A DNA stretch of 64,000 bases, taken from positions 5,445-69,444 of the forward strand of contig JAPOYT010000174.1 of NCBI GenBank assembly GCA_026706445.1, read 5' to 3'. Origin of the DNA: Chloroflexota bacterium. Its GTDB lineage: Bacteria; Chloroflexota; Anaerolineae; Aggregatilineales; Phototrophicaceae. The notes under the pieces were generated by a model. It searched no databases and was not told the DNA's origin. It was given only the letters and a program-made list of their open reading frames with translations. Position numbers and translations under genes: made by a program. Shown in pieces: positions 1 through 64,000 of this stretch; within the stretch, counting starts at the first letter, position 1, and every line of letters begins with the position of its first letter.

Positions 1-540
1 GCTGCGCTTTGGCTGGTCAATAACAGGCTGGCTTACGACGCGCGGCAGTCTGCGGCCTATCAAGATTGGTTCACGGAGCGATTCAGATTCTGCGCGCGCT
101 ATTATGATGAGGCGCAAATAACCATCGACTTGTATCTAAGGCGCAATATCTCCTGCGCCGCCATTGACGATAGCAGCGCCTTCGAAGTTCGTTATGATGA
201 TGGCCTGCGCCTGCAAAATCTTTCCTTTGTATTCGAATCTGATACGCTCTGGTTTTATATGGCATGGACCAATCCGACGAGCGACACCTACGCTTTCTCG
301 CTTCAGATTTTCGACCAAGACGGGAACAAGCGGCTGCAGCAGGACACGGTCGTTTCCTCCCGCCAACTGCTGCAAGTTGTTGAGATTGACGGCGCTTCGC
401 TGCCAGCGGGCGCCTACTCCGTTCAGCTGATCGCCTATGATTTCGAAACGCAAATCAGCCAAGGCGGCACGGTATTCACGACGGGGGAACGCTTTGAACG
501 CGAGCTCGAAGTCGCCATCATTGAACTGGAACGCGAGTGA
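1..540 (+). CDS. C-terminal part of a GT-C-type membrane glycosyltransferase paralog (5' end outside the window)
   Basis: Frame 1 is open from nt 1 (AALWLVNNRLAYDARQ...) to the stop at 538-540. The listed 130..540 ORF is only its Met-initiated tail. The translation is colinear with the C-terminal domain of the four minus-strand paralogs (FSLQIFDQDG, SLPAGAYSVQLIAYD, RFERELEV). Confidence 0.7.
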   Translation, partial: AALWLVNNRLAYDARQSAAYQDWFTERFRFCARYYDEAQITIDLYLRRNISCAAIDDSSAFEVRYDDGLRLQNLSFVFESDTLWFYMAWTNPTSDTYAFSLQIFDQDGNKRLQQDTVVSSRQLLQVVEIDGASLPAGAYSVQLIAYDFETQISQGGTVFTTGERFERELEVAIIELERE

Positions 541-554
541 ATGAACCTGCGCCG

Positions 555-2459
555 TCAACCAGCGAACGAGAAGCGAGCGATTTCAACGTCGCGCTCGAAA
601 CGCTGGCTCCCTTCGACAATTGTTCCCGCCTGACTCTTATGCGAAACATAGTCGTACATGATCAGCTTGACGCCATACTCGCCCGCCGGCAGAGATGAAA
701 TATCCAGGCGCCGCGCATAGAAGCCGCTATTGCCGATGAGGTCGTCGGACTGCGGTCCCACTTTGGCGCCGTTTCGATCGAATAGCTGGATTGTATAGGC
801 GTATAGTCCGAATTGTGTCTGCCGCCACCAAGCGTATACCCTTAGCGCAGCCTCGTCCTGCTCCACCATAACATTCGCCAGCTCGCTGCCATTGTCGTAG
901 CGGATCGCGAAGGGCTGATTGCTTAGACGCAGCTCGCAGGGAATTTGGACCGCAATATAGTACTCGATGATGTTTGCCTCAGATTCCAGGAAAGGTTTGC
1001 AAGGCTTGTACTGTTGGATGAGCCAATTCTGGTAAATCGCCAGGTTCTTCAGATCGGTGTGCTTCGGATTATGGATTAACCAGAGGCCTTTGCTATTGGC
1101 GGCAATAGCCTCCAGACTCGCGTAAGTCGGCATTCCGCTGAATATGCCTTCACCCTGATCGGCTTCCTGCCAAATGCTGACGATATGTTTCCAATCCGAC
1201 AAGATCGGTCGATAGTATTGCAGTACCTTGCTTACGGAATGGTGGCGATTGTCGTCAGCGTGCATGCCAAGAATCAGTTCCTTGCTTCCGGGCAGCTTCC
1301 GCGCCTGGTAAATGAAGTCCTGGAAGTGAAGCCCTGTTTCGTACAGTTGCCCGCGCAATGCGGCATAGTTCGCAAACTCGTCCGAAGACGAATACACAAT
1401 ACAGCCCGCTAGCCAGAGGACTAGCGCCGGGATGCGCAGCGTTTTCCAATGAGGAAGATATCGCAGCGCAGTAGCCAATGCGGCGCAAACCGGTACCGCC
1501 AATACGGTCACATAGCGCATTCGGCTGGTGAAAAGAATCGGGGTCAGCTCGTTCAAGAGCAGCGCCGCAAGAATTGAATAAGAGCCCACGAGCATCAGAT
1601 ACCGTTCCCGCTCATTCAGGCGTCGGCGATAGATCAAAGCCAGCGCTGCCGCGCCCAATAAGGGGAACAGCAGTCCGTTTGAAAGGACCGACGAGACAGC
1701 ATGAATCGATTCGATCAAAGACAGCCGCACCGGCGGAAGCTCAGCGCCGCCTTCAAGCCCGCGAGCGACGACTGGCAGCCAAGGGGTAAACATCAGCTCA
1801 CCGGCCGCCATAACCATAACCGTCTGGAGCCAGCGCCTGTCTTTCTTTACATGCAAGAGCATATAGGCGCCCACGGCCGCGACCACTACGATACTGAAAT
1901 AGTGGGCATATATGACGGCTGCGATGGATAGAAACAGAGAAATCCATTTCCAGCGCGCCACCGATCCGCTGCTGCTGACAACTTGCCAGACTGACCAAAG
2001 CAGCCAGCCGGCCAATATGGGCAGGAACGTGTACATTCTGGCGATATGGCTGAAAAAAAGGAAAAAGGCCAGGCTCGAAAGCAAGATCGCCGCTGTCAGC
2101 GCGCTGTCGCGATGCCCGCCAATAAGCGCTATGCGATATGCGACGGAAACTGCGATCAAAGCAAAATAGACCGACAGCAGTCGCAAAACGAATAGATCCT
2201 CGCCCGCCAGCCAATGCCATAAGTTCAGGACGACGAAGTAAAGCGGACCATGCTGTGGACTGCGTGTCCTGACGCTTTCGAGCGTCTCAATGGCCTTGTA
2301 CCGCTGGTCCATTGAAGGCGAAAACAAATTGAATGCGGTGTTGGTTTCATCGTGCCCGATCGGGTAGGTCTTGAGGTTGCCGACGCCGTATGCGTAGACG
2401 ATTAGCAGGCAAACCAACAAGATCATCAGTCGAATATGGTGGCTGCCTGTGCGGTTCAT
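555..2459 (-). CDS. Polytopic membrane glycosyltransferase, GT-C fold (PMT_2/GT39/ArnT-like) with a ~280-aa C-terminal soluble domain; most divergent paralog
   Basis: 634-aa ORF. The N-terminal ~350 aa contain many hydrophobic helices, and an acidic motif follows TM1 (PIGHDETN) as in GT-C enzymes. The C-terminal domain is shared with the neighbours (YAWWRQTQFGLYAYTIQLFD...SSLPAGEYGVKLIMYD...RFERDVE). Confidence 0.7.
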   Translation of the reverse strand: MNRTGSHHIRLMILLVCLLIVYAYGVGNLKTYPIGHDETNTAFNLFSPSMDQRYKAIETLESVRTRSPQHGPLYFVVLNLWHWLAGEDLFVLRLLSVYFALIAVSVAYRIALIGGHRDSALTAAILLSSLAFFLFFSHIARMYTFLPILAGWLLWSVWQVVSSSGSVARWKWISLFLSIAAVIYAHYFSIVVVAAVGAYMLLHVKKDRRWLQTVMVMAAGELMFTPWLPVVARGLEGGAELPPVRLSLIESIHAVSSVLSNGLLFPLLGAAALALIYRRRLNERERYLMLVGSYSILAALLLNELTPILFTSRMRYVTVLAVPVCAALATALRYLPHWKTLRIPALVLWLAGCIVYSSSDEFANYAALRGQLYETGLHFQDFIYQARKLPGSKELILGMHADDNRHHSVSKVLQYYRPILSDWKHIVSIWQEADQGEGIFSGMPTYASLEAIAANSKGLWLIHNPKHTDLKNLAIYQNWLIQQYKPCKPFLESEANIIEYYIAVQIPCELRLSNQPFAIRYDNGSELANVMVEQDEAALRVYAWWRQTQFGLYAYTIQLFDRNGAKVGPQSDDLIGNSGFYARRLDISSLPAGEYGVKLIMYDYVSHKSQAGTIVEGSQRFERDVEIARFSFAG

Positions 2460-2571
2460 GGTTCCGTTCTCAGCTCATTCGAGCGACCCTGGCCGGCGCG
2501 ATAAAGCCGTTGACGCCAGAGCCATAGGTTGGCGCTTGCGCGGGCTTGACCCCGCGAGAACAGTCAAAGGG

Positions 2572-4467
2572 TCATTCCCCGATAGTGAATCGGCCGACCT
2601 CGATGTCTCGCTGAAAGTGAGTCTGCGGACCAACAACGAGCCCGGGCTGGCTCTTCAATGTCGCGCGTTCATAGACAATTAGCTTGAGGGCGAACTCGCC
2701 AGCCGGCAAGGACGAAGTGTCCAGGCTCCGTAGATAGAACCCGACATTGCCGATTGTGTCGTCTGACTGCGGAAGCATCTTCATTCCGTCTTGGTCGAAA
2801 ATCTGCAGCGTGTATTTGTAAAGGCCGAATTCTGCCCGCGTCCACCAGGCGTATACATTCAGCGCATCGCCGTCTAGCTCGAATACGATATTGCTCAATT
2901 CCGTGTCGCTGCCATATTGTATGGCGAGCGGCTCGGTAGCGGTCAACAATTCACAGGGCACATCTACCGGCGCGTAGCGCTCAACCACCGAGAGCGGCTT
3001 TTCGACGAAGCGGCCGCAGAATTGGTAATGCAACGCGAATGCTTCGGAATAAGCCGGTATCTCAGCCAATTCGGTCTGCTCGGGATTGTAAACCAGCCAG
3101 ACCGGGAATCTCCAGGCGTCCATGCTGTCCAGCGAGTTATATCTGCGGTCCAATGCCTGTATCTCAGCGGCGCCTTGACCGTTGGTCCATATATGGATGA
3201 GTCCTTTCACTTTGCCTGGAACCCGACCGTAAAACCCTAAGTGTCGGTCTGGAATCGGCGAGTCTGGATGGAAGCTCACGATGTAGTCCGATCCGTAAGT
3301 GACGACCGCCTCTGTATAAAACACGTCCTGATAATGCGGCACTTTGTGATGATTGAGGTTAAGCCAATTGGTGTAAGCCAGCAACTCTTCCGAGCGGGCA
3401 TATAACGCGAAGGCTGCGACCCACAAGATAACGAAGGGTATGCGAATGCGCCGCCACCCCGGTATCTGGTTCAATCCTATTGCAAGCGCGCAAGCCGCGG
3501 GCAGCGCCAATATGATCGTATAACGAAACCGTATCGCAACCACCACTGGAGCGAATTCATTTGCAATGATCATGAGCAGGATGATCGCGCCGGCGAGAAT
3601 TAAGATATACTTCTGCGACTTGCTAAGTCTTCCATAATGCAGGGTTGCGGCAATCGCGGCTACCAGCGCGATCACCGGCAGGCCGTTCGTGTAAGCCGAA
3701 GCCAGGGCATAGATTGACTCTATCATTGAGAGCGAGTAGCTTGTGTCAACGATCCGGTTTGACAGGCCTGAGGCATTCACCGGCAGCCATGGGACAAGCA
3801 AAAGCGCCGCTGCTATCGAAGCCAGGCTGGTTTGGAGCCAGCGCCTGCCCTTTGGGGCGAAGAAGACATGATAAAGACCGACAGCCGCAAGCAGTATCGC
3901 GCCATAATAATGTACCCATAAGATGGCGGCCGACGCGCTCATGTATGCGACCCAATAGCGGCGTGGAACGGCGCCGGCGGCGGACGTGATCTTCCAGTAG
4001 GACCAAGCCACCCAGACTGATAGCATCGCCAGCAAACTGTACATTCTGATGTTGTAGCTGTAATAGACAACGAAGGCGAGGCAAGCGGCCAGCAGCGCCG
4101 CGTCTATAGCCGTGTCTGCGCTGCCGGTCTCCAGCGTCAGTCGATATGCCAGCGCTACCGCGAGTAGACCGAAATATACGGAAAATATGCGCAAACTGAA
4201 TACATCTTGGCCCGCCAGCCTGATCCAAATATTCATCAGGACAAAGTATCCAGGAACATGGACATTCGAATTTATGACGCTATTGATTGTCTCGGGAATA
4301 CTGTAGGGCAGGTCAAATCGCGATTTTGCCAAGTGCCTGACGGTAAAGGGTTCGTCTACGGCTATGGGAGAAGATGTAATGTTGGAAAGGCCAAGCGCAT
4401 AACTCAAGACCAGGCACAGAACCACAATGGCGAAATGAGTCCTTGATCTCTGCGGCATATTCATCAC
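2572..4467 (-). CDS. GT-C fold membrane glycosyltransferase paralog with conserved C-terminal domain
   Basis: 631-aa ORF, colinear with 4607..6499 and 6632..8524. Shared blocks include LRIFSVYFGLLAVALAYRL, RMYSLLAML, RRWLQTSLASIAA, WRFPVWLVYNP and YAWWTRAEFGLYKYTLQIFD. Confidence 0.75.
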   Translation of the reverse strand: MMNMPQRSRTHFAIVVLCLVLSYALGLSNITSSPIAVDEPFTVRHLAKSRFDLPYSIPETINSVINSNVHVPGYFVLMNIWIRLAGQDVFSLRIFSVYFGLLAVALAYRLTLETGSADTAIDAALLAACLAFVVYYSYNIRMYSLLAMLSVWVAWSYWKITSAAGAVPRRYWVAYMSASAAILWVHYYGAILLAAVGLYHVFFAPKGRRWLQTSLASIAAALLLVPWLPVNASGLSNRIVDTSYSLSMIESIYALASAYTNGLPVIALVAAIAATLHYGRLSKSQKYILILAGAIILLMIIANEFAPVVVAIRFRYTIILALPAACALAIGLNQIPGWRRIRIPFVILWVAAFALYARSEELLAYTNWLNLNHHKVPHYQDVFYTEAVVTYGSDYIVSFHPDSPIPDRHLGFYGRVPGKVKGLIHIWTNGQGAAEIQALDRRYNSLDSMDAWRFPVWLVYNPEQTELAEIPAYSEAFALHYQFCGRFVEKPLSVVERYAPVDVPCELLTATEPLAIQYGSDTELSNIVFELDGDALNVYAWWTRAEFGLYKYTLQIFDQDGMKMLPQSDDTIGNVGFYLRSLDTSSLPAGEFALKLIVYERATLKSQPGLVVGPQTHFQRDIEVGRFTIGE

Positions 4468-4606
4468 GCCTTACCCTTTGGTGTGAATGACGCTTTCAGC
4501 AGCGTGAAAAAGCGCGGTATATTCACGCGAAGATATTTCGGAACGCAGCCACGCGGGAGGCCATTCACTCTTACGCCGGCTGCAGCCTGCTGCGGCGCGA
4601 TAACGC

Positions 4607-6499
4607 TCAACCCTCTACACTGAAGCCGCCAACTTCGACTTCCCGCTGGAAACGAGCCTGCGTACCTGCAACCAACCCGGGCTGGCTCTTCAGTGATTCC
4701 GTATCGTAAACAATTAGCTTTACGACATATTCCCCCGCGGGCAGGGACGAGGCATCCAAGCTGATAGTATAGAATCCGCTGTCGCCGATTAGATTGTCGG
4801 TCTGCAAACCCGTTTGCGCTCCCTCTCGGTCGAAAACCTGCAGCGAATAGGTGTATATCCCAAAATCTGTCCGCGTCCACCAGGTATATACATTCAAGGA
4901 ATCCGAAGCCGCCTCAATTTCGATGTTCGCCAACTCGGCGCCGTTGTCAAACTGTATGGCGAGCGGTTCAGAAGACCGTAGCAGCGCGCAGGACACATCC
5001 AGCGGCGCGTATCGCTCAATGACGGAGAGCGGCTTGTCAACGTAGCGGCCGCATGATCGATAATGGTTAGCGAAGCCATCGGCGTATGCGGGAATGCTCT
5101 CCAAGTCCGTCTCCCGCGGGTTGTAAACGAGCCATACCGGGAAGCGCCAAGATGCCATGCTCTCTGCAGAGCCCAGCGCTGGGGCGGAGCTATAAAATGC
5201 GGGAATGCCGTCGTCGTTCCAAATATGGATGAGCCCAGCCCATTTGCCCGGCATCTGGCTGTAATAGCTGCGATACTGCCAGGAAAGTGGCAAATCAGGA
5301 TGGAAGCTAACGATGTAATCATTTTCATGTGTGGTGACCGCGGGCTCATAGAGCAAATCCTGAAAGTGCGGCATCTTGTGCTGATTCTGCGTGAGCCAGT
5401 TAGTGTATAGTAGCATCTCGTCGCTGCGGGAATAAGCGACGAAGGCGCCGATCCACAGAATCAAAAAAGGAATGCGCAGCAACTGCCATGAGGGCAAAAG
5501 GCTCAGCACTGCAGCGAGCGCGCAAGCCCAGGGAAAGGCGAATATGATCGTGTAGCGGATTCGCCGCGCAATGAGCAGCGGAGCGACTTCATTTGCGGCG
5601 AGCATCAACAGGGCGATGGCGCCGGCAAGAATCAAAATGTACTTCTGGGCTTGGCCCAGCCGTCTGTAATTCACGGCTGCTATGATTGCGGCGACTGGCA
5701 CGAGGAATGGCAGGCCATTCGTGTAGATTGAAGCGATTGCCCGCGCGGAATCCACCAGGGACAAGGCATCGCTCCAGGGAACGCCTCTGCCCGCTGTTCC
5801 CGCCACAAAATACGGCAGCAGCGGGGTGAACAGCAGACCGGCCGCCAACGAAGCCAGGGAGATTTGAAGCCAGCGTCTCGTTTTCCGGGCGAAGAATACA
5901 TGGTAGACGCCAATCGCCGCCAGGACGATCAATCCAAAATAGTGCGCCCAGGTGATTGCGGCGGCGGCGCAAATGTAATTCAGCCAGCATCGTCGCGGAA
6001 CCGGCTCCTCCATAGAGGCGAGTTTCCAGTATGACCAGGCGACCCAAGCCGTCCCCAAAGCCAGCAAACTGTACATTCTGGCGGTATAGCTGTAGTAGAC
6101 AAAGTAAGCGATACAGGCAGCGAGCAGCGCCGCCATAATCGCCGTGTCCGCGCCGTCGATTAGCAGCGCAAGGCGGAAAGTGAGGGCAAGCGCCAGAAGA
6201 CCGAAGAAAACGGAGAGCAGGCGCAGCGTGAAGAAATCGCGGCCCGTCAACCGGCTCCAAATGTTCAAAATCACCATATATCCCGGAGCGTGATCGGGCG
6301 AGCGGGCGAATACGCTTGCAACGGTTTCAGCAATACTTAAGGTTGGGCTCGAATGCGATATCCAGAGATGTTTGATCGAGTTGGCTTCCGAGTCAAAAAC
6401 GGGATAAGACTTTAGGTTGGAGGCGCCAAGAACAAAGCTTAGCGCCAAGCAGAGCAAGACAATGGCGAAATGCGACTTGGATACGCGCAAGCTATTCAA
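4607..6499 (-). CDS. GT-C fold membrane glycosyltransferase paralog with conserved C-terminal domain
   Basis: 630-aa ORF. It shares long near-identical DNA and protein blocks with 6632..8524, e.g. GQAQKYILILAGAI, IRYTIIFAFPWACALA, GKWAGLIHIW and ANHYRSCGR. Confidence 0.75.
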   Translation of the reverse strand: MNSLRVSKSHFAIVLLCLALSFVLGASNLKSYPVFDSEANSIKHLWISHSSPTLSIAETVASVFARSPDHAPGYMVILNIWSRLTGRDFFTLRLLSVFFGLLALALTFRLALLIDGADTAIMAALLAACIAYFVYYSYTARMYSLLALGTAWVAWSYWKLASMEEPVPRRCWLNYICAAAAITWAHYFGLIVLAAIGVYHVFFARKTRRWLQISLASLAAGLLFTPLLPYFVAGTAGRGVPWSDALSLVDSARAIASIYTNGLPFLVPVAAIIAAVNYRRLGQAQKYILILAGAIALLMLAANEVAPLLIARRIRYTIIFAFPWACALAAVLSLLPSWQLLRIPFLILWIGAFVAYSRSDEMLLYTNWLTQNQHKMPHFQDLLYEPAVTTHENDYIVSFHPDLPLSWQYRSYYSQMPGKWAGLIHIWNDDGIPAFYSSAPALGSAESMASWRFPVWLVYNPRETDLESIPAYADGFANHYRSCGRYVDKPLSVIERYAPLDVSCALLRSSEPLAIQFDNGAELANIEIEAASDSLNVYTWWTRTDFGIYTYSLQVFDREGAQTGLQTDNLIGDSGFYTISLDASSLPAGEYVVKLIVYDTESLKSQPGLVAGTQARFQREVEVGGFSVEG

Positions 6500-6631
6500 A
6501 ACCGATCACTCTGTCGGGAAGTTTTGTGCTGTCAGACATGCCTACGATGCCTTGCCATGCAGTGCGCCTTAGTTCCATACTGGTACAGCTCAGTTTGACT
6601 CCGGCGACAGCTTGCGAATACAGGCGCACAG

Positions 6632-8524
6632 TCAATCCCCGATGGTGAAGCGGCCGACCTCGACTTCCCGCTGGAATTGAGTCTGCGATCCCGCAACCTG
6701 CCCGGGCTGGCTCTTAAATGAAATAGTGTCGTATACAATTTGCCGGACGACATACTCGCCCGCCGACAGGGACGATACATCCAGGCTTAGCGAATAAAGT
6801 CCGCTGTCGCCAATTAGATTGTCAGTCTGTGGCGCGGCTTTTGCTCCCTCGCTGTCGAAAACCTGCAGCGTATAGGTGTATTTGCCGAAGTCGGTCCGCG
6901 ACCACCACGAATATACATACAAGGTATCCGCGTCCAACTCAAAATGGATATTCGCCAATGCCGTGCCGTTGTCATAGTTTATCGCCAGCGGATCAGCAGA
7001 CGTTAGCAGGGCGCAGGACACATCCACCGGGGCGTATCGCTCAATCACAGACGATGGCTTTTCAACGAAGCGGCCACATGAGCGGTAATGGTTCGCGAAA
7101 CCTTCGGCGTATGCGGGTATGCTGCCTAAATCAGTCTCTTGCGGGTTGTAAATCAGCCAGACCGGAAAGCGCCATGACGCCATGCTGCTCACCGAGCCTA
7201 ATTCTGGGACGGAGCTTTTGAAGGCGGGGATGCCGTCGGGGGCGGTCCATATATGAATGAGCCCAGCCCATTTGCCCGGAATCTGGTTGTAATAATCAGG
7301 AATCTGCCAGGTGAGAGACGTATCTGGATGAAAGCTGACGATGAAATCCGATTCGTTTGTGACGACCGCCGGTTCATAGAGCAAATCTTGATAGTGCGGC
7401 ATCTTGTGCTGATCCTGCGTAAGCCAATTGGTGTAGAGCAGCAGGTCGTCGGTGCTGGAATAAGCAGCGAAGCCCGCTATCCACAAAATCAAGAAGGGAA
7501 TGCGGATGAGCCGCCAAGCCGGTAAGAGATTCAGACCAATCGCGAGCGCGCATGCCCATGGCAAGGCGAATATAATCGTGTATCTGATCCGCCGGGCATA
7601 GAGCAGGGTGGTGAATTCGTTAGCCGCCAGCAGCAGAAGAACGATAGCGCAGGCAAGTATCAAGATGTACTTCTGGGCTTGGCCAAGCCGTCGGTAATTC
7701 AAAGCCGCCGCGAGCCCGACGACGGGCGCAATGAAGGGCAGACCGTTCGTGTAAATCGAAGCCATTGCCAACACCGAGTCAACAGAGGATAGCGCATTGC
7801 TGTCGGGAGTACTCTTTGCTGCGATACCGGCGATTAAGACTGGCAGCCAAGGCGCGAATAGAAGAACCGCCGCTATAAGAGCCAGGCAAGTTTGGAGCCA
7901 GCGTCTGTCTTTGCGCGCGAAGGCAAGATGATATAAGCCGACTGCCGCAAGCGCGATCAACCCCAAATAATGCACCCATAAAATGGCGGATGACGCGGCA
8001 ATGAATGCGATCCAGTAGCGGAGCGGAACCGGGCGCGCCATGGACGTGACCTTCCAATAGCACCATGCGACCGAAACCGACAGCATCGCCAGCAATCCAT
8101 ACATTCTGACGGTATAGGTGAAATACACGGCAAAGGCGAGACTGGCCGCCAATAGCGCTGCGTCTATCGCAATATCAGCGCTGCCTGTCAGCAAAGCCAG
8201 TCTATAGGTGATGGCAACGCCAAAGAGACCGAAGTAAACAGAGAACAGGCGCAGCGCGAACAAATCTCGCCCGGCGAGGCGATTCCAAAGGTTCAACAAG
8301 ACGACATACCCGGGAGAATGGACTTTGTCGCTGACGACCGTATCGACAGTCTCGGGAAGACTATACGTGGGACCAAAGCGCGTTGCCGACAGATGAAGGG
8401 TGGAGTTGTATTCGGCGCCGACAATCGGAAAAGACTTGAGGTTCGAAAGACCTAGCACATAGGTCAAAGCCAAACAAAATGCAATCACGGCAAAATGAGC
8501 CTTCGTTCGGCGCAACTCGTTCAT
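6632..8524 (-). CDS. GT-C fold membrane glycosyltransferase paralog with conserved C-terminal domain
   Basis: 630-aa ORF, closest paralog of 4607..6499, with the same TM-rich N-terminal half and the same C-terminal domain. Confidence 0.75.
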   Translation of the reverse strand: MNELRRTKAHFAVIAFCLALTYVLGLSNLKSFPIVGAEYNSTLHLSATRFGPTYSLPETVDTVVSDKVHSPGYVVLLNLWNRLAGRDLFALRLFSVYFGLFGVAITYRLALLTGSADIAIDAALLAASLAFAVYFTYTVRMYGLLAMLSVSVAWCYWKVTSMARPVPLRYWIAFIAASSAILWVHYLGLIALAAVGLYHLAFARKDRRWLQTCLALIAAVLLFAPWLPVLIAGIAAKSTPDSNALSSVDSVLAMASIYTNGLPFIAPVVGLAAALNYRRLGQAQKYILILACAIVLLLLAANEFTTLLYARRIRYTIIFALPWACALAIGLNLLPAWRLIRIPFLILWIAGFAAYSSTDDLLLYTNWLTQDQHKMPHYQDLLYEPAVVTNESDFIVSFHPDTSLTWQIPDYYNQIPGKWAGLIHIWTAPDGIPAFKSSVPELGSVSSMASWRFPVWLIYNPQETDLGSIPAYAEGFANHYRSCGRFVEKPSSVIERYAPVDVSCALLTSADPLAINYDNGTALANIHFELDADTLYVYSWWSRTDFGKYTYTLQVFDSEGAKAAPQTDNLIGDSGLYSLSLDVSSLSAGEYVVRQIVYDTISFKSQPGQVAGSQTQFQREVEVGRFTIGD

Positions 8525-8670
8525 TGGACTAGACCCTCAATCGGCAACAGCGCTGCCTCCGCCTGGAAACCAGCAATCATTATACCTGAGCGCTTGATCC
8601 GCTGAAGGCGATAACAGCGCAAGAGCAGGGCGTGAATTCGCCTCTCCGCCTTCGCTAATCTCTCGTATTT

Positions 8671-8700
8671 TTGACAGCGCCTTGATCGCAGGACTATAAT
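8671..8700 (+). promoter_or_regulatory. Sigma-70-type promoter for the ABC importer operon
   Basis: TTGACA (8671-8676), an 18-nt spacer, then TATAAT (8695-8700). It lies 46 nt upstream of an AGGAG ribosome-binding site and the ATG at 8746. Confidence 0.6.
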
Positions 8701-8745
8701 CGCTTGGACACAAATAAATCGATTCAACAGATTAGGAGAATTCTC

Positions 8746-10686
8746 ATGAAGAAGTTGCTTTTGTTTGCTGTATGCAGCGTCGCGCTCGTACTGGCCTTCG
8801 GAACCGCCGCGGCGCAAGACATGATGTACGGCGAAGCGCCGATGCTGACCGCTCTGGTTGAAGCGGGTGACCTGCCGCCAGTGGAAGAACGCTTGCCGGC
8901 CGAACCACTGGTCATCACGCCAGTTGATCGCATCGGCGATTACGGCGGTGAATGGCGCTCGGCGATGGTGGGAGGCTTGGATCATATTTGGATGATCCGG
9001 CTGATGGCTTACGAAAACCTGATCCGCTTCACGCCCGATTGGACGGGCTTGATGCCGGGCGTCGCCAAATCATTCTCCGGGAATGCCGAGGCGACCGAAT
9101 TCACCTTTGAATTGCGCGAGGGATTGCGCTGGTCGGACGGCGCGCCCTTCACCGCGGACGACATCACCTTCTGGTACGACGATGTCCTGACCAACGAGGA
9201 CTTGACGCCGACGATCGCCACCTGGCTCATCTCCGGCGGTGAACCGCTGACTGTCGAGAAAGTCGACGACTATACGGTGAAATTCCACTTTAGTACGCCG
9301 AATGGTCTGTTTCTGCAGAACCTGGCTTCCATCCTCGGTTGCGGACCGACCAGTTATCCCCGTCACTATCTGGCGCCTTTCCATGTCGATTACGCCGAAG
9401 ACATGGACGCGCTGATTGAGGAAGCGGGCGCCAGCGATTGGGTTGAAGTATTCCAAGCCGCTGGCGGCGTAGAGCCCTGCTTCTGGACCAATACCAGCTT
9501 TTGGCAGTCGGACACCGTCCCGACACTGCATGCCTGGCGGCTGACAACGACCTATGGTGGCGGGACTGGCCGCGTCGTAGCTGAACGTAATCCCTATTAC
9601 TACAAGGTGGACCCGGAGGGCAATCAGCTGCCTTATATCGACACCATGATCTTCGACCAGCTTGAGGACAAGGAAACCCTGCTTCTACAAGTCCTGAATG
9701 GCGATATCGATATGATGGCGCGCCACTTCAACTCGGCGGCCAACCGACCGATCGTCTACGACAACCGCGAGGCGGGCGATTATTACGCTTACGGCGTTGT
9801 CGGTGAAGACGCCAACATGACGGCGCTGGCGATCAACCTGACACACTTGGATCCGGTCAAGCGCGAGATCTTCCAGAACAAAGATTTCCGCATTGGCCTC
9901 TCGCATGCCATCAATCGCCAGGAAATCGTTGATATCGTTTACCTTGGTCGAGGCGAGCCCAGGCAGATAGCGCCGCAGGCCGATTCGCCCTTTTACGACG
10001 AAGAATTCGCCCACCAGTACACCGAATACAGCGTCGACCTCGCGAACGAGCGCCTGGACGCCGCCGGCTACAGCGAGCGCGATGACGAGGGCTATCGCTT
10101 GGGTCCGGACGGCAAGCGCATCAGCATCGTCGTGGAAGCCGGCGATCTGTTTGGACGCGGCTGGCCCGATGTGCTGGAGTTGATCCAGGGCTATTGGGAA
10201 GCGGTCGGCATCGATATGGAGATTCGCATTATCGACCGCTCGCTGCTGGTCTCGCGCAAGGTCAATAGCGAGCATGACGCGACCATCTGGGGCGCTTCCG
10301 GCGGGCTCGATGTATATCTTACGCCGATCTGGTACTTCCCCTCCGACCCGGTTGAAAGCGCCTACGCGCCACTGTGGACCAAGTGGTATTTCGACCCCGA
10401 AACCGGCGAGGAGCCGCCCGAAGCCGCCAAGAGGCAGATGCAACTTTTCGACCAAATCAAAGCCACCGGCGACCTCAGCCTGCAAGCCGAGTTGATGGCG
10501 GAACTGCTGGCGATCGCGAAGGAAGAGTTCTATGTAATGGGCATCAACTCCAACCCGGGCGGCTATGGCATCGCCAGGAATTACTTCCGCAATGTGCCGG
10601 CAACATCGACCGGCTCGTGGAAATTCCCCTGGCCCGCGCCGATCAATACGACGCTCTTCTTCATCGAAGCGGGCGCCCAGCAGTAA
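8746..10686 (+). CDS. ABC transporter substrate-binding protein, family 5 (Opp/Dpp/oligosaccharide type)
   Basis: The ORF starts at Met15 of the listed ORF, preceded by AGGAG. It has a signal peptide (MKKLLLFAVCSVALVLAFGTAAAQD). Its ~645-aa size and block pattern fit cluster-5 SBPs (RWSDGAPFTADDI, NPYYYKVD, NKDFRIGLSHAINR). Confidence 0.8.
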   Translation: MKKLLLFAVCSVALVLAFGTAAAQDMMYGEAPMLTALVEAGDLPPVEERLPAEPLVITPVDRIGDYGGEWRSAMVGGLDHIWMIRLMAYENLIRFTPDWTGLMPGVAKSFSGNAEATEFTFELREGLRWSDGAPFTADDITFWYDDVLTNEDLTPTIATWLISGGEPLTVEKVDDYTVKFHFSTPNGLFLQNLASILGCGPTSYPRHYLAPFHVDYAEDMDALIEEAGASDWVEVFQAAGGVEPCFWTNTSFWQSDTVPTLHAWRLTTTYGGGTGRVVAERNPYYYKVDPEGNQLPYIDTMIFDQLEDKETLLLQVLNGDIDMMARHFNSAANRPIVYDNREAGDYYAYGVVGEDANMTALAINLTHLDPVKREIFQNKDFRIGLSHAINRQEIVDIVYLGRGEPRQIAPQADSPFYDEEFAHQYTEYSVDLANERLDAAGYSERDDEGYRLGPDGKRISIVVEAGDLFGRGWPDVLELIQGYWEAVGIDMEIRIIDRSLLVSRKVNSEHDATIWGASGGLDVYLTPIWYFPSDPVESAYAPLWTKWYFDPETGEEPPEAAKRQMQLFDQIKATGDLSLQAELMAELLAIAKEEFYVMGINSNPGGYGIARNYFRNVPATSTGSWKFPWPAPINTTLFFIEAGAQQ

Positions 10687-10817
10687 GGCGATCGCCCGAC
10701 GAAAGCGCTTGCGGCAGATGATTGTAGGGGCGTTTGACCCGCAGTGGCTACGCGCAGCGCCGCAATGGCCGTTTGCGCTGTCGTAAGTCTATAGGCTTTG
10801 TCCCATAACAGGTGTGT

Positions 10818-10846
10818 GTAGGGGCGAGCCGCCGGCTCGCCCCTAC
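10818..10846. repeat. REP-like GC-rich palindrome (13-bp stem)
   Basis: GTAGGGGCGAGCC-gcc-GGCTCGCCCCTAC. It is related to the palindromes at 16598 and 28908 and to the 5' part of the long repeats. It lies in the SBP-sulfatase intergenic region. Confidence 0.7.
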
Positions 10847-10873
10847 AATTCTCAAGGACTTAGGAACAGCCTA

Positions 10874-12283
10874 GTGAACCGCCGGCGTCCCAATATTCTC
10901 TTTCTAATGAGCGACCAACACCGCCCCGATGTTGTCGGTTACCAGGGCGATTCCGTCGTGCGAACGCCGGTGCTCGATGAGCTCGCGCGTACGGGCGTCG
11001 CCTTCAACAACGCCTATACGCCCGCCCCGATCTGCATCCCGGCGCGGCAGAGCATGGCCGCCGGTCAACTGCCGCGGACCTGCGGCTGCGAAGTTTTCGG
11101 CGATGACCTGGCGCCGGGCCACATGACCTTCGCCCGGCGCCTTTCCCAATATGGTTACGCCACCGTCGCCTGCGGCAAACTGCATCACAGCGGTACCGAT
11201 CAGATGCAGGGCTGGACGCGCCGCATCGGCGACGGCATGAGCGTGCGGCATGATTATATCGAGGGGCGCGACCTCGAAGCCTTTCGCGATCTGCCCCTCG
11301 CCACCGAGCACAAATGGTCGCAGGCGAAAGAAGTCAGGCGCGCCGGCATCGGCCGCGGTCCCATCATCGGGCACGACGAATACACCCTCGACGGCGCCTT
11401 GCGCTTTGTGGAAAGCTTCTTCGCCGCCCCCTATTATGACCGCGCCACGCCAACGCGCCCGTTGATGCTGATGGTGAGCTTCGTCCGGCCGCACGTACCC
11501 TTCCTCACCTCGCGCGAAAAGTTCACATACTACCTGAATCGCGTCACCCCCTACCTGGACGAGACCGCTTTCGATCATCCCTTCCTTGGCAGTATGGCGG
11601 TCGAGCCAGGAGTAGATGTCAGCGAGCGTGAAATCCGGCGCGCGACGGCAGCCTATTATGGCATGGTCGAGGGTATCGACGAGGATTACGGGGTGGTGCT
11701 GGCGGCGCTGGAGCATGTCGGCCAGAATCTGGACGACTGGATTATCATCTACACCAGCGATCACGGCGAGATGCTGGGCGAGCACCGGCTTTGGGAAAAG
11801 TCCAAGTTTTTCGAGGGCAGCGTCAAGGTTCCACTGATCATCCGCCTGCCCGGCGGCGCTAACGCGGGAAGAGTCGTTGAAGAAAACGTCAACTTATGCG
11901 ATCTCTTCGCCACCATCTGTGAGTTGACCGATGCGCCCACCGTCGATGGCCTCGACAGCCGCAGCCTCGTTCCCTTGCTCCACGGTGACAGCGCGAACTG
12001 GAACAACGAAACGGTGTCGCATTTTGGCGGCATCTTTCTCGGCCACGAGGATGAATTCGAACGCTTCGGAAACTTGATGATCAAGCGCGATCATCTGAAA
12101 TATCAGTATTATGGACCTGAGATGCCGGAAGCGCTGTTTGACCTGGAGGCCAACCCGGCGGAAACCGTCGATTTCATTTCAGATCTTCGTTATAAGGCTG
12201 CGCTCGCCGAATTCCGCCGGCGCCGCGATGAATTGGGCTACGGACCGAATGCCGTCCCCAATTACAGAAACGCGGGCTATTAG
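10874..12283 (+). CDS. Sulfatase (formylglycine-dependent arylsulfatase family), apparently cytoplasmic
   Basis: Shows the NILFLMSDQHRPD metal-binding N-terminus and a CxPxR motif (PICIPAR), plus YTSDHGEMLGEH. I chose the GTG at 10874 (AGGAA 7 nt upstream) because the longer ORF start at 10814 runs through the palindrome. No signal peptide is visible. Confidence 0.8.
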   Translation: MNRRRPNILFLMSDQHRPDVVGYQGDSVVRTPVLDELARTGVAFNNAYTPAPICIPARQSMAAGQLPRTCGCEVFGDDLAPGHMTFARRLSQYGYATVACGKLHHSGTDQMQGWTRRIGDGMSVRHDYIEGRDLEAFRDLPLATEHKWSQAKEVRRAGIGRGPIIGHDEYTLDGALRFVESFFAAPYYDRATPTRPLMLMVSFVRPHVPFLTSREKFTYYLNRVTPYLDETAFDHPFLGSMAVEPGVDVSEREIRRATAAYYGMVEGIDEDYGVVLAALEHVGQNLDDWIIIYTSDHGEMLGEHRLWEKSKFFEGSVKVPLIIRLPGGANAGRVVEENVNLCDLFATICELTDAPTVDGLDSRSLVPLLHGDSANWNNETVSHFGGIFLGHEDEFERFGNLMIKRDHLKYQYYGPEMPEALFDLEANPAETVDFISDLRYKAALAEFRRRRDELGYGPNAVPNYRNAGY

Positions 12284-12314
12284 CATGCTTTTAATCTCGA
12301 GGATAGCCTGACCA

Positions 12315-13292
12315 ATGATTTGGTACATTGGGCGCCGGATTCTCTATCTCATCCCCACGCTGATTGTCGTCTCGATCATCGCTTTCCTGGTGATTCAGTT
12401 GCCGCCGGGCGATTTCCTCGCCTCTCTCATCAGCAAAGCCGAAGAAACGATTGATCAAGCCCAGGTTGACGCTTTGCGCGAACGCTATGGCTTGGACGAG
12501 CCCATTTATGTTCAATACTGGAAATGGGTTAGCGGCATTGTCGCGCGAGGCGACTTCGGCGATTCCTTCGAGTGGAATCGGCCCGTCAGCGACCTGATCT
12601 GGGAGCGGCTCGGCTTAACGATGGTGATATCGCTGTTTACGCTCGTGTTTATCTGGGTCGTGGCGATTCCGATCGGCATTTATTCAGCGGTGAAACAATA
12701 CACCATCGGCGATTATCTGGTGACAGTCGTCGGATTCATCGGTCTGGCGATACCGAATTTCCTCTTGGCGCTGGTGCTAATGTACATCGCCTTCCGCTAT
12801 TTTGGGCAAAGCGTCGGCGGCTTATTCTCTCCTGAATATATCGACGCCGATTGGACGCTGGAGCGCGCGCTCGATATGCTCAGCCACATCTGGCTGCCGG
12901 TCGTCATTCTCGGTACCTCGGGCACGGCGGCGCTGATTCGCGTGATGCGCGCCAACCTGCTCGACGAATTGTCCAAGCTCTATGTCGATGCCGCGCGCGC
13001 GCGCGGCTTGTCGGAGTTGCGGCTGCTATTCAAGTATCCGGTGCGGGTCGCGCTGAATCCGCTGGTGAGCGCCGTCGCTTGGGTCTTCCCGGCGCTGGTG
13101 TCCGGCTCCGCAATCACCTCTATCGTGCTGAATCTTCAAACGACGGGCCCACTGCTTTATCGCTCGCTGCAAGCGCAAGACATGTACCTCGCGGGCAGCC
13201 TGATTCTGCTGGTCAGCATCCTCACCATCATCGGCACGCTGGTGTCGGATATTTTGCTCGCCTGGATCGATCCCAGGATTCAACTCCAATGA
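12315..13292 (+). CDS. ABC transporter permease (DppB/OppB-like)
   Basis: 325 aa with about 6 TM segments. It has the typical N-terminus (RRILYLIPTLIVVSIIAFLVIQLPPGD) and an EAA-like loop (YVDAARARGLSELRLLFKYPVRVAL). Confidence 0.85.
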   Translation: MIWYIGRRILYLIPTLIVVSIIAFLVIQLPPGDFLASLISKAEETIDQAQVDALRERYGLDEPIYVQYWKWVSGIVARGDFGDSFEWNRPVSDLIWERLGLTMVISLFTLVFIWVVAIPIGIYSAVKQYTIGDYLVTVVGFIGLAIPNFLLALVLMYIAFRYFGQSVGGLFSPEYIDADWTLERALDMLSHIWLPVVILGTSGTAALIRVMRANLLDELSKLYVDAARARGLSELRLLFKYPVRVALNPLVSAVAWVFPALVSGSAITSIVLNLQTTGPLLYRSLQAQDMYLAGSLILLVSILTIIGTLVSDILLAWIDPRIQLQ

Positions 13293-14440
13293 GCCAGGCT
13301 CATGCAAAGCTCCCGGAAGATGCGCCGTCCGCCGACGCTCGCGGCGAAGCGCGAGTGGTGGTCGCCAATCAATGGCAGCTTATATGGTGGAAGTTCCGCA
13401 AACACCGACTGGCGATGTTCGCCGGCGCCGTGACAATTTTCTTATACGCGGTCGCCGTTTTCGCCGAGTTCTTCGCGCCCTACGCGGCGGGGACTTATAG
13501 CGCGGCGCATATCTTCATCCCGCCGCAAAGCATCAAACTCATTCAGCAGACCGAAGCCGGTCCGCGCTTCTACCCCCACATTAACGGCTTCAAAGTGCAA
13601 GTGGATCCCGAGTCCTACAAACGCACTTACGTGATTGACGAGTCTATTATCTATCCCGTGGGGCTATTCGTCCGCGGCGAGGAATACGAACTGTGGGGCT
13701 TGTTCACCACCGACCTGCATCTGATCGGGGCGGCGCGCTTCGGCGATCCCGTTTACCTCCTGGGGACGGATCGCCTGGGCCGCGATGTGCTGAGCCGGAC
13801 GATATACGGCACGCGCGTGTCGATGTCAGTGGGGCTGGTCGGCGTTGGTTTGAGCTTGCTGCTGGGCGTCATTCTGGGCGGCATCTCCGGTTATTATGGC
13901 GGCATGATCGACAACTTGATCCAGCGAACGATTGAGATCCTGCGCTCATTGCCGACGATACCATTGTGGATGGGTCTCTCGGCTGCCATTCCGCTGACTT
14001 GGCCACCGGTGCGCGTCTATTTTGCCATTACTGTGCTTCTGTCGCTGATTGGCTGGACGACGCTGGCGCGCGAGGTGCGCGGTCGCTTTCTCTCGCTGAA
14101 GACTGAAGACTTCGTCATCGCCGCCCGTCTGGATGGCGTCCGCGAAATGCAGATCATCGTCCGTCACATGGCGCCTTCGATGACCAGCCATATCATCGCC
14201 TCGGTCACGCTGGCGATACCGGGCATGATCTTGGCGGAAACGGCGCTCAGCTTCCTTGGCATCGGGTTGCGGCCGCCAGTGGTCAGTTGGGGCGTGCTGC
14301 TGCAAGAGGCGCAGAATGTGCGCTCCATTGCGACAGCGCCTTGGCTGCTCTTCCCCGGGGTCGCCGTGGTCACGGCGGTATTGGCGATGAATTTTCTGGG
14401 AGATGGATTGAGAGATGCAGCCGACCCCTACCAGGCTTGA
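13289..14440 (+). CDS. ABC transporter permease (DppC/OppC-like)
   Basis: The ATG at 13289 overlaps the upstream stop (ATGA). Motifs include LGTDRLGRDVLSR and an EAA loop (EDFVIAARLDGVREMQIIVRHMAP). The listed 12851 start is an out-of-context extension overlapping the previous gene. Confidence 0.85.
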   Translation: MSQAHAKLPEDAPSADARGEARVVVANQWQLIWWKFRKHRLAMFAGAVTIFLYAVAVFAEFFAPYAAGTYSAAHIFIPPQSIKLIQQTEAGPRFYPHINGFKVQVDPESYKRTYVIDESIIYPVGLFVRGEEYELWGLFTTDLHLIGAARFGDPVYLLGTDRLGRDVLSRTIYGTRVSMSVGLVGVGLSLLLGVILGGISGYYGGMIDNLIQRTIEILRSLPTIPLWMGLSAAIPLTWPPVRVYFAITVLLSLIGWTTLAREVRGRFLSLKTEDFVIAARLDGVREMQIIVRHMAPSMTSHIIASVTLAIPGMILAETALSFLGIGLRPPVVSWGVLLQEAQNVRSIATAPWLLFPGVAVVTAVLAMNFLGDGLRDAADPYQA

Positions 14441-14456
14441 TTCAGCCGCTGACGCC

Positions 14457-15497
14457 ATGAGCGGCGCAAACGAAACCTTGCTCCAAGTCAGGGATGTCAA
14501 GACGCATTTCTTCACCGATGAAGGTGTGGTCAAGGCAGTTGACGGGGTGAATCTCTCGCTGAAGCGGGGCCAGACGCTCTGCGTCGTCGGCGAATCCGGC
14601 TGCGGCAAATCGGTGACGGCGCGCTCGATACTGCGCATCGTGCCAGCGCCGGGCAGAATCGTCTCCGGCGAAATCAACTTCCAGCAGCGCAACGGCGCAA
14701 TGATCGATCTGGCGCAGACGAACCCCAAAGGGCGCGCGATTCGGCACATCCGCGGACGCGAAATCAGCATGATCTTCCAGGAGCCCATGTCCTCGCTGAG
14801 CCCGGTGCATACCATCGGCAGTCAAATCATGGAGGCGATTCTGTTGCACTTGCCGGTGACCAGGCAGGAAGCGCGCAAACGAGCGGTTTCCATGCTCGAG
14901 CTGGTCGGCATTCCGCGGGCGGGCGAACAGCTCGATGCCTATTCATTTGAGCTATCGGGCGGGATGCGCCAGCGGGCGATGATTGCGATTGCGCTGGCTT
15001 GCGAACCGCAGTTGTTGATCGCCGATGAGCCGACTACCGCCCTGGATGTGACGACGCAAGCGAATATCCTCGACCTGATACGAGACTTGCAGCAGGCCAG
15101 CGGCATGTCCGTGCTCTTTATCACACATGATCTTGGCGTTGTCGCCGAAATTGCGGACGAAGTTGTCGTCATGTATCTCGGACGCGATGTGGAAAGCGGG
15201 CCGGTAGATGCCATATTCCACGATCCGAAGCATCCTTATACGCGAGCGCTGCTGCAGTCGATACCGCGCTACGGCAGCCGCGACCGAGACAGATTGTATT
15301 CCTTGAAGGGAACGGTTCCCCATCCCTTTGATCGACCGAGCGGCTGCCCCTTTCATCCGCGCTGCGATGAATTCATCCAGGAGCGATGCAATACGGTAGA
15401 CCCGGATCGCTATGCCGCTGGCTCAGCGCAAAGTGTCCGTTGCCTGCTTTATTCGCCCGATGCAGACCTGTATGCCAAAGAGGATTCAAAGCCTTGA
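14457..15497 (+). CDS. ABC transporter ATP-binding protein (DppD/OppD-like)
   Basis: Walker A is GESGCGKS, the signature is LSGGMRQR, Walker B is [12 protein letters not shown], and a C-terminal oligopeptide-type extension contains CPFHPRC. A start at 14415 is also possible. Confidence 0.85.
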
Positions 15498-15499
15498 GC

Positions 15500-16567
15500 A
15501 TGGATTTTGACGCGAACAAGACGGCTGACAGCGCGCGCCCGCTCTTGGAAGTGCGCAACCTTCACATGCAGTTTCCCATCAAACGGGGGCTGCTGCGGCG
15601 GACGGTCGGTTTCGTGAGCGCTGTAAATGATGTCAGCTTCAGCATCCGTCCCGGCGAGACTTTAAGCCTGGTGGGCGAATCCGGCTGCGGCAAGACGACC
15701 ACGGGCCGCTGCATCGCGCGCGTCTACAGCCCCTCGTCGGGACAGATCCTGTATCAGCTGGACGAGCGCGAATCCGTCGACCTGGCGCAATTCGACAACC
15801 GCGAACTGCGTCCATTTCGGCGCGAGATTCGCATGATTTTCCAGGACCCCTTTTCTTCACTGAATCCGCGCTTGCCCATTCTTCAAATCGTCGGCGAGCC
15901 GCTCAGAGCCAATCGCGTCGCCAGCGGATCGGAGTTGGAAGACCGCGTTGCGACGCTTTTGCGCCGTGTTGGGCTGCGCCCCGAATATATTCGGCGCTAT
16001 CCGCATGCTTTCAGCGGCGGCGAGCGCCAACGGATCGGCATTGCGCGCGCCCTCGCCTTGAATCCCCGCCTGATCGTCGCCGACGAAGCGGTGTCCGCCC
16101 TGGATGTATCGGTGCAAGCGCAAATACTGAACTTATTGCAAGATCTTCAGGAAGAGTTCAAGCTGACCTATTTGTTCATCGCCCATGACCTCAGCGTCGT
16201 CGAGCATATCAGCCATCGCGTCGCCGTGATGTATGTCGGCAAGATTGTCGAACTCGCGCAGGCCGACGAACTCTTTGCCAATCCGCTGCACCCATATACG
16301 GAAGCGCTGCTCTCGGCTGTGCCCAAGCCCGATCCGCGCCTGCGTAACAAGGGCGCGCGTATCCGCCTGGAGGGCGAAGTCGCCGATCCAAGCGATCCGC
16401 CAAGCGGCTGTTATTTTCACCCGCGCTGCCCCTACGCCCAGGACCGCTGCTGGCATGAAGAACCGCCCGTCCGCGAGATCGGCGCTGATCATTGGGTGGC
16501 TTGTCATTTCGCCGACGAGCTTGAGCTGCGCGGCTTCGAAGCGATCGGCGCGGCGAGGGATGCCTGA
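15500..16567 (+). CDS. ABC transporter ATP-binding protein (DppF/OppF-like)
   Basis: The ATG at 15500 lies 3 nt after the upstream stop. Walker A is GESGCGKT, the signature is FSGGERQR, Walker B is [12 protein letters not shown], and the C-terminal part contains GCYFHPRCP. Confidence 0.85.
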
Positions 16568-16597
16568 TGAGCCAAGCCTCTCAATACATACCGGCTT

Positions 16598-16624
16598 GTA
16601 GGGGCGAGGCGGTGACTCGCCCAC
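16598..16624. repeat. REP-like palindrome, possibly also a terminator for the ABC genes
   Basis: GTAGGGGCGAG-gcggtga-CTCGCCCAC, 31 nt after the oppF-like stop. It is the reverse complement of the copy at 28908. Confidence 0.6.
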
Positions 16625-16687
16625 TCATGAAATAGATTTCCAATCAGTTATCGTAGGATTAGCTTTGCCTGCTGAGGACTCCACAAA

Positions 16688-18763
16688 ATGCTAGAACCAT
16701 CCGATCACTTTCCAGACGATAGGGGTTCCGCCGCGCCGCTCTATTACGATCCGGCTGTTCATCTGGTCGCGAACAGCATCGATAACGGCATATTTCATTC
16801 CGCCTGGATGTCCGCCGATTATGCTGTCGCCCTGGTGGAGCGCGGTTCCCCGCAGGAAATCGAGCGCGCCCAAGCTGTAATCGACGCCGTCCTGGACTGC
16901 CAGGACATGGACCCGCGTTCGCCACACTATGGCAACTTCAGATGGGAGCGCGAAGATCTGGCGGTTGAGGACTTGAACGCCGTCCAGTTTGTGCTCGTTC
17001 GCCTGATTCCGCTGCTGCTGAATCACGCGGATCGCTTGTCAGAAGCGCTGGTTTTGCGAGTAAGGGAAGGGATCCGCCTCGGGCTCGACGAAATCCGTCG
17101 GATTGATGTTTCGCCCGTCTACTCCAACATCGTGGCGCAAGACATCACCAACTCGATTTTGGGCGGCCAGCTGCTGCGGCTGCCGGAATACAGCCAGCGT
17201 GGCTTGGCTAAATTGCGGACCTGGCTGAAGTTGATCGATCAGAGCGGCATTCCGCAGGAATACAACAGTCCAACCTACTCCTTCGTCTGCATTGAGGCGC
17301 TGCACAAGGTAGTCGCCTTATCCGAGCAGCCGGAGGCCGTCACACGGGCGCAATTGATCATCACCCGCATCGGACTGAGCGTCGCCTTGCGCATTCATCC
17401 CGCCACCGGTCGGCTCGCGCCGCCACATTGCCGCGCTTATTATCCCGCCCTCGTGTGCCAAAACCCGGCTGAAGCGAATGCGCTGTCTCAAGCGATCGCG
17501 CAGGGCAAGCTGCCCGGCTGGCTCGCGATTGTACTGAATCGGCGTCCGAAGCCCATGATGGTGACTGAAACGTCCGACGCCGGCGCCGGAACCGTCATCA
17601 GCAGCTACCTCGATACGGAGTTCAGCATTGGCGTCGCGACTGGCGAGCTGGCGACGCAATCGAACCGCTTCATCAGCAACCAGTCAAACGTCTTCTCGAT
17701 CCATTACCACCGGGAGAATGGGGCGCCGGGCGTGGTATTCTCGCGCTATTTGATCAATGACAAGTGGCTCGGCGATTACCGATCGACGCCTTCCCGCGCC
17801 AGCGATCATATCTTCCGCGATGAAGGCAGCTTCCGCGGCCTATTATCGGGAGCGCGCGCCATCGGCCTGTATACATCAGCCGAAGTTGATGCTTGGTCTC
17901 GCGTCTTCAGCGCGAAGACGGCGCTCATCTGGAATAACGCGGAAGATGTCGATGAGATTTGGGTCGGTGGATCTCGCATCGAGAGCCTGCCCGCCGATCT
18001 GCCCGAGGGCTCAGTCATCGTTGTCGGCTGCGCAAAGGTCTTTATTGTCATTCGTCCGCTCCAGCGGACCAGGCTGGGCGCCGAGGCGCCCGTCCGCATT
18101 GTCGAGCATCGCGGCAGCCTGGTGATTGAGATCTACAATTATCTCGGTCCGGCGAAGACCTTCTGGGAATTGGGCAATCCCGGCGCGTTTTTTCAAGGTG
18201 TTGTCCACAACGGATTCTACGCCGAGGCAGTGGCGAAGAGTCAATACGCCAGCGGACGAGCGGTCTATGAAGCCCATGTTGGCGGCGCCATGCGCGAAGA
18301 ACTGGACGACGCGCGTACCTTTGATGGCGAGAATCAGCGCAAATGGAGCATCAGCTATAGCCGCGATGAGCGCTCCCTGGGGATCGAAATCGATCTCATG
18401 CGCTGGCGGATCCTTCGCCGCTGGGCGGATGGCGAGGCGCTCGGCTTTCCGATGCTTTCGTCTCCCGTTGTCCGCCAGGATCGGTCGGGACAGATCGCGC
18501 TCGGCAACGCGCGCTTGCGCTGTGGCAAATCGCCGGCCTGGCTGCTGGCCATGCCAGAGGCGGAGCTTTGGGTCGCCGCTTATCACGGACCGGAAGCGGC
18601 AGAATTTGCGCTTGAGCTGCCGGACGGTCAGGTTCGGATCAAAGAATTGGAAGCGGGCACGGTAGTCTGGGACAAGCGGCAGGTGACGATTGACGCGATC
18701 GGTCTGCGAGGCGCGCCGGAGATTTCAGGCGCGAGCGAGTCAAAAATCATCGGCAGCGGATAG
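16688..18763 (+). CDS. Hypothetical 691-aa protein, no signal peptide; possibly a glycan-processing enzyme (unverified)
   Basis: Long uninterrupted ORF with a GAGGA ribosome-binding site, directly downstream of the ABC/sulfatase genes on the same strand. I recognise no family motif. The N-terminal third looks helix-rich and the C-terminal part looks beta-rich. Confidence 0.6.
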   Translation: MLEPSDHFPDDRGSAAPLYYDPAVHLVANSIDNGIFHSAWMSADYAVALVERGSPQEIERAQAVIDAVLDCQDMDPRSPHYGNFRWEREDLAVEDLNAVQFVLVRLIPLLLNHADRLSEALVLRVREGIRLGLDEIRRIDVSPVYSNIVAQDITNSILGGQLLRLPEYSQRGLAKLRTWLKLIDQSGIPQEYNSPTYSFVCIEALHKVVALSEQPEAVTRAQLIITRIGLSVALRIHPATGRLAPPHCRAYYPALVCQNPAEANALSQAIAQGKLPGWLAIVLNRRPKPMMVTETSDAGAGTVISSYLDTEFSIGVATGELATQSNRFISNQSNVFSIHYHRENGAPGVVFSRYLINDKWLGDYRSTPSRASDHIFRDEGSFRGLLSGARAIGLYTSAEVDAWSRVFSAKTALIWNNAEDVDEIWVGGSRIESLPADLPEGSVIVVGCAKVFIVIRPLQRTRLGAEAPVRIVEHRGSLVIEIYNYLGPAKTFWELGNPGAFFQGVVHNGFYAEAVAKSQYASGRAVYEAHVGGAMREELDDARTFDGENQRKWSISYSRDERSLGIEIDLMRWRILRRWADGEALGFPMLSSPVVRQDRSGQIALGNARLRCGKSPAWLLAMPEAELWVAAYHGPEAAEFALELPDGQVRIKELEAGTVVWDKRQVTIDAIGLRGAPEISGASESKIIGSG

Positions 18764-18918
18764 GGCGGGGCGACCGGTGAAAATCCAGTGACGATTGCAG
18801 TGGAACCGTGCCGAACTTACAATCTGAACATCATATTGAGCCGGCGATGCATTAATCTATCCCGACCGGAATACCAGTATTGCTGCAGCGCGTTGAGTCG
18901 CGCGGATTGGATTGCTGA

Positions 18919-20517
18919 ATGGCGCGCAACAAGCTCATATCGCTCGCGGTTAGCGCGGAACTGATCCCGGATCACGCGGTGGTTTCGGTGAGCTCGTCCA
19001 GCGGTCTGGGCTGCCCCGACGCGACCTTGAAGGCAATTGGCGAACGCTTCGAATCAACGGGCGGACCGCGAGATATCACGACGATTCATCCCATCGCGGC
19101 CGGCGATATGTATGGCATTGACGGCATCGATCATATCGCCCGGAAAGGTCTGCTCAAGCGCGTTATCGCCGGTTCCTTTCCCAGCGGTCCCTCATCAAGA
19201 GAATCGCCGCGAATCTGGCAGATGATTCATGACAACGAGGTCGAAGCCTATAATCTGCCCAGCGGTATTATCTTCCACATGCAGCGGGAGGCGGCCGCGA
19301 AACGCCCCGGCGTCTTGACGAAGACCGGGTGGGATACTGTCGTCGATCCGATCCATCGCGGCGGCAAGATGAACCGGGTCACGGTAGAAGACATCGTTTC
19401 CCGCGTCGAATTTGACGGCGATGAATGGCTCTACTACAAATCGATAGCGGTTGACGTCGCCATCATTCGCGCGACAAGCGCCGATGCCAAGGGCAACCTG
19501 TCAATGGAGCGCGAAGGCGCTTACTTGGGCGCGCTGGACCAGGCCTTGGCGGCGCGCAACAACGGCGGCTTGGTCATCGCCCAGGTCAAGCACATCGCCT
19601 CGGACGAGGGTTTGCCGCCGCAGTCCATTCGCGTGCCCGGCACATTGGTCGATTACATCGTGCTCGATCCTGAGCAAATGCAGACCACGCAAACAGCTTA
19701 TGATCCCGCCATTAGCGGCGAATCAGCCCGCCCGTTGACCAGCTTCGCGCCGGTGGAATGGGGCGTCTCCAAAGTCATCGCCAGGCGCGCCGCCATGACC
19801 TTGCGAGCGGGCGAAACGGTAAATCTGGGTTTCGGCATTTCCGCGCTTGTGCCTTATATATTGCTGGAAGAAGGCCTGCATGGCGCGGTCACCTGGGTTA
19901 TCGAGCAAGGCGCGGTCGGCGGGCTTCCCCTGCAGGATTTTCAGTTTGGCTGCGCGTCTAACCTCGAAGCGATTGTCCCATCCCCCGATCAATTCACCTA
20001 CTTTCAAGGCGGCGGCTTTGACCGCACGCTGCTTTCATTTATGGAAGTGGACGCCTCCGGCAGCGTCAATGTCTCGCGCCTGGCGGCAAAGCCTCATGTA
20101 ACGGCCGGCATTGGCGGCTTTATCGATATCACAGCGCGGGCGAAGCATATCGTCTTCAGCAGCTATTTCACCGCCGGCGGCCTCAAGCTCGATATCGTCA
20201 ACGGAAAACTCAAGATCTTGCAAGAAGGGCGCTTCAAGAAATTCGTGCCGCGCATTGAAGAAGTCACCTTCAGCGGCCGCCGCGCGCGCGCGACGAGCCA
20301 GCAGGTGACCTACGTAACCGAACGCTGCGTTCTGCACTTGGGAAGCGAGGGCTTAGTCGTCTCCGAGGTGGCGCCCGGTCTTCGCTTGCAGGAGGATGTT
20401 CTTGACCAGGCGGAGATACCGCTGGCGGTAAGTCCGCAGCTGCGCGAAATGGACGCGCGCCTTTTTGCGCCGCAGCCAATGCAGCTTGATCTGGAAGGCA
20501 AGAGCCGGCTGCGGTGA
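18919..20517 (+). CDS. Acyl-CoA:acetate/3-ketoacid CoA-transferase (family I, fused alpha-beta, YdiF-like)
   Basis: 532 aa, the same size as fused YdiF-type enzymes. The N-terminus (KLISLAVSAELIPDHAVVSVSSSSG) and blocks such as ADAKGNLSME and WVIEQGAVGG fit family I CoA-transferases. Confidence 0.7.
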   Translation: MARNKLISLAVSAELIPDHAVVSVSSSSGLGCPDATLKAIGERFESTGGPRDITTIHPIAAGDMYGIDGIDHIARKGLLKRVIAGSFPSGPSSRESPRIWQMIHDNEVEAYNLPSGIIFHMQREAAAKRPGVLTKTGWDTVVDPIHRGGKMNRVTVEDIVSRVEFDGDEWLYYKSIAVDVAIIRATSADAKGNLSMEREGAYLGALDQALAARNNGGLVIAQVKHIASDEGLPPQSIRVPGTLVDYIVLDPEQMQTTQTAYDPAISGESARPLTSFAPVEWGVSKVIARRAAMTLRAGETVNLGFGISALVPYILLEEGLHGAVTWVIEQGAVGGLPLQDFQFGCASNLEAIVPSPDQFTYFQGGGFDRTLLSFMEVDASGSVNVSRLAAKPHVTAGIGGFIDITARAKHIVFSSYFTAGGLKLDIVNGKLKILQEGRFKKFVPRIEEVTFSGRRARATSQQVTYVTERCVLHLGSEGLVVSEVAPGLRLQEDVLDQAEIPLAVSPQLREMDARLFAPQPMQLDLEGKSRLR

Positions 20518-20566
20518 TCACACGCACAAACGGACGCTGAGCAGCGAAATCGCCAGCGCCAAAAGT

Positions 20567-30328: not shown

Positions 30329-31276
30329 CTAATTGTATAGTCCCGAAGTAAGATGGTGCGGTTCAGTATGAAAGTTTTCCGGGTTTTCCCGCCAGCGGTC
30401 GCAGATAAACTCGTAGGGAGTTCGCCCCTTCAATGCCTTGAGCCGTTTGGCAAAATTGTAGGCTTGTATGAAGGCTTCAAGGTGCTGGCGCAGCTCTGCG
30501 GGTGTCTGGTAGAAATAACGATACACGGTCTGTTCTTTCAGGGTCCGATGCATCCGTTCAACTTGCCCATTCGTCCACGGGTGATAGGGCTTTGTCAGCC
30601 GGTGCTCAATGCCATGCGCTTCACAGATTTTATCAAATTTCAGCTTATGCTTCCCCCCGGTCGTCGCCTGTTTGGTAAATTGGCTGCCGTTATCAGTCAA
30701 GATGGTATGGATACGATAAGGCGCCCTCTCAATCAGCCGCCGGAGGAATGCGCAGGCATCTTCGCGTTTCGCGCTTTTGGACAGTTCAGCAAAGACAAAC
30801 TTGGAGCTGCGGTCAATCGCCACAAAGAGTTTGAGTCTGTCTTGCTTGGTTCTGACATTGCAGAAGTCCAGGTGAAAGTATCCGATGGGATAGGCTTTGA
30901 ACTGCTTCTTGGCCGGCTTGCTTTCCGATTGCGGCAAGCGGTTGATGCCATGCCGTTTGAAACAGCTATGAAGGGTCGAGCGGGCCAAATGCGGAATCGT
31001 CTCTTGCAGAGCATAAAGGCAGTCATCCAGTGGCAGCAAGGTCTTGGTGCGGAAGGCCACGATCATCGCTTCTTCTTGCTCGCTCAGGACAGTGGATCGG
31101 CGCTGCTTCGGTCCCATCGGCAGGTCTTCGACGGAATCGCGCTTCTTCCACTTCGCGACCGTCTTGGGATTGATGCCATAGCGCTTGGCCAGCTTCCTTA
31201 TGCTCTCTTGACTATTTTGTATAGCTCGGCGGGTTGCCTCAGTCGTTGTGGCGCGAGGGTGGAGAACCTGTCCCAT
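30329..31276 (-). CDS. IS481-family DDE transposase (integrase core domain)
   Basis: 315 aa. The N-terminal HTH region is RKLAKRYGINPKTVAKWKKR. The rve-type core shows GYFHLDF, ILTDNGSQF and YHPWTNGQVERMHRTLKE. The stop lies 3 nt beyond the left inverted repeat. Confidence 0.85.
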   Translation of the reverse strand: MGQVLHPRATTTEATRRAIQNSQESIRKLAKRYGINPKTVAKWKKRDSVEDLPMGPKQRRSTVLSEQEEAMIVAFRTKTLLPLDDCLYALQETIPHLARSTLHSCFKRHGINRLPQSESKPAKKQFKAYPIGYFHLDFCNVRTKQDRLKLFVAIDRSSKFVFAELSKSAKREDACAFLRRLIERAPYRIHTILTDNGSQFTKQATTGGKHKLKFDKICEAHGIEHRLTKPYHPWTNGQVERMHRTLKEQTVYRYFYQTPAELRQHLEAFIQAYNFAKRLKALKGRTPYEFICDRWRENPENFHTEPHHLTSGLYN

Positions 31277-31329
31277 AATGCTTCCTTTAGCTCCTTGGAA
31301 AGAGTACCATCATAATCCAAGACCATACA
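30334..31329 (-). mobile_element. IS481-family insertion sequence (~1 kb) inserted into dgoD
   Basis: Imperfect terminal inverted repeats are TGTATAGTCCCGAAGTAAGATGGTGC (30334...) and, at the other end, the reverse complement TGTATGGTCTTGGATTATGATGGTAC (...31329). It carries a single DDE transposase ORF. Homology to dgoD stops exactly at the right end. Confidence 0.8.
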
Positions 31330-32242
31330 TATAGGCAACCGCGTCCACTTGAATGCAAGAGGCCAGCGCGATTGGACCTAGCGGGCAGTGCGGCGCCAGG
31401 GCGACATCGTAGGCTTCCGCCATCGCCGCGATGCGAAAGACTTCGGAAATGCCGCCGGCGTGCGACACATCCGGCTGAATGATGTCAACGCTGCCCTCGG
31501 CCAGTATCGCCTTGAAATCCCAGCGCGAATACATGCGCTCGCCAGTTGCGATGGGAATTGAAGTGGAGCGCTTGAGATCAAGCAGCGATTCGTTGTGCAT
31601 CGGCAGGATCGGCTCTTCGACGAACATCAAGTGATAGGGCTCCAGCTCGCGTATCAACATCTTCGCCATCGGCTTGTGAACCTTGCCGTGAAAATCTACG
31701 GCGATGCTGAAATCGTTCCCCACTTGCGCGCGCGCAGCCGCCACCCGCGCGACCGCCTCGTCAATATGCTGAAACGTATCCATATAGTGAACCGTTTCAA
31801 CAGCGCCCATCTTTACCGCATTCAAGCCTTCGTCTTTGCGCTCCTGCGCCTGCGCCGCAACTTCTTCCGGCGTATCGCCGCTGATGCCGGCGTAAACCTG
31901 CACACGGTCGCGCACTTTGCCACCGAGCAAATCATAGATCGGCGCACCGTGATACTTGCCCTTGATATCCCACAGCGCCTGATTGACGCCGGCGATTGCG
32001 CTCATCATTACCGGACCGCCACGGTAGAAGCGCGCGCGAAAGAGCGTCTGCCAAATGTCCTCAATATGTCGGGGATCGCGCCCCAGCAGATAATCGGACA
32101 TGTCTTCCACCGCGCCGCGGACGGTGCCGGCTTGCCCTTCAACGATTGGCTCTCCCCAGCCGGCATAGCCGTCATCAGTGGATACCTTGAGAAAGAGCCA
32201 GCGCGGCGGCACGGTGAATAACTCTAGCGATGCGATCCTCAT
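31310..32242 (-). pseudogene. dgoD: D-galactonate dehydratase, 3'-truncated by the IS481 insertion
   Basis: Colinear with E. coli DgoD from the N-terminus (ELFTVPPRWLFLKVSTDDGYAGWGEP...) to APHCPLGPIALASCIQVDAVAY. It then reads 6 IS-derived codons and stops. About 70 C-terminal residues are missing and are not found downstream. Confidence 0.75.
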
Positions 32243-32290
32243 GAAGGCCTCTCCATTTTCGAATGCCCGTATTTTACACCTCGATTATAA

Positions 32291-33727
32291 TTGCAGTTTA
32301 AGCCATGCGAAAAAGCTGGAGAAAGGCAATCACCGTTGAATCGTTTGAGCGGACAGTTTTCCCGGCGTCTGTTCATCCTCGCGCTGTCCTTCGCCTTGTT
32401 ATTCATTGTTTTCAAGTTTCCGGTATTCGCCGAATCGACTGAAGAACAGACCGTCGGCGTGAATCCCTTCATCCCGCTGATGCTTGCGCTGGGCATCATA
32501 TTGCTGGCATCGCGGGCTGGCGGCGCAGTCGCCCGCCGGCTGCATCAGCCACGCGTCCTGGGCCAACTAATCGTTGGCGTCATCCTGGGGCCGACCCTGC
32601 TGGATATGCTCCACTGGGGCATTTTGCAGGGAGTCGATTTGCAGCATACGATCAAGGAATTCGCCGAATTGGGTGTGCTGCTTCTCATGTTCAATATCGG
32701 CTTGGAAGTGCATCTCAGCGAGCTGGTAAAAGTCGGCAAAGTGGCGGTATTCGCCGGCGTGCTTGGCGTGGTCGTGCCAGTGGCGCTGACAGTCGTGGTG
32801 ACGATTCCAGCCGGCTACGATATGTTCCCCGCCCTATTCGCGGGCGTAACCCTCGCCGCCACCTCGGTCAGCATTTCGGCGCAGGTCTTGCTTGAGCTGG
32901 GATACCTGCACACGAAAGAGGGCAATGCCTTGCTCGCGACAGCGCTGATTGATGATGTGCTAGCCATCCTCGCGGTATCGCTGACGCTGGTGCTGGCGGG
33001 CGCTGGCGGCGCTCAAGGCAGTGGAGACCTCAGCCAATTGCTCGTCATCATCGTGCAAATGGCGGGCTATATCGTGATCGCTTTCCTGCTTGCTTGGTAC
33101 ATCCTGCCGCGGGTGATGGTATGGATCCAGCGGCGGCCGCAACTTTCGCAGTCTTACGGGATTCCCATTTTCGCCTTGATCAGCGCCTTGCTATTTGGTT
33201 GGTCAGCCGAATTTTTAGGCGGCGTCGCCGCGATCACGGGCGCATTCATCGCTGGCGTAGGATTGAGCAAGTTATCAGCCAGCATGAAAAACGATATCGA
33301 ACAGACGATGAGTCACCTGGCTTATGTCTTTCTGGTGCCGATATTTTTTGTCGATGTCGGCTTGCAGACCGACCTAAGCGCCTTCCCGCTTGATGCGCTG
33401 CCTTTCATGTTGATTCTCTTGCTGATGGCGGTGATCAGCAAGGTGTTCGGCGCTGGATTCGGCGCGCGCGTCGGCGGCTTTAATCTGCGGGAATCGCTTC
33501 GCGTCGGCGTCTGCATGGTTTCGCGCGGCGAAGTCGGGCTGATTATTATCTCGATTGGTCTGTCCAGCGGCATCCTCGATGGCGGCAGCGAATTGTACGC
33601 GTCGCTCTTCATGGTCATCTTGTTGACCACGGTGCTGACTCCGCCAATGGTGCGCTGGGTATTTCAGGGCAAAAACCAAGACGAAATCGCCAATCGCGCG
33701 CTCGCTGGCGCGGCGACAGGAGACTGA
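32291..33727 (+). CDS. Cation:proton antiporter, CPA2 family (Kef/NapA-like); start uncertain (alternative TTG at 32336)
   Basis: About 12 TM segments. Blocks: GQLIVGVILGPTLLD, ELGVLLLMFNIGLEV, ATSVSISAQVLLELG, DDVLAILAVSL, SRGEVGLII. Confidence 0.8.
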   Translation: MQFKPCEKAGERQSPLNRLSGQFSRRLFILALSFALLFIVFKFPVFAESTEEQTVGVNPFIPLMLALGIILLASRAGGAVARRLHQPRVLGQLIVGVILGPTLLDMLHWGILQGVDLQHTIKEFAELGVLLLMFNIGLEVHLSELVKVGKVAVFAGVLGVVVPVALTVVVTIPAGYDMFPALFAGVTLAATSVSISAQVLLELGYLHTKEGNALLATALIDDVLAILAVSLTLVLAGAGGAQGSGDLSQLLVIIVQMAGYIVIAFLLAWYILPRVMVWIQRRPQLSQSYGIPIFALISALLFGWSAEFLGGVAAITGAFIAGVGLSKLSASMKNDIEQTMSHLAYVFLVPIFFVDVGLQTDLSAFPLDALPFMLILLLMAVISKVFGAGFGARVGGFNLRESLRVGVCMVSRGEVGLIIISIGLSSGILDGGSELYASLFMVILLTTVLTPPMVRWVFQGKNQDEIANRALAGAATGD

Positions 33728-33729
33728 TC

Positions 33730-34110
33730 ATGATGAAATTGATTATCCTCATCACTTCCGATGTGGAAAGCGGTCTGGATGTCGCCGTTCGCTGGCAAGA
33801 CGCGGGCGCGCCTGGCGTCACCGTACTCAAAAGCTTTGGACTGTACAGCTTGCAACGCAAAATGATGGGGGACAGTTTGGAAGTGCCGCTGCACATCGCC
33901 AGCTCCATGACCAGCATGATGGCTTACGTGCTGCGCGAGATGGAACTCAACAATCACGTGCTGCTTTCTGTCGCGCCCGAAGAATTGGTTTCGACGCTCT
34001 TGGATGAAGCGCGCGCGGTAATGGGCGACCTGCTGGACCCGGACCACGGCGTCGCCTTTGTCGTTCCGCTTGACGAGGCGATCGGCGTTCGCTCTCCTGA
34101 CAGCAGTTGA
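33730..34110 (+). CDS. Small soluble protein co-transcribed with the antiporter; possible P-II-like (beta-alpha-beta x2) regulatory subunit
   Basis: 126 aa. The ATG lies 3 nt after the antiporter stop and has a GGAGA ribosome-binding site. The pattern MKLIILITS...GAPGVTVLKSFG...VLLSVA...VAFVVPL suggests a ferredoxin-like fold. No family is recognised. Confidence 0.5.
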   Translation: MMKLIILITSDVESGLDVAVRWQDAGAPGVTVLKSFGLYSLQRKMMGDSLEVPLHIASSMTSMMAYVLREMELNNHVLLSVAPEELVSTLLDEARAVMGDLLDPDHGVAFVVPLDEAIGVRSPDSS

Positions 34111-34178
34111 GGCATGGCTTTGCCAAGCATTACTTCACACTTGAGCTTGGCGCGCTTTCCGTTATCATTGAAGCGACT

Positions 34179-34251
34179 AGGGAAGTAGCTCAATCGGCAG
34201 AGCAGGCGCCTTTGGAGCGCAAGGTTAAAGGTTCGAGTCCTTTCTTCCCTG
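34179..34251 (+). tRNA. tRNA-Gln (anticodon TTG)
   Basis: Manual cloverleaf: acceptor AGGGAAG/CTTCCCT (7 bp), D arm GCTC-AATCGGCA-GAGC, anticodon arm GGCGC-CTTTGGA-GCGCA (one G.A mismatch), 5-nt variable loop, T arm AAAGG-TTCGAGT-CCTTT, discriminator G. CCA is not encoded. Confidence 0.75.
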
Positions 34252-34292
34252 CAAAGGCACAGCCATGAGTCCGCCGCGGCGGGCTTTTTGCT

Positions 34293-35054
34293 TCACGGCT
34301 TTTCGCCGCTTTCGGACGTCGGGGCAACAAGCGGAAAATGATAGTCAAAGGTGAGGATGCTGCGAAGCGCGCCATGCGCCGGCGCTGCCGGGCGAATCGG
34401 TTCGGCGGCATGCCATAGAATCGCATCGTCAAACAGATAGCCGTCCAACACCTTCTCCAAGCGGAAACCTGTCAAGAACTGGCGATCGTCATCATAAATG
34501 GAGACCTCGCCGCCCTCGGCGTTCACCAGTTCCGCCAGGCGCACGGTCACGAAGGCGGCGCCATCGCGATGGATGCCTTCCGGCGTAGGATGGCTCTGTT
34601 CGCTCAAGTCAGCGGTTACGCGTATCAAATGCGCCTGCACTTCCCAGTCCTCACTCAACTGAGCGGCGTCTTCAATGGGAAACTGAGCAAAATCAAAACG
34701 GATCAACTCATGCAGAAAGCGATTGCCAAAAGTGGTATCCAAAAGCGGCGCGAATTTGCGGATGATACCGCCGGTGACGCGATTGATGTCGGTCTTCTGA
34801 AAATAATCTTCATGTGGCAAGCGAGAAAGCGCGCCGTCACTCGGTGAGAATCGGAAGCGGCCATAACGCCGGAAGCGATAGCGCGCGCCACCTGGCAGGT
34901 ATTCGTCCGCCAGCAAATCAGCGTAGTCAATCGTGAGGCTGAGCCAACTCTGCCGCAGCTCATCCGAAACATGCAGGTCGCTGGCTCGCAGCAGACAGTA
35001 TCCCTTCTGCGCGATTTCTCTTCTAATGTCTTTCGCCGTCGAAATATTCGCCAT
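34293..35054 (-). CDS. 2OG-Fe dioxygenase family protein (PF10014-type)
   Basis: 253 aa. Blocks: GGARYRFRRYGRF, HxD motif PTPEGIHRDGAAFV, C-terminal LFDDAILWHAAEPIRP. Confidence 0.7.
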   Translation of the reverse strand: MANISTAKDIRREIAQKGYCLLRASDLHVSDELRQSWLSLTIDYADLLADEYLPGGARYRFRRYGRFRFSPSDGALSRLPHEDYFQKTDINRVTGGIIRKFAPLLDTTFGNRFLHELIRFDFAQFPIEDAAQLSEDWEVQAHLIRVTADLSEQSHPTPEGIHRDGAAFVTVRLAELVNAEGGEVSIYDDDRQFLTGFRLEKVLDGYLFDDAILWHAAEPIRPAAPAHGALRSILTFDYHFPLVAPTSESGEKP

Positions 35055-35060
35055 GGATAT

Positions 35061-36224
35061 TTACGCAGCCATCCGCGCGATAAGTTCGCCCAAGACTTCA
35101 ATACCTGACCGCAAGTCCGGCAGTGGAACGAAGCTGAATGAGAGCCGCAATTGACGCGTCCCGTCGGCGGGATCAACGTAGAAGCCCTTGCCGGAAGCGA
35201 AGTAGACGCCCTGCCCTCGCGCCCGTTCTTCCAATGCGTCCACATGCGCTGATGATGGCAGGCGCAGCCAGATAAAGTATCCGCCGCGGGGCCGCGTCCA
35301 GGTCACGCCGGCCGGCATCGACGCTTCCAATGCGGCCAAGGCGATGTCACGTCGCCGCTCATATTGTCCGCGCAGCCACTGCACATGCGCCTCCCAAGCG
35401 CCGCTGCGGCAATAATCGGTGACGACCGCGGCCGTAAATGGATTGGCGCCCCCGCCCATGCGCAGCATCCCGCTTTCGACGAAGCCAGCGATCCGATCCG
35501 CCGCAGCGATTAGCCAGCCGATTCGCAGACCAGGCGCCAGTGTCTTGGAGAAAGTGCCGAGGCGCAGGACATTCTCCCCACCGGCCAAGTCGTAGAAACT
35601 CGGCGGCGCAGCGCCCTCAAATCGCAGATCACTGTAGACATCGTCCTCGACAATGGCGAAATTGTACTGGCGGCTCAATTCGATGACAGCGAGACGCCGC
35701 TCCCGCGACATAGTGATGCCCGACGGATTCTGGAAATTGGGTACGACATAATAGAAGCGGGGCGCCGCCCCGGCCGCCGCCAACTTTCGCAGGCTGCGCT
35801 CCAGGTCGGCGACGATGATGCCTTCATCGTCAATCGGCGCGGCGCGGATTTTGAGCCGGTGGTCGCGGAAGATATGCAGCGCGTCGCGATACGAGGGCGC
35901 ATCCACCAGCACCGCGTCGCCGGGCGCCGCCAGATGCTGCGTCACCATGCCGACGCCCCAAGTGGAACCGCCGATGATCATCAGATTCTCGCGGCTGACG
36001 CCGAGGTCTTCCGCGCGATTCAATCGCTCGACCAGGAATTCGATCAGTCGGCGGTTGCCCTGCTCATCGCCGTAGTTGAGGAAACGGGCGACGTTGGGCG
36101 CGTCCCAAGCGGAAAGGATGATTCGCTGCAGGTCGTCAATCGGAAGCAGGTCGGGCGAGGGATGGCCGGCGAAGAGCGGAATGCTGCCGGCGACCACGCC
36201 CTGCGGCATGGATTCCAGATTCAT
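35061..36224 (-). CDS. PLP-dependent aminotransferase, class I/II fold (2-aminoadipate/MocR-catalytic-domain-like)
   Basis: 387 aa. Blocks: YGDEQGNRRLIEFL, FYYVVPNFQNPSGITM, IVEDDVYSDLRF, GTFSKTLAPGLRIGW (PLP lysine). Confidence 0.75.
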   Translation of the reverse strand: MNLESMPQGVVAGSIPLFAGHPSPDLLPIDDLQRIILSAWDAPNVARFLNYGDEQGNRRLIEFLVERLNRAEDLGVSRENLMIIGGSTWGVGMVTQHLAAPGDAVLVDAPSYRDALHIFRDHRLKIRAAPIDDEGIIVADLERSLRKLAAAGAAPRFYYVVPNFQNPSGITMSRERRLAVIELSRQYNFAIVEDDVYSDLRFEGAAPPSFYDLAGGENVLRLGTFSKTLAPGLRIGWLIAAADRIAGFVESGMLRMGGGANPFTAAVVTDYCRSGAWEAHVQWLRGQYERRRDIALAALEASMPAGVTWTRPRGGYFIWLRLPSSAHVDALEERARGQGVYFASGKGFYVDPADGTRQLRLSFSFVPLPDLRSGIEVLGELIARMAA

Positions 36225-37643
36225 CTACTTGGGCGTCGCTTCCGGCGGCAGCGGCGTCACATAGGTCTTGTCACCGCGCGCCTGCTCGAAGTCGGCTTGC
36301 GCCGCTTCCAGCAGATCGGGCTTTGCCAGCAGATCGAAAGCGGCGAGCGCCATCGCCTTGGCGGCGAAGATCATGCCTTTGGCGCCGATGCTCGAGCCGG
36401 ACGAGGCTACCGTCTGCCAACTGTGGCCCGGCGTTCCCAGGGGCGAGCAGGTTGTGGTGATTTGACCAGTGGGTGTAATCCAACTGACATCGGCCACTTC
36501 AGTCGACCCGCCCATTCGCGGCGGCGTCGGTGAATGCGGATACACGTCTTCCCACAGGGGATCGCAGATCGCCGCCGGATCCAGATCGGCGTTGGTGGAT
36601 CGTTTCATCCAGTCGAAACCACTCTGCACCGATCCGGCCGGAAAAGTCGCCTGCAATTCGCGCGCGAACTGGCGTTCCTGCTCGGTGAAGGACATGTCGT
36701 CGACTTCCGCCATCTTTTCATAGAGCAAGTCAGCTATCACCTTGTTGGGCAGAATATCATAACAGCCGGTGATGAATTCGATCTCGTGCGTGGTGCCGCT
36801 CATCAGCGCCGCGCCTTTGGCGATATCCTGCATCCAGCCATACATTTCTTCGACTTGTTCGCGCTGTGGCGCCCGCAGGAAATACCATACCTGGGCGAAA
36901 GCCGGTACCACGTTGGGCGCTTGCCCGCCACTGGTGACGACGCTGTGAATTCGTGACTCAGGCTGCACATGCTCGCGCATATAATTGACGCCGGCATCCA
37001 TCAGCATCACACCATCAAGCGCGCTGCGGCCGAGCCAAGGCGATGCGCCGGCGTGGGCGGCGACGCCGTGAAAGTTCACCTTGAAGGAATTCATCGCCAG
37101 TGATGAGCCATTCGAGGTAATGTTGGTATCGCCCGGATGCCAAGTAATCGCGGCGTCCAAATCATCAAATACGCCGTCGCGCGCCATAAAGGTCTTGCCC
37201 ACCAGGGTCTCCTCGGCCGGGCAGCCGTAGAAACGAATCGTGCCCTTGGCGCCAGCTTGCCGCATCGCCGCCTTTAGCGCCATGACCGAGCCCATACATG
37301 CGGTACCGTAAAGATTATGACCGCAGCCGTGCCCAGGACCGCCCGCTTCGATCGGAATCTTTTCGCTGGCGAGCTCCTGCGACAGACCGGGGAGCGCATC
37401 GTATTCGCCGAGCAAACCGATGATCGGCGCCCCTGCGCCCCATTCGGCGATGAAAGCGGTGGGCATGCCGCCAGCGCCCCAACTAATGGAAAAGCCATCG
37501 GCTTCCAGCTTTTCCGCCAGCAGCCGCGCGGCATATTCTTCCTGCAGCGCCACCTGTGGATGATCCCAGATGTCTTTGGCGATATAACTTAATTCTTCGT
37601 CGTTTTCTCTTATATGCTCAAGAATGATTTCTTTCGCGTCCAT
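36225..37643 (-). CDS. M20-family amidohydrolase, aminobenzoyl-glutamate utilization protein B (AbgB)-like
   Basis: I place the start at Met20 of the listed ORF (GGAGAG ribosome-binding site). Blocks: LGEYDALPGLSQ, GHGCGHNLYG, FYGCPAEE, VNFHGVAAHAG. Its stop abuts the aminotransferase start (36224/36225). Confidence 0.75.
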   Translation of the reverse strand: MDAKEIILEHIRENDEELSYIAKDIWDHPQVALQEEYAARLLAEKLEADGFSISWGAGGMPTAFIAEWGAGAPIIGLLGEYDALPGLSQELASEKIPIEAGGPGHGCGHNLYGTACMGSVMALKAAMRQAGAKGTIRFYGCPAEETLVGKTFMARDGVFDDLDAAITWHPGDTNITSNGSSLAMNSFKVNFHGVAAHAGASPWLGRSALDGVMLMDAGVNYMREHVQPESRIHSVVTSGGQAPNVVPAFAQVWYFLRAPQREQVEEMYGWMQDIAKGAALMSGTTHEIEFITGCYDILPNKVIADLLYEKMAEVDDMSFTEQERQFARELQATFPAGSVQSGFDWMKRSTNADLDPAAICDPLWEDVYPHSPTPPRMGGSTEVADVSWITPTGQITTTCSPLGTPGHSWQTVASSGSSIGAKGMIFAAKAMALAAFDLLAKPDLLEAAQADFEQARGDKTYVTPLPPEATPK

Positions 37644-37799
37644 CGGCGCTCTCCGAATCGATGATTGGGTCCCTGCGCCGAGGTTAGCGCAATCGTCCAC
37701 AATTTAGAAGAGAACAATATGCTCGACGATTTTGGTGATGCCAGTGCAGCTGCCTGGGCGCATCAAGAACAAGCGATCAAATTGGACAAATCGGATGGT

Positions 37800-37836
37800 G
37801 ATGAAAAACGCAAGACGCCCCGCATGGTGCGGGGCG
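37800..37836 (-). terminator. Putative intrinsic terminator downstream of the FprA-like gene
   Basis: The minus strand reads CGCCCCGC-accat-GCGGGGCG followed by TCTTGCGTTTTTC: an 8-bp GC stem plus a T-rich tail. Confidence 0.4.
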
Positions 37837-37998
37837 CCGGGGGGACGGAATAAATCTGCTTATAATAATCTTAGTTTGCCACTATCAGCTTAACGTATGC
37901 GCGGACGCCTGTCAAGAAATTCCAGCCGAATTCTAAGACAAAAAATTGGACAATTCTGCCAAAAAGTCAGTACTGCCACCGCCTATTCAGCATCCGGC

Positions 37999-39417
37999 CT
38001 ACTTTCCAGCGCCAGCCAACTCAGGCGCCTTGCCCAAAGCCTCCAACATCTCGACGACCGTGGTAAACTTGACGCGGCTTCGACCAGTTTCGACGCCGCG
38101 CCGCAATTCAATTTCATCCAGGATCTTCCACTCGTCAAAAGATATGAATGTCGGCTTGCGCATCCGCACCATCTCGAGAGCGCGCTCAGCCCTGGTATCT
38201 AACGGCCGCAGCACGTCGCCTGCTGCAAAGTCCTCAAGGAAGCAGTTGGCCGTTTCAATCGCATCCGGTTTGTTGGTGCCAATGATGCCGCTCGGTCCTC
38301 GTTTGATCCAGCCGACAACGTAGTTGCCGATCAAGCGCTCACGGCCCTCATGCCTGGCGAGCACGCGTCCATCAGCGTTTGGTATCGTGCCCCAGCGATC
38401 ATAGAACGGCACATCGCGCAAGGGTACGCCGCGGTAACCGACCGAGCGGAAAATCATATCGACGGGAAGCGTCTCATATTCGCCGGTCGCGCGCGGACGC
38501 AGGTTGCCGTTTCCGTCGAGATAAAGTTCGTTCTTGACGATCTTCATCGCCTCGACTTTTTCGCTGCCGATGATCTCGCTGGGTGATACGAGGAAGCGCA
38601 TAATGATGCGCCGCGATTTGCCTGTTAAGCCCCGATCGACATAGGACTGGAGGATTTTGACGTTGCGTATGGCGCTGCGGTCACGCGCTTTCTTCAGGTT
38701 TGTCGCGCTCAGTTCATCCAGCGACGCATTCTCGCAATCGACGATGATGTCCGCGTCCCCCATCTCGCCCAATTCCTTAATCTCGGGATTGGTAAAGGCC
38801 GCTTGAGCGGGTCCGCGACGACCCATGATGTAAATCTCTTTCACCTCACTCTGTCGCAGCGTCTCCAGCGCATAATCTGCAATATCTGTCCCATACAGCT
38901 CTTCCGGCGTGCGCGCCAGGATCCGCGCGACATCCATCGCTACATTGCCGACGCCGATCACCGCTACCCGCTTGATTCCAGACAGATCAAAGTCGTAGTC
39001 ATGGTAATCCGGATGCCCGTTGTACCAGCCGACGAATTCGGTGGCGGCGTAACTGTTCGGCAAGTCTTCGCCGGGAATGCCAAGTTTTCTGTCCGTTTGC
39101 GCGCCGACCGCGTAAATGATCCCGTGATAATGCTCGCTCAGGTCAAAGCGGCTTACCTCCGTGCCGAATTCGATATTGCCAAAGAAGCGAAAGCGTTGGT
39201 GAGACGCGATGCGGCTGTATAATTTGGTCACTGACTTGATCTTGGCGTGATCCGGCGCGACGCCGCCCCGCACCAAACCGAAGGGCGTCGGCAGGCGCTC
39301 GTACATATCGACATAGATCTTCGGCTCGCGCTGTTTCAACAAGTGATCGGCGGCGTAAAAACCCGATGGACCGGAACCGATGATCGCCACACGGATTTGC
39401 GATGCCATAGTCGTCAT
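37999..39417 (-). CDS. fprA: NADPH:ferredoxin (adrenodoxin-type) reductase, FprA-like
   Basis: 472 aa. Blocks: VAIIGSGPSGFYAA, ERLPTPFGLVRGGVAPDH, a second Rossmann motif VAVIGVGNVAMDVARIL, and GWIKRGPSGIIGTNK. Confidence 0.8.
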   Translation of the reverse strand: MTTMASQIRVAIIGSGPSGFYAADHLLKQREPKIYVDMYERLPTPFGLVRGGVAPDHAKIKSVTKLYSRIASHQRFRFFGNIEFGTEVSRFDLSEHYHGIIYAVGAQTDRKLGIPGEDLPNSYAATEFVGWYNGHPDYHDYDFDLSGIKRVAVIGVGNVAMDVARILARTPEELYGTDIADYALETLRQSEVKEIYIMGRRGPAQAAFTNPEIKELGEMGDADIIVDCENASLDELSATNLKKARDRSAIRNVKILQSYVDRGLTGKSRRIIMRFLVSPSEIIGSEKVEAMKIVKNELYLDGNGNLRPRATGEYETLPVDMIFRSVGYRGVPLRDVPFYDRWGTIPNADGRVLARHEGRERLIGNYVVGWIKRGPSGIIGTNKPDAIETANCFLEDFAAGDVLRPLDTRAERALEMVRMRKPTFISFDEWKILDEIELRRGVETGRSRVKFTTVVEMLEALGKAPELAGAGK

Positions 39418-40667
39418 TGCGCTGTCCCACCATCATCCCGCAAGGGAATGACCAAGTCTTTTCGGAAAGGCGTCAGCGATACAAGCTCGCCGTTCTCATC
39501 GACCACGAATAGATCTTCTACCCTTACGCCGAAGCCGCGCTCAGGATAATACAAGCCGGGTTCAATGGTCAAGATATTCCCAATTTGGCAGATGTCGTCA
39601 CGGCGCAGATGGCTGATTGACGGGCGCTCGTGGATATCGATTCCGACGCCGTGGCCCAAGCTGTGCACATAGCCAGCCATCGTACTCGGATCTGACCGCG
39701 TCGTCGGATGCCCCGCCCCTTCGAAATGGTCGAGCGCCGCCTCTTGCATGAGATGCGTTGGCTTGTTGAGACCAAAAGCCTCGATCGAAATATCAAAGGC
39801 TTCCATGACCGTGTCATACACGTCGCGGATTTCCGGCGGCGCATAGCCGATGCACCAGGTGCGCGTCATGTCATGGTGATAACCGCCGCCAAGCTCGCGC
39901 GGAAATAGATCAAAGACGATGGTCTGACCAACGCGCAAAGGCATGTCGGCTTCGCCACGACTATGCGGGAAGCCGGCATCGCGACCCTGCGCGAATATCA
40001 TGTCGGTATCTTCCAAGCCACGCGCCATCAGCTCGCGCCGCACCAAGTCTTTGATGTCGCCGATTGTCACGGGCTTGCCATTTTCATCCAGCAGGGACTC
40101 GCCAGCGCGCCGCAGATCGGCGATGAAATCCCAGGCGACCTCCATCACCGCGTTCGCGCGCTGCGCCACCGATTTCAATCGCGCGATCTCATCGGCGTCT
40201 TTTGTAAGCATCGCTTCTTCAATCAGTGTGCCCTCGGCTTCAGCCACAAACTCGAATTGAGACAAATCCGCGCGCAAAGCTTCGTAAAGCGCGATCGTCT
40301 TATTGACTTGCCAGGCGCCGTAAAGACCGATGCGTCCAGCGCTCAATCCCAGCCGTGATAGGACATCGGACCAGTGCAATGTCGTCGCCCTGATGCTATC
40401 GCCGTCGGCTTCCTTGTAGCGGTCATAGAATCCGAGTTCAACATCGGTCATCACTTCCAAGCCCGACTTCGCCGCCTCTTCCACTTCCATACGACTGCAA
40501 ACGAGCAGCGCCGGCTGGTCGATGACTTTGAAGATCGACCCATGCGTAATGCGCGCGCCGTTGCTCAGGTAGTAACGCGCCGTATTGAATTCTTCGCCGC
40601 CGGTCACGATGATGGCGTCCAGCTCTCGCTCGCGCATCAGCCGTTCAATGTCAGATTTCATGCGCAT
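39414..40667 (-). CDS. M24-family metallopeptidase (Xaa-Pro aminopeptidase/creatinase-like)
   Basis: 417 aa. Metal-ligand blocks: VFDLFPRELGGGYHHDMTRT, HSLGHGVGIDIHE, LTIEPGLY, VRVEDLFVV. It overlaps the FprA-like gene by 4 nt. Confidence 0.8.
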   Translation of the reverse strand: MRMKSDIERLMRERELDAIIVTGGEEFNTARYYLSNGARITHGSIFKVIDQPALLVCSRMEVEEAAKSGLEVMTDVELGFYDRYKEADGDSIRATTLHWSDVLSRLGLSAGRIGLYGAWQVNKTIALYEALRADLSQFEFVAEAEGTLIEEAMLTKDADEIARLKSVAQRANAVMEVAWDFIADLRRAGESLLDENGKPVTIGDIKDLVRRELMARGLEDTDMIFAQGRDAGFPHSRGEADMPLRVGQTIVFDLFPRELGGGYHHDMTRTWCIGYAPPEIRDVYDTVMEAFDISIEAFGLNKPTHLMQEAALDHFEGAGHPTTRSDPSTMAGYVHSLGHGVGIDIHERPSISHLRRDDICQIGNILTIEPGLYYPERGFGVRVEDLFVVDENGELVSLTPFRKDLVIPLRDDGGTAQ

Positions 40668-40748
40668 GCTCCATTTCGATTAAGATGGCAAAGACGCATG
40701 ATCGTTGGCGTCTGCGAGAATAAGTGTAACAGGGATTGCGGTCTGGTT

Positions 40749-42107
40749 TCAAACGATGGACTTCAGCGCCGCCAAAAGGTCAGTCTCCTGTTCGGGGAGA
40801 ACCGTACGCGGATCCAGCAAGACGCGGCCGTCGGCAATGCGTGCGATCACGGGCGGATTCGTTTGACGCAGCCGCTCCAGGGCGCGATTGGGTGATTCGC
40901 TCGCGAGAGCCAACAGAGCGGTGGGCAATGCTGTACCGGGCAGGCTGCCGCCGCCGACGGTCGATTCCCCGCCGACGACCGAACCGCCAACTTCCTCCGC
41001 CCACTTTTCCGCGGTCTCTCTGATATCATGTAGCGGGCGCGAAATCATCTGCCAGACGGGCGCCTTTTGCAAGGCTTCGCCGCGCCGATAATGCTCCAGG
41101 GTGGCGATCAGGGCGGCATAGGTGAGCTTGTCGACGCGCAAGGCGCGCGCCAAGGAATGTCGTTTGAGTTGCGACAGCAAATTGAGCTTGCCAAGGATTA
41201 TGCCCGCTTGCGGTCCGCCCAGCAGCTTGTCCCCACTGAAACAAACCAGGTCGGCGCCGGCGGCAAGGCTCTCTTGAACAGTCGGCTCATGATCCAAGCC
41301 AAATTGCGCCGTGTCGATCAGCGCTCCGCTGCCTAAATCGTCGACAGCCAAGACGCCACGGCTGCGCGCCAAAGCCGTCAATTCCGCGAGCGCTGGCTGC
41401 TCCACAAAGCCGATCTGCTTGAAATTCGAGGAGTGTACGCGGAGGATCATAGCCGAGCGGTCGGCAAGCGCCGCTTCATAATCCGAGATTCGCGTTCGAT
41501 TGGTCGCGCCAACTTCGACAAGCTTGGCGCCGCTCTCCCGCATGATCGCTGGAATGCGAAATCCGCCGCCGATTTCCACTAGCTGCCCGCGCGAGATGAC
41601 AACTTCGCGCTCCTTGGCTAGCGCGCTCAAGATCAAAATCAGGGCAGAGGCGTTGTTGTTGACCACCAGCGCGTCTTCAGCTCCGGTCAAATCACGCAGC
41701 ATTTGGCTGGCCTGCGCCAGTCGGCTGCCGCGCTTGCCGGTCGCCAAATCGAATTCCAGCGTGTTATAGGCCGCGGCCGCGCCAACCATCGCCTCTTGCG
41801 CGCTTTTGGACAAGAGCGCCCGACCAAGATTTGTATGGATGATTACGCCCGTTGCATTGATCAGCGATTTTAGAGACGAATCCTCTTCTCGCGCGAGGAA
41901 GTCCTCGATCCCGTTAATCAGCGCGCTCTCGCAAACGTCGCCCTGCGCCGAATCCAGTATCCGCTTGCGGGCATTATCAAGCTGCGACCGAATAGCCTCA
42001 ACCACTAGCTCGCGGCCGTACACCCGAATCTGTTCCTGTAAGGCGCTATGAGCAAGTAAGGAATCGACGGACGGCAGGCGCCGGAGCAGAGCCTGTCTAT
42101 CGTTCAT
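40749..42107 (-). CDS. selA: L-seryl-tRNA(Sec) selenium transferase
   Basis: 452 aa. Blocks: LRRLPSVDSLL, INATGVIIHTNLGRA, VNNNASA, SRGQLVEIGGGFRIP, HSSNF, FSGDKLLGGPQAGII (PLP lysine). Confidence 0.85.
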   Translation of the reverse strand: MNDRQALLRRLPSVDSLLAHSALQEQIRVYGRELVVEAIRSQLDNARKRILDSAQGDVCESALINGIEDFLAREEDSSLKSLINATGVIIHTNLGRALLSKSAQEAMVGAAAAYNTLEFDLATGKRGSRLAQASQMLRDLTGAEDALVVNNNASALILILSALAKEREVVISRGQLVEIGGGFRIPAIMRESGAKLVEVGATNRTRISDYEAALADRSAMILRVHSSNFKQIGFVEQPALAELTALARSRGVLAVDDLGSGALIDTAQFGLDHEPTVQESLAAGADLVCFSGDKLLGGPQAGIILGKLNLLSQLKRHSLARALRVDKLTYAALIATLEHYRRGEALQKAPVWQMISRPLHDIRETAEKWAEEVGGSVVGGESTVGGGSLPGTALPTALLALASESPNRALERLRQTNPPVIARIADGRVLLDPRTVLPEQETDLLAALKSIV

Positions 42108-42558
42108 TCGCCAGTTCCCGGTTGCGAAGGAAGGCTTCGATCACGACGAAAAGCAGAATCACAATTAGCATGATCGGCAGCGAAAGATAGCGCGGTATCA
42201 TGAGCCAAGCGCAGGTGACAACGATGATGCCGATCCATACGCTGCGCCTTACGACAAGACCGGTCAGCGGCGCCGGGTGATTGAGCCGCGCCAAGCGCTG
42301 ACTGAGCAGGCGCACGAATGGGATGGCAGTTCCGGTCACGGCGATCTGCAAGAGAATGAAGAACAGCCAGAGCTCGCCGCCGATCCGCGGACGCGTCGTA
42401 ACCGCCAGATGCGCCAACCCGCCCCAGCCCACGATGAACATCAGCAGCGAGGCGAGCAATACTCCTCTCTGTTCGCCATCAGCGCTGCGCTCCATTGGCG
42501 TAGTTAGTCCTTCGCGATTATCTCGGTTTGATTGATCTATGAGCATGTCTGACGGCAA
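42097..42558 (-). CDS. Small membrane protein (about 4 TM segments), hypothetical
   Basis: 153 aa with hydrophobic segments. It overlaps the selA start by 11 nt. No motif is recognised. Confidence 0.5.
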   Translation of the reverse strand: MPSDMLIDQSNRDNREGLTTPMERSADGEQRGVLLASLLMFIVGWGGLAHLAVTTRPRIGGELWLFFILLQIAVTGTAIPFVRLLSQRLARLNHPAPLTGLVVRRSVWIGIIVVTCAWLMIPRYLSLPIMLIVILLFVVIEAFLRNRELANER

Positions 42559-42664
42559 CTATTCCCGGTCTCAACGCTGCAAATGGCGGGTCGGTTCTAT
42601 CGTCGCTTCCGATATTGTAAGACGATTGTCCAAAGCGGACAGGCTGTGGGAAGGCGATTCCCAG

Positions 42665-43963
42665 TTACTGCAGCTGTTGCAGCAAAGCCTGCGTTTCGCC
42701 GGAGGGTTTGACGCCCAGCTTTCTCTTAAGCAGGCGCTCCAACACTGTATAATGTTGGCGGGCATCGGCGTTGCGACCAAGATTTATGTACATCTGCATC
42801 GCGCCTCGGTGGATATCTTCGCGCTGTGGCGCCTCTTTCAACGCCCGTGCGAAATACCCAAGCGCTTCCTCCCAAGCGCCTTGGCCCGTCTTTAAGCGCG
42901 CCATGCCAATTAATGCTTCCGCGTACATGGACTTCAGTTGATTACGGCGAGCCTCTACCCAGGGCAATCTGACCGGATGCAAGAAGGGCGCCTTATAGAT
43001 TTCGATGGCGCGAAGATATAGCAGTTCCCGTTCATGCGCGTCTTGGGACAGCAGCGCGCCCTCCATTGCCTGCTCGAAATCCGCCACATCATAGTGACGG
43101 ACGATTCTGTCGCTCGGCACATAAAAGCCGGTCGAATAACTGGTCAATTCATAATTGGCGCCATCGTCAACGTAGGCGGAAATCCGCTCGGTGATCTTGC
43201 GTTTGGTAACATGAAAGACGTTAGTCGCATCGCGTACCGATAATTTGGGCCAAAATATCTCGAAAATCTGATCGCGAGTGACTAGGGGATTGTCAATGAA
43301 GTAAAAGAACAAGTTGCGCGGCAAGGCGCCATCCCAACTGCTGATTTCTCGCCCGTTGGAGACGGCGTGCCCGCGCCCAAATGCGTAAACCTCCAGCTGT
43401 GGCTTAAGACTGCTCTGCTTGGCAAATAGCAAGTTGCTGCTGCGGTGCTCGGTACCCAAGACGACCACTTCGTCACGGTTCACCCAGCTAATCCAGGGAT
43501 CGTATGTTAGCAGGCGCGAGCTGATCACCAGTTGCGCCTTGGGGGGCAAGTTGGCAATCGCCGCATTCATAAACTGACGGAATTCTTCGTCTTGCGCAAT
43601 GCGGTCGAGCTCATCCAGGTACAAGACAACACGTTTAAGCGGCAGCGCTTCGATATCGGCAGCCAGCGCTTCGCCAAGTTCGGAAGCCGCGCCGCTTTCC
43701 AGGATGCGCTCCAAGATCTTTCCGAACTCCGGCGCTCCAATTCGGATTCCGTCACGAAGACCGCCAAGCCAGTGAGCCAAGCCGCTGGAATGTTCAGGCA
43801 AGCGGTAATAGAGTAAGCCTTCATCGCAATCATTGAGGAAATAGCTTAAGAATACATTTCTGTGGTTGGTCCACGGGTACAGAAGTATTACCTTCTTGCC
43901 CGCGGACGACTCCCGGAACGATTCGAAAGAAACACTAGTAACTACCTGCGACAACATCTCCAA
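42665..43963 (-). CDS. Transcriptional regulator with OmpR/PhoB-type winged helix + BTAD (SARP/AfsR-like) and an N-terminal NTPase-like domain lacking a Walker A motif
   Basis: 432 aa. The wHTH region is LEVYAFGRGHAVSNGREIS...LFFYFIDNPLVTRDQIFEIFWP. The BTAD region is EALIGMARLKTGQGAWEEALGYFARALKEAPQREDIHRGAMQMYINLGRNADARQHY. The N-terminal part has VVLYLDELD (Walker-B-like) but no GxxxxGK. Confidence 0.65.
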   Translation of the reverse strand: MEMLSQVVTSVSFESFRESSAGKKVILLYPWTNHRNVFLSYFLNDCDEGLLYYRLPEHSSGLAHWLGGLRDGIRIGAPEFGKILERILESGAASELGEALAADIEALPLKRVVLYLDELDRIAQDEEFRQFMNAAIANLPPKAQLVISSRLLTYDPWISWVNRDEVVVLGTEHRSSNLLFAKQSSLKPQLEVYAFGRGHAVSNGREISSWDGALPRNLFFYFIDNPLVTRDQIFEIFWPKLSVRDATNVFHVTKRKITERISAYVDDGANYELTSYSTGFYVPSDRIVRHYDVADFEQAMEGALLSQDAHERELLYLRAIEIYKAPFLHPVRLPWVEARRNQLKSMYAEALIGMARLKTGQGAWEEALGYFARALKEAPQREDIHRGAMQMYINLGRNADARQHYTVLERLLKRKLGVKPSGETQALLQQLQ

Positions 43964-44393
43964 TCCTCTCGAAGCGCATTAGTCCCCGTAACAGGAGAAT
44001 ACTTATGAAACAGATAATCGTAGCATATTACAATTTATGCCCAGTGGGCAGTCAGGATATGTTACCACAAATGTCCAAGCTGCCAAGCTATTCGTAGCAA
44101 TACCACAACCGCGCGCCGTTTGCAGTATAAGTGTCAGATCTCACTCGCAACTTAGTCAACCGGCGCGACAAATCGTATGCTTCTTGAGCAACTCAGATAG
44201 CTCCACATTGCCAAGACGAAGAAAACAAGAAAGGCATTGGCTGGACCACGCGAGCCGAATCTACAAGACCGCCCGAATCTTTTGCATGTTACGCGGCTCG
44301 TTGCTCGCTTCGCATTACGGCCACGGCCAATCTGGCATCCCCGCCAGCAACAGGGATCGACGCAGGCGGCGTCCTTTCGCTGTTTGCTTCGCG

Positions 44394-44918
44394 CTAGGCC
44401 TCTTCAATCAAGATTGATGTGATCTTATCGGCGACGATCGTGGGGTTCGGGCGCTGCGGATCGACGCGCTGCAGCGAATTAAGCACATCCAGGCTGGGCG
44501 CATCGGCTACTCGCCCAAAGACAGCGTGATTGCCATCGAGATGCGGCGTGGGGACGAAGGTAATGAAGAACTGCGAGCCATTCGTATTGGGACCGGCGTT
44601 GGCCATGCTCAGCGTGCCCGGCGCGTCGTGGGGGATAGCAAGCGCCGATGCCTCGTCGTCCCAGCGATAGCCGGGTCCGCCGCGGCCGCTGCCGGTCGGG
44701 TCGCCGCCCTGCGCCATGAAGCCGTCAAGCACGCGATGGAAGATGACGCCATCGTAGAAGCCGTCATTTGCCAGGAAGACAAAGTTGTTGACGGTGATCG
44801 GCGCGCGGTCGGCGAAGAGGTTGATGTTGATGGTGCCTTTGCTGGTGCGCATGATGGCGCGGTAGGTCTTGGTTGGGTCGATAGTCATGGCTGGCGGGCT
44901 GGCGTATTGCTTGGGCAT
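44394..44918 (-). CDS. Peptidylprolyl isomerase, cyclophilin type
   Basis: I place the start at Met39 of the listed ORF (AGGAG ribosome-binding site). Blocks: FHRVLDGFMAQGGDP, GTLSMANAGPNTNGSQFFI, HAVFGRV. Confidence 0.85.
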   Translation of the reverse strand: MPKQYASPPAMTIDPTKTYRAIMRTSKGTININLFADRAPITVNNFVFLANDGFYDGVIFHRVLDGFMAQGGDPTGSGRGGPGYRWDDEASALAIPHDAPGTLSMANAGPNTNGSQFFITFVPTPHLDGNHAVFGRVADAPSLDVLNSLQRVDPQRPNPTIVADKITSILIEEA

Positions 44919-45014
44919 GGGGTGGCTCCTGTTTGGGGTGGGGAAGTAATGGCGAGGGTAGCAGAGAACTCGTGGCCAATCCAGAGTTCGCTGGCCGACT
45001 CGGTCTACAAGCCG

Positions 45015-45042
45015 TTGGCAATGCGAGTTCATAAGCTATACT
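45015..45042 (+). promoter_or_regulatory. Putative sigma-70 promoter of the XRE-ImmA/DUF4411 module
   Basis: TTGGCA (45015-20), a 16-nt spacer, then TATACT (45037-42). A GAGGTGG ribosome-binding site and the ATG at 45069 follow. Confidence 0.5.
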
Positions 45043-45068
45043 ACTCTTGATTAGTTGAGGTGGAAATC

Positions 45069-46298
45069 ATGGTTACCGTAAATCATGAAAACCTTGAATG
45101 GGCACGTAATGCTGCCAAGTTAAGCATTGCAGATGCTGCCAAAAAACTTGGATTTACAAGTTCAAGCAGAAGCACAGCAACGGAAAAACTCCAGAAACTT
45201 GAAAACGGCGATAGACCCCCGACGCAGCCGCAATTGAGCAAAATGGCAAATGTGTACCGCGTACCGGTCGTTGCGTTCTATTTGGACTCTGAACCGCGGA
45301 AGAGTGACCTAGGTGAAGACTATCGTACGATTCCACAGCGGTCGGAAGACTCTGTTGCCAATGCCCATTTGGCAATCCTACTTAGTAACGTCAAGGCACG
45401 TCAGAGCATCACTCGAGATCTTCTTGAAGACGAAGACGCAGAGCCTCTCCGATTCGTATCCTCTGCTTCAACCAGAATGGGTGCTGACCGAGTCGCCAGC
45501 AGCATCGTCGAAACCATGGAGTTTAACCTTAAAGAATACCAGCGCCGGCCAAGCCAGCCGCGTGAAGCTTTCAATTATCTAAGATCCCGAATCCAATCAA
45601 TAGGGATATTCGTTCTTCTGATGAGCGACTTAGGTCATCCTCAGACTACGACAATTCCTGTTTCGGTTTTTCGTGGTTTCGCAATATCCGATGATATTGC
45701 TCCATACGTTGTTATCAATCGCAAGGATGATAAACGCGCACAGTCGTTTACTGCTTTGCATGAAGTGGCGCATCTTTGGCTGGGGACAAGTGGAATTACT
45801 GGTACGATAAATGAAACAAGCTCCAGTTTGGAACAGTTCTGTAATCGCGTTGCCGGTAGAATTCTCCTGCCCCGTCGTGAGCTTACAGCATTGTCCAAGA
45901 TGCATAATGACTCGTTCGACACCGCGCTAGATAGAATCACAGATTTTGCCCACTCAAAAAACCTGAGCCGGGCAATGGTAGCTTACAGTCTCAAGCTTGA
46001 AGATTACATCAGTCAAACTATGTGGTATCGGATCACTGAATGGCTGCTGCGTGACCACGCTCTACGCGAGCAACGCGAAAAGGAGCAGCGGGAACTTGAC
46101 AAGGCGCTCGGAAAAAGCACTCCAATTGACCCCAACGTGGTGAGGCGAAGTTCATTGGGCGAACCTCTGCTCAGCCTAGCGCGCCGTTCAGTTGCGAGCG
46201 GCGCTCTGACACCTACTAGAGCAAGCACATTGCTTGGCGTAAACCCACGTAAAGTAAGAACATTCCTAAATCCGGAACGATTGCGGCAGGAGGGCTAA
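45069..46298 (+). CDS. XRE-family HTH fused to an ImmA/IrrE (COG2856) zinc metallopeptidase domain
   Basis: The N-terminal HTH is LSIADAAKKLGFTS...QLSKMANVYRVPVVAF. The HExxH motif is ALHEVAHLWLG, preceded by FRGFAISDDIAPYVVINR. GC content is visibly lower than in the flanks. An alternative GTG start exists at 45060. Confidence 0.75.
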   Translation: MVTVNHENLEWARNAAKLSIADAAKKLGFTSSSRSTATEKLQKLENGDRPPTQPQLSKMANVYRVPVVAFYLDSEPRKSDLGEDYRTIPQRSEDSVANAHLAILLSNVKARQSITRDLLEDEDAEPLRFVSSASTRMGADRVASSIVETMEFNLKEYQRRPSQPREAFNYLRSRIQSIGIFVLLMSDLGHPQTTTIPVSVFRGFAISDDIAPYVVINRKDDKRAQSFTALHEVAHLWLGTSGITGTINETSSSLEQFCNRVAGRILLPRRELTALSKMHNDSFDTALDRITDFAHSKNLSRAMVAYSLKLEDYISQTMWYRITEWLLRDHALREQREKEQRELDKALGKSTPIDPNVVRRSSLGEPLLSLARRSVASGALTPTRASTLLGVNPRKVRTFLNPERLRQEG

Positions 46299-46826
46299 GT
46301 GCTCTACCTCTTGGACGCTAATGTGCTCATAACGGCACACGATGATTACTATCCAATTGACCGAATTCCGCAATTCTGGGAATGGATCATTGATAATACC
46401 AAGCAGGGTCACCTAAAGATGCCGTTTGAGATGATAGCCGAAGTTAAAGCCGGTCAACCAAAGAGAGATGCCGAAAATCAGGACGACGAACTATTGAGAT
46501 GGCTAAGAATTAACAATCATGAGAAGGAATTGCAGCTTGACGCAAGCGCTGATCAAGTGGAGGTGAATAGAGTCTTCAAAGACGGATACGAACTTCCGAC
46601 GCCATCTTTAGACGAGCTGAACAAGATTCGTAAGGATCCCTTACTTATCTCATACGCCTTGGGAGGACAACGCACTACTATCGTGACGCTGGAAGCAAAG
46701 CAAGAAAATGCAACCGACGAAATGAAAAAACATAAGCGAAAGATTCCGTTCGTTTGTCGAAAGCTAGGCATCCGCTGCATTGACACTTTCGATCTTATAC
46801 GGGAACTTGATTTCCGGATTACCTAG
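46299..46826 (+). CDS. DUF4411-family PIN-like nuclease
   Basis: 175 aa. The start codon immediately follows the upstream stop. The N-terminus is LYLLDANVLITAHDDYYPIDRIPQFWEWI, and the C-terminal part contains KIPFVCRKLGIRCIDTFDLIREL. Confidence 0.7.
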   Translation: MLYLLDANVLITAHDDYYPIDRIPQFWEWIIDNTKQGHLKMPFEMIAEVKAGQPKRDAENQDDELLRWLRINNHEKELQLDASADQVEVNRVFKDGYELPTPSLDELNKIRKDPLLISYALGGQRTTIVTLEAKQENATDEMKKHKRKIPFVCRKLGIRCIDTFDLIRELDFRIT

Positions 46827-46847
46827 CCGAACCAAGTCGAGTACCCA

Positions 46848-49259
46848 ATGCCCCAATTAACCACCCTCTTCCAAACCCTCCCCTACGGACCCGCCCCAGA
46901 ATCCGCTGACGCCGCCGACGCCTGGCTCGATTCGCACGGACGAAAGTTCGATCTCTTCATCAACAACAACTGGGTTGCGCCGGCCGAGGGCAGCTACCTC
47001 ACCATCTCCAACCCCGCCCGCGGCGAGACCCTGGCGCAAGCCGCCGACGCCAGCGCCATCGATATCGACGCCGCCGTATCCGCCGCCCGCGCCGCCTACG
47101 AAACCTGGTCGGCGCTGCGGCCGCATCAACGCGCCCGCCACCTCTACGCCATCGCCCGTAACATGCAGAAGCACGCGCGCCTGCTGGCGGTCGTGGAAAG
47201 CCTGGACAACGGCAAGCCGATCCGCGAATCGCGCGATATTGATGTGCCGCTGGCCGCGCGTCATTTCTACTATCACGCCGGCTGGGCGCAGATGGATACT
47301 GAGTTGCGCGATTACCAATCGCTTGGCGTCATCGGCCAGGTGATCCCCTGGAACTTCCCGCTTCTGATGCTGGCTTGGAAGATCGCGCCAGCGCTGGCGA
47401 CCGGCAACACGGTTGTCATCAAGCCGGCGCCTTACACGCCATTGAGCGCCCTGCTCTTCGCCGAGATCATCGCTGAAGCGGGAATCCCGCCGGGCGTGGT
47501 CAATATCGTGACTGGCGGCGACGAAGCGGGCGCAGCGCTGGTGGCGCATCATGACCTGGACAAGATCGCCTTCACCGGTTCGACCGCGGTCGGGCGAATT
47601 ATTCGGCGGGCGACGGCGGGCAGCGGCGTCAAGCTGACGCTGGAGCTGGGCGGCAAGTCGCCCTTCATCGTCTTCGACGATGCCGATATTGATGGCGCGA
47701 TTGAAGGGCTGGTCGATGCGATATTTTTCAATCAGGGAGAAGTATGCTGCGCCGGCTCGCGCCTGCTGGTGCAGGAAAATATCGCTGACATGTTCATCGA
47801 TCGTCTGAAAAGTCGAATGGCGCGCCTGCGGCTGGGCGATTCGCTGGATAAGGGCATCGATATCGGCGCGGTCATCGACCCGGTCCAATACGAGGCGATT
47901 GACAATTGGGTGCAGCGCGGCATCAGCGAAGGCGCCGATGTTTACCAGCCAAATTGTGACTTGCCGGCGAATGGCTGCTTCTATCCGCCGACCCTGCTGA
48001 CCAATCTCGAGGCCGCGGCCGCAGTCGCCCAAGAAGAGATCTTTGGTCCGGTCTTGGTGGCGATGAGCTTCCGCAGGCCCGGCGAAGCGGTGGAGCTGGC
48101 GAACAACAGCCGTTACGGCCTGGCGGCGTCCATCTGGAGCGAGAACATTAGCTTGGCGCTGGAGACGGCGCGTCTGGTCAAGGCAGGCAGCATCTGGATA
48201 AACAGCAGCAATCTATTCGATGCCGCCGCCGGTTTTGGCGGCTACCGTGAAAGCGGCTACGGGCGCGAAGGCGGAAAAGAAGGACTGTTTGCCTATTTGC
48301 GTCCCCGCTGGCAGAAACGAGCGCGTCCGCAATTGGGCGAGCCGCCAGCGGACTGGGGCGCGCGCACGCCGCCAGCGCCGCCGCCGCTAGGTGGTGAACA
48401 GCGCGCCAGGGCGGAGTTGGATCGTACAGCCAAGCTCTACATAGGCGGCAAACAGGCGCGACCCGATGGCAACTACACCCGTGCCGTCATCTCGCCATCA
48501 GGGTTGTTGGTCGGGCAAGCGGGCGACGGCAATCGCAAGGATGTCCGCAACGCGGTGGAAGCGGCGCATAAAGCCAAGGACTGGGCGACCTACTCGCCGC
48601 ATAACCGGGCGCAGATCCTCTATTATATCGCCGAGAATCTGTCAGCGCGGGCGGAAGAGTTCGCCGGGCGCATCACGATGATGACTGATACGCCGCCTGA
48701 TGAGGCGGGCGCGGAAATCGCGATGTCAATCGAGCGGCTGTTTCACTGGGCGGCCTTCGCCGACAAAGCCGGCGGGGCGGTTCAGGAAACGACCCTGCGC
48801 GGGCTCGTCGCCGCCATTCACGAGCCGGTGGGCGTTATCGGCATCGCCTGCCCGGATGAGGCGCCGCTGCTGGCTTTTGTATCGCTGGCGGCGCCTGCTA
48901 TCGCGCGTGGCAATACGGTCGTCTGCATCCCCTCGCCACCCTACCCGCTCAGCGCTACCGACCTTTATCAGGTATTCGACACTTCAGATCTGCCCGCGGG
49001 CGTCGTCAATATCATCACTGGCGAGCGCGATCACCTGGTTAAGACGCTGGTCGAGCACGATGATGTCGATAGCGTCTGGTATTTTGGGGACGCGGAAGGC
49101 AGCCGTCAAGTCGAGGCGCGCTCAATCCACAATATCAAGCGCGCGTGGGTCAGCTATGGCGCCGAGCGCGACTGGCATGACACCGAACAAGGCGCAGGCG
49201 CCGAGTTTCTCCTTGAGTCCACTGAAGTCAAGAATATCTGGGTTCCCACCGGCGCTTAA
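46848..49259 (+). CDS. Aldehyde dehydrogenase family protein with an extra C-terminal ALDH-like half-domain (803 aa)
   Basis: A full ALDH is present: PWNFPLLM, FTGSTAVG, ELGGKSP, catalytic FNQGEVCCAGSR, and EEIFGPV. About 300 further residues resemble an ALDH cofactor-binding half (EPVGVIGIACPDEAPLL, GNTVVCIPS, GVVNIITG). Confidence 0.8.
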   Translation: MPQLTTLFQTLPYGPAPESADAADAWLDSHGRKFDLFINNNWVAPAEGSYLTISNPARGETLAQAADASAIDIDAAVSAARAAYETWSALRPHQRARHLYAIARNMQKHARLLAVVESLDNGKPIRESRDIDVPLAARHFYYHAGWAQMDTELRDYQSLGVIGQVIPWNFPLLMLAWKIAPALATGNTVVIKPAPYTPLSALLFAEIIAEAGIPPGVVNIVTGGDEAGAALVAHHDLDKIAFTGSTAVGRIIRRATAGSGVKLTLELGGKSPFIVFDDADIDGAIEGLVDAIFFNQGEVCCAGSRLLVQENIADMFIDRLKSRMARLRLGDSLDKGIDIGAVIDPVQYEAIDNWVQRGISEGADVYQPNCDLPANGCFYPPTLLTNLEAAAAVAQEEIFGPVLVAMSFRRPGEAVELANNSRYGLAASIWSENISLALETARLVKAGSIWINSSNLFDAAAGFGGYRESGYGREGGKEGLFAYLRPRWQKRARPQLGEPPADWGARTPPAPPPLGGEQRARAELDRTAKLYIGGKQARPDGNYTRAVISPSGLLVGQAGDGNRKDVRNAVEAAHKAKDWATYSPHNRAQILYYIAENLSARAEEFAGRITMMTDTPPDEAGAEIAMSIERLFHWAAFADKAGGAVQETTLRGLVAAIHEPVGVIGIACPDEAPLLAFVSLAAPAIARGNTVVCIPSPPYPLSATDLYQVFDTSDLPAGVVNIITGERDHLVKTLVEHDDVDSVWYFGDAEGSRQVEARSIHNIKRAWVSYGAERDWHDTEQGAGAEFLLESTEVKNIWVPTGA

Positions 49260-50485
49260 GCGTAAATTTTCGTCAACTCAAGCAAACTGTGAAGCATCAA
49301 ATTGGCGCCATTGACGCAATCGGCTTCGCGCGTGAACTCGTTGGGATTGTGGCTGATGCCATCCACCGAGGGCACGAAATACATGGCCGCCGGCGCTATG
49401 GTAGCGACATTCTGCGTGTCATGCCCGGCGAAACTCAGCATGCGCTCGCGCGACAATCCCAGGGCGTCGGCCGCGCGCTCAATCGCGGCCATAACCGACT
49501 CACTCATCGTTGCCGGTATAACTGGCGGCGTGGATTCGTAATCAACGCTCAGGTTGAATTCCGCCGCGCACTCTTGCAGAAGCCCTAATAAGTCCGCCTG
49601 CATCTGATCCATCGCCGCCTCAGTTCCGTGGCGGAATTCCAGCGCGCAATAGACCTCGGCCGGGACGATGTTAAAGGCGCCCGGTTTCGCGTTGATCATG
49701 CCGACGTTGCAGACGCCAGGCCTATAGTTGTCCATCACATGCTCTCTTGCGCGTAGGACAAACTGCGAAGCGCCCCAGAGCGCGTCTCGGCGCAATTCCA
49801 TTGGTTTTGTACCGGCATGCGCCGCTTCGCCGCGGAAAGTCACATGTATGGAGCGAATGCCGACGATGGCGTTCACAACACCGATATCGATGCCGGCTGT
49901 TTCCAGCCTTGTGCCCTGCTCGATATGCAATTCGACCCATGCGAGCGCATCATCGCGCCGCGCCGCCAACATCGACTCGCGCGTGATGCCAATTGCCGAG
50001 AAACGGCGCGTCAGTTCGTCGCGATCGACGCGGCTGCGCTCGAAGTCGGCTTCAGTCAATTGCCCGACAAGCGCCTTGCTGCCCATCAAACCCATGATGG
50101 CGCTTTCTTCATCGGTGAAGTTGACCGCCTCCAGCGAAACGGGCAGTGTGATGCCGCTATCCTTCAGCGTACGCAACGCCTCAAAGGCGACCAGCACGCC
50201 AAGCGAGCCATCGTAGCGGCCACCGTTGGGCACGCTGTCCAGATGCGAGCCGGCCAAGATTCGTTTCTCGCTGGGCGGATCGCTGTGAAGAATCGCCGAC
50301 TGATTGCCGGCGCCGTCCATTTTGTAATCGAGGCCCGCGTCGGCGATCTTGCCTTGAAACCAGCGCCGTCCTTCAATATCCGCCGTGGTCAAGGCAGGGC
50401 GCGACACCCCGCCATCAGGCGTCGCGCCGATCTGCGCCAATTCCTTCAGGTCGCGTAGGAAGCGTTCTTCGTTGATTCTGAGCAT
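49256..50485 (-). CDS. M20-family Zn hydrolase, allantoate amidohydrolase/N-carbamoyl-L-amino-acid hydrolase type
   Basis: I place the start at Met20 of the listed ORF (GGAAGGAAA ribosome-binding site). Blocks: GGVSRPALT, GSHLDSVPNGGRYDGSLGV, FTDEES, HIEQG, GEAAHAGT, SFAGHD. Confidence 0.8.
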   Translation of the reverse strand: MLRINEERFLRDLKELAQIGATPDGGVSRPALTTADIEGRRWFQGKIADAGLDYKMDGAGNQSAILHSDPPSEKRILAGSHLDSVPNGGRYDGSLGVLVAFEALRTLKDSGITLPVSLEAVNFTDEESAIMGLMGSKALVGQLTEADFERSRVDRDELTRRFSAIGITRESMLAARRDDALAWVELHIEQGTRLETAGIDIGVVNAIVGIRSIHVTFRGEAAHAGTKPMELRRDALWGASQFVLRAREHVMDNYRPGVCNVGMINAKPGAFNIVPAEVYCALEFRHGTEAAMDQMQADLLGLLQECAAEFNLSVDYESTPPVIPATMSESVMAAIERAADALGLSRERMLSFAGHDTQNVATIAPAAMYFVPSVDGISHNPNEFTREADCVNGANLMLHSLLELTKIYA

Positions 50486-50639
50486 CGGTTTCCTTCCCCT
50501 TTTGATTGCCGCTCGGCAAGGGTAGCAAAAAGGGCTGCTCATGACAAAGGAGGAAAGCGTCTTACGATTGCACCTTATCCCAACTGCCGCGCAACACTAT
50601 AATGACCTGACATGCAGGGATAAATCAGCGGAGAAGCGC

Positions 50640-51407
50640 ATGAAACTCTACTCCTGGAACGTCAATGGCATCCGCGCCGCGCAGAAGAAGGGCTTTCTCG
50701 ATTGGCTGCATACGGAAAAACCCGATGTTCTCAGCGTTCAAGAGACCAAAGCCTGGCCCGATCAGCTCGATAGCGAATTGCGCCAGCCCGACGGCTACCA
50801 CAGCTGGTGGGTCAAGGCGGAACGCAAAGGCTACAGCGGCGTCGGCTTGTACAGCAAAAGCGAGCCGAAAGAAGTCAAGCTCGGTCTGGGCATTGAGAAA
50901 TTCGATAGCGAGGGACGCACGATCATCGCCGATTACGGCGCCTTCACGCTAATGAGCACATACCTGCCCAACGGCAAGGGCAGCGAAGAGCGCTTGCGGT
51001 TCAAGATGGAATACAAGGAAGCTTTCCTCGATTATGCTGATCGCTTGCGGGCGGACGGCAAGTCAGTGGTATTCTGCGGTGACATCAACACGGCGCATAA
51101 CGAGATCGACCTGACCCATCCCAAGCCGAACTCCAAGTATTCGGGCTTCCTGCGCGAGGAGCGCGATTGGATGGATAAGGTGGTCGCGCAGGGATATATC
51201 GACAGCTATCGGCATCTCAACCCGGACAAGGAAGGCGCCTATTCCTGGTGGTCAATGCGCAGCGGCGCGCGCGCCAAAAATGTCGGCTGGCGGATCGATT
51301 ATTTCTTCATTTCGCCCGATCTGCTGGATAAGATGGCGGGCGCCGAGATCCATGCCGATGTCATGGGCAGCGACCACTGTCCAATCAGCCTGACGCTGGA
51401 TGTCTAG
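50640..51407 (+). CDS. xth: Exodeoxyribonuclease III
   Basis: Starts MKLYSWNVNGIRA. Blocks: LSVQETK, GYSGVG, GDINTAHNEIDL, YSWWS, RIDYFF, GSDHCPISL. Confidence 0.85.
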   Translation: MKLYSWNVNGIRAAQKKGFLDWLHTEKPDVLSVQETKAWPDQLDSELRQPDGYHSWWVKAERKGYSGVGLYSKSEPKEVKLGLGIEKFDSEGRTIIADYGAFTLMSTYLPNGKGSEERLRFKMEYKEAFLDYADRLRADGKSVVFCGDINTAHNEIDLTHPKPNSKYSGFLREERDWMDKVVAQGYIDSYRHLNPDKEGAYSWWSMRSGARAKNVGWRIDYFFISPDLLDKMAGAEIHADVMGSDHCPISLTLDV

Positions 51408-51426
51408 TTGTAACGCGCGCCGTCTT

Positions 51427-53172
51427 TCACTCCGTCTCCGCCACCAGCTCGCTGTGAATGAAGGCGCTGCCACCCTCCAGCCGGATTTCCAGCCAGACAT
51501 CGGTATCGTAGACGGTCTCACCCGTAACGCTGTCGATCACTTCGACTTCCGTACCCGGCGCTAACTTGTCGACGATGTCGCAGCTCGTCCGCGGGCAGGC
51601 GCGAATGTTGGCGTTGAGATTGCGCTGCGTCTCGATGACAGCCCTTGTCCTGGGAGCAGCCGTCGCAGTATAGGTAGAAGTCGGCGGCAAGTCGGTCGCG
51701 CTGGATGTGGCGGTCGGCGGCACGTCGGTCGCGGTGAAGGTGGGTGTTGGCGGCAAGTCGGTCGTGGTGGAAGTGGCGGTCGGGGGCAAGTCGGTCGCAG
51801 TGGAAGCGGGCGTCGGCGGCAAGTCGGTCGCGGTATCTGTGGCCGTCGGTTTCGGCAATGCGCTCGCGCTTGTCGCGGCAATTGGCGAATACCCGCCTTC
51901 TTGTCGAGCGCGCAGGTGGAATATCACGCGGTCGCCTGGCGACAAACTCGCAATCGTCGTCCCAAGGAAATTAGTGTTCCTCCAGTTCGTGAAGGCTCCG
52001 CCATTCACGCTGTAGCGATATTGATAGCCAAGCGCCCCCGCCTCTTCTGTCCATTCAAATCTGACCGAGTCATGGCTCGCCTTGGCAAAGCGCACAGCCA
52101 GGCGCAGGGGCGCTGGTGTGTCCGTCGGCTTCGGCAATGCGTTCGCGGTAATCCGCGTAATTGGCGAATATCCGCCTTCTTGTCGAGCGCGCAGGTGGAA
52201 TATCACGCGGTCGCCTGGCGACAAACCCGCTATCGTCTTCCCAAGGAGCGAGATATTTGTCCAACTCGTGAGGGCGGCGCCATTGACGCTGTAGCGATAT
52301 TGGTAGAAATGCGCGCCCGCCGCTCTTGTCCATTCAAATCTGACCGAGTTATGGCTCGCCCTGGCGAAGCGCGCAGCCAGGCGCAGGGGCGCTGGCGCGG
52401 GCCTTGACTGCGCTATGCCGCTCCGCGACAAGGCGGTCTCGGCCCAACGCCGGAGCTCGTCGACAGCATCGCGCTGGGCAATTAACGAATAGAGCGAGCC
52501 AAGCAGCAGCAACAGGATGATGAAGCGTACGAAATTCCCGCGTCGCCCAGAGCGTCTCAGCTCGGTGGCGGGCCCGACGGCGCCGACTTCGGCTGATTGC
52601 CCGTGACTGCGGCGGTCGCGCGCCGAAACGTTGACGGCCGCATCGCTGCGGCGGCGGGCTGTCGAGCGCTGGCGCGAGGATCCTGCTTGACTTCGCGATG
52701 GGACAGACCTGGTCGCATCAGTTCTGCGGCGCGCGGTTGAGCGCTGGCGCGGGGATTGAGACACGCTCGGCTTGAGCAGACTGGAGAATGATCGGCTCTG
52801 GCGACGAGACTGTTGCCCGGGTCGGACCTCCGCGTTCGAGTCGCGCATTTCTTGGGCTTGGTCATGATCCAGCTCGAACCACTCGCCGATAGCTGTTCCG
52901 GCGGCAATTTCATCGTGCAGCGCTAGTTCGGCCGCAGCCGCGTCATCCGCCTGCCAGATACGCGCGACACGCGTCTCAAAAGGCAAATCGGCGCCGCGCC
53001 GCATCTGGTGTCGATCCAACTGCTGATGGCGCGCGATCTTGTAGCGGCTGCCGTAATCGACATCCAGAATGAGAATGATGTAGCCGGCCGGCGGCGCGAC
53101 CCATGGCAAGCGCGAAACGCGGTCGAGCGCGATTGGCTTCACATCGGGCCTGTCGAGCACTTTCCTCTCCAT
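51427..53172 (-). CDS. Membrane-anchored multidomain protein: T5orf172/MUG113 (GIY-YIG-like) N-domain, Arg/Ser-rich linker, TM, 2 x FN3-like, Pro/Thr repeat, SH3b
   Basis: 581 aa. The N-domain is GYIILILDVDYGSRYKIARH...AELALHDEIAAGTAIGEWFEL. The TM segment is FVRFIILLLLLGSLYSLIA. Two ~92-aa repeats follow (PAPLRLA.RFA.ASH.SVRFEWT...YQYRYSVNG...LSPGDRVIFHLRARQEGGYSP), then 5 x TATDLPPTxxx. The C-terminal SH3b-like part is NANIRACPRTSCDIVDKLAPGTEVEVI...WLEIRL. Confidence 0.65.
   Translation of the reverse strand: MERKVLDRPDVKPIALDRVSRLPWVAPPAGYIILILDVDYGSRYKIARHQQLDRHQMRRGADLPFETRVARIWQADDAAAAELALHDEIAAGTAIGEWFELDHDQAQEMRDSNAEVRPGQQSRRQSRSFSSLLKPSVSQSPRQRSTARRRTDATRSVPSRSQAGSSRQRSTARRRSDAAVNVSARDRRSHGQSAEVGAVGPATELRRSGRRGNFVRFIILLLLLGSLYSLIAQRDAVDELRRWAETALSRSGIAQSRPAPAPLRLAARFARASHNSVRFEWTRAAGAHFYQYRYSVNGAALTSWTNISLLGKTIAGLSPGDRVIFHLRARQEGGYSPITRITANALPKPTDTPAPLRLAVRFAKASHDSVRFEWTEEAGALGYQYRYSVNGGAFTNWRNTNFLGTTIASLSPGDRVIFHLRARQEGGYSPIAATSASALPKPTATDTATDLPPTPASTATDLPPTATSTTTDLPPTPTFTATDVPPTATSSATDLPPTSTYTATAAPRTRAVIETQRNLNANIRACPRTSCDIVDKLAPGTEVEVIDSVTGETVYDTDVWLEIRLEGGSAFIHSELVAETE
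51665..51840 (-). repeat. In-frame 33-bp tandem repeat (about 5 units) encoding (T/S)ATD(L/V)PPT(P/A/S)T(S/F/Y)
   Basis: Read directly from the translation: TATDLPPTPAS / TATDLPPTATS / TTTDLPPTPTF / TATDVPPTATS / SATDLPPTSTY. The DNA shows the recurring unit GGCGGCAAGTCGGTCGCGGT. Confidence 0.8.
51841..52395 (-). repeat. Tandem duplication of ~276-279 bp (two FN3-like modules) inside the gene
   Basis: The two protein modules are nearly identical over long stretches, e.g. LSPGDRVIFHLRARQEGGYSPI. The corresponding DNA strings recur about 280 nt apart. Confidence 0.8.
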
Positions 53173-53260
53173 TCAGCGGGCGCCTAGGCGCTTGGATTGT
53201 AACACGAACCGAAGCCCCTTAGATTTTGCGCGCCCTAGGCTCGCGGCGAATACTCGATTC

Positions 53261-53974
53261 TTACGCTGGGAACACCCCAATGCTGACAAGGAAAAGATAA
53301 GCCAAACCCGCCAGCACGAGCCCGGTCCAAATGAGCAAGAGACAGCCCGGGTCATTCCACAGAAGGTGCTTTATTCGCAATTCAATAAGCGCGCGCAGCG
53401 ACGAAGGCGGCTCAGCGGGTTGGCTGATCCTTGTTTTGGGGAGCTCCCTGGAGCGCCGCAACGCTTCGGCGCCATAAGATTTGAAAAGGGAATTCTGCCC
53501 TGATCGCCGGCCTTCACGCCATTTCTTTCGCCCGGACGCGCCCAAATCGAACGATGCCAAGGTCTCATAACGCGACAAGGCTTGAGGACGCGCTAAAGTT
53601 GACGCGCCAGATTGCCGCGGCGCCAGGTAGAGACTGCGATGCGCGTCAATTTGCAATACCGAACGGCGCAATTCCTCCAGTTGCAACTCGTCCAAGTCAA
53701 GCCATTCCTGGCTCAGGCGCGCGTGATGGCGCTCAAAAAGCTCGGACTCGCTTTTGCGCAGGTCCTGGGTTTCGAGAATGGAGACGAGCTCAATGCCGAA
53801 GGCGCGCTCGTCTTCGTCCATTATCGCGCGGATGCAGGTGGCCGGACGGTTCGCGCCATCAATTCGGAAGCGGTCGCGGTCAATGTCGCGAATGACGCAG
53901 ATATAACCGGCCGGCGCTTCGAGCGGCGGCAACGATTCATAGTCTTTGGGCGGCAGGCTGCGCACGACTCCCAA
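53261..53974 (-). CDS. Paralog 2: degenerate T5orf172/GIY-YIG-like N-domain, basic linker, C-terminal TM anchor
   Basis: 237 aa. The N-domain is PAGYICVIRDIDRDRFRIDGANRP...FGIELVSILETQDLRKSESELFERHHARLSQEWLDLD. The C-terminal TM segment is CLLLIWTGLVLAGLAYLFLVSIGVF. Confidence 0.6.
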   Translation of the reverse strand: MGVVRSLPPKDYESLPPLEAPAGYICVIRDIDRDRFRIDGANRPATCIRAIMDEDERAFGIELVSILETQDLRKSESELFERHHARLSQEWLDLDELQLEELRRSVLQIDAHRSLYLAPRQSGASTLARPQALSRYETLASFDLGASGRKKWREGRRSGQNSLFKSYGAEALRRSRELPKTRISQPAEPPSSLRALIELRIKHLLWNDPGCLLLIWTGLVLAGLAYLFLVSIGVFPA

Positions 53975-54303
53975 CCATTATCACGCTTGCATAGCCTTCC
54001 GCGTCCACAAAGGCAAAATTAGTTTACCACGATAGTGCGAGCCGCTGTCGTGGCAACAGCGTAAGCGTAGCCCCATGTCTCCTGAAGACATGCCCCTCGC
54101 GCGCGTCAGCGAATCAAGGACACAAGTTTGCGGGGGACATATACGGTTTTGCCATTCTGTTTGAATCGGACCCAATTAGCGCTCCCGTCCACTTTGTCGC
54201 CTAGCGCAAAACCCAAGGAGCGAATCTCGGCTCCGCCCGACAAACGGCTGACGGCGGCGCAATGTTGCGCCGGGCATTCTCGCGCCGTGACGGCTCGCAG
54301 TAC

Positions 54304-55134
54304 TCAGTAATTCGGCCCAGGTTTAACAGCCGATTGCTGAGTCGACGATGATGACCTGGCGGAAGAATCTATCGCCGTCGATCGCGTATCGGGGCAGCCG
54401 CCATACGGGTTGCAAGACAAATCAACGGTGGCCAGGCAAAACAATGCTACCAGCGCCAGCGCAGCCAGGCATTTCCATGGATGCTTGACCCAAAGATTTG
54501 TGATGGCCTCATCAATGGCTTGGCGAATTGAGCGCCGGCTATGATCGTACTGGTCCTCCGCCAATGACAGAGGCCTGCCGCGCGGCCGATGAGAACGCGC
54601 GCCATATCGATTTGATCCCAGCGTGGACGGCGGATTCGAGCGCTGCGCTTCGTCGAGCCGGTCCTTCTGCGCAAGTTGTGACGAGCGCCCTTGCCATTGC
54701 GGCGAGTCGCTGTCGGTCGGCTGCTCATACTCTAAACCATGAATCTCATCTGGGCCAATGTATTGGCTGCGGTGCGCGTTGACCTGCAAATCGGACTTTT
54801 GCAGTTCGCGCAATTGATAGGTATCGAGAGCAAGCCAATCCGCGCTCAAAGTCGCGTGATGACGCTCAAAAAGACGCGCCTCGCTTTCCGCGATATTGTC
54901 CGATTCCAGGATGGAAAGGAGTTCAATGCCGAATTCGCGAGTCCGCTCGGCAAAGGCTGCTTCAATCAGCGACCGAGGCTGATCGGTCGCCTGTATCCGA
55001 TATCGATCGCTGTCGACATCGCGAATGACGCAGATATAGGCGGCCGGATGCCGCAGCTTGGGCAGGCTTGCGTAGTCAGCCGGTGGAATACTTCTCAAAT
55101 TTGCGCTGTCCCCCCTGTCGGATGACACCCTCAT
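54304..55134 (-). CDS. Paralog 3: degenerate T5orf172/GIY-YIG-like N-domain, polar linker, TM anchor, short Cys-containing tail
   Basis: 276 aa. The N-domain is PAAYICVIRDVDSDRYRIQATDQP...FGIELLSILESDNIAESEARLFERHHATLSADWLALD. The TM segment is CLAALALVALFCLATV. Confidence 0.6.
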   Translation of the reverse strand: MRVSSDRGDSANLRSIPPADYASLPKLRHPAAYICVIRDVDSDRYRIQATDQPRSLIEAAFAERTREFGIELLSILESDNIAESEARLFERHHATLSADWLALDTYQLRELQKSDLQVNAHRSQYIGPDEIHGLEYEQPTDSDSPQWQGRSSQLAQKDRLDEAQRSNPPSTLGSNRYGARSHRPRGRPLSLAEDQYDHSRRSIRQAIDEAITNLWVKHPWKCLAALALVALFCLATVDLSCNPYGGCPDTRSTAIDSSARSSSSTQQSAVKPGPNY

Positions 55135-55294
55135 AGCGACACTATCTAGTGTACCACTGCTGCCATCGCGATTCTGCGGTCACTAACTATGCGCAGATAG
55201 GGGGATCTGCGGAAACGAGTCGCAAGCGCTCGCGATGTGAATCGCGCTAGCCAGGACAAGGGCTCACTGAAAGCGACAATAGTATAATGAAGCT

Positions 55295-55867
55295 ATGAAT
55301 GTCGCCCGTCTGATTGAATCCAGCTTCAACGAAGCGGCCAAAGCCTTGACCATGGGCACGTCCCAACGCTCCTTGGCGCGCGCGCGTGAACGAGCCTTTA
55401 CCAAGGCGCTCATCGCCCAATTCAGGCGCGAATTCGACGGCGAGGATCATCGCGTCTTCGCCACAACGCAACGCGGCAACGCGGCCGATTTCGCGACTAA
55501 TCAGCTTCTCTACGACATCGCCGTCTGCCGCATTGGCGCTGGCAAAACCGCCGAGCGCAAATCGGAGGATTTCCACTTTATCGCGCAGGCGCTTTGGCAA
55601 GTCGAAATCGACTTCTCGCGCGAATGGCGGCAAGCGCTGTACGCCATCAATCGGCTCAACTGCGGCGCCGCCGCCGACAAACTGCTGATCACATCAAAAC
55701 TGGCGCGGAGCCATATGCAATTTCTGGACACCTTGCGGGCGCCGAGCGCGGCTGTCGGTGGCACGCTCTATCTGGCTTTCGTCGCGCATCCGGCTGACTG
55801 GGATGACGACGCGGGCGCGCCCCAGGTGTGGCGAATCGCCGACGGCGAATGGAAAGAGGTGACATGA
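55295..55867 (+). CDS. Hypothetical cytoplasmic protein (190 aa)
   Basis: Divergent from paralog 3. A TATAAT lies 8 nt upstream of the ATG, so the transcript may be leaderless or short-leadered. It contains LYDIAV...WQVEIDF, weakly reminiscent of a PD-(D/E)xK core, but this is not established. Confidence 0.5.
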   Translation: MNVARLIESSFNEAAKALTMGTSQRSLARARERAFTKALIAQFRREFDGEDHRVFATTQRGNAADFATNQLLYDIAVCRIGAGKTAERKSEDFHFIAQALWQVEIDFSREWRQALYAINRLNCGAAADKLLITSKLARSHMQFLDTLRAPSAAVGGTLYLAFVAHPADWDDDAGAPQVWRIADGEWKEVT

Positions 55868-55955
55868 GACCGATTCCGCTGTTGCTCGACCCTTCGGTAT
55901 CGCCCCGTTTCCAAGAGGCTCGCAGGGTCAAAGGAAACTTATCCCGGGAGGGAGC

Positions 55956-56981
55956 ATGCTCAACCTGAAGATTGTAATCGGCTTTATCTCGCTCGTCTTG
56001 GCCTTTTTTGAAGGCAATAGCCTAATCGATGTAACGTTTCGACCGTCTATAGCCCTGATCTCAAACGTAGAATCCGTTGCGCCGGCCGCCGATGACGAAA
56101 GCAACTGGCAGTTGCGCGCGCGCCTTACTTTCGACGAGAACTGCGATATCGAACCGCAAAGCGAAGTCACCTATTACCCAAACAATATTGATATTCAGCT
56201 GTATCGCGTTATACCGTCCACGATCGAGTGCGGAGACGAAGAGGAACAATTTGAGCTTCAATTGACCTTGTCGAACGCGGCTGAGCTTAACTATCTGATT
56301 ATCAACGACCGCGCGTGGATGATCAGACACAGAGCGTCGCGAGAGACCAGTGTAAGCAACCGCCCCAGACTGCATGAGACGAGTCTGTTTCCTGTGTGGG
56401 TTGATGAGGCAAACCTCAGCTTTGATGATGACGCCAATCAATACAATCTGTCGTATCGCGGCCTCCAGGCGGTGGGCTGTGCTTTGCCTGAAATCTACTC
56501 GCTGCGGCAGAGGAGCGGCGGCGCCCTGCTCGCTGTTTACAATGCCATGCCAGCCGATGGTGTCTGCCCGGCTGTCGCGGCGCTTGTCGACGAGAAGATC
56601 ACTTTGTCCGCAACCGATGTGCCAGCCGATACGTTATTCTCAGTGAACACTTATCCGATTGGAGCGATAGAGGAGCAAGCGGTGAACGAAAGCGACAAAG
56701 TTTTAAGCAATATCTTCCGCGTCGACGTACAAGTGAAGGAGGCGCGAATAAGCCTTGATGTGGCGGGCGAACACCCCGATGGCTGCGAGTTTCCGGTGAT
56801 CGTCGCTCAGACGCGCCGCGGAAACACCGTCGATGTTGAGGTTTACCGCGAAGTGCCGGCTGATGTCATCTGCCCGATGATCCTCAAGCCTTATCGCGAC
56901 ATGATCAGCCTGGATGGCGAATTTGCGCCTGGCGCGTATACCATCAATGTCAACTCGCACTCGCAAGCGGTAAACATCTAA
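55956..56981 (+). CDS. Hypothetical exported protein with three Cys-pair modules
   Basis: 341 aa with an N-terminal hydrophobic anchor or signal (IVIGFISLVLAFF). There are three segments, each with two Cys: CDIEP...IECG, GCALPE...GVCPAV, GCEFP...VICPM. Confidence 0.55.
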   Translation: MLNLKIVIGFISLVLAFFEGNSLIDVTFRPSIALISNVESVAPAADDESNWQLRARLTFDENCDIEPQSEVTYYPNNIDIQLYRVIPSTIECGDEEEQFELQLTLSNAAELNYLIINDRAWMIRHRASRETSVSNRPRLHETSLFPVWVDEANLSFDDDANQYNLSYRGLQAVGCALPEIYSLRQRSGGALLAVYNAMPADGVCPAVAALVDEKITLSATDVPADTLFSVNTYPIGAIEEQAVNESDKVLSNIFRVDVQVKEARISLDVAGEHPDGCEFPVIVAQTRRGNTVDVEVYREVPADVICPMILKPYRDMISLDGEFAPGAYTINVNSHSQAVNI

Positions 56982-56993
56982 AGGAGTCAATCC

Positions 56994-58439
56994 ATGCCCA
57001 TGCGCATACTCGCCTTGGCTACCATAATTCTGCTTGGAGGTCTCCAGATGGTCACCGCGCAAGATGGCGCCAATATATCGTTGACGGTATATAACGACGG
57101 CGCCGCCCTGGTGCGCGAAAAGCGCCAAATGACGCTTGAGCAGGGGGTCAATAGCGTCACAATCCGCGATGTCGCAGCAACGATTGACCCTGTGTCATTC
57201 GGTTTCAAGTCACTCAGCGATCCGGCTGGCGCCGTCGTACTGGAGCAAAGCTACCGCTATGACAAAGGCGAAGCCGATGCCTTGCTGGCGGACTTCATCG
57301 GTGAGACGGTCGAGATAAGCATCTCCGCCGATGAGCGTTACAGCGGCGAGCTGCTGCAAATACAAGGCGAAAAGGCGCTCCTGCGCACTGCGCCAAACGA
57401 GATTGTCTTCCTGAACCTGTACAATGTCCGCGGAATCAAGTTTCCCGCTCCACTCGATGACCTTTACTCTGGACCCAGCTTGCAACTGCTCCTGAACAGC
57501 GACAGCGCCGGTGAACATGAGGTGGCGCTGTCTTATCTGGCTGGCGGGATGAACTGGACCGCGGATTACAGCGTTTACCTGAATGCGGAAGAAACCGCCT
57601 TTGATCTGATGGGCTTGGTAACCTTGGGCAATCGCAGCGGGCGCGCATACGAAAACGCCTCGCTGAAATTGGTCGCTGGTGAAGTCAGCCGGATAGAGCG
57701 GGAAGAAGCAGTCTACGCTGAGGAGCGTATGATGGCGCAGAGCGCCGCCGCCGACTATAGCGCTGACGTGGAGCAGCGAGATTTTAGCGATTTCAAGCTC
57801 TATGCAGTCACGCGTCCAATCTCAATCGCGGACGGAGAAACGAAGCAGATTGAGTTCGTCTACGGCGCCGACATCATGGCGACCATCACCTATGTCTTCG
57901 ACAGTTCGCCACACTTCGGCGGCTACTACCGACCCATTGACTATTTTGAGCGCCGTGGCGCGGAAAGCGGCGATGTGCGGACCTACCTCTCGTTTAGCAC
58001 TGGCGAGGAGAGCGGTCTGGGCGCCGACCTGCCGGCCGGGCGCGTTCGCGTTTACAAAGCCGATGTCGATGGCGCGAATTTGCTGATTGGCGAGAGCGGC
58101 ATCAGCCACACAGCCAAAGGCGATGAAGTCCTGCTCGGGCTGGGCAACGCCTTTGACTTGACGGGGGAACGCATACAGACAGACTTTAGTTTCGTTTCCC
58201 GCCGCGTCGCGCGCGAGTCATTCGAGATTCGATTGCGCAATCGCAAAGATGACGATCCCGTTTCCATCGTTGTGCCGGAGCGATTGTACCGCTGGCGCGA
58301 CTGGCAGATCATCCAAAGCTCGGCGCCCTTTGTAAAGGTGGACAACGCGAGCATCGAGTTTGATATCACGGTGGCGCCCGGCGCGGAAGAAGCGCTGAGC
58401 TATACGGTTGAGTACAGTTTCCCCGAGGACGACGAATAA
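56994..58439 (+). CDS. DUF4139/DUF4140-domain protein (MuiA-like), secreted
   Basis: 481 aa with a signal peptide (MRILALATIILLGGLQMVTAQ). The N-terminus ISLTVYNDGAALVREKRQMTLEQGVNSVTIRDV is typical of DUF4140. NWTADYSVYL and YRWRDWQI fit DUF4139. Confidence 0.65.
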   Translation: MPMRILALATIILLGGLQMVTAQDGANISLTVYNDGAALVREKRQMTLEQGVNSVTIRDVAATIDPVSFGFKSLSDPAGAVVLEQSYRYDKGEADALLADFIGETVEISISADERYSGELLQIQGEKALLRTAPNEIVFLNLYNVRGIKFPAPLDDLYSGPSLQLLLNSDSAGEHEVALSYLAGGMNWTADYSVYLNAEETAFDLMGLVTLGNRSGRAYENASLKLVAGEVSRIEREEAVYAEERMMAQSAAADYSADVEQRDFSDFKLYAVTRPISIADGETKQIEFVYGADIMATITYVFDSSPHFGGYYRPIDYFERRGAESGDVRTYLSFSTGEESGLGADLPAGRVRVYKADVDGANLLIGESGISHTAKGDEVLLGLGNAFDLTGERIQTDFSFVSRRVARESFEIRLRNRKDDDPVSIVVPERLYRWRDWQIIQSSAPFVKVDNASIEFDITVAPGAEEALSYTVEYSFPEDDE

Positions 58440-58483
58440 ACTCATTGCGAGAAGCGCCATGATAATAAGGGGGACTCAATGCC

Positions 58484-58704
58484 GCGCGTAGACACTGCGG
58501 TTCAGTCGCCCCTGTTTACGTTGCGAGCGGCAAACCCCATCCCCCGGCCCCCTCTCGCCATCTCTATGGCGAGCATCCCATAAAGAGGGTCGCGTAGGGC
58601 ACGTAGACATCGCCCTTCGACACTGACCTTCGGAGGGGGAGCTTAGCGCAGCGGGACGCAAGGTATTTTGCGTGAGCCGCTGCCATGCAGCGCGTGTGTC
58701 TACA
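58484..58704 (+). repeat. Composite intergenic repeat, copy C (~220 bp), between convergent genes
   Basis: Near-identical to copy A over about 110 nt (CGCCCCTGTTTACGTTGCGAGCGGCAAACCCC...CTCGCCATCTCTATGGCGAG...AGAGGGTCGCGTAG). Its ends form an inverted repeat (GTAGACAC ... GTGTCTAC). Confidence 0.8.
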
Positions 58705-58762
58705 TTAGCTATCGCATCGATGTAACGGCAGCGAATGCGCTTATCCAGCAATGTGGACAACA

Positions 58763-60907
58763 CTAATCCGGTGTGTCGCAGAGGCCAAAGCTGTCGCCCA
58801 TGAACTGCACGTGCGAGTCAAAAGCCTGCGCGTTTTCGGCATCCCATAGTCGCCGGTAGCTGGCGTCGCCGCGCAGGGCCCAGGAGTTCTTGATATCAGA
58901 CAGATCGGTCTGCAAAATTCGCAGCACACGCCATTGTATCCGCGGGTCGAGGACGGGGAAAACAACCTCGACTCGGTTGAGCAAGTTGCGGCGCATCAAA
59001 TCAGCGCTGCCCATATACAGCTGCTGACGCTCGGGGGCATTGCGGAAGTAATAGATGCGACTGTGTTCCAGATAGCGGCCAACGATGCTCTTCACACGGA
59101 TGTTTTCGCTCAAGCCGGGCACGCCGGGCCGCAGGCAGCATAATCCGCGTACGATCAGATCAATCTTGACGCCCGCTTGCGACGCCTGATACAGCTTCTG
59201 TATGACTCGGTCTTCTTCCAATTGATTCATCTTGAAGATCATACGAGCGTCTTCGCCCCGGCGCGCCGCGTCGATTTCCTTGTCGATCAGCGCGAGAAGG
59301 GAATCTTGCAGATATTCGGGCGCCACCAGCAACTGATTGTAGGTGGTTTCGGGCGCGTAACCAGTCAGCCGATTGAAGAGGCGCGAGGCGTCATCGGCGA
59401 TCTCGTCGTTGCAGGTGAACAGACCGATATCAGCGTAGAGACGCGCGGTGGCCGCGTTGTAATTTCCGGTGCCCAGATGCACATAGCGGCGCAATCCGTC
59501 ACGCTCGCGGCGGACGACCAACGAAATCTTGGCGTGCGTCTTGACCGGCAGTTCCTCGACGCCATAGACAACGTGCACGCCTTTCTCCTCCAGCGCCGTC
59601 ACCCATTCCAGGTTGTTCTCTTCGTCAAAGCGCGCCTTTAGCTCCACCAGCACAGTGACCTGTTTTTCATTGTCGCGCGCCTCGAGCAGGTCGTTGACCA
59701 CGGGCGAGTTCTTGCCGACGCGGTACAAGGTAGTTTTGATCGCCAGCACATCGGGATCGCGCGCCGCCTGCTTGAAGAAGTCTTCGACCGGCGCGAAAGA
59801 GTCATAGGGGTGATGCACGATGACATCCTGTTTGCGGATCACTTCAAAGAAATCGGACGACTGCGCAAATGGTTTCGCCACACGCGGCGCATAGGGCGGA
59901 TCTTTCAAATCCGGTCGATCCACGCGCAAAAGCTCAAACAAGTCGGCTGAACCCAATTTGCCATCAATACGGAAGACAACTTCACGCGTTGATGGCACCT
60001 CCAGCGAGCTCGCCAGTCGATTGAGCATGCGCTCGCTGATCTCGGCCGGCACGCTCAGCCGGACGACCGAGCCAAAGCGCCGTTCCTTAACCCCCTGCTC
60101 GATAATTGATTTGACATCCAGCAGGTCTTCGTCCTGCTCATGCTCGTAGTCGATATCGGCATTGCGCAGGATGCGGAAGGGAAAAGCCTCCATGATATGC
60201 ATGCCGGGGAACAAGTCTGTCAGGTAATCGGAAATCACATCTTCCATCCACAAGAAATGGTATCCGTCGTGGATGCGGCCGGTGTAATTGGTCATGACAC
60301 TCTCGAGGTGAACCATCCGCGGCAAGATATCGACCGGCACCTTGATGCGCGCGAAGTCAATGCCGCTCGCCATTTCGCCATTGGCGCGCTCGAGATACAC
60401 GCCCAGGTTCAAGCTCAAATTGGAGATGAAGGGGAAAGGTCTGGCGTGATCAACCGCCAGCGGCGTGAGCACGGGATAGACCTCGGAGCGGAAATAATAG
60501 GTGATCGCCTCCCGCTCGCTTTCGCTCAGTTGGGCGGTTGTAATGAAATGCACATCCTGCTGCTCCAGCAGCTCAAAGACGTGCCGCCGGACGCGGCGCT
60601 GGCGCGCAATCAGGGCGGAGACTTCATCGTGGATTTGGCGCAGCAGCTGCGTGGGCGTAATGCCATCGGGCCGCGTCATCGGGTTGCTCAGGCGCAGGCG
60701 CTGGAAATAGGCGCCGACGCGAACCATGTAGAATTCGTCAAGATTATTGCCGACGATGGCGATAAACTTCACGCGCTCCAGCAGCGGCGTCGTCTCGTCT
60801 TCAGCCAAAGCGAGCACACGCTTCTGAAAGTCAAGCGTGCTCAATTCGCGATTGATGAAATTGTCGGGGGAGAGCGCCGGCGCCCGGTCTTCCCATGCTT
60901 CAATCAT
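58763..60907 (-). CDS. ppk: Polyphosphate kinase 1
   Basis: 714 aa. Blocks: FINRELSTLDFQKRVL, NLDEFYMVRV, RNADIDYE, the two HKD-type regions HAKISLVVRRE and YLEHSRIYYF, and MGSADLMRRNL. Confidence 0.9.
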   Translation of the reverse strand: MIEAWEDRAPALSPDNFINRELSTLDFQKRVLALAEDETTPLLERVKFIAIVGNNLDEFYMVRVGAYFQRLRLSNPMTRPDGITPTQLLRQIHDEVSALIARQRRVRRHVFELLEQQDVHFITTAQLSESEREAITYYFRSEVYPVLTPLAVDHARPFPFISNLSLNLGVYLERANGEMASGIDFARIKVPVDILPRMVHLESVMTNYTGRIHDGYHFLWMEDVISDYLTDLFPGMHIMEAFPFRILRNADIDYEHEQDEDLLDVKSIIEQGVKERRFGSVVRLSVPAEISERMLNRLASSLEVPSTREVVFRIDGKLGSADLFELLRVDRPDLKDPPYAPRVAKPFAQSSDFFEVIRKQDVIVHHPYDSFAPVEDFFKQAARDPDVLAIKTTLYRVGKNSPVVNDLLEARDNEKQVTVLVELKARFDEENNLEWVTALEEKGVHVVYGVEELPVKTHAKISLVVRRERDGLRRYVHLGTGNYNAATARLYADIGLFTCNDEIADDASRLFNRLTGYAPETTYNQLLVAPEYLQDSLLALIDKEIDAARRGEDARMIFKMNQLEEDRVIQKLYQASQAGVKIDLIVRGLCCLRPGVPGLSENIRVKSIVGRYLEHSRIYYFRNAPERQQLYMGSADLMRRNLLNRVEVVFPVLDPRIQWRVLRILQTDLSDIKNSWALRGDASYRRLWDAENAQAFDSHVQFMGDSFGLCDTPD

Positions 60908-61084
60908 GCTTCGACCCTCATAGGCACATCAATCACGTCCCCTACAATGTGGGCATCACAAGGTATCATTATCATACTGTATGACTAGCCAAATTGCGAA
61001 GATTCCGCCTCGGCCGGCGGCGAGCGCAACCGCTCTTGACGCAATCGCGTATACTATAAAAGTAGGACATGGAGGCAAATAGAC

Positions 61085-61432
61085 ATGAAGTTAAAGCTAG
61101 GCCTTGGACTTGCCATCGCGCTGTTTCTGATTTTGATGTTCCTGTCCGGCATGCTGGGCAAGCTGATCGGGCTGGTCATTTCGCTGCTGGTCTGGGGATC
61201 GAGCGGTTACCTGGCGGGCAAACTGCTGCAAGGCGAGGGTTATGGCTTGCTGGGCAATATCCTGCTGGGTCTGGTCGGCGGATTCGTCGGCGCGCTGCTG
61301 GCAGCAATCTTCGGGATTACCGGCTTGGTGAAGCTGCCTTTCATCGGCGGGATACTCGTTGGCGCGCTGGGGTCGGTTGTTGTCGTGCTTGTGGCTGGCT
61401 TGCTCGGCGCGAACGGGGATGGCGGGGAGTAG
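61085..61432 (+). CDS. GlsB/YeaQ/YmgE-family (transglycosylase-associated) stress membrane protein
   Basis: 115 aa, Gly-rich TM helices. Blocks: GYLAGKLLQGEGYGLLGNILLGLVGGFVGALL. Confidence 0.75.
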   Translation: MKLKLGLGLAIALFLILMFLSGMLGKLIGLVISLLVWGSSGYLAGKLLQGEGYGLLGNILLGLVGGFVGALLAAIFGITGLVKLPFIGGILVGALGSVVVVLVAGLLGANGDGGE

Positions 61433-61514
61433 CTACAAATTGCCACGGTTGACCCAGGTTTGGACTTCCGGCATAATTTGGACAAGCTAATGCAGATTAG
61501 CAGGGAGCTATTAG

Positions 61515-61787
61515 TTGGATCCCAATGCGCAATTTCTCATCACAGTTGGAACGGTTATCGCAGTATTTCTTTGGCTGCGGAATGATATAAACCGGCTTGA
61601 CGCGAAGATTGATCGTGTGGACACGAAAGTTGACCGAGTACACAGCAACCTGCAAAGCGACTTCAACTCTATGCGCGGGGAGATTAACTCGGTTCGCGGA
61701 GAAGTTTCGTCTATCCGCGAGTCGCTCGCTTGGCTGCGCGGTCGGCTGGGATATGGTGATGTGGACACAGATGATAATGCGCTGTAG
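61515..61787 (+). CDS. Hypothetical N-terminally anchored coiled-coil protein (TTG start)
   Basis: 90 aa with an AGGGAG ribosome-binding site. The TM segment is FLITVGTVIAVFLWL, followed by a heptad-like repeat region (DAKIDRVDTKVDRVHSNLQSDFNSMRGEINSVRGEVSSIRESL). Confidence 0.45.
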   Translation: MDPNAQFLITVGTVIAVFLWLRNDINRLDAKIDRVDTKVDRVHSNLQSDFNSMRGEINSVRGEVSSIRESLAWLRGRLGYGDVDTDDNAL

Positions 61788-61825
61788 CTACAGGTTGCCT
61801 TGGTTGGAGATATGAAATTACGCCT

Positions 61826-62041
61826 TTAATTCAAGTTGCCAAGTAGCTCTTCTAGCAACTCCTTAAGTTTGTCGCCCGCGAGTTTGTACCCGTCCGCATA
61901 CCCTTGTTCGTAAGCGCAGTAAGTACATTTGTGACGCCCGCCGCCAGACTGATTTTCCGGCAGCGTTTTCATGATCTTATCAAGATCGTCCCGCCGATAT
62001 TTATTTCGTTTTCCCGCATGTTTTGAACAATCATTCGCCAT
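61826..62041 (-). CDS. Hypothetical 71-aa protein translationally coupled to the Dam-family methylase
   Basis: Its start overlaps the methylase stop (ATGA-type overlap at 62039-62043). Cys/His residues (C5, H8, HKCTYC) suggest a small metal-binding fold. No family is recognised. Confidence 0.45.
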   Translation of the reverse strand: MANDCSKHAGKRNKYRRDDLDKIMKTLPENQSGGGRHKCTYCAYEQGYADGYKLAGDKLKELLEELLGNLN

Positions 62042-62912
62042 TAGCTGCCAACCTCATAATTCGTCACCAACAATTCATTTACTGCGCCTCGTTGGTCGGG
62101 CTTGCTATTGACCATTCGCGGCGCTTTAACCTCGTCAATTGAGAAAATGCAATCTGCATAGAGTTCGCGCGTGAACGGGGTATCGCTGTTGGACAGCAGA
62201 ATCGACGCGCCGCGCATGTGCAATTCTCGGCAAAGATCGCGCAACATAATTTGCTCTGCCTCGCCGAAGCCATTTCGCGCGTAATCAGTGAAGGAGCCGC
62301 CAGCTAACGGATGATAGGGTGGATCGAAATAGACGAAGTCACCGGCGCCAGCCTCCACTTCGCAGAAGTCGCATTTTCGGACGAGAACCGACTGAAGCGC
62401 AGCATGGCAGCCGCGCAGCATCGCAGGCTGGCAGATCGCCGGCTTTTCTGCGCTCCCCATCGGCACGTTGAACTCGCCCTTGCTGTTCACACGCCAAAGG
62501 CCGTTGTAGCAGGTCTTGTTGAGGTAGATGAAGCGCGCCGCTATCTCGATCCGGTCATCGAGATCGTGCTGGCTGCGGATGTGGTAGTAGTAGTCTTTCG
62601 AGTGATTTTGGGCGTGCTGCTTTAGCTTATGAATGAGGGGTTCTGGGTCGCGCTGGATGACCTGGTAGGTATTGATGAGGTCAAAGTTGACATCACTTAA
62701 GAATGCCTCCCCCCCCCCCCCCCGCCTAAATTAACTTTTCGTTCATTCTTCAAAGCGAAGAAAAGCGCGCCGCCGCCAACGAAGGGTTCGTAATAATTCT
62801 TGAATTCAGCCGGAACACGAGCCTGAAGCTCGGGCAGGAGGCTGCGCTTGCCGCCTACCCACTTGACGAATGGCTTCGCATTGTGAAAATCGGGTAAAGA
62901 CGTTTGGGGCAT
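62041..62912 (-). CDS. Dam-family (MethyltransfD12) N6-adenine DNA methyltransferase, reading frame interrupted at a poly-G tract
   Basis: The N-terminal piece (ORF 62697..62984, probable start Met25 at 62912) reads [15 protein letters not shown], then [11 protein letters not shown]. The middle and C-terminal part, in the other frame, reads [17 protein letters not shown], then [24 protein letters not shown], then FVYFDPPY. The frames would join if the tract were 16 or 13 nt instead of 15. Confidence 0.8.
62709..62723 (-). repeat. Homopolymer: C15 on the plus strand, G15 on the coding strand
   Basis: Counted directly in the sequence (62709-62723). It encodes poly-Gly and is the site of the frame break. 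Confidence 0.9.
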
Positions 62913-62948
62913 TTGCTGCCATCGACCATAAAAGTTGCGCACACTTGA

Positions 62949-62977
62949 TCTATATGATCGTTTTGCGCGCCTGTCAA
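62949..62977 (-). promoter_or_regulatory. Putative sigma-70 promoter of the methylase gene
   Basis: The minus strand reads TTGACA (62977-62972), a 17-nt spacer, then TATAGA (62954-62949), about 35 nt upstream of the ATG at 62912. Confidence 0.5.
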
Positions 62978-63076
62978 GCGGCACTAAATCCTAGAATTCT
63001 AAAACGCCGCTCACCTATGGTATACTTTCCGACTGATATGGAATCAAAAACCGCAGTCGTCGACGAAGGGAAGGTT

Positions 63077-64000
63077 ATGGCCTCGCCATCCAAAGAGATG
63101 CTCCTAGACTGGTATCGGCAAATGGTGCTGATCCGCGAATTCGAGGAGACCTGCCACCAACTCTATGAAGAGAAGCGCATCACCGGCGTCTATCTGCATC
63201 TCTACAGCGGGCACGAAGCCAGCGGCGTCGGCTCGATGGCGGCGCTGAGGAAGACCGATCATGTCATCACCGCCTATCGCGACCATGGCATCGCCCTAAT
63301 CCTGGGCATGGACCCCAAAGCGGTCATGGCCGAGATGATGGGCAAGAAGACCGGCAGCAGCGGCGGCAAGGGCGGCTCCATGCACCTGGCCTCCAAAGAC
63401 CACAATTTCTGGGGCGGCTATGCCATCGTCGGCGGACACCTGCCGCTTGCGGCCGGCATCGCTCTGGAAGCGCGCTATCGAGACAAAGACGATGTGACCA
63501 TGACCTATGTCGGCGATGGCGCCACCAACAACGGCTACTTCCATGAGTCGCTCAATATGAGCGCTATTTGGGACCTGCCGGTGATCTGGATCATCGAGAA
63601 CAACGGCTACGGCATGGGCACCGAGGTCGAGCGCGCCAGCGGCCAGATTGAGCTGCACCGCAAAGCCGAAGCTTACGGCATCAAGAGCTTCGGCCGCGTC
63701 GACGCGCAAAACGCGCTTGATGTTTACGCGGTCGCCGCAAAAGCCGTTGAGTATGCGCGGACGAATGGACCGGCTGTCATTGAGCACGTGACCTATCGTT
63801 ATCGCGGGCATGGCGTCTCCGACAAGCAATACGACGCGCGCGACGATATGTCGACTGAACTAAAAGAATGGATGAAAACGCGCGAGCCGATCAAGATCCT
63901 GCGCGATTGCATCGAAAGCAAATACGGCGATGTCGGCGATATCCTGGCAAAGCACAGAGACGATGCGCAGCGAATCGTGGCCGAGTCGGTCGCTTTCGCC
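63077..64000 (+). CDS. pdhA: Pyruvate/2-oxoacid dehydrogenase E1 component alpha subunit (3' end outside the window)
   Basis: ORF open from the ATG at 63077 to the window end. It is absent from the ORF track because it has no stop in the window. Blocks: MASPSKEMLLDWYRQMVLIREFEE, YRDHG, GKGGSMH, TPP motif GDGATNNG...IIENNGYGMGT, YRYRGH. Confidence 0.85.
   Translation, partial: MASPSKEMLLDWYRQMVLIREFEETCHQLYEEKRITGVYLHLYSGHEASGVGSMAALRKTDHVITAYRDHGIALILGMDPKAVMAEMMGKKTGSSGGKGGSMHLASKDHNFWGGYAIVGGHLPLAAGIALEARYRDKDDVTMTYVGDGATNNGYFHESLNMSAIWDLPVIWIIENNGYGMGTEVERASGQIELHRKAEAYGIKSFGRVDAQNALDVYAVAAKAVEYARTNGPAVIEHVTYRYRGHGVSDKQYDARDDMSTELKEWMKTREPIKILRDCIESKYGDVGDILAKHRDDAQRIVAESVAFA

What the first reader, a model, noticed from the sequence alone, without database searches (positions are those of the whole stretch)
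51427..55134. Three tandem membrane-anchored proteins with a T5orf172/GIY-YIG-like cytoplasmic domain
Three consecutive minus-strand genes share a ~100-aa N-terminal domain with the pattern G-Y-I-(I/C)-(L/V)-I...(Y/F)-(K/R)-I...E..L(H/F)....(E/D)W(F/L).L. This matches the T5orf172/MUG113 branch of the GIY-YIG superfamily. The pattern is clearest in the first gene (GYIILILDVDYGSRYKIARH...GEWFEL) and degenerate in the other two.

Each domain is followed by a long basic or polar low-complexity linker and exactly one TM helix. The first protein continues outside the membrane with two FN3-like modules, a Pro/Thr repeat and an SH3b-like domain. Nuclease-like T5orf172 domains are normally soluble and often phage- or defense-associated. 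An N-in, single-pass architecture resembles anti-sigma or transmembrane signalling proteins instead. I do not know of a described system with this layout.
Basis: partly seen in the sequence, partly recalled or inferred. Interest (0 to 1): 0.75.

Follow-up and report, generated by a model that had tools for sequence, protein, structure and literature searches.

The report
Membrane-anchored, probably inactive T5orf172 nuclease-like proteins
Three neighbouring genes of a Chloroflexota bacterium encode membrane proteins whose cytoplasmic head derives from a phage-type (T5orf172/GIY-YIG) DNA-cutting domain but has lost key catalytic residues; the family is conserved and undescribed, and its function is unknown.

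Summary
Three minus-strand genes, P1 (581 aa), P2 (237 aa) and P3 (276 aa), share a ~110-aa N-terminal domain, a disordered linker and one predicted TM helix. P1 adds two FN3-like modules, a Pro/Thr repeat and an SH3b domain.

The domain assignment is also correct. P1's isolated head passes Pfam thresholds for MUG113 and T5orf172. P2/P3 heads match a canonical T5orf172 subfamily by profile-profile comparison (99.5 %, E 2.5e-23).

Arrays of 1-4 paralogs occupy the same locus (ppk-DUF4139-h341-h190 | array | xth-M20-aldh) in 36 species-level MAGs labelled Anaerolineae, Aggregatilineales or Phototrophicaceae. Heads are under purifying selection (dN/dS 0.2-0.4).

All three window proteins have replaced the GIY tyrosine (Ile/Cys/Cys) and the catalytic arginine (His/Cys/Leu). 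Their heads are acidic, while canonical heads are basic. They are therefore probably non-catalytic.

The wider family has 438 clusters and recurrently shows head + TM + SH3b, with intact-site paralogs nearby in relatives.

My best reading is pseudo-nuclease scaffold or adaptor subunits at the inner face of the membrane. The function remains inferred.

The nearest precedents are SNIPE (a membrane-bound GIY-YIG nuclease), CapR and ANKLE2. I rate this a new variant of a known kind, of moderate interest.

The parts
51427..53172 (-). P1, 581 aa: head + basic linker + TM + 2 FN3-like modules + Pro/Thr repeat + SH3b. NCBI names a protein of the same length in P1's 90 % cluster 'SH3 domain-containing protein' (not shown to be identical to P1).
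52837..53172 (-). P1 head (residues 1-112), T5orf172/MUG113-type. Signature G-Y-I-Y-K-A-H-L-H-E-H-E-W-F, meaning GIY Tyr->Ile, YIG Gly->Ala, Arg->His, Glu and His kept.
   Evidence: AF2 strand/helix order beta-beta-alpha-beta-alpha
52534..52836 (-). P1 Arg/Ser-rich linker (residues 113-213), net charge +18, pI 12
52477..52533 (-). P1 TM helix (residues 214-232)
51838..52395 (-). Two 93-aa FN3-like modules (279-bp tandem duplication)
51680..51834 (-). Pro/Thr-rich 11-aa repeat (33 bp x 4.7)
51442..51615 (-). SH3b (Pfam SH3_3) domain, residues 520-577
53261..53974 (-). P2, 237 aa, tail-anchored: head 1-120, disordered linker 125-189, juxtamembrane helix 193-207, TM 209-232
53615..53974 (-). P2 head. 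Signature G-Y-C-F-R-D-A-P-C-E-F-E-W-L, meaning GIY Tyr->Cys, Gly->Asp, Arg->Cys, His->Phe, Glu kept. pI 5.0.
   Evidence: pLDDT 90-97
53279..53398 (-). P2 juxtamembrane helix + TM anchor (residues 193-232)
54304..55134 (-). P3, 276 aa: head + polar linker + TM 222-240 + 36-aa Cys- and Ser-rich tail predicted outside the membrane
54745..55134 (-). P3 head. Signature A-Y-C-Y-R-Q-T-P-L-E-F-D-W-L, meaning GIY Tyr->Cys, Gly->Gln, Arg->Leu, His->Phe, Glu kept.
54415..54471 (-). P3 TM helix

Best explanation
What they are. P1, P2 and P3 are paralogues of a family, so far seen only in Chloroflexota, of single-pass membrane proteins with the N-terminus inside the cell. The cytoplasmic head descends from the T5orf172/MUG113 branch of GIY-YIG endonucleases.

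Ancestral state. Canonical family members keep the full catalytic set and a basic head. They are most likely membrane-tethered endonucleases.

State in the window. In all three proteins the GIY tyrosine and the catalytic arginine are substituted and the head has become acidic. I therefore take them to be non-catalytic pseudo-nucleases.

Proposed role. They act as structural or regulatory subunits held at the inner face of the membrane. P2 and P3 are held by a C-terminal anchor alone. P1 is held by a TM helix that continues into a cell-wall-binding SH3b/FN3 ectodomain, so it would couple the cytoplasmic head to the envelope. The most likely partners are each other and the catalytically intact membrane-anchored T5orf172 paralogues, which lie in or near the same locus in related genomes.

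Shown: homology, active-site substitutions, single predicted TM helix, array conservation, purifying selection on the heads.

Inferred: N-in topology, loss of nuclease activity, peptidoglycan binding by SH3b, hetero-oligomerisation, and the cellular role.
For: Homology.
- P1's head passes the Pfam cut-offs for MUG113 and T5orf172.
- hhalign, P1-type against canonical: 99.8 %, E 5.5e-29.
- hhalign, P2/P3-type against canonical: 99.5 %, E 2.5e-23.
- 34 of 65 distant relatives hit MUG113 and 28 hit T5orf172.

Active site.
- Canonical members have invariant G-Y-x-Y, K-I-G-x-T, E and H, and near-invariant P and R.
- Window proteins have Ile/Cys/Cys at the GIY Tyr and His/Cys/Leu at the Arg.
- In orthologues of the P2 type the Glu is Ala in roughly a quarter of cases.
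- GIY, YIG, Arg and Glu are the residues crucial for GIY-YIG function (PMC13179284, citing Dunin-Horkawicz 2006). T5orf172 nuclease activity depends on the Glu (PMC10448857).

Charge. Median head pI is 9.4 for canonical, 6.1 for P1-type and 4.8 for P2/P3-type.

Membrane anchoring. One TM helix is found in nearly all full-length family members. The P2 model has a confident head, a disordered linker and a confident TM helix.

Real, selected genes. The array is present at the same locus in 36 species. Head dN/dS is 0.22-0.39 against 0.6-0.8 for the P2 and P3 linkers.

Possible partners. A paralogue with the intact signature sits in or beside the array in L006, L010, L020, L022, L024 and L027. Another lies ~18 kb from the array on the one contig where both could be placed, and in the same syntenic position in three further relatives.

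Recurrent architecture. Head + TM + SH3b occurs in 43 of 65 distant relatives.
Against: - No biochemical or expression data exist.
- Foldseek gave no significant match to solved GIY-YIG structures and only weak matches to viral T5orf172/GIY-YIG models. The fold assignment therefore rests on sequence profiles.
- The Glu, the YIG-type aromatic residue and the (E/D)W motif are retained, so residual or altered catalysis cannot be excluded.
- A nearly invariant Cys replaces the Tyr in the P2 type. This could mark a new function rather than simple decay.
- No intact-site paralogue lies within this 64-kb window.
- The partner hypothesis rests on proximity in relatives only.
- Topology comes from hydropathy and charge rules, not from a dedicated predictor or an experiment.
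Confidence: 0.45

Rival explanations
1. The three proteins are active membrane-tethered nucleases. They would work like SNIPE, cutting incoming phage or foreign DNA at the membrane. The SH3b/FN3 ectodomain of P1 would position the complex at the cell wall.
For: - SNIPE shows that membrane anchoring of a GIY-YIG nuclease is a working defence design (PMC13190303).
- The Glu that SNIPE and Odn need is retained in all three proteins.
- Copy number and ectodomains vary strongly between species.
- One relative carries a TIR_2 gene and an extra paralogue inside the array.
- Some relatives add an extracellular SNase + Excalibur.
Against: - The GIY Tyr and the Arg are lost in all three.
- The Glu is dispensable in P2-type orthologues.
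- The heads are acidic.
- There are no PADLOC hits and no DUF4041.
- There are no PHROG hits, unlike the canonical relatives.
- The locus is core and syntenic in 36 species, not a mobile island.
- Few and weak relatives occur in viral contigs.
Confidence: 0.12
2. They are membrane-tethered signalling or transcription factors, of the anti-sigma or ToxR type. The ectodomain of P1 would sense the envelope and the head would bind DNA or a sigma factor.
For: - P1 has an N-in, single-pass layout with an extracellular domain.
- T5orf172 was first described as a DNA-binding domain, and CapR is a domesticated T5orf172 repressor (bioRxiv 10.1101/2020.11.28.402263; PMC10448857).
Against: - P2, P3 and most family members have no ectodomain to sense with.
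- The heads are acidic, which is poor for DNA binding.
- No sigma factor gene was identified among the conserved neighbours, and Pfam finds no HTH, wHTH or anti-sigma domain.
- CapR binds DNA through a separate zinc-finger domain, not through T5orf172 (PMC10448857).
Confidence: 0.1
3. They tether nucleic acid to the envelope. The Arg-rich disordered linkers (P1 net +18) would bind DNA or RNA at the membrane, and the head would serve only as a folded cap or oligomerisation unit.
For: - Linker charge is strongly positive in P1.
- P1 is anchored on both sides of the membrane: SH3b outside, basic tail inside.
Against: - Linker sequence and charge are poorly conserved: dN/dS is 0.6-0.8 and the P3 linker is only +2.
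- The head is the conserved part.
Confidence: 0.12
4. They are decaying, lineage-specific junk paralogues with no function.
For: - The active site is degenerate.
- Public records give no functional name: 'SH3 domain-containing protein' for the P1 cluster and 'hypothetical protein' for named P2/P3-type relatives.
- They evolve faster than the flanking housekeeping genes: ~80 % head identity against 81-96 % for the flanking genes in the two closest relatives.
Against: - The ORFs are intact in 36 species at a fixed locus.
- Head dN/dS is 0.22-0.39.
- Many head positions are invariant, and the juxtamembrane motif and TM helix are conserved.
- The AF2 head model is confident, pLDDT 90-97.
Confidence: 0.03

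Closest known systems
SNIPE / PD-lambda-1 (membrane-bound GIY-YIG nuclease; PMC13190303)
   Same: A GIY-YIG-superfamily domain held at the cytoplasmic face of the membrane by a single TM helix. A variable region lies on the other side of the membrane.
   Different: SNIPE has its TM helix at the N-terminus, a DUF4041 DNA/tape-measure-binding domain and a catalytically active C-terminal nuclease. Here the head is N-terminal, the TM helix is C-terminal or central, there is no DUF4041 and no PADLOC hit, and the Tyr and Arg are lost.
Phage T5orf172 homing endonucleases (ICP1 HEGs, Odn; PMC10448857, PMC8263062)
   Same: The same Pfam families, T5orf172/MUG113. Canonical relatives of the window proteins hit phage endonuclease PHROGs.
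   Different: The phage proteins are soluble, catalytically intact and mobile. The window proteins are membrane-anchored, chromosomal at a fixed locus, and degenerate at the active site.
CapR of the Vibrio PLE satellite (domesticated T5orf172; bioRxiv 10.1101/2020.11.28.402263)
   Same: A T5orf172-derived protein recruited to a non-nuclease role.
   Different: CapR is a soluble repressor that binds DNA through a zinc-finger domain. The window proteins have no such domain and are membrane-anchored.
ANKLE2 (animal membrane protein with an inactive GIY-YIG-like domain; PMC13179284)
   Same: A membrane-anchored protein with a GIY-YIG-like domain that lacks the GIY/YIG motifs and has no nuclease activity. 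The authors propose it supports ANKLE2's scaffolding function.
   Different: ANKLE2 is eukaryotic and has an unrelated architecture (LEM, ankyrin). This is an analogy, not an orthology.
Canonical membrane-anchored T5orf172 proteins of Chloroflexota ('GIY-YIG nuclease family protein', e.g. P0207, 173 aa)
   Same: The same subfamily, including the N-terminal Y-x-x-L-P-x-L extension and the C-terminal Q-L-x-E-I-R helix. They occur in the same genomes and the same chromosomal neighbourhood.
   Different: They keep the intact catalytic signature G-Y-Y-Y-K-G-T-P-R-E-H-E-W-F and a basic head. Many have two predicted N-terminal TM helices and a C-terminal head.

Membership tests
Pfam T5orf172 (PF10544) / MUG113 (PF13455) | Sequence score above the Pfam gathering cut-off | tested here: met
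   P1's head scanned alone scores 25.3 bits on MUG113 (cut-off 22.3) and 22.8 bits on T5orf172 (cut-off 20). In the full-length protein it falls just below (21.6 and 18.9).
Pfam T5orf172 (PF10544) / MUG113 (PF13455) | The same criterion for P2 and P3 | tested here: inconclusive
   There is no direct Pfam hit. Profile-profile comparison to canonical Pfam-positive relatives gives 99.5 %, E 2.5e-23, and to the P1 type 97.8 %, E 7.5e-13. They are homologous, but too divergent for the Pfam models.
GIY-YIG nuclease superfamily | GIY-motif catalytic tyrosine in strand 1 | tested here: not met
   The canonical Y23 aligns to Ile in P1 and Cys in P2 and P3.
GIY-YIG nuclease superfamily | YIG-motif aromatic residue and glycine in strand 2 | tested here: inconclusive
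   The aromatic residue is kept (Y/F/Y). The Gly is replaced by Ala, Asp and Gln.
GIY-YIG nuclease superfamily | Conserved arginine after strand 2 | tested here: not met
   The canonical R45 aligns to His (P1), Cys (P2) and Leu (P3).
GIY-YIG nuclease superfamily | Catalytic, metal-binding glutamate | tested here: met
   Glu is kept in all three. It is Ala in about a quarter of P2-type orthologues.
GIY-YIG nuclease superfamily | Beta-beta-alpha-beta-alpha fold | tested here: inconclusive
   The AF2 secondary-structure order fits. Foldseek finds no significant PDB match; Slx1 appears only at E 4.5. Viral GIY-YIG/T5orf172 models match only weakly, E >= 0.065.
SNIPE / PD-lambda-1 | N-terminal TM helix + DUF4041 + C-terminal active GIY-YIG domain | tested here: not met
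   There is no DUF4041 and no PADLOC hit. Domain order is the opposite and the active site is degenerate.
Anti-sigma factor / ToxR-like membrane regulator | Cytoplasmic anti-sigma or wHTH domain and a cognate sigma factor or regulon gene next door | tested here: not met
   Pfam and NCBIfam find no such domain. The neighbours are xth, an M20 peptidase, an aldehyde dehydrogenase, h190, h341, DUF4139 and ppk.
Tail-anchored membrane proteins | A single TM helix at the extreme C-terminus and no signal peptide | tested here: met
   P2's TM helix ends 7 aa from the C-terminus. Most 200-240-aa homologues are the same. P3 has a 36-aa tail. P1 is not tail-anchored.
Bacterial SH3 (SH3_3, cell-wall binding) | Pfam SH3_3 match above cut-off | tested here: met
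   P1 residues 520-577, 37.7 bits (cut-off 27). 43 of 65 distant relatives also carry it. Peptidoglycan binding itself was not tested.
Fibronectin type III | A significant match to FN3 | tested here: inconclusive
   Pfam fn3 does not hit at E <= 1. Most of the top PDB sequence hits are FN3 domains, but they are weak (best E 0.005).

The most novel reading that the evidence does not exclude
The array could be the non-catalytic part of a Chloroflexota-specific envelope surveillance machine, invented independently of SNIPE. Dead, acidic T5orf172 heads (P2, P3) would hold an intact, basic, membrane-anchored T5orf172 nuclease paralogue in check. P1 would link the complex through the membrane to the cell wall by its SH3b/FN3 modules. 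Envelope breach, such as phage DNA injection or foreign DNA entry, would then release nuclease activity exactly at the entry site.
Probability: 0.1. Interest if true: 0.75.

Novelty: new variant of a known kind. Interest (0 to 1): 0.5.

Why it matters
T5orf172/GIY-YIG domains are known mainly as soluble phage homing endonucleases and repair nucleases. The first membrane-bound example, SNIPE, was described only in 2026.

This locus reveals a sizeable family that public records name only generically: 438 clusters at 50 % identity. All source-named members are Chloroflexota. In this family the domain is systematically fused to a membrane anchor and, very often, to cell-wall-binding SH3b domains. 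The topology is the reverse of SNIPE, and both intact and inactivated versions sit side by side.

The family offers a natural series for studying how a nuclease becomes a pseudo-enzyme. It may also point to an envelope-associated DNA-handling or scaffolding system in a poorly studied, mostly uncultured bacterial lineage.

For annotation, 'hypothetical protein' and 'SH3 domain-containing protein' can be replaced by 'membrane-anchored T5orf172-like (catalytically degenerate) protein'.

Tried and rejected
1. A PDB sequence-profile search with the family head found nothing at E <= 10. With the canonical profile it gave only chance-level hits, plus Slx1 at E 0.73.
2. Foldseek of both AF2 models against the PDB gave no significant match. 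Against BFVD the best E was 0.065, although GIY-YIG, T5orf172 and Bro entries are among the named top hits. Structure comparison therefore neither confirms nor contradicts the sequence-based assignment.
3. PADLOC gave no hit for the three proteins, their three divergent neighbours, or the extra paralogue and TIR protein of L001. PHROGs gave no hit for the three heads.
4. A viral-contig scan with the canonical profile found only five weak relatives at 27-38 % identity. The family is not notably phage-borne.
5. h190/h341/DUF4139 (55295-58439) as specific partners: h190 lies between the DUF4139/ppk side and the array in 35 of the 36 loci, and DUF4139 and h341 in most. But ppk, xth, M20 and aldh are conserved there too. 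These genes are also absent next to canonical relatives elsewhere. Adjacency reflects block synteny and is not evidence of partnership.
6. An exact-sequence look-up of window P2 found no record.
7. The promoter and terminator scan found no more sites than in shuffled sequence. Operon structure stays open.
8. Rfam and tRNA scans found nothing in the region.
9. Cluster look-ups of ten more distant architectures returned no organism names. Distribution outside Chloroflexota is untested.

Full report
OBSERVATION.

The three minus-strand ORFs are real: P1 at 51427-53172 (581 aa), P2 at 53261-53974 (237 aa) and P3 at 54304-55134 (276 aa).

P2 and P3 share 57 % identity over their first 116 residues (E 1e-44). 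P1 aligns to both over about 100 residues at 30-32 % identity (E about 1e-5). The one exception is that P3 starts it with Ala rather than Gly.

A hydropathy scan finds exactly one TM helix per protein: P1 214-232, P2 212-230, P3 222-240.

AlphaFold2 on P2, with 37 homologues, gives a confident head (residues 1-120, pLDDT 90-97). A disordered linker follows at 125-189. A confident juxtamembrane helix plus TM helix spans 193-232.

The linkers are basic or polar. P1's linker has net charge +18 and pI 12.

The P1 ectodomain holds four elements:
- a 279-bp tandem duplication that encodes two 93-aa modules;
- a 33-bp Pro/Thr repeat;
- a Pfam SH3_3 domain at E 2.3e-9;
- weak FN3 similarity in the 93-aa modules, where most of the top PDB hits are FN3 domains (best E 0.005).

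WHAT THE HEAD IS.

In full-length P1 the head scores just under the Pfam cut-offs for MUG113 and T5orf172. Scanned alone it passes both: 25.3 against 22.3 bits, and 22.8 against 20 bits. P2 and P3 hit nothing directly.

A profile of the heads finds 438 clusters (at 50 % identity) with E <= 1e-3 and 161 with E <= 1e-10. I scanned 65 of the more distant ones against Pfam:
- 34 match MUG113 (best 5e-31);
- 28 match T5orf172 (best 3e-23);
- 43 carry SH3_3.

Profile-profile comparison ties all types together:
- P1-type against canonical: 99.8 %, E 5.5e-29;
- P2/P3-type against canonical: 99.5 %, E 2.5e-23;
- P1-type against P2/P3-type: 97.8 %, E 7.5e-13.

Structure comparison did not help. Foldseek found nothing significant in the PDB and only weak GIY-YIG, T5orf172 and Bro matches among viral models. 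The predicted order of strands and helices does fit the GIY-YIG core.

CATALYTIC RESIDUES.

Canonical family members have invariant G-Y-x-Y, K-I-G-x-T, E and H, plus near-invariant P and R.

The spacing fits I-TevI and UvrC: Tyr to Tyr is 11 residues and Tyr to Arg is 11. On that basis Y23 is the GIY tyrosine, R45 the catalytic arginine and E72 the metal-binding glutamate. The I-TevI and UvrC spacing is from my own knowledge. The statement that these four elements are crucial is quoted in PMC13179284. The Glu dependence of a T5orf172 nuclease is stated in PMC10448857.

I read fourteen signature columns from an alignment to the canonical HMM:

| Protein | Signature |
|---|---|
| canonical | GYYYKGTPREHEWF |
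| P1 | GYIYKAHLHEHEWF |
| P2 | GYCFRDAPCEFEWL |
| P3 | AYCYRQTPLEFDWL |

All three proteins have lost the GIY tyrosine and the arginine. All three keep the glutamate.

Across orthologues of the P2 type, Tyr->Cys is nearly invariant. The Glu is Ala in roughly a quarter of cases.

Head charge has also flipped. Median pI is 9.4 for canonical heads, 6.1 for P1-type and 4.8 for P2/P3-type.

Together these points argue that the window proteins are not nucleases and do not bind DNA through the head.

CONSERVATION AND CONTEXT.

A scan of one genome per species found the family in 36 MAGs. All are labelled Chloroflexota, Anaerolineae, Aggregatilineales or Phototrophicaceae.

In nearly all of them the same block is present: ppk - DUF4139 - h341 - h190 | array | xth - M20 peptidase - aldehyde dehydrogenase.

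The array holds one to four tandem paralogues. Typically there are short tail-anchored copies and a single long P1-type copy of 420-1055 aa, whose ectodomain differs between species. For example, the P1 orthologue in L001 carries a long series of SH3b-like repeats instead of FN3-like modules.

Heads are under purifying selection (dN/dS 0.22-0.39). The P2 and P3 linkers are relaxed (0.6-0.8).

The h190/h341/DUF4139 operon lies beside the array in most of the loci. However, the whole block is syntenic, and these genes are absent next to canonical relatives elsewhere. I found no evidence for a specific partnership.

Paralogues with the intact signature lie in or beside the array in six relatives. 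Another lies about 18 kb from the array on the one contig where both could be placed, and in the same syntenic position in three further relatives. That position would fall beyond the end of this window.

Named canonical relatives are annotated by NCBI as 'GIY-YIG nuclease family protein'. The 90 % cluster that contains P1-type proteins of 581-603 aa is annotated 'SH3 domain-containing protein'.

WIDER ARCHITECTURES.

Nearly every family member has at least one TM helix. The recurrent layouts are:
- head - TM - SH3b;
- head - TM - SH3b - SNase - Excalibur;
- DnaJ - DnaJ_C - head - TM - SH3b;
- 2-5 TM helices followed by a C-terminal head.

Membrane anchoring is thus the defining trait of this T5orf172 subfamily. 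The subfamily also shares an N-terminal Y-x-x-L-P-x-L extension and a C-terminal Q-L-x-E-(I/L)-R helix.

MECHANISM.

My best-supported reading is that P1-P3 are pseudo-nuclease subunits held at the cytoplasmic face of the membrane. P1 would be tied to the cell wall by SH3b. They would act as scaffold or adaptor, or as a regulator of the intact membrane-anchored T5orf172 paralogues.

Homology, active-site loss, predicted anchoring, conservation and selection are shown. Topology, inactivity, wall binding and complex formation are inferred.

The rivals are all weaker, for the reasons listed under Rival explanations:
- an active SNIPE-like nuclease;
- an anti-sigma or ToxR-like regulator;
- a nucleic-acid tether through the basic linker;
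- junk paralogues.

COMPARISON WITH KNOWN SYSTEMS.

SNIPE (PMC13190303) shows that a GIY-YIG nuclease can be membrane-bound and that anchoring protects host DNA. It has an N-terminal TM helix, a DUF4041 domain and an active nuclease. None of the three window proteins matches those features, and PADLOC is silent.

CapR and ANKLE2 are precedents for T5orf172 or GIY-YIG domains recruited to non-catalytic roles (bioRxiv 10.1101/2020.11.28.402263; PMC13179284).

Full-text searches found no paper that combines GIY-YIG with Chloroflexi/Chloroflexota, SH3b or 'tail-anchored' among the top-ranked results.

VERDICT.

This is a new variant of a known kind: a membrane-anchored GIY-YIG/T5orf172 protein with reversed topology, wall-binding ectodomains and inactivated paralogues. 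Interest is moderate, because the function is still inferred.

Noticed in passing
window 555-8524 (-): Four tandem paralogous ORFs of ~630 aa (555-2459, 2572-4467, 4607-6499, 6632-8524). Three were scanned. Two pass the Pfam cut-off for PMT_2 (ArnT/PMT-type membrane glycosyltransferase); the third scores 23.2 bits, just below the 26.1 cut-off. This is another lineage-specific paralogue array.
   Followed up: partly
window 23300-26386 (-): A 1028-aa protein that fuses an APH-type kinase, a Peptidase_M23 domain and a class-III aminotransferase. This is an unusual three-domain fusion.
   Followed up: no
window 45060-46826 (+): An HTH_3 + Peptidase_M78 (ImmA/IrrE-type) gene is followed directly by a DUF4411 gene. 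The pair looks like a toxin-antitoxin or defence-like module. Its identity to relatives varies widely, 37-83 %.
   Followed up: partly
window 62041-62984 (-): A D12-class (Dam-type) adenine methyltransferase is split into an N-terminal fragment (62697-62984) and a C-terminal fragment (62041-62490). A similar split appears in relative L001. Relative L044 has an intact 280-aa gene next to a MutH homologue.
   Followed up: partly
L001 13691-15664: In the closest complete relative the array carries two extra genes between the P1 orthologue and xth. One is a 156-aa degenerate head-only paralogue. The other is a 471-aa TIR_2-domain protein. Neither hits PADLOC.
   Followed up: partly
window 53897-53899 and 55057-55059 (Cys26 of P2 and the equivalent Cys of P3); P2-type proteins in L001-L037: The catalytic GIY tyrosine is replaced by a nearly invariant cysteine in the P2/P3 type, next to a conserved H-H pair in helix 2. 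This could be simple decay, or it could mark a new, unexplained function.
   Followed up: no
P0152, P0110 (metagenomic relatives): Some relatives fuse a complete DnaJ (J domain + DnaJ_C) to an intact T5orf172 head, a TM helix and SH3b. A chaperone-nuclease-membrane fusion of this kind has no obvious precedent.
   Followed up: no
window 55295-55867 (+): h190, the divergent neighbour that lies next to the array in 35 of the 36 loci, has no Pfam, NCBIfam or PADLOC hit. Its sequence contains a D...E-x-D-like pattern (YDIAV...WQVEIDF) that recalls PD-(D/E)xK nucleases. This was read by eye only and not tested.
   Followed up: no

Follow-up and report, generated by a model that had tools for sequence, protein, structure and literature searches.

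We found that the window, the whole 64-kb stretch of DNA analyzed here, carries a methylase gene split by a run of 15 G residues. We consider it likely, with a probability of about three in four, that this run is a slippage-driven contingency tract shared across a clade, that it lies in a probably GATC-specific methylase of the Dam/DpnM type, and that the window holds an OFF-phase allele (Table 1). No other homopolymer in the window exceeds 7 nt, and a G12 pattern had no match in 100 dinucleotide-preserving shuffles. The C-terminal frame is adjacent to the N-terminal frame and stays open from the tract to its stop, and no further stop or frameshift was found in the 870-nt gene. Adding one G in silico (G16) or removing two (G13) restored one continuous protein of 290 or 289 aa, respectively. 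As in a contingency gene, a repeat of hypermutable length lies inside the ORF and sets its frame, and the OFF allele is otherwise intact, both in the window and in the C-terminal fragments of relatives. An earlier sequence-only reading had described a methylase broken by G15 that 16 or 13 G would turn into a protein of about 290 aa, and had asked whether other lesions disable it; the split and the lengths are confirmed, and no additional lesion was found in the window or in the OFF halves of relatives.

Table 1. Features of the methylase locus and its surroundings in the window.
Feature	Position	Strand	Remarks
G15 homopolymer	62709..62723	-	C15 on the plus strand; proposed slippage switch
Methylase N-terminal reading frame	62697..62912	-	ATG at 62912; KWVGGKR and FVGGGA (AdoMet motif I); ends at TAA 62699-62697, at G15
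Methylase C-terminal reading frame	62041..62708	-	EAFLSDVN..., DPPY; stop 62043-62041; intact
TTC TTA AGT GA directly after the tract	62693..62702	-	Stops in two wrong frames: TAA 62699-62697, TGA 62695-62693
-35 hexamer TTGACA (putative promoter)	62972..62977	-	Read directly; invariant in 8/8 loci
-10 hexamer TATAGA (putative promoter)	62949..62954	-	17 nt after the -35; TATAGATCAA invariant in 8/8 loci
Two GATC sites	62956-62959 and 62947-62950 (62947..62959)	.	Bracket/overlap the -10 hexamer; GATCATATAGATC
71-aa Cys/His ORF	61826..62041	-	ATG overlaps the methylase stop (TAATG)
pdhA-like E1 alpha gene	63038..64000	+	Divergent; runs off the window; synteny anchor
Polyphosphate kinase gene (ppk)	58763..60907	-	Synteny anchor on the other side; same neighbor in relatives

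The gene is clearly predicted to encode a Dam-family N6-adenine DNA methyltransferase of the Dam/DpnM type. Once the frame was repaired, the protein matched PF02086 (E 2e-57; 195 bits, cut-off 22; positions 1-251 of the profile's 253) and TIGR00571 'dam' (E 8e-83; 278 bits, cut-off 115), placing it in the Dam family, or D12 class, by two full-length profile matches above the curated cut-offs. FVGGGA, upstream of the tract, and DPPY (motif IV), downstream of it, are both invariant in alignment A1. The best matches among solved structures were DpnM (2dpm, E 1.6e-60) and E. coli Dam (2g1p, E 1e-32), aligned over the whole length. GATC specificity is probable, because DpnM and Dam are the closest solved relatives, MutH/Sau3AI-like proteins neighbor the gene in relatives, and GATC sites are conserved in the promoter; we grade it no higher because the E. 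coli Dam equivalog model gave 147 bits against a cut-off of 441.

The tract is shared by related genes. Scanning genome contigs with protein alignment gave at least seven close loci among the matches listed (L001-L007), none of them from the window's own genome, and a clade-specific degenerate pattern found two loci in metagenome contigs (L085 and L086); the same pattern found no locus in viral contigs, and nothing there pointed to a phage origin. An uninterrupted run of G9 to G20 occupies the site in all nine related loci that read through it, three of them in frame and six out of frame. At the same codon position, L001 to L006 have G13, G11, G14, G20, G20 and G13, respectively, and L085 and L086 have G10 and G9; 3/8 of these loci are in frame and 5/8 are out of frame, in both directions. 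The contig of L007 breaks at the tract and begins with a garbled C16...C9. At the protein level, nearly all of the 65 close-clade proteins (about 59% identity or more, from the top 120 hits) have two to seven consecutive glycines at the site, P0034 and P0077 being the exceptions, and the poly-G sequences form one contiguous group on a neighbor-joining tree. About 30 of the close-clade proteins are full length and about 33 are C-terminal fragments starting just before the tract, and at least nine of ten clusters at 90% identity mix split and full-length forms or hold in-frame length variants. The C-terminal halves of the relatives' OFF alleles are complete and keep all motifs, which argues against decay.

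Tract length also varies within a single related species. The P0016 cluster has 18 contigs, drawn from at least a dozen samples, with tracts of G6 (five contigs), G7 (seven), G9 (two), G10 (two), G11 (one) or G12 (one), a range that includes ON and OFF alleles. Among the ENGE20-1 samples, for instance, the assemblies show G6 in SAMN12347671, -673 and -676, G7 in -678, G11 in -679 and G9 in -691. In pairwise comparisons of ten of the 18 contigs, the flanks are gap-free and 99.7-100% identical (at most 0.3% of sites differ) over 2-5.4 kb, and the tract was the sole indel. Near-identical genomes of this species therefore differ in tract length, as expected of a contingency gene. The window's own population is known from one sample (ENA scaffold name ROBB21-1_SAMN13943208) with three near-identical assemblies, all G15 and probably built from the same reads; Logan run SRR10996932 gave a contig with an identical flank, and L083, a Logan contig, ends before reaching the tract. 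Aligning the Dam homologs of relatives had been proposed as a check, and it showed the insertion and the tract to be conserved and the tract length to be variable, supporting a hypermutable switch whose run persists both in and out of frame.

It is unlikely that the split is a sequencing or assembly artifact and that the gene is intact in the cell, for instance as G16. Every sequencing platform is prone to errors in a run of 15 G, a length at which miscounting can occur, G16 (ON) could in fact be the modal length, and assemblies struggle at such tracts, as the garbled start of L007 and the short end of L083 illustrate; in addition, both G20 OFF loci, L004 and L005, come from MAG records of a single chromosome, which may be long-read assemblies. 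Against a miscall, the three assemblies of the window population agree on G15, though probably from shared reads. The short P0016 tracts (G6, G7 and G9-G12), however, vary by sample between identical flanks on contigs of short-read style (k141, scaffold, Logan), and miscalls cannot account for that variation. Moreover, with a count off by one the site would still be conserved and hypermutable, and only its phase (ON or OFF) would change.

The tract lies within a lineage-specific loop insertion that separates motif I from the next strand. The loop was placed by sequence alignment to 2dpm and 2g1p, in which DpnM and E. coli Dam show an 11-residue gap at the tract site, and the distant Dam proteins among the top 120 protein hits have a shorter loop without poly-Gly. 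An AlphaFold2 model built on a 17-sequence alignment had a mean pLDDT of 58, with the N-terminal 75 residues below 50, and was set aside as unfit for locating the loop. An insertion of about 10 aa relative to Dam enzymes had been described, which suggested that the tract is an added feature and not ancestral coding sequence; the insertion is confirmed, at 11 residues that are lineage-specific and that neither DpnM nor E. coli Dam has. The tract is pure G, GGG making up 10% of the Gly codons in neighboring genes, unlike motif I of the same gene, which is coded GGC GGC GGC. The codons that follow it are uncommon in neighboring genes, where TTA accounts for 1% of Leu codons and AGT for 7% of Ser codons, and the same TTA-AGT string stands after the tract in L001, L004, L005, L007 and L085-L104. 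We read the pure-G tract and the conserved rare TTA-AGT stops as nucleotide-level signs of selection.

We propose that slipped-strand mispairing at replication would add or remove G residues, presumably in a reversible manner. With G13 or G16, the ribosome would read through a surface loop of five to six glycines and produce the 289-290-aa enzyme (ON), and with G15 translation would end three codons on, at the TAA, giving a 71-aa N-terminal peptide only (OFF). In the OFF state, the translationally coupled 71-aa ORF downstream would lose its feed, and effects on gene regulation, defense or repair may follow. Speaking against a switch, ON and OFF alleles among the relatives stand close to 1:2, as random lengths would give, and a dispensable gene with a mutational hot spot would show this ratio too.

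A recoding event could instead restore the frame in a fraction of the products, through RNA polymerase slippage or ribosomal frameshifting, with the tract tuning dosage; we regard this as quite improbable. Tracts of 13-20 nt would plausibly slip, and transcriptional slippage on long homopolymers is known, established mainly for A/T runs (PMC3711429). Many relatives also have an alternative-frame ATG just upstream of the tract (MKEELIQRGGG...) that could start the C-terminal fragment, but in the window a TAA shortly before the tract closes the C-terminal frame, whose first start codon lies at 62490, so no C-terminal fragment would be initiated there. A programmed frameshift keeps one direction and is conserved, whereas the relatives show a patternless mix of in-frame, +1 and -1 states, with tracts of 5 to 20, and stops in both wrong frames directly follow the tract. 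A fixed programmed frameshift was rejected, as a shift in the same direction at the same site is not conserved among homologs. Slippage at the RNA level can, in any case, coexist with switching at the DNA level and does not replace it.

The surroundings of the gene are conserved as well. The order pdhBA / dam / glsB-like / ppk is kept in L001, L002, L005, L006 and L087-L100, and L004 shares the dam / glsB-like / ppk side; the pdhA-like neighbor is also present in L001, L002, L005, L006, L081 and L087-L099, with PF00676 where genes were called. Because relatives with methylase proteins of 66-75% identity keep the gene at this same site, we regard it as long resident and not as a recent insertion. 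The sequence-only reading had placed the methylase in a low-GC insert, which is not what we found: the gene has 54% GC against 58% for the window and a GC3 of 0.68 against 0.73 for ppk, and a recent low-GC island was rejected on this composition and the shared site. The 71-aa ORF that it had noted beside the methylase is indeed there, with overlapping start and stop; homologs occupy the same position in L003, L004 and L088-L100, no Pfam or NCBIfam match was found, and a homolog search returned 15 proteins restricted to the clade.

Between the methylase and ppk, the window has no nuclease domain (the interval holds the 71-aa ORF, a 90-aa coiled-coil ORF and a GlsB-like ORF), and the cognate endonuclease gene that a Type II restriction-modification system would have next to its methylase is absent. 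The earlier statement that no restriction endonuclease is adjacent is therefore correct for the window and does not extend to relatives. In L002, L005 and L006, the gene next downstream of the methylase encodes a MutH-domain protein of about 205 aa (PF02976, E 1e-12 to 1e-14), that of L005 having weak hits to Sau3AI and MutH NCBIfam models, and some relatives have a PDDEXK_11 nuclease just downstream, with or without a MutH/Sau3AI-like nuclease. These MutH-domain proteins score far below the Sau3AI/MutH equivalog cut-offs. The locus seems to descend from a restriction-modification system. In nuclease-bearing relatives a methylase in the OFF state should be self-toxic unless the nuclease is co-silenced, which counts against the switch.

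That the gene is a plain pseudogene, inactivated by a frameshift and decaying, is very improbable and was rejected on comparative data: the gene is split, its cassette lacks the nuclease genes of relatives and the ON:OFF ratio among relatives is near random, but there is no second lesion in 870 nt, each half can be aligned along its whole length with full-length relatives (about 73% identity) and all catalytic motifs are there, the halves are likewise intact in dozens of independent OFF alleles from relatives, and the conservation of tract, promoter and out-of-frame stops at 66-75% methylase identity requires continuing selection.

A good promoter, TTGACA-17-TATAGA, had been proposed in front of the gene. 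Our consensus promoter scanner did not call it, as its rule requires T at position 6 of the -10 hexamer. We nevertheless accepted the promoter because phylogenetic footprinting over eight loci of relatives with methylase proteins 66-75% identical showed both hexamers to be invariant in 8/8 loci, which indicates that the prediction is real. The downstream GATC site is conserved in 8/8 loci and the upstream one in 6/8. The presence of GATC in the -10 element may render transcription sensitive to methylation, with possible feedback on the methylase. For the window as a whole, the observed/expected ratio of GATC is 0.83, a value that says nothing on restriction pressure.

We suggest more tentatively, and with slightly more doubt than belief, that a whole clade of uncultivated Chloroflexota has kept, across deep divergence, one dedicated poly-G contingency locus, with back-up stops and promoter GATC sites, that toggles genome-wide GATC methylation as a form of bet-hedging. 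If this is true, the downstream cassette could decide whether the switch governs an epigenetic regulon, a state of phage defense or Dam/MutH-type repair (a mutator state), and bet-hedging would occur in slow-growing environmental and symbiotic bacteria, for which phase variation has hardly been discussed. The clade concerned includes Anaerolineae-type and Phototrophicaceae MAGs as well as abundant sponge symbionts. The window organism is itself probably host-associated, because it comes from a sponge metagenome series. A switch of this kind had been called unusual for such a GC-rich genome, a view that loses part of its force, as a contingency locus is less out of place in a host-associated organism.

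The phase-variable switch would be a conserved trait of a lineage that includes dominant sponge symbionts, not a strain oddity, and, if real, it would mean stochastic epigenetic or defense switching in uncultivated environmental or symbiotic bacteria. Tract length provides a testable marker, which metagenomes and long-read methylomes could tie to GATC methylation, phage pressure and host. Roughly half of these genes appear in annotations as fragments or pseudogenes and assemblies break at the tract, so annotation pipelines and MAG quality metrics misread the locus.

Phase variation of DNA methyltransferases is a textbook trait of pathogens adapted to a host, and most of the documented cases are Type I, Type III and Type IIG systems. 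Our literature search found no report of a phase-variable methyltransferase in Chloroflexota or in the Dam/D12 family. DpnM (M.DpnIIA) and E. coli Dam, both GATC N6-adenine methyltransferases, share the motifs KW.GGK, FxGxG, NGLxRxN, FNVP and DPPY with the window enzyme and differ from it in lacking the 11-residue insertion that holds the tract. The pairing of Sau3AI/MutH GATC endonucleases with a GATC methylase resembles what is seen in L002, L005 and L006, whereas no gene of this kind lies in the window. Promoters that respond to Dam and have GATC in their -10 region are known, such as that of the IS10 transposase; in the window GATC likewise overlaps the -10 hexamer, so that methylation state could modulate transcription, but, unlike IS10-type promoters, this one would drive the methylase itself.

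In the Type III mod phasevarions (ModA, ModH, ModM and others), the length of a repeat inside the ORF likewise shifts the frame between ON and OFF and varies between strains, and phase-variable Type III mod genes with repeats occur in environmental species as well as in pathogens (PMC5909438). The window enzyme differs from Type III Mod in being a D12-class Dam/DpnM protein, of Type II or orphan architecture, without a res partner, in its uncultivated Chloroflexota host, and in a tract placed in a loop insertion of its own that separates motif I from the next strand. In Helicobacter and Campylobacter, homopolymers control Type II and IIG restriction-modification genes (for example cj0031, PMC4889913; H. 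pylori systems, PMC4209511), and their poly-G/C tracts inside the coding sequence likewise switch methylation ON and OFF. Those tracts are numerous, strain-specific and found in small, AT-rich genomes of host-restricted pathogens, whereas the 64-kb window, with about 58% GC, has a single long homopolymer, and this one is conserved throughout a deep clade.

The window carries on its minus strand a gene for a D12-class adenine methylase that is broken by a run of 15 G, and gain of one G or loss of two would give a single protein of 290 or 289 aa. The frame-repaired methylase covers the entire PF02086 profile (E 2e-57) and scores 278 bits against TIGR00571 'dam' (cut-off 115), and the gene has no second lesion. 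Re-reading of the sequence showed that an earlier sequence-only reading had the base counting, motifs, and coordinates of the split methylase all correct. The tract is the sole homopolymer of more than 7 nt in the 64-kb window, and a G12 pattern did not occur in any of 100 dinucleotide-preserving shuffles. Structure prediction gave a pLDDT of 58, and the model was left unused.

Features of the methylase locus and related loci. Positions without a handle are in the window; L001-L006 are related loci reading through the tract, L007 is a contig broken there, and L087 and L088 are from the set (L087-L104) that includes 18 near-identical contigs of a related species (P0016).
Feature	Position	Strand	Note
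Methylase gene	62041-62984	minus	broken by G15
Methylase promoter	62977-62949	minus	TTGACA, 17 nt, TATAGA; read from sequence
-10 context, GATCATATAGATC	62947-62959		likewise L001-L006, L087
N-terminal frame	ATG 62912 to TAA 62699-62697	minus	ends RHS, TAA; translation
G15 tract	62709-62723	minus	C15 on plus strand; read from sequence
C-terminal frame, adjacent	within tract to stop 62043-62041	minus	contains DPPY; translation
71-aa Cys/His ORF	61826-62041	minus	HKCxYCAYE motif; overlaps methylase stop codon
Cys/His ORF homologs	L003 1241-1486; L004 4850-5074; L088 2958-3173		also in P0016 species
MutH/Sau3AI-like and/or PDDEXK_11 ORFs	L001 4845-5315; L002 4852-5478; L003 1483-1950; L005 4837-5451 and 5381-5938; L006 4853-5479; L087 3173-3637
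90-aa ORF	61515-61787; L001 5316-5582	plus (window)
AAGTATA(C/A)CATAG motif	62990-63037		also L001, L002, L004, L006, L087
Garbled C16...C9	L007 1-60		just ahead of post-tract sequence

The closest methylases belong to Chloroflexota MAGs (Anaerolineae, Phototrophicaceae, 'Chloroflexi bacterium'), and we take ENGE20 and ROBB21 in contig names to be sponge-metagenome study codes and COS2_bin to be a sponge MAG isolate name. All six close loci from species-representative genomes that span the site (66-75% protein identity to the window's enzyme) have an uninterrupted G run at the identical codon position, in frame in L001 (G13) and L002 (G11) and out of frame in L003 (G14), L004 (G20), L005 (G20), and L006 (G13), and two metagenome contigs have G10 out of frame and G9 in frame. 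The L007 contig opens at the tract; because assemblies break there, MAGs will often lose or fragment such loci. At this site, loci of 52% identity or less had no G run. Among the best 120 protein matches, nearly all members of the close clade (at least about 59% identity) have 2-7 consecutive Gly at the tract, with two exceptions (P0034 and P0077), and the close-clade proteins comprise about 30 full-length forms and about 33 C-terminal fragments of 220-235 aa. The called start of these fragments lies just 5′ of the tract, as in MKEELIQRGGGQAFLSD, which is LKNEGRINxAGGGGQAFLSD in a shifted frame.

The spacing from FxGGGA to LSD is 16-22 residues in the poly-Gly clade versus 11-13 in more distant Dam proteins, which have no poly-Gly, and neither do a few intermediates with a longer loop (17). 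When the enzyme is aligned with DpnM (2dpm, E 1.6e-60) and with E. coli Dam (2g1p, E 1e-32), the tract falls within an insertion of 11 residues that follows motif I and precedes the next LSD/ADIN segment. In a neighbor-joining tree built on the C-terminal 200 residues, loop excluded, all poly-G sequences lie together in a single contiguous group, and the run appears to have been lost once. As the run is clade-limited and distant Dam proteins have shorter loops without the insertion, the earlier view of the tract as an added feature is supported, and the homolog alignment that had been suggested as a check shows insertion and tract kept in relatives with variable length.

Tract length also varies within species. 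Clusters at 90% identity hold full-length proteins differing by one Gly alongside split forms, and at least 9 of the 10 clusters examined combine split with full-length forms or include in-frame length variants. The P0016 cluster is represented by 18 contigs drawn from at least 12 samples; ten of these contigs, compared pairwise outside the tract, are gap-free over 1.9-5.5 kb with 0-11 differing positions, and the tract is the sole indel-polymorphic site of the locus. Counted after ATAGGC, ON tracts are G6 (n=5), G9 (n=2), and G12 (n=1), OFF tracts are G7 (n=7), G10 (n=2), and G11 (n=1), and protein variants add G5. Within one study, G6 was found in SAMN12347671, -673, and -676, G7 in -678, G11 in -679, and G9 in -691. 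Miscounting cannot explain these lengths, as the runs are short and the assemblies apparently short-read, judging from contig names (k141, scaffold, Logan). For the window itself, it is unlikely, but deserves consideration, that G15 was miscounted and the gene is really ON. G15 is found in the window, in contig DAOUKF010000103.1 (MAG GCA_034421655.1), and in ENA scaffold ROBB21-1_SAMN13943208, but these three assemblies are probably from the same reads and thus not independent, and a short Logan contig with an exact protein match (SRR10996932) ends before the tract. Such a miscount would concern one allele, leaving the nature of the feature unchanged.

Recoding by slippage of RNA polymerase or the ribosome is improbable: some RNA-level rescue on long runs is possible, but the phase of the relatives (in frame, +1, or -1) follows no pattern, so recoding is unsupported as the primary logic. 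In two neighboring genes, GGG makes up 10% of Gly, TTA 1% of Leu, and AGT 7% of Ser codons. The motif I glycines of the methylase are GGC GGC GGC and the loop glycines are GGG throughout in every locus, and TTC TTA AGT GA directly 3′ of the tract, in the window and most relatives, closes both wrong frames within five codons, one by TAA and the other by TGA. The OFF alleles of relatives have complete C-terminal halves with their motifs kept. The GGG-only loop, the two-frame stops, and the intact OFF halves together argue for continuing selection that keeps the run unbroken, prone to slippage, and cleanly terminated, and against decay. A decaying pseudogene is very hard to credit despite the broken frame, being contradicted by gene integrity and clade-wide conservation.

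The methylase lies between divergent pdhB-pdhA and a small cassette followed by genes for a GlsB-like membrane protein and ppk. The pdhB-pdhA-to-ppk order recurs in L001, L002, L005, L006, L081 (an NCBI contig of the window's own population), and L087-L100, and its methylase-to-ppk part in L004. With 54% GC in the gene versus 58% in the window and a GC3 of 0.68 versus 0.73 for ppk, the low-GC insert of the earlier account gives way to conserved synteny of just mildly lower composition, and the shared gene order and mild shift rule out a genomic island. The lowest-GC stretches of the window are 22001-23000 and 45001-47000 (0.47-0.50; mean 0.58), clearly below the methylase region. The three G15 assemblies differ from each other solely in pdhA, by one or two bases: at 63173 and 63190, two bases separate the window from the NCBI contig (L081/L084) and one separates it from the ENA scaffold (L082); the 63173 variant splits pdhA of the NCBI version into 290 and 52 aa, and pdhA is intact in the window and ENA versions.

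The Cys/His ORF overlaps the methylase stop in every case. It is clade-restricted, with 15 proteins in 5.8 billion and no Pfam or NCBIfam match, and it could encode a partner, or a regulator, for the methylase or nuclease cassette. The downstream cassette varies by relative, with a PDDEXK_11 nuclease (PF20472; 154-185 aa; L001, L003, L005, and P0016 species), a MutH-domain protein of about 205 aa with weak Sau3AI and MutH similarity (L002, L005, L006), or both. The window cassette has neither, so its methylase is an orphan whose nuclease was lost or never present; the earlier statement that no restriction endonuclease is adjacent thus holds for the window but fails for relatives. Taken whole, the locus resembles a cassette of restriction-modification type. 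GATC is the target of the MutH/Sau3AI relatives, which fits the specificity predicted for the methylase. The 90-aa ORF is conserved at its place between the methylase cassette and the gene for the GlsB-like protein; its product begins with a hydrophobic segment and has repetitive coiled-coil-like heptads, with weak matches to P10 and XhlA-type coiled coils. Across the window, observed/expected ratios (trinucleotide Markov model) are 0.46 for GGCC, 0.57 for CTAG, and 0.83 for GATC, and the strong shortage of GGCC points to HaeIII-type restriction pressure, either now or in the past.

The promoter recognized earlier is present, with hexamers unchanged in 8/8 aligned loci (conserved string TATAGATCAA) and the remaining intergenic region diverged; a promoter scanner misses TATAGA because it accepts a -10 hexamer only when this ends in T. 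In 8/8 loci the -10 element is overlapped by a GATC, and a second lies 9 nt upstream in 6/8. A GATC-methylating enzyme would have its own promoter among its targets, and the invariant -10 GATC hints at methylation-sensitive autoregulation; feedback or hemimethylation coupling through it is plausible but purely inferred. The AAGTATA(C/A)CATAG motif, also conserved, lies upstream of this promoter and reads CTATGGTATACTT on the opposite strand, which resembles an extended -10 (TGnTATACT) of the divergent pdhA.

We propose that replication slippage alters the G count, with ON lengths being those congruent with G13 or G16. The sequenced G15 would be OFF, giving a 71-aa N-terminal peptide and uncoupling the downstream 71-aa ORF, and in-frame changes would alter just the loop Gly number (3-7 among relatives), which the methylase evidently tolerates. 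The outcome would probably be GATC methylation that is present or absent, given the predicted specificity; the rate and reversibility of switching, the target site, and the phenotype are inferred. For the orphan version, the output could plausibly be epigenetic heterogeneity or changed susceptibility to phage or incoming DNA, and for relatives with nucleases a switchable defense or repair state. A phase-variable methylase adjoining a nuclease raises a self-restriction paradox in the OFF phase, which might be avoided, as one possibility, through lost translational coupling to the nuclease. In many relatives, such as P0020, P0027, P0038, and P0054 (MKEELIQRGGG...), an alternative-frame ATG (from AAT GAA) lies 6-7 codons before the tract. 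One OFF phase could conceivably give the enzyme in two pieces, N- and C-terminal, divided at a surface loop (a 'split enzyme' state); this is inapplicable to the window, where a TAA shuts that frame immediately before the tract.

Methyltransferase genes whose phase variation is driven by repeats are familiar from Type III mod, Type I hsd, and Type IIG systems. Environmental species also carry repeat-bearing mod genes (PMC5909438). Literature searches found no report for Chloroflexota or for a conserved homopolymer in an enzyme of the Dam/D12 family, although such absence is not proof. The hosts of the proposed switch, uncultivated sponge-associated and environmental bacteria, are unusual for such systems. 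Unlike in the known repeat-driven methyltransferases, the tract is here deeply conserved and sits in a dedicated loop insertion, and the two-frame stops and the promoter GATC in the -10 element are further unusual traits.
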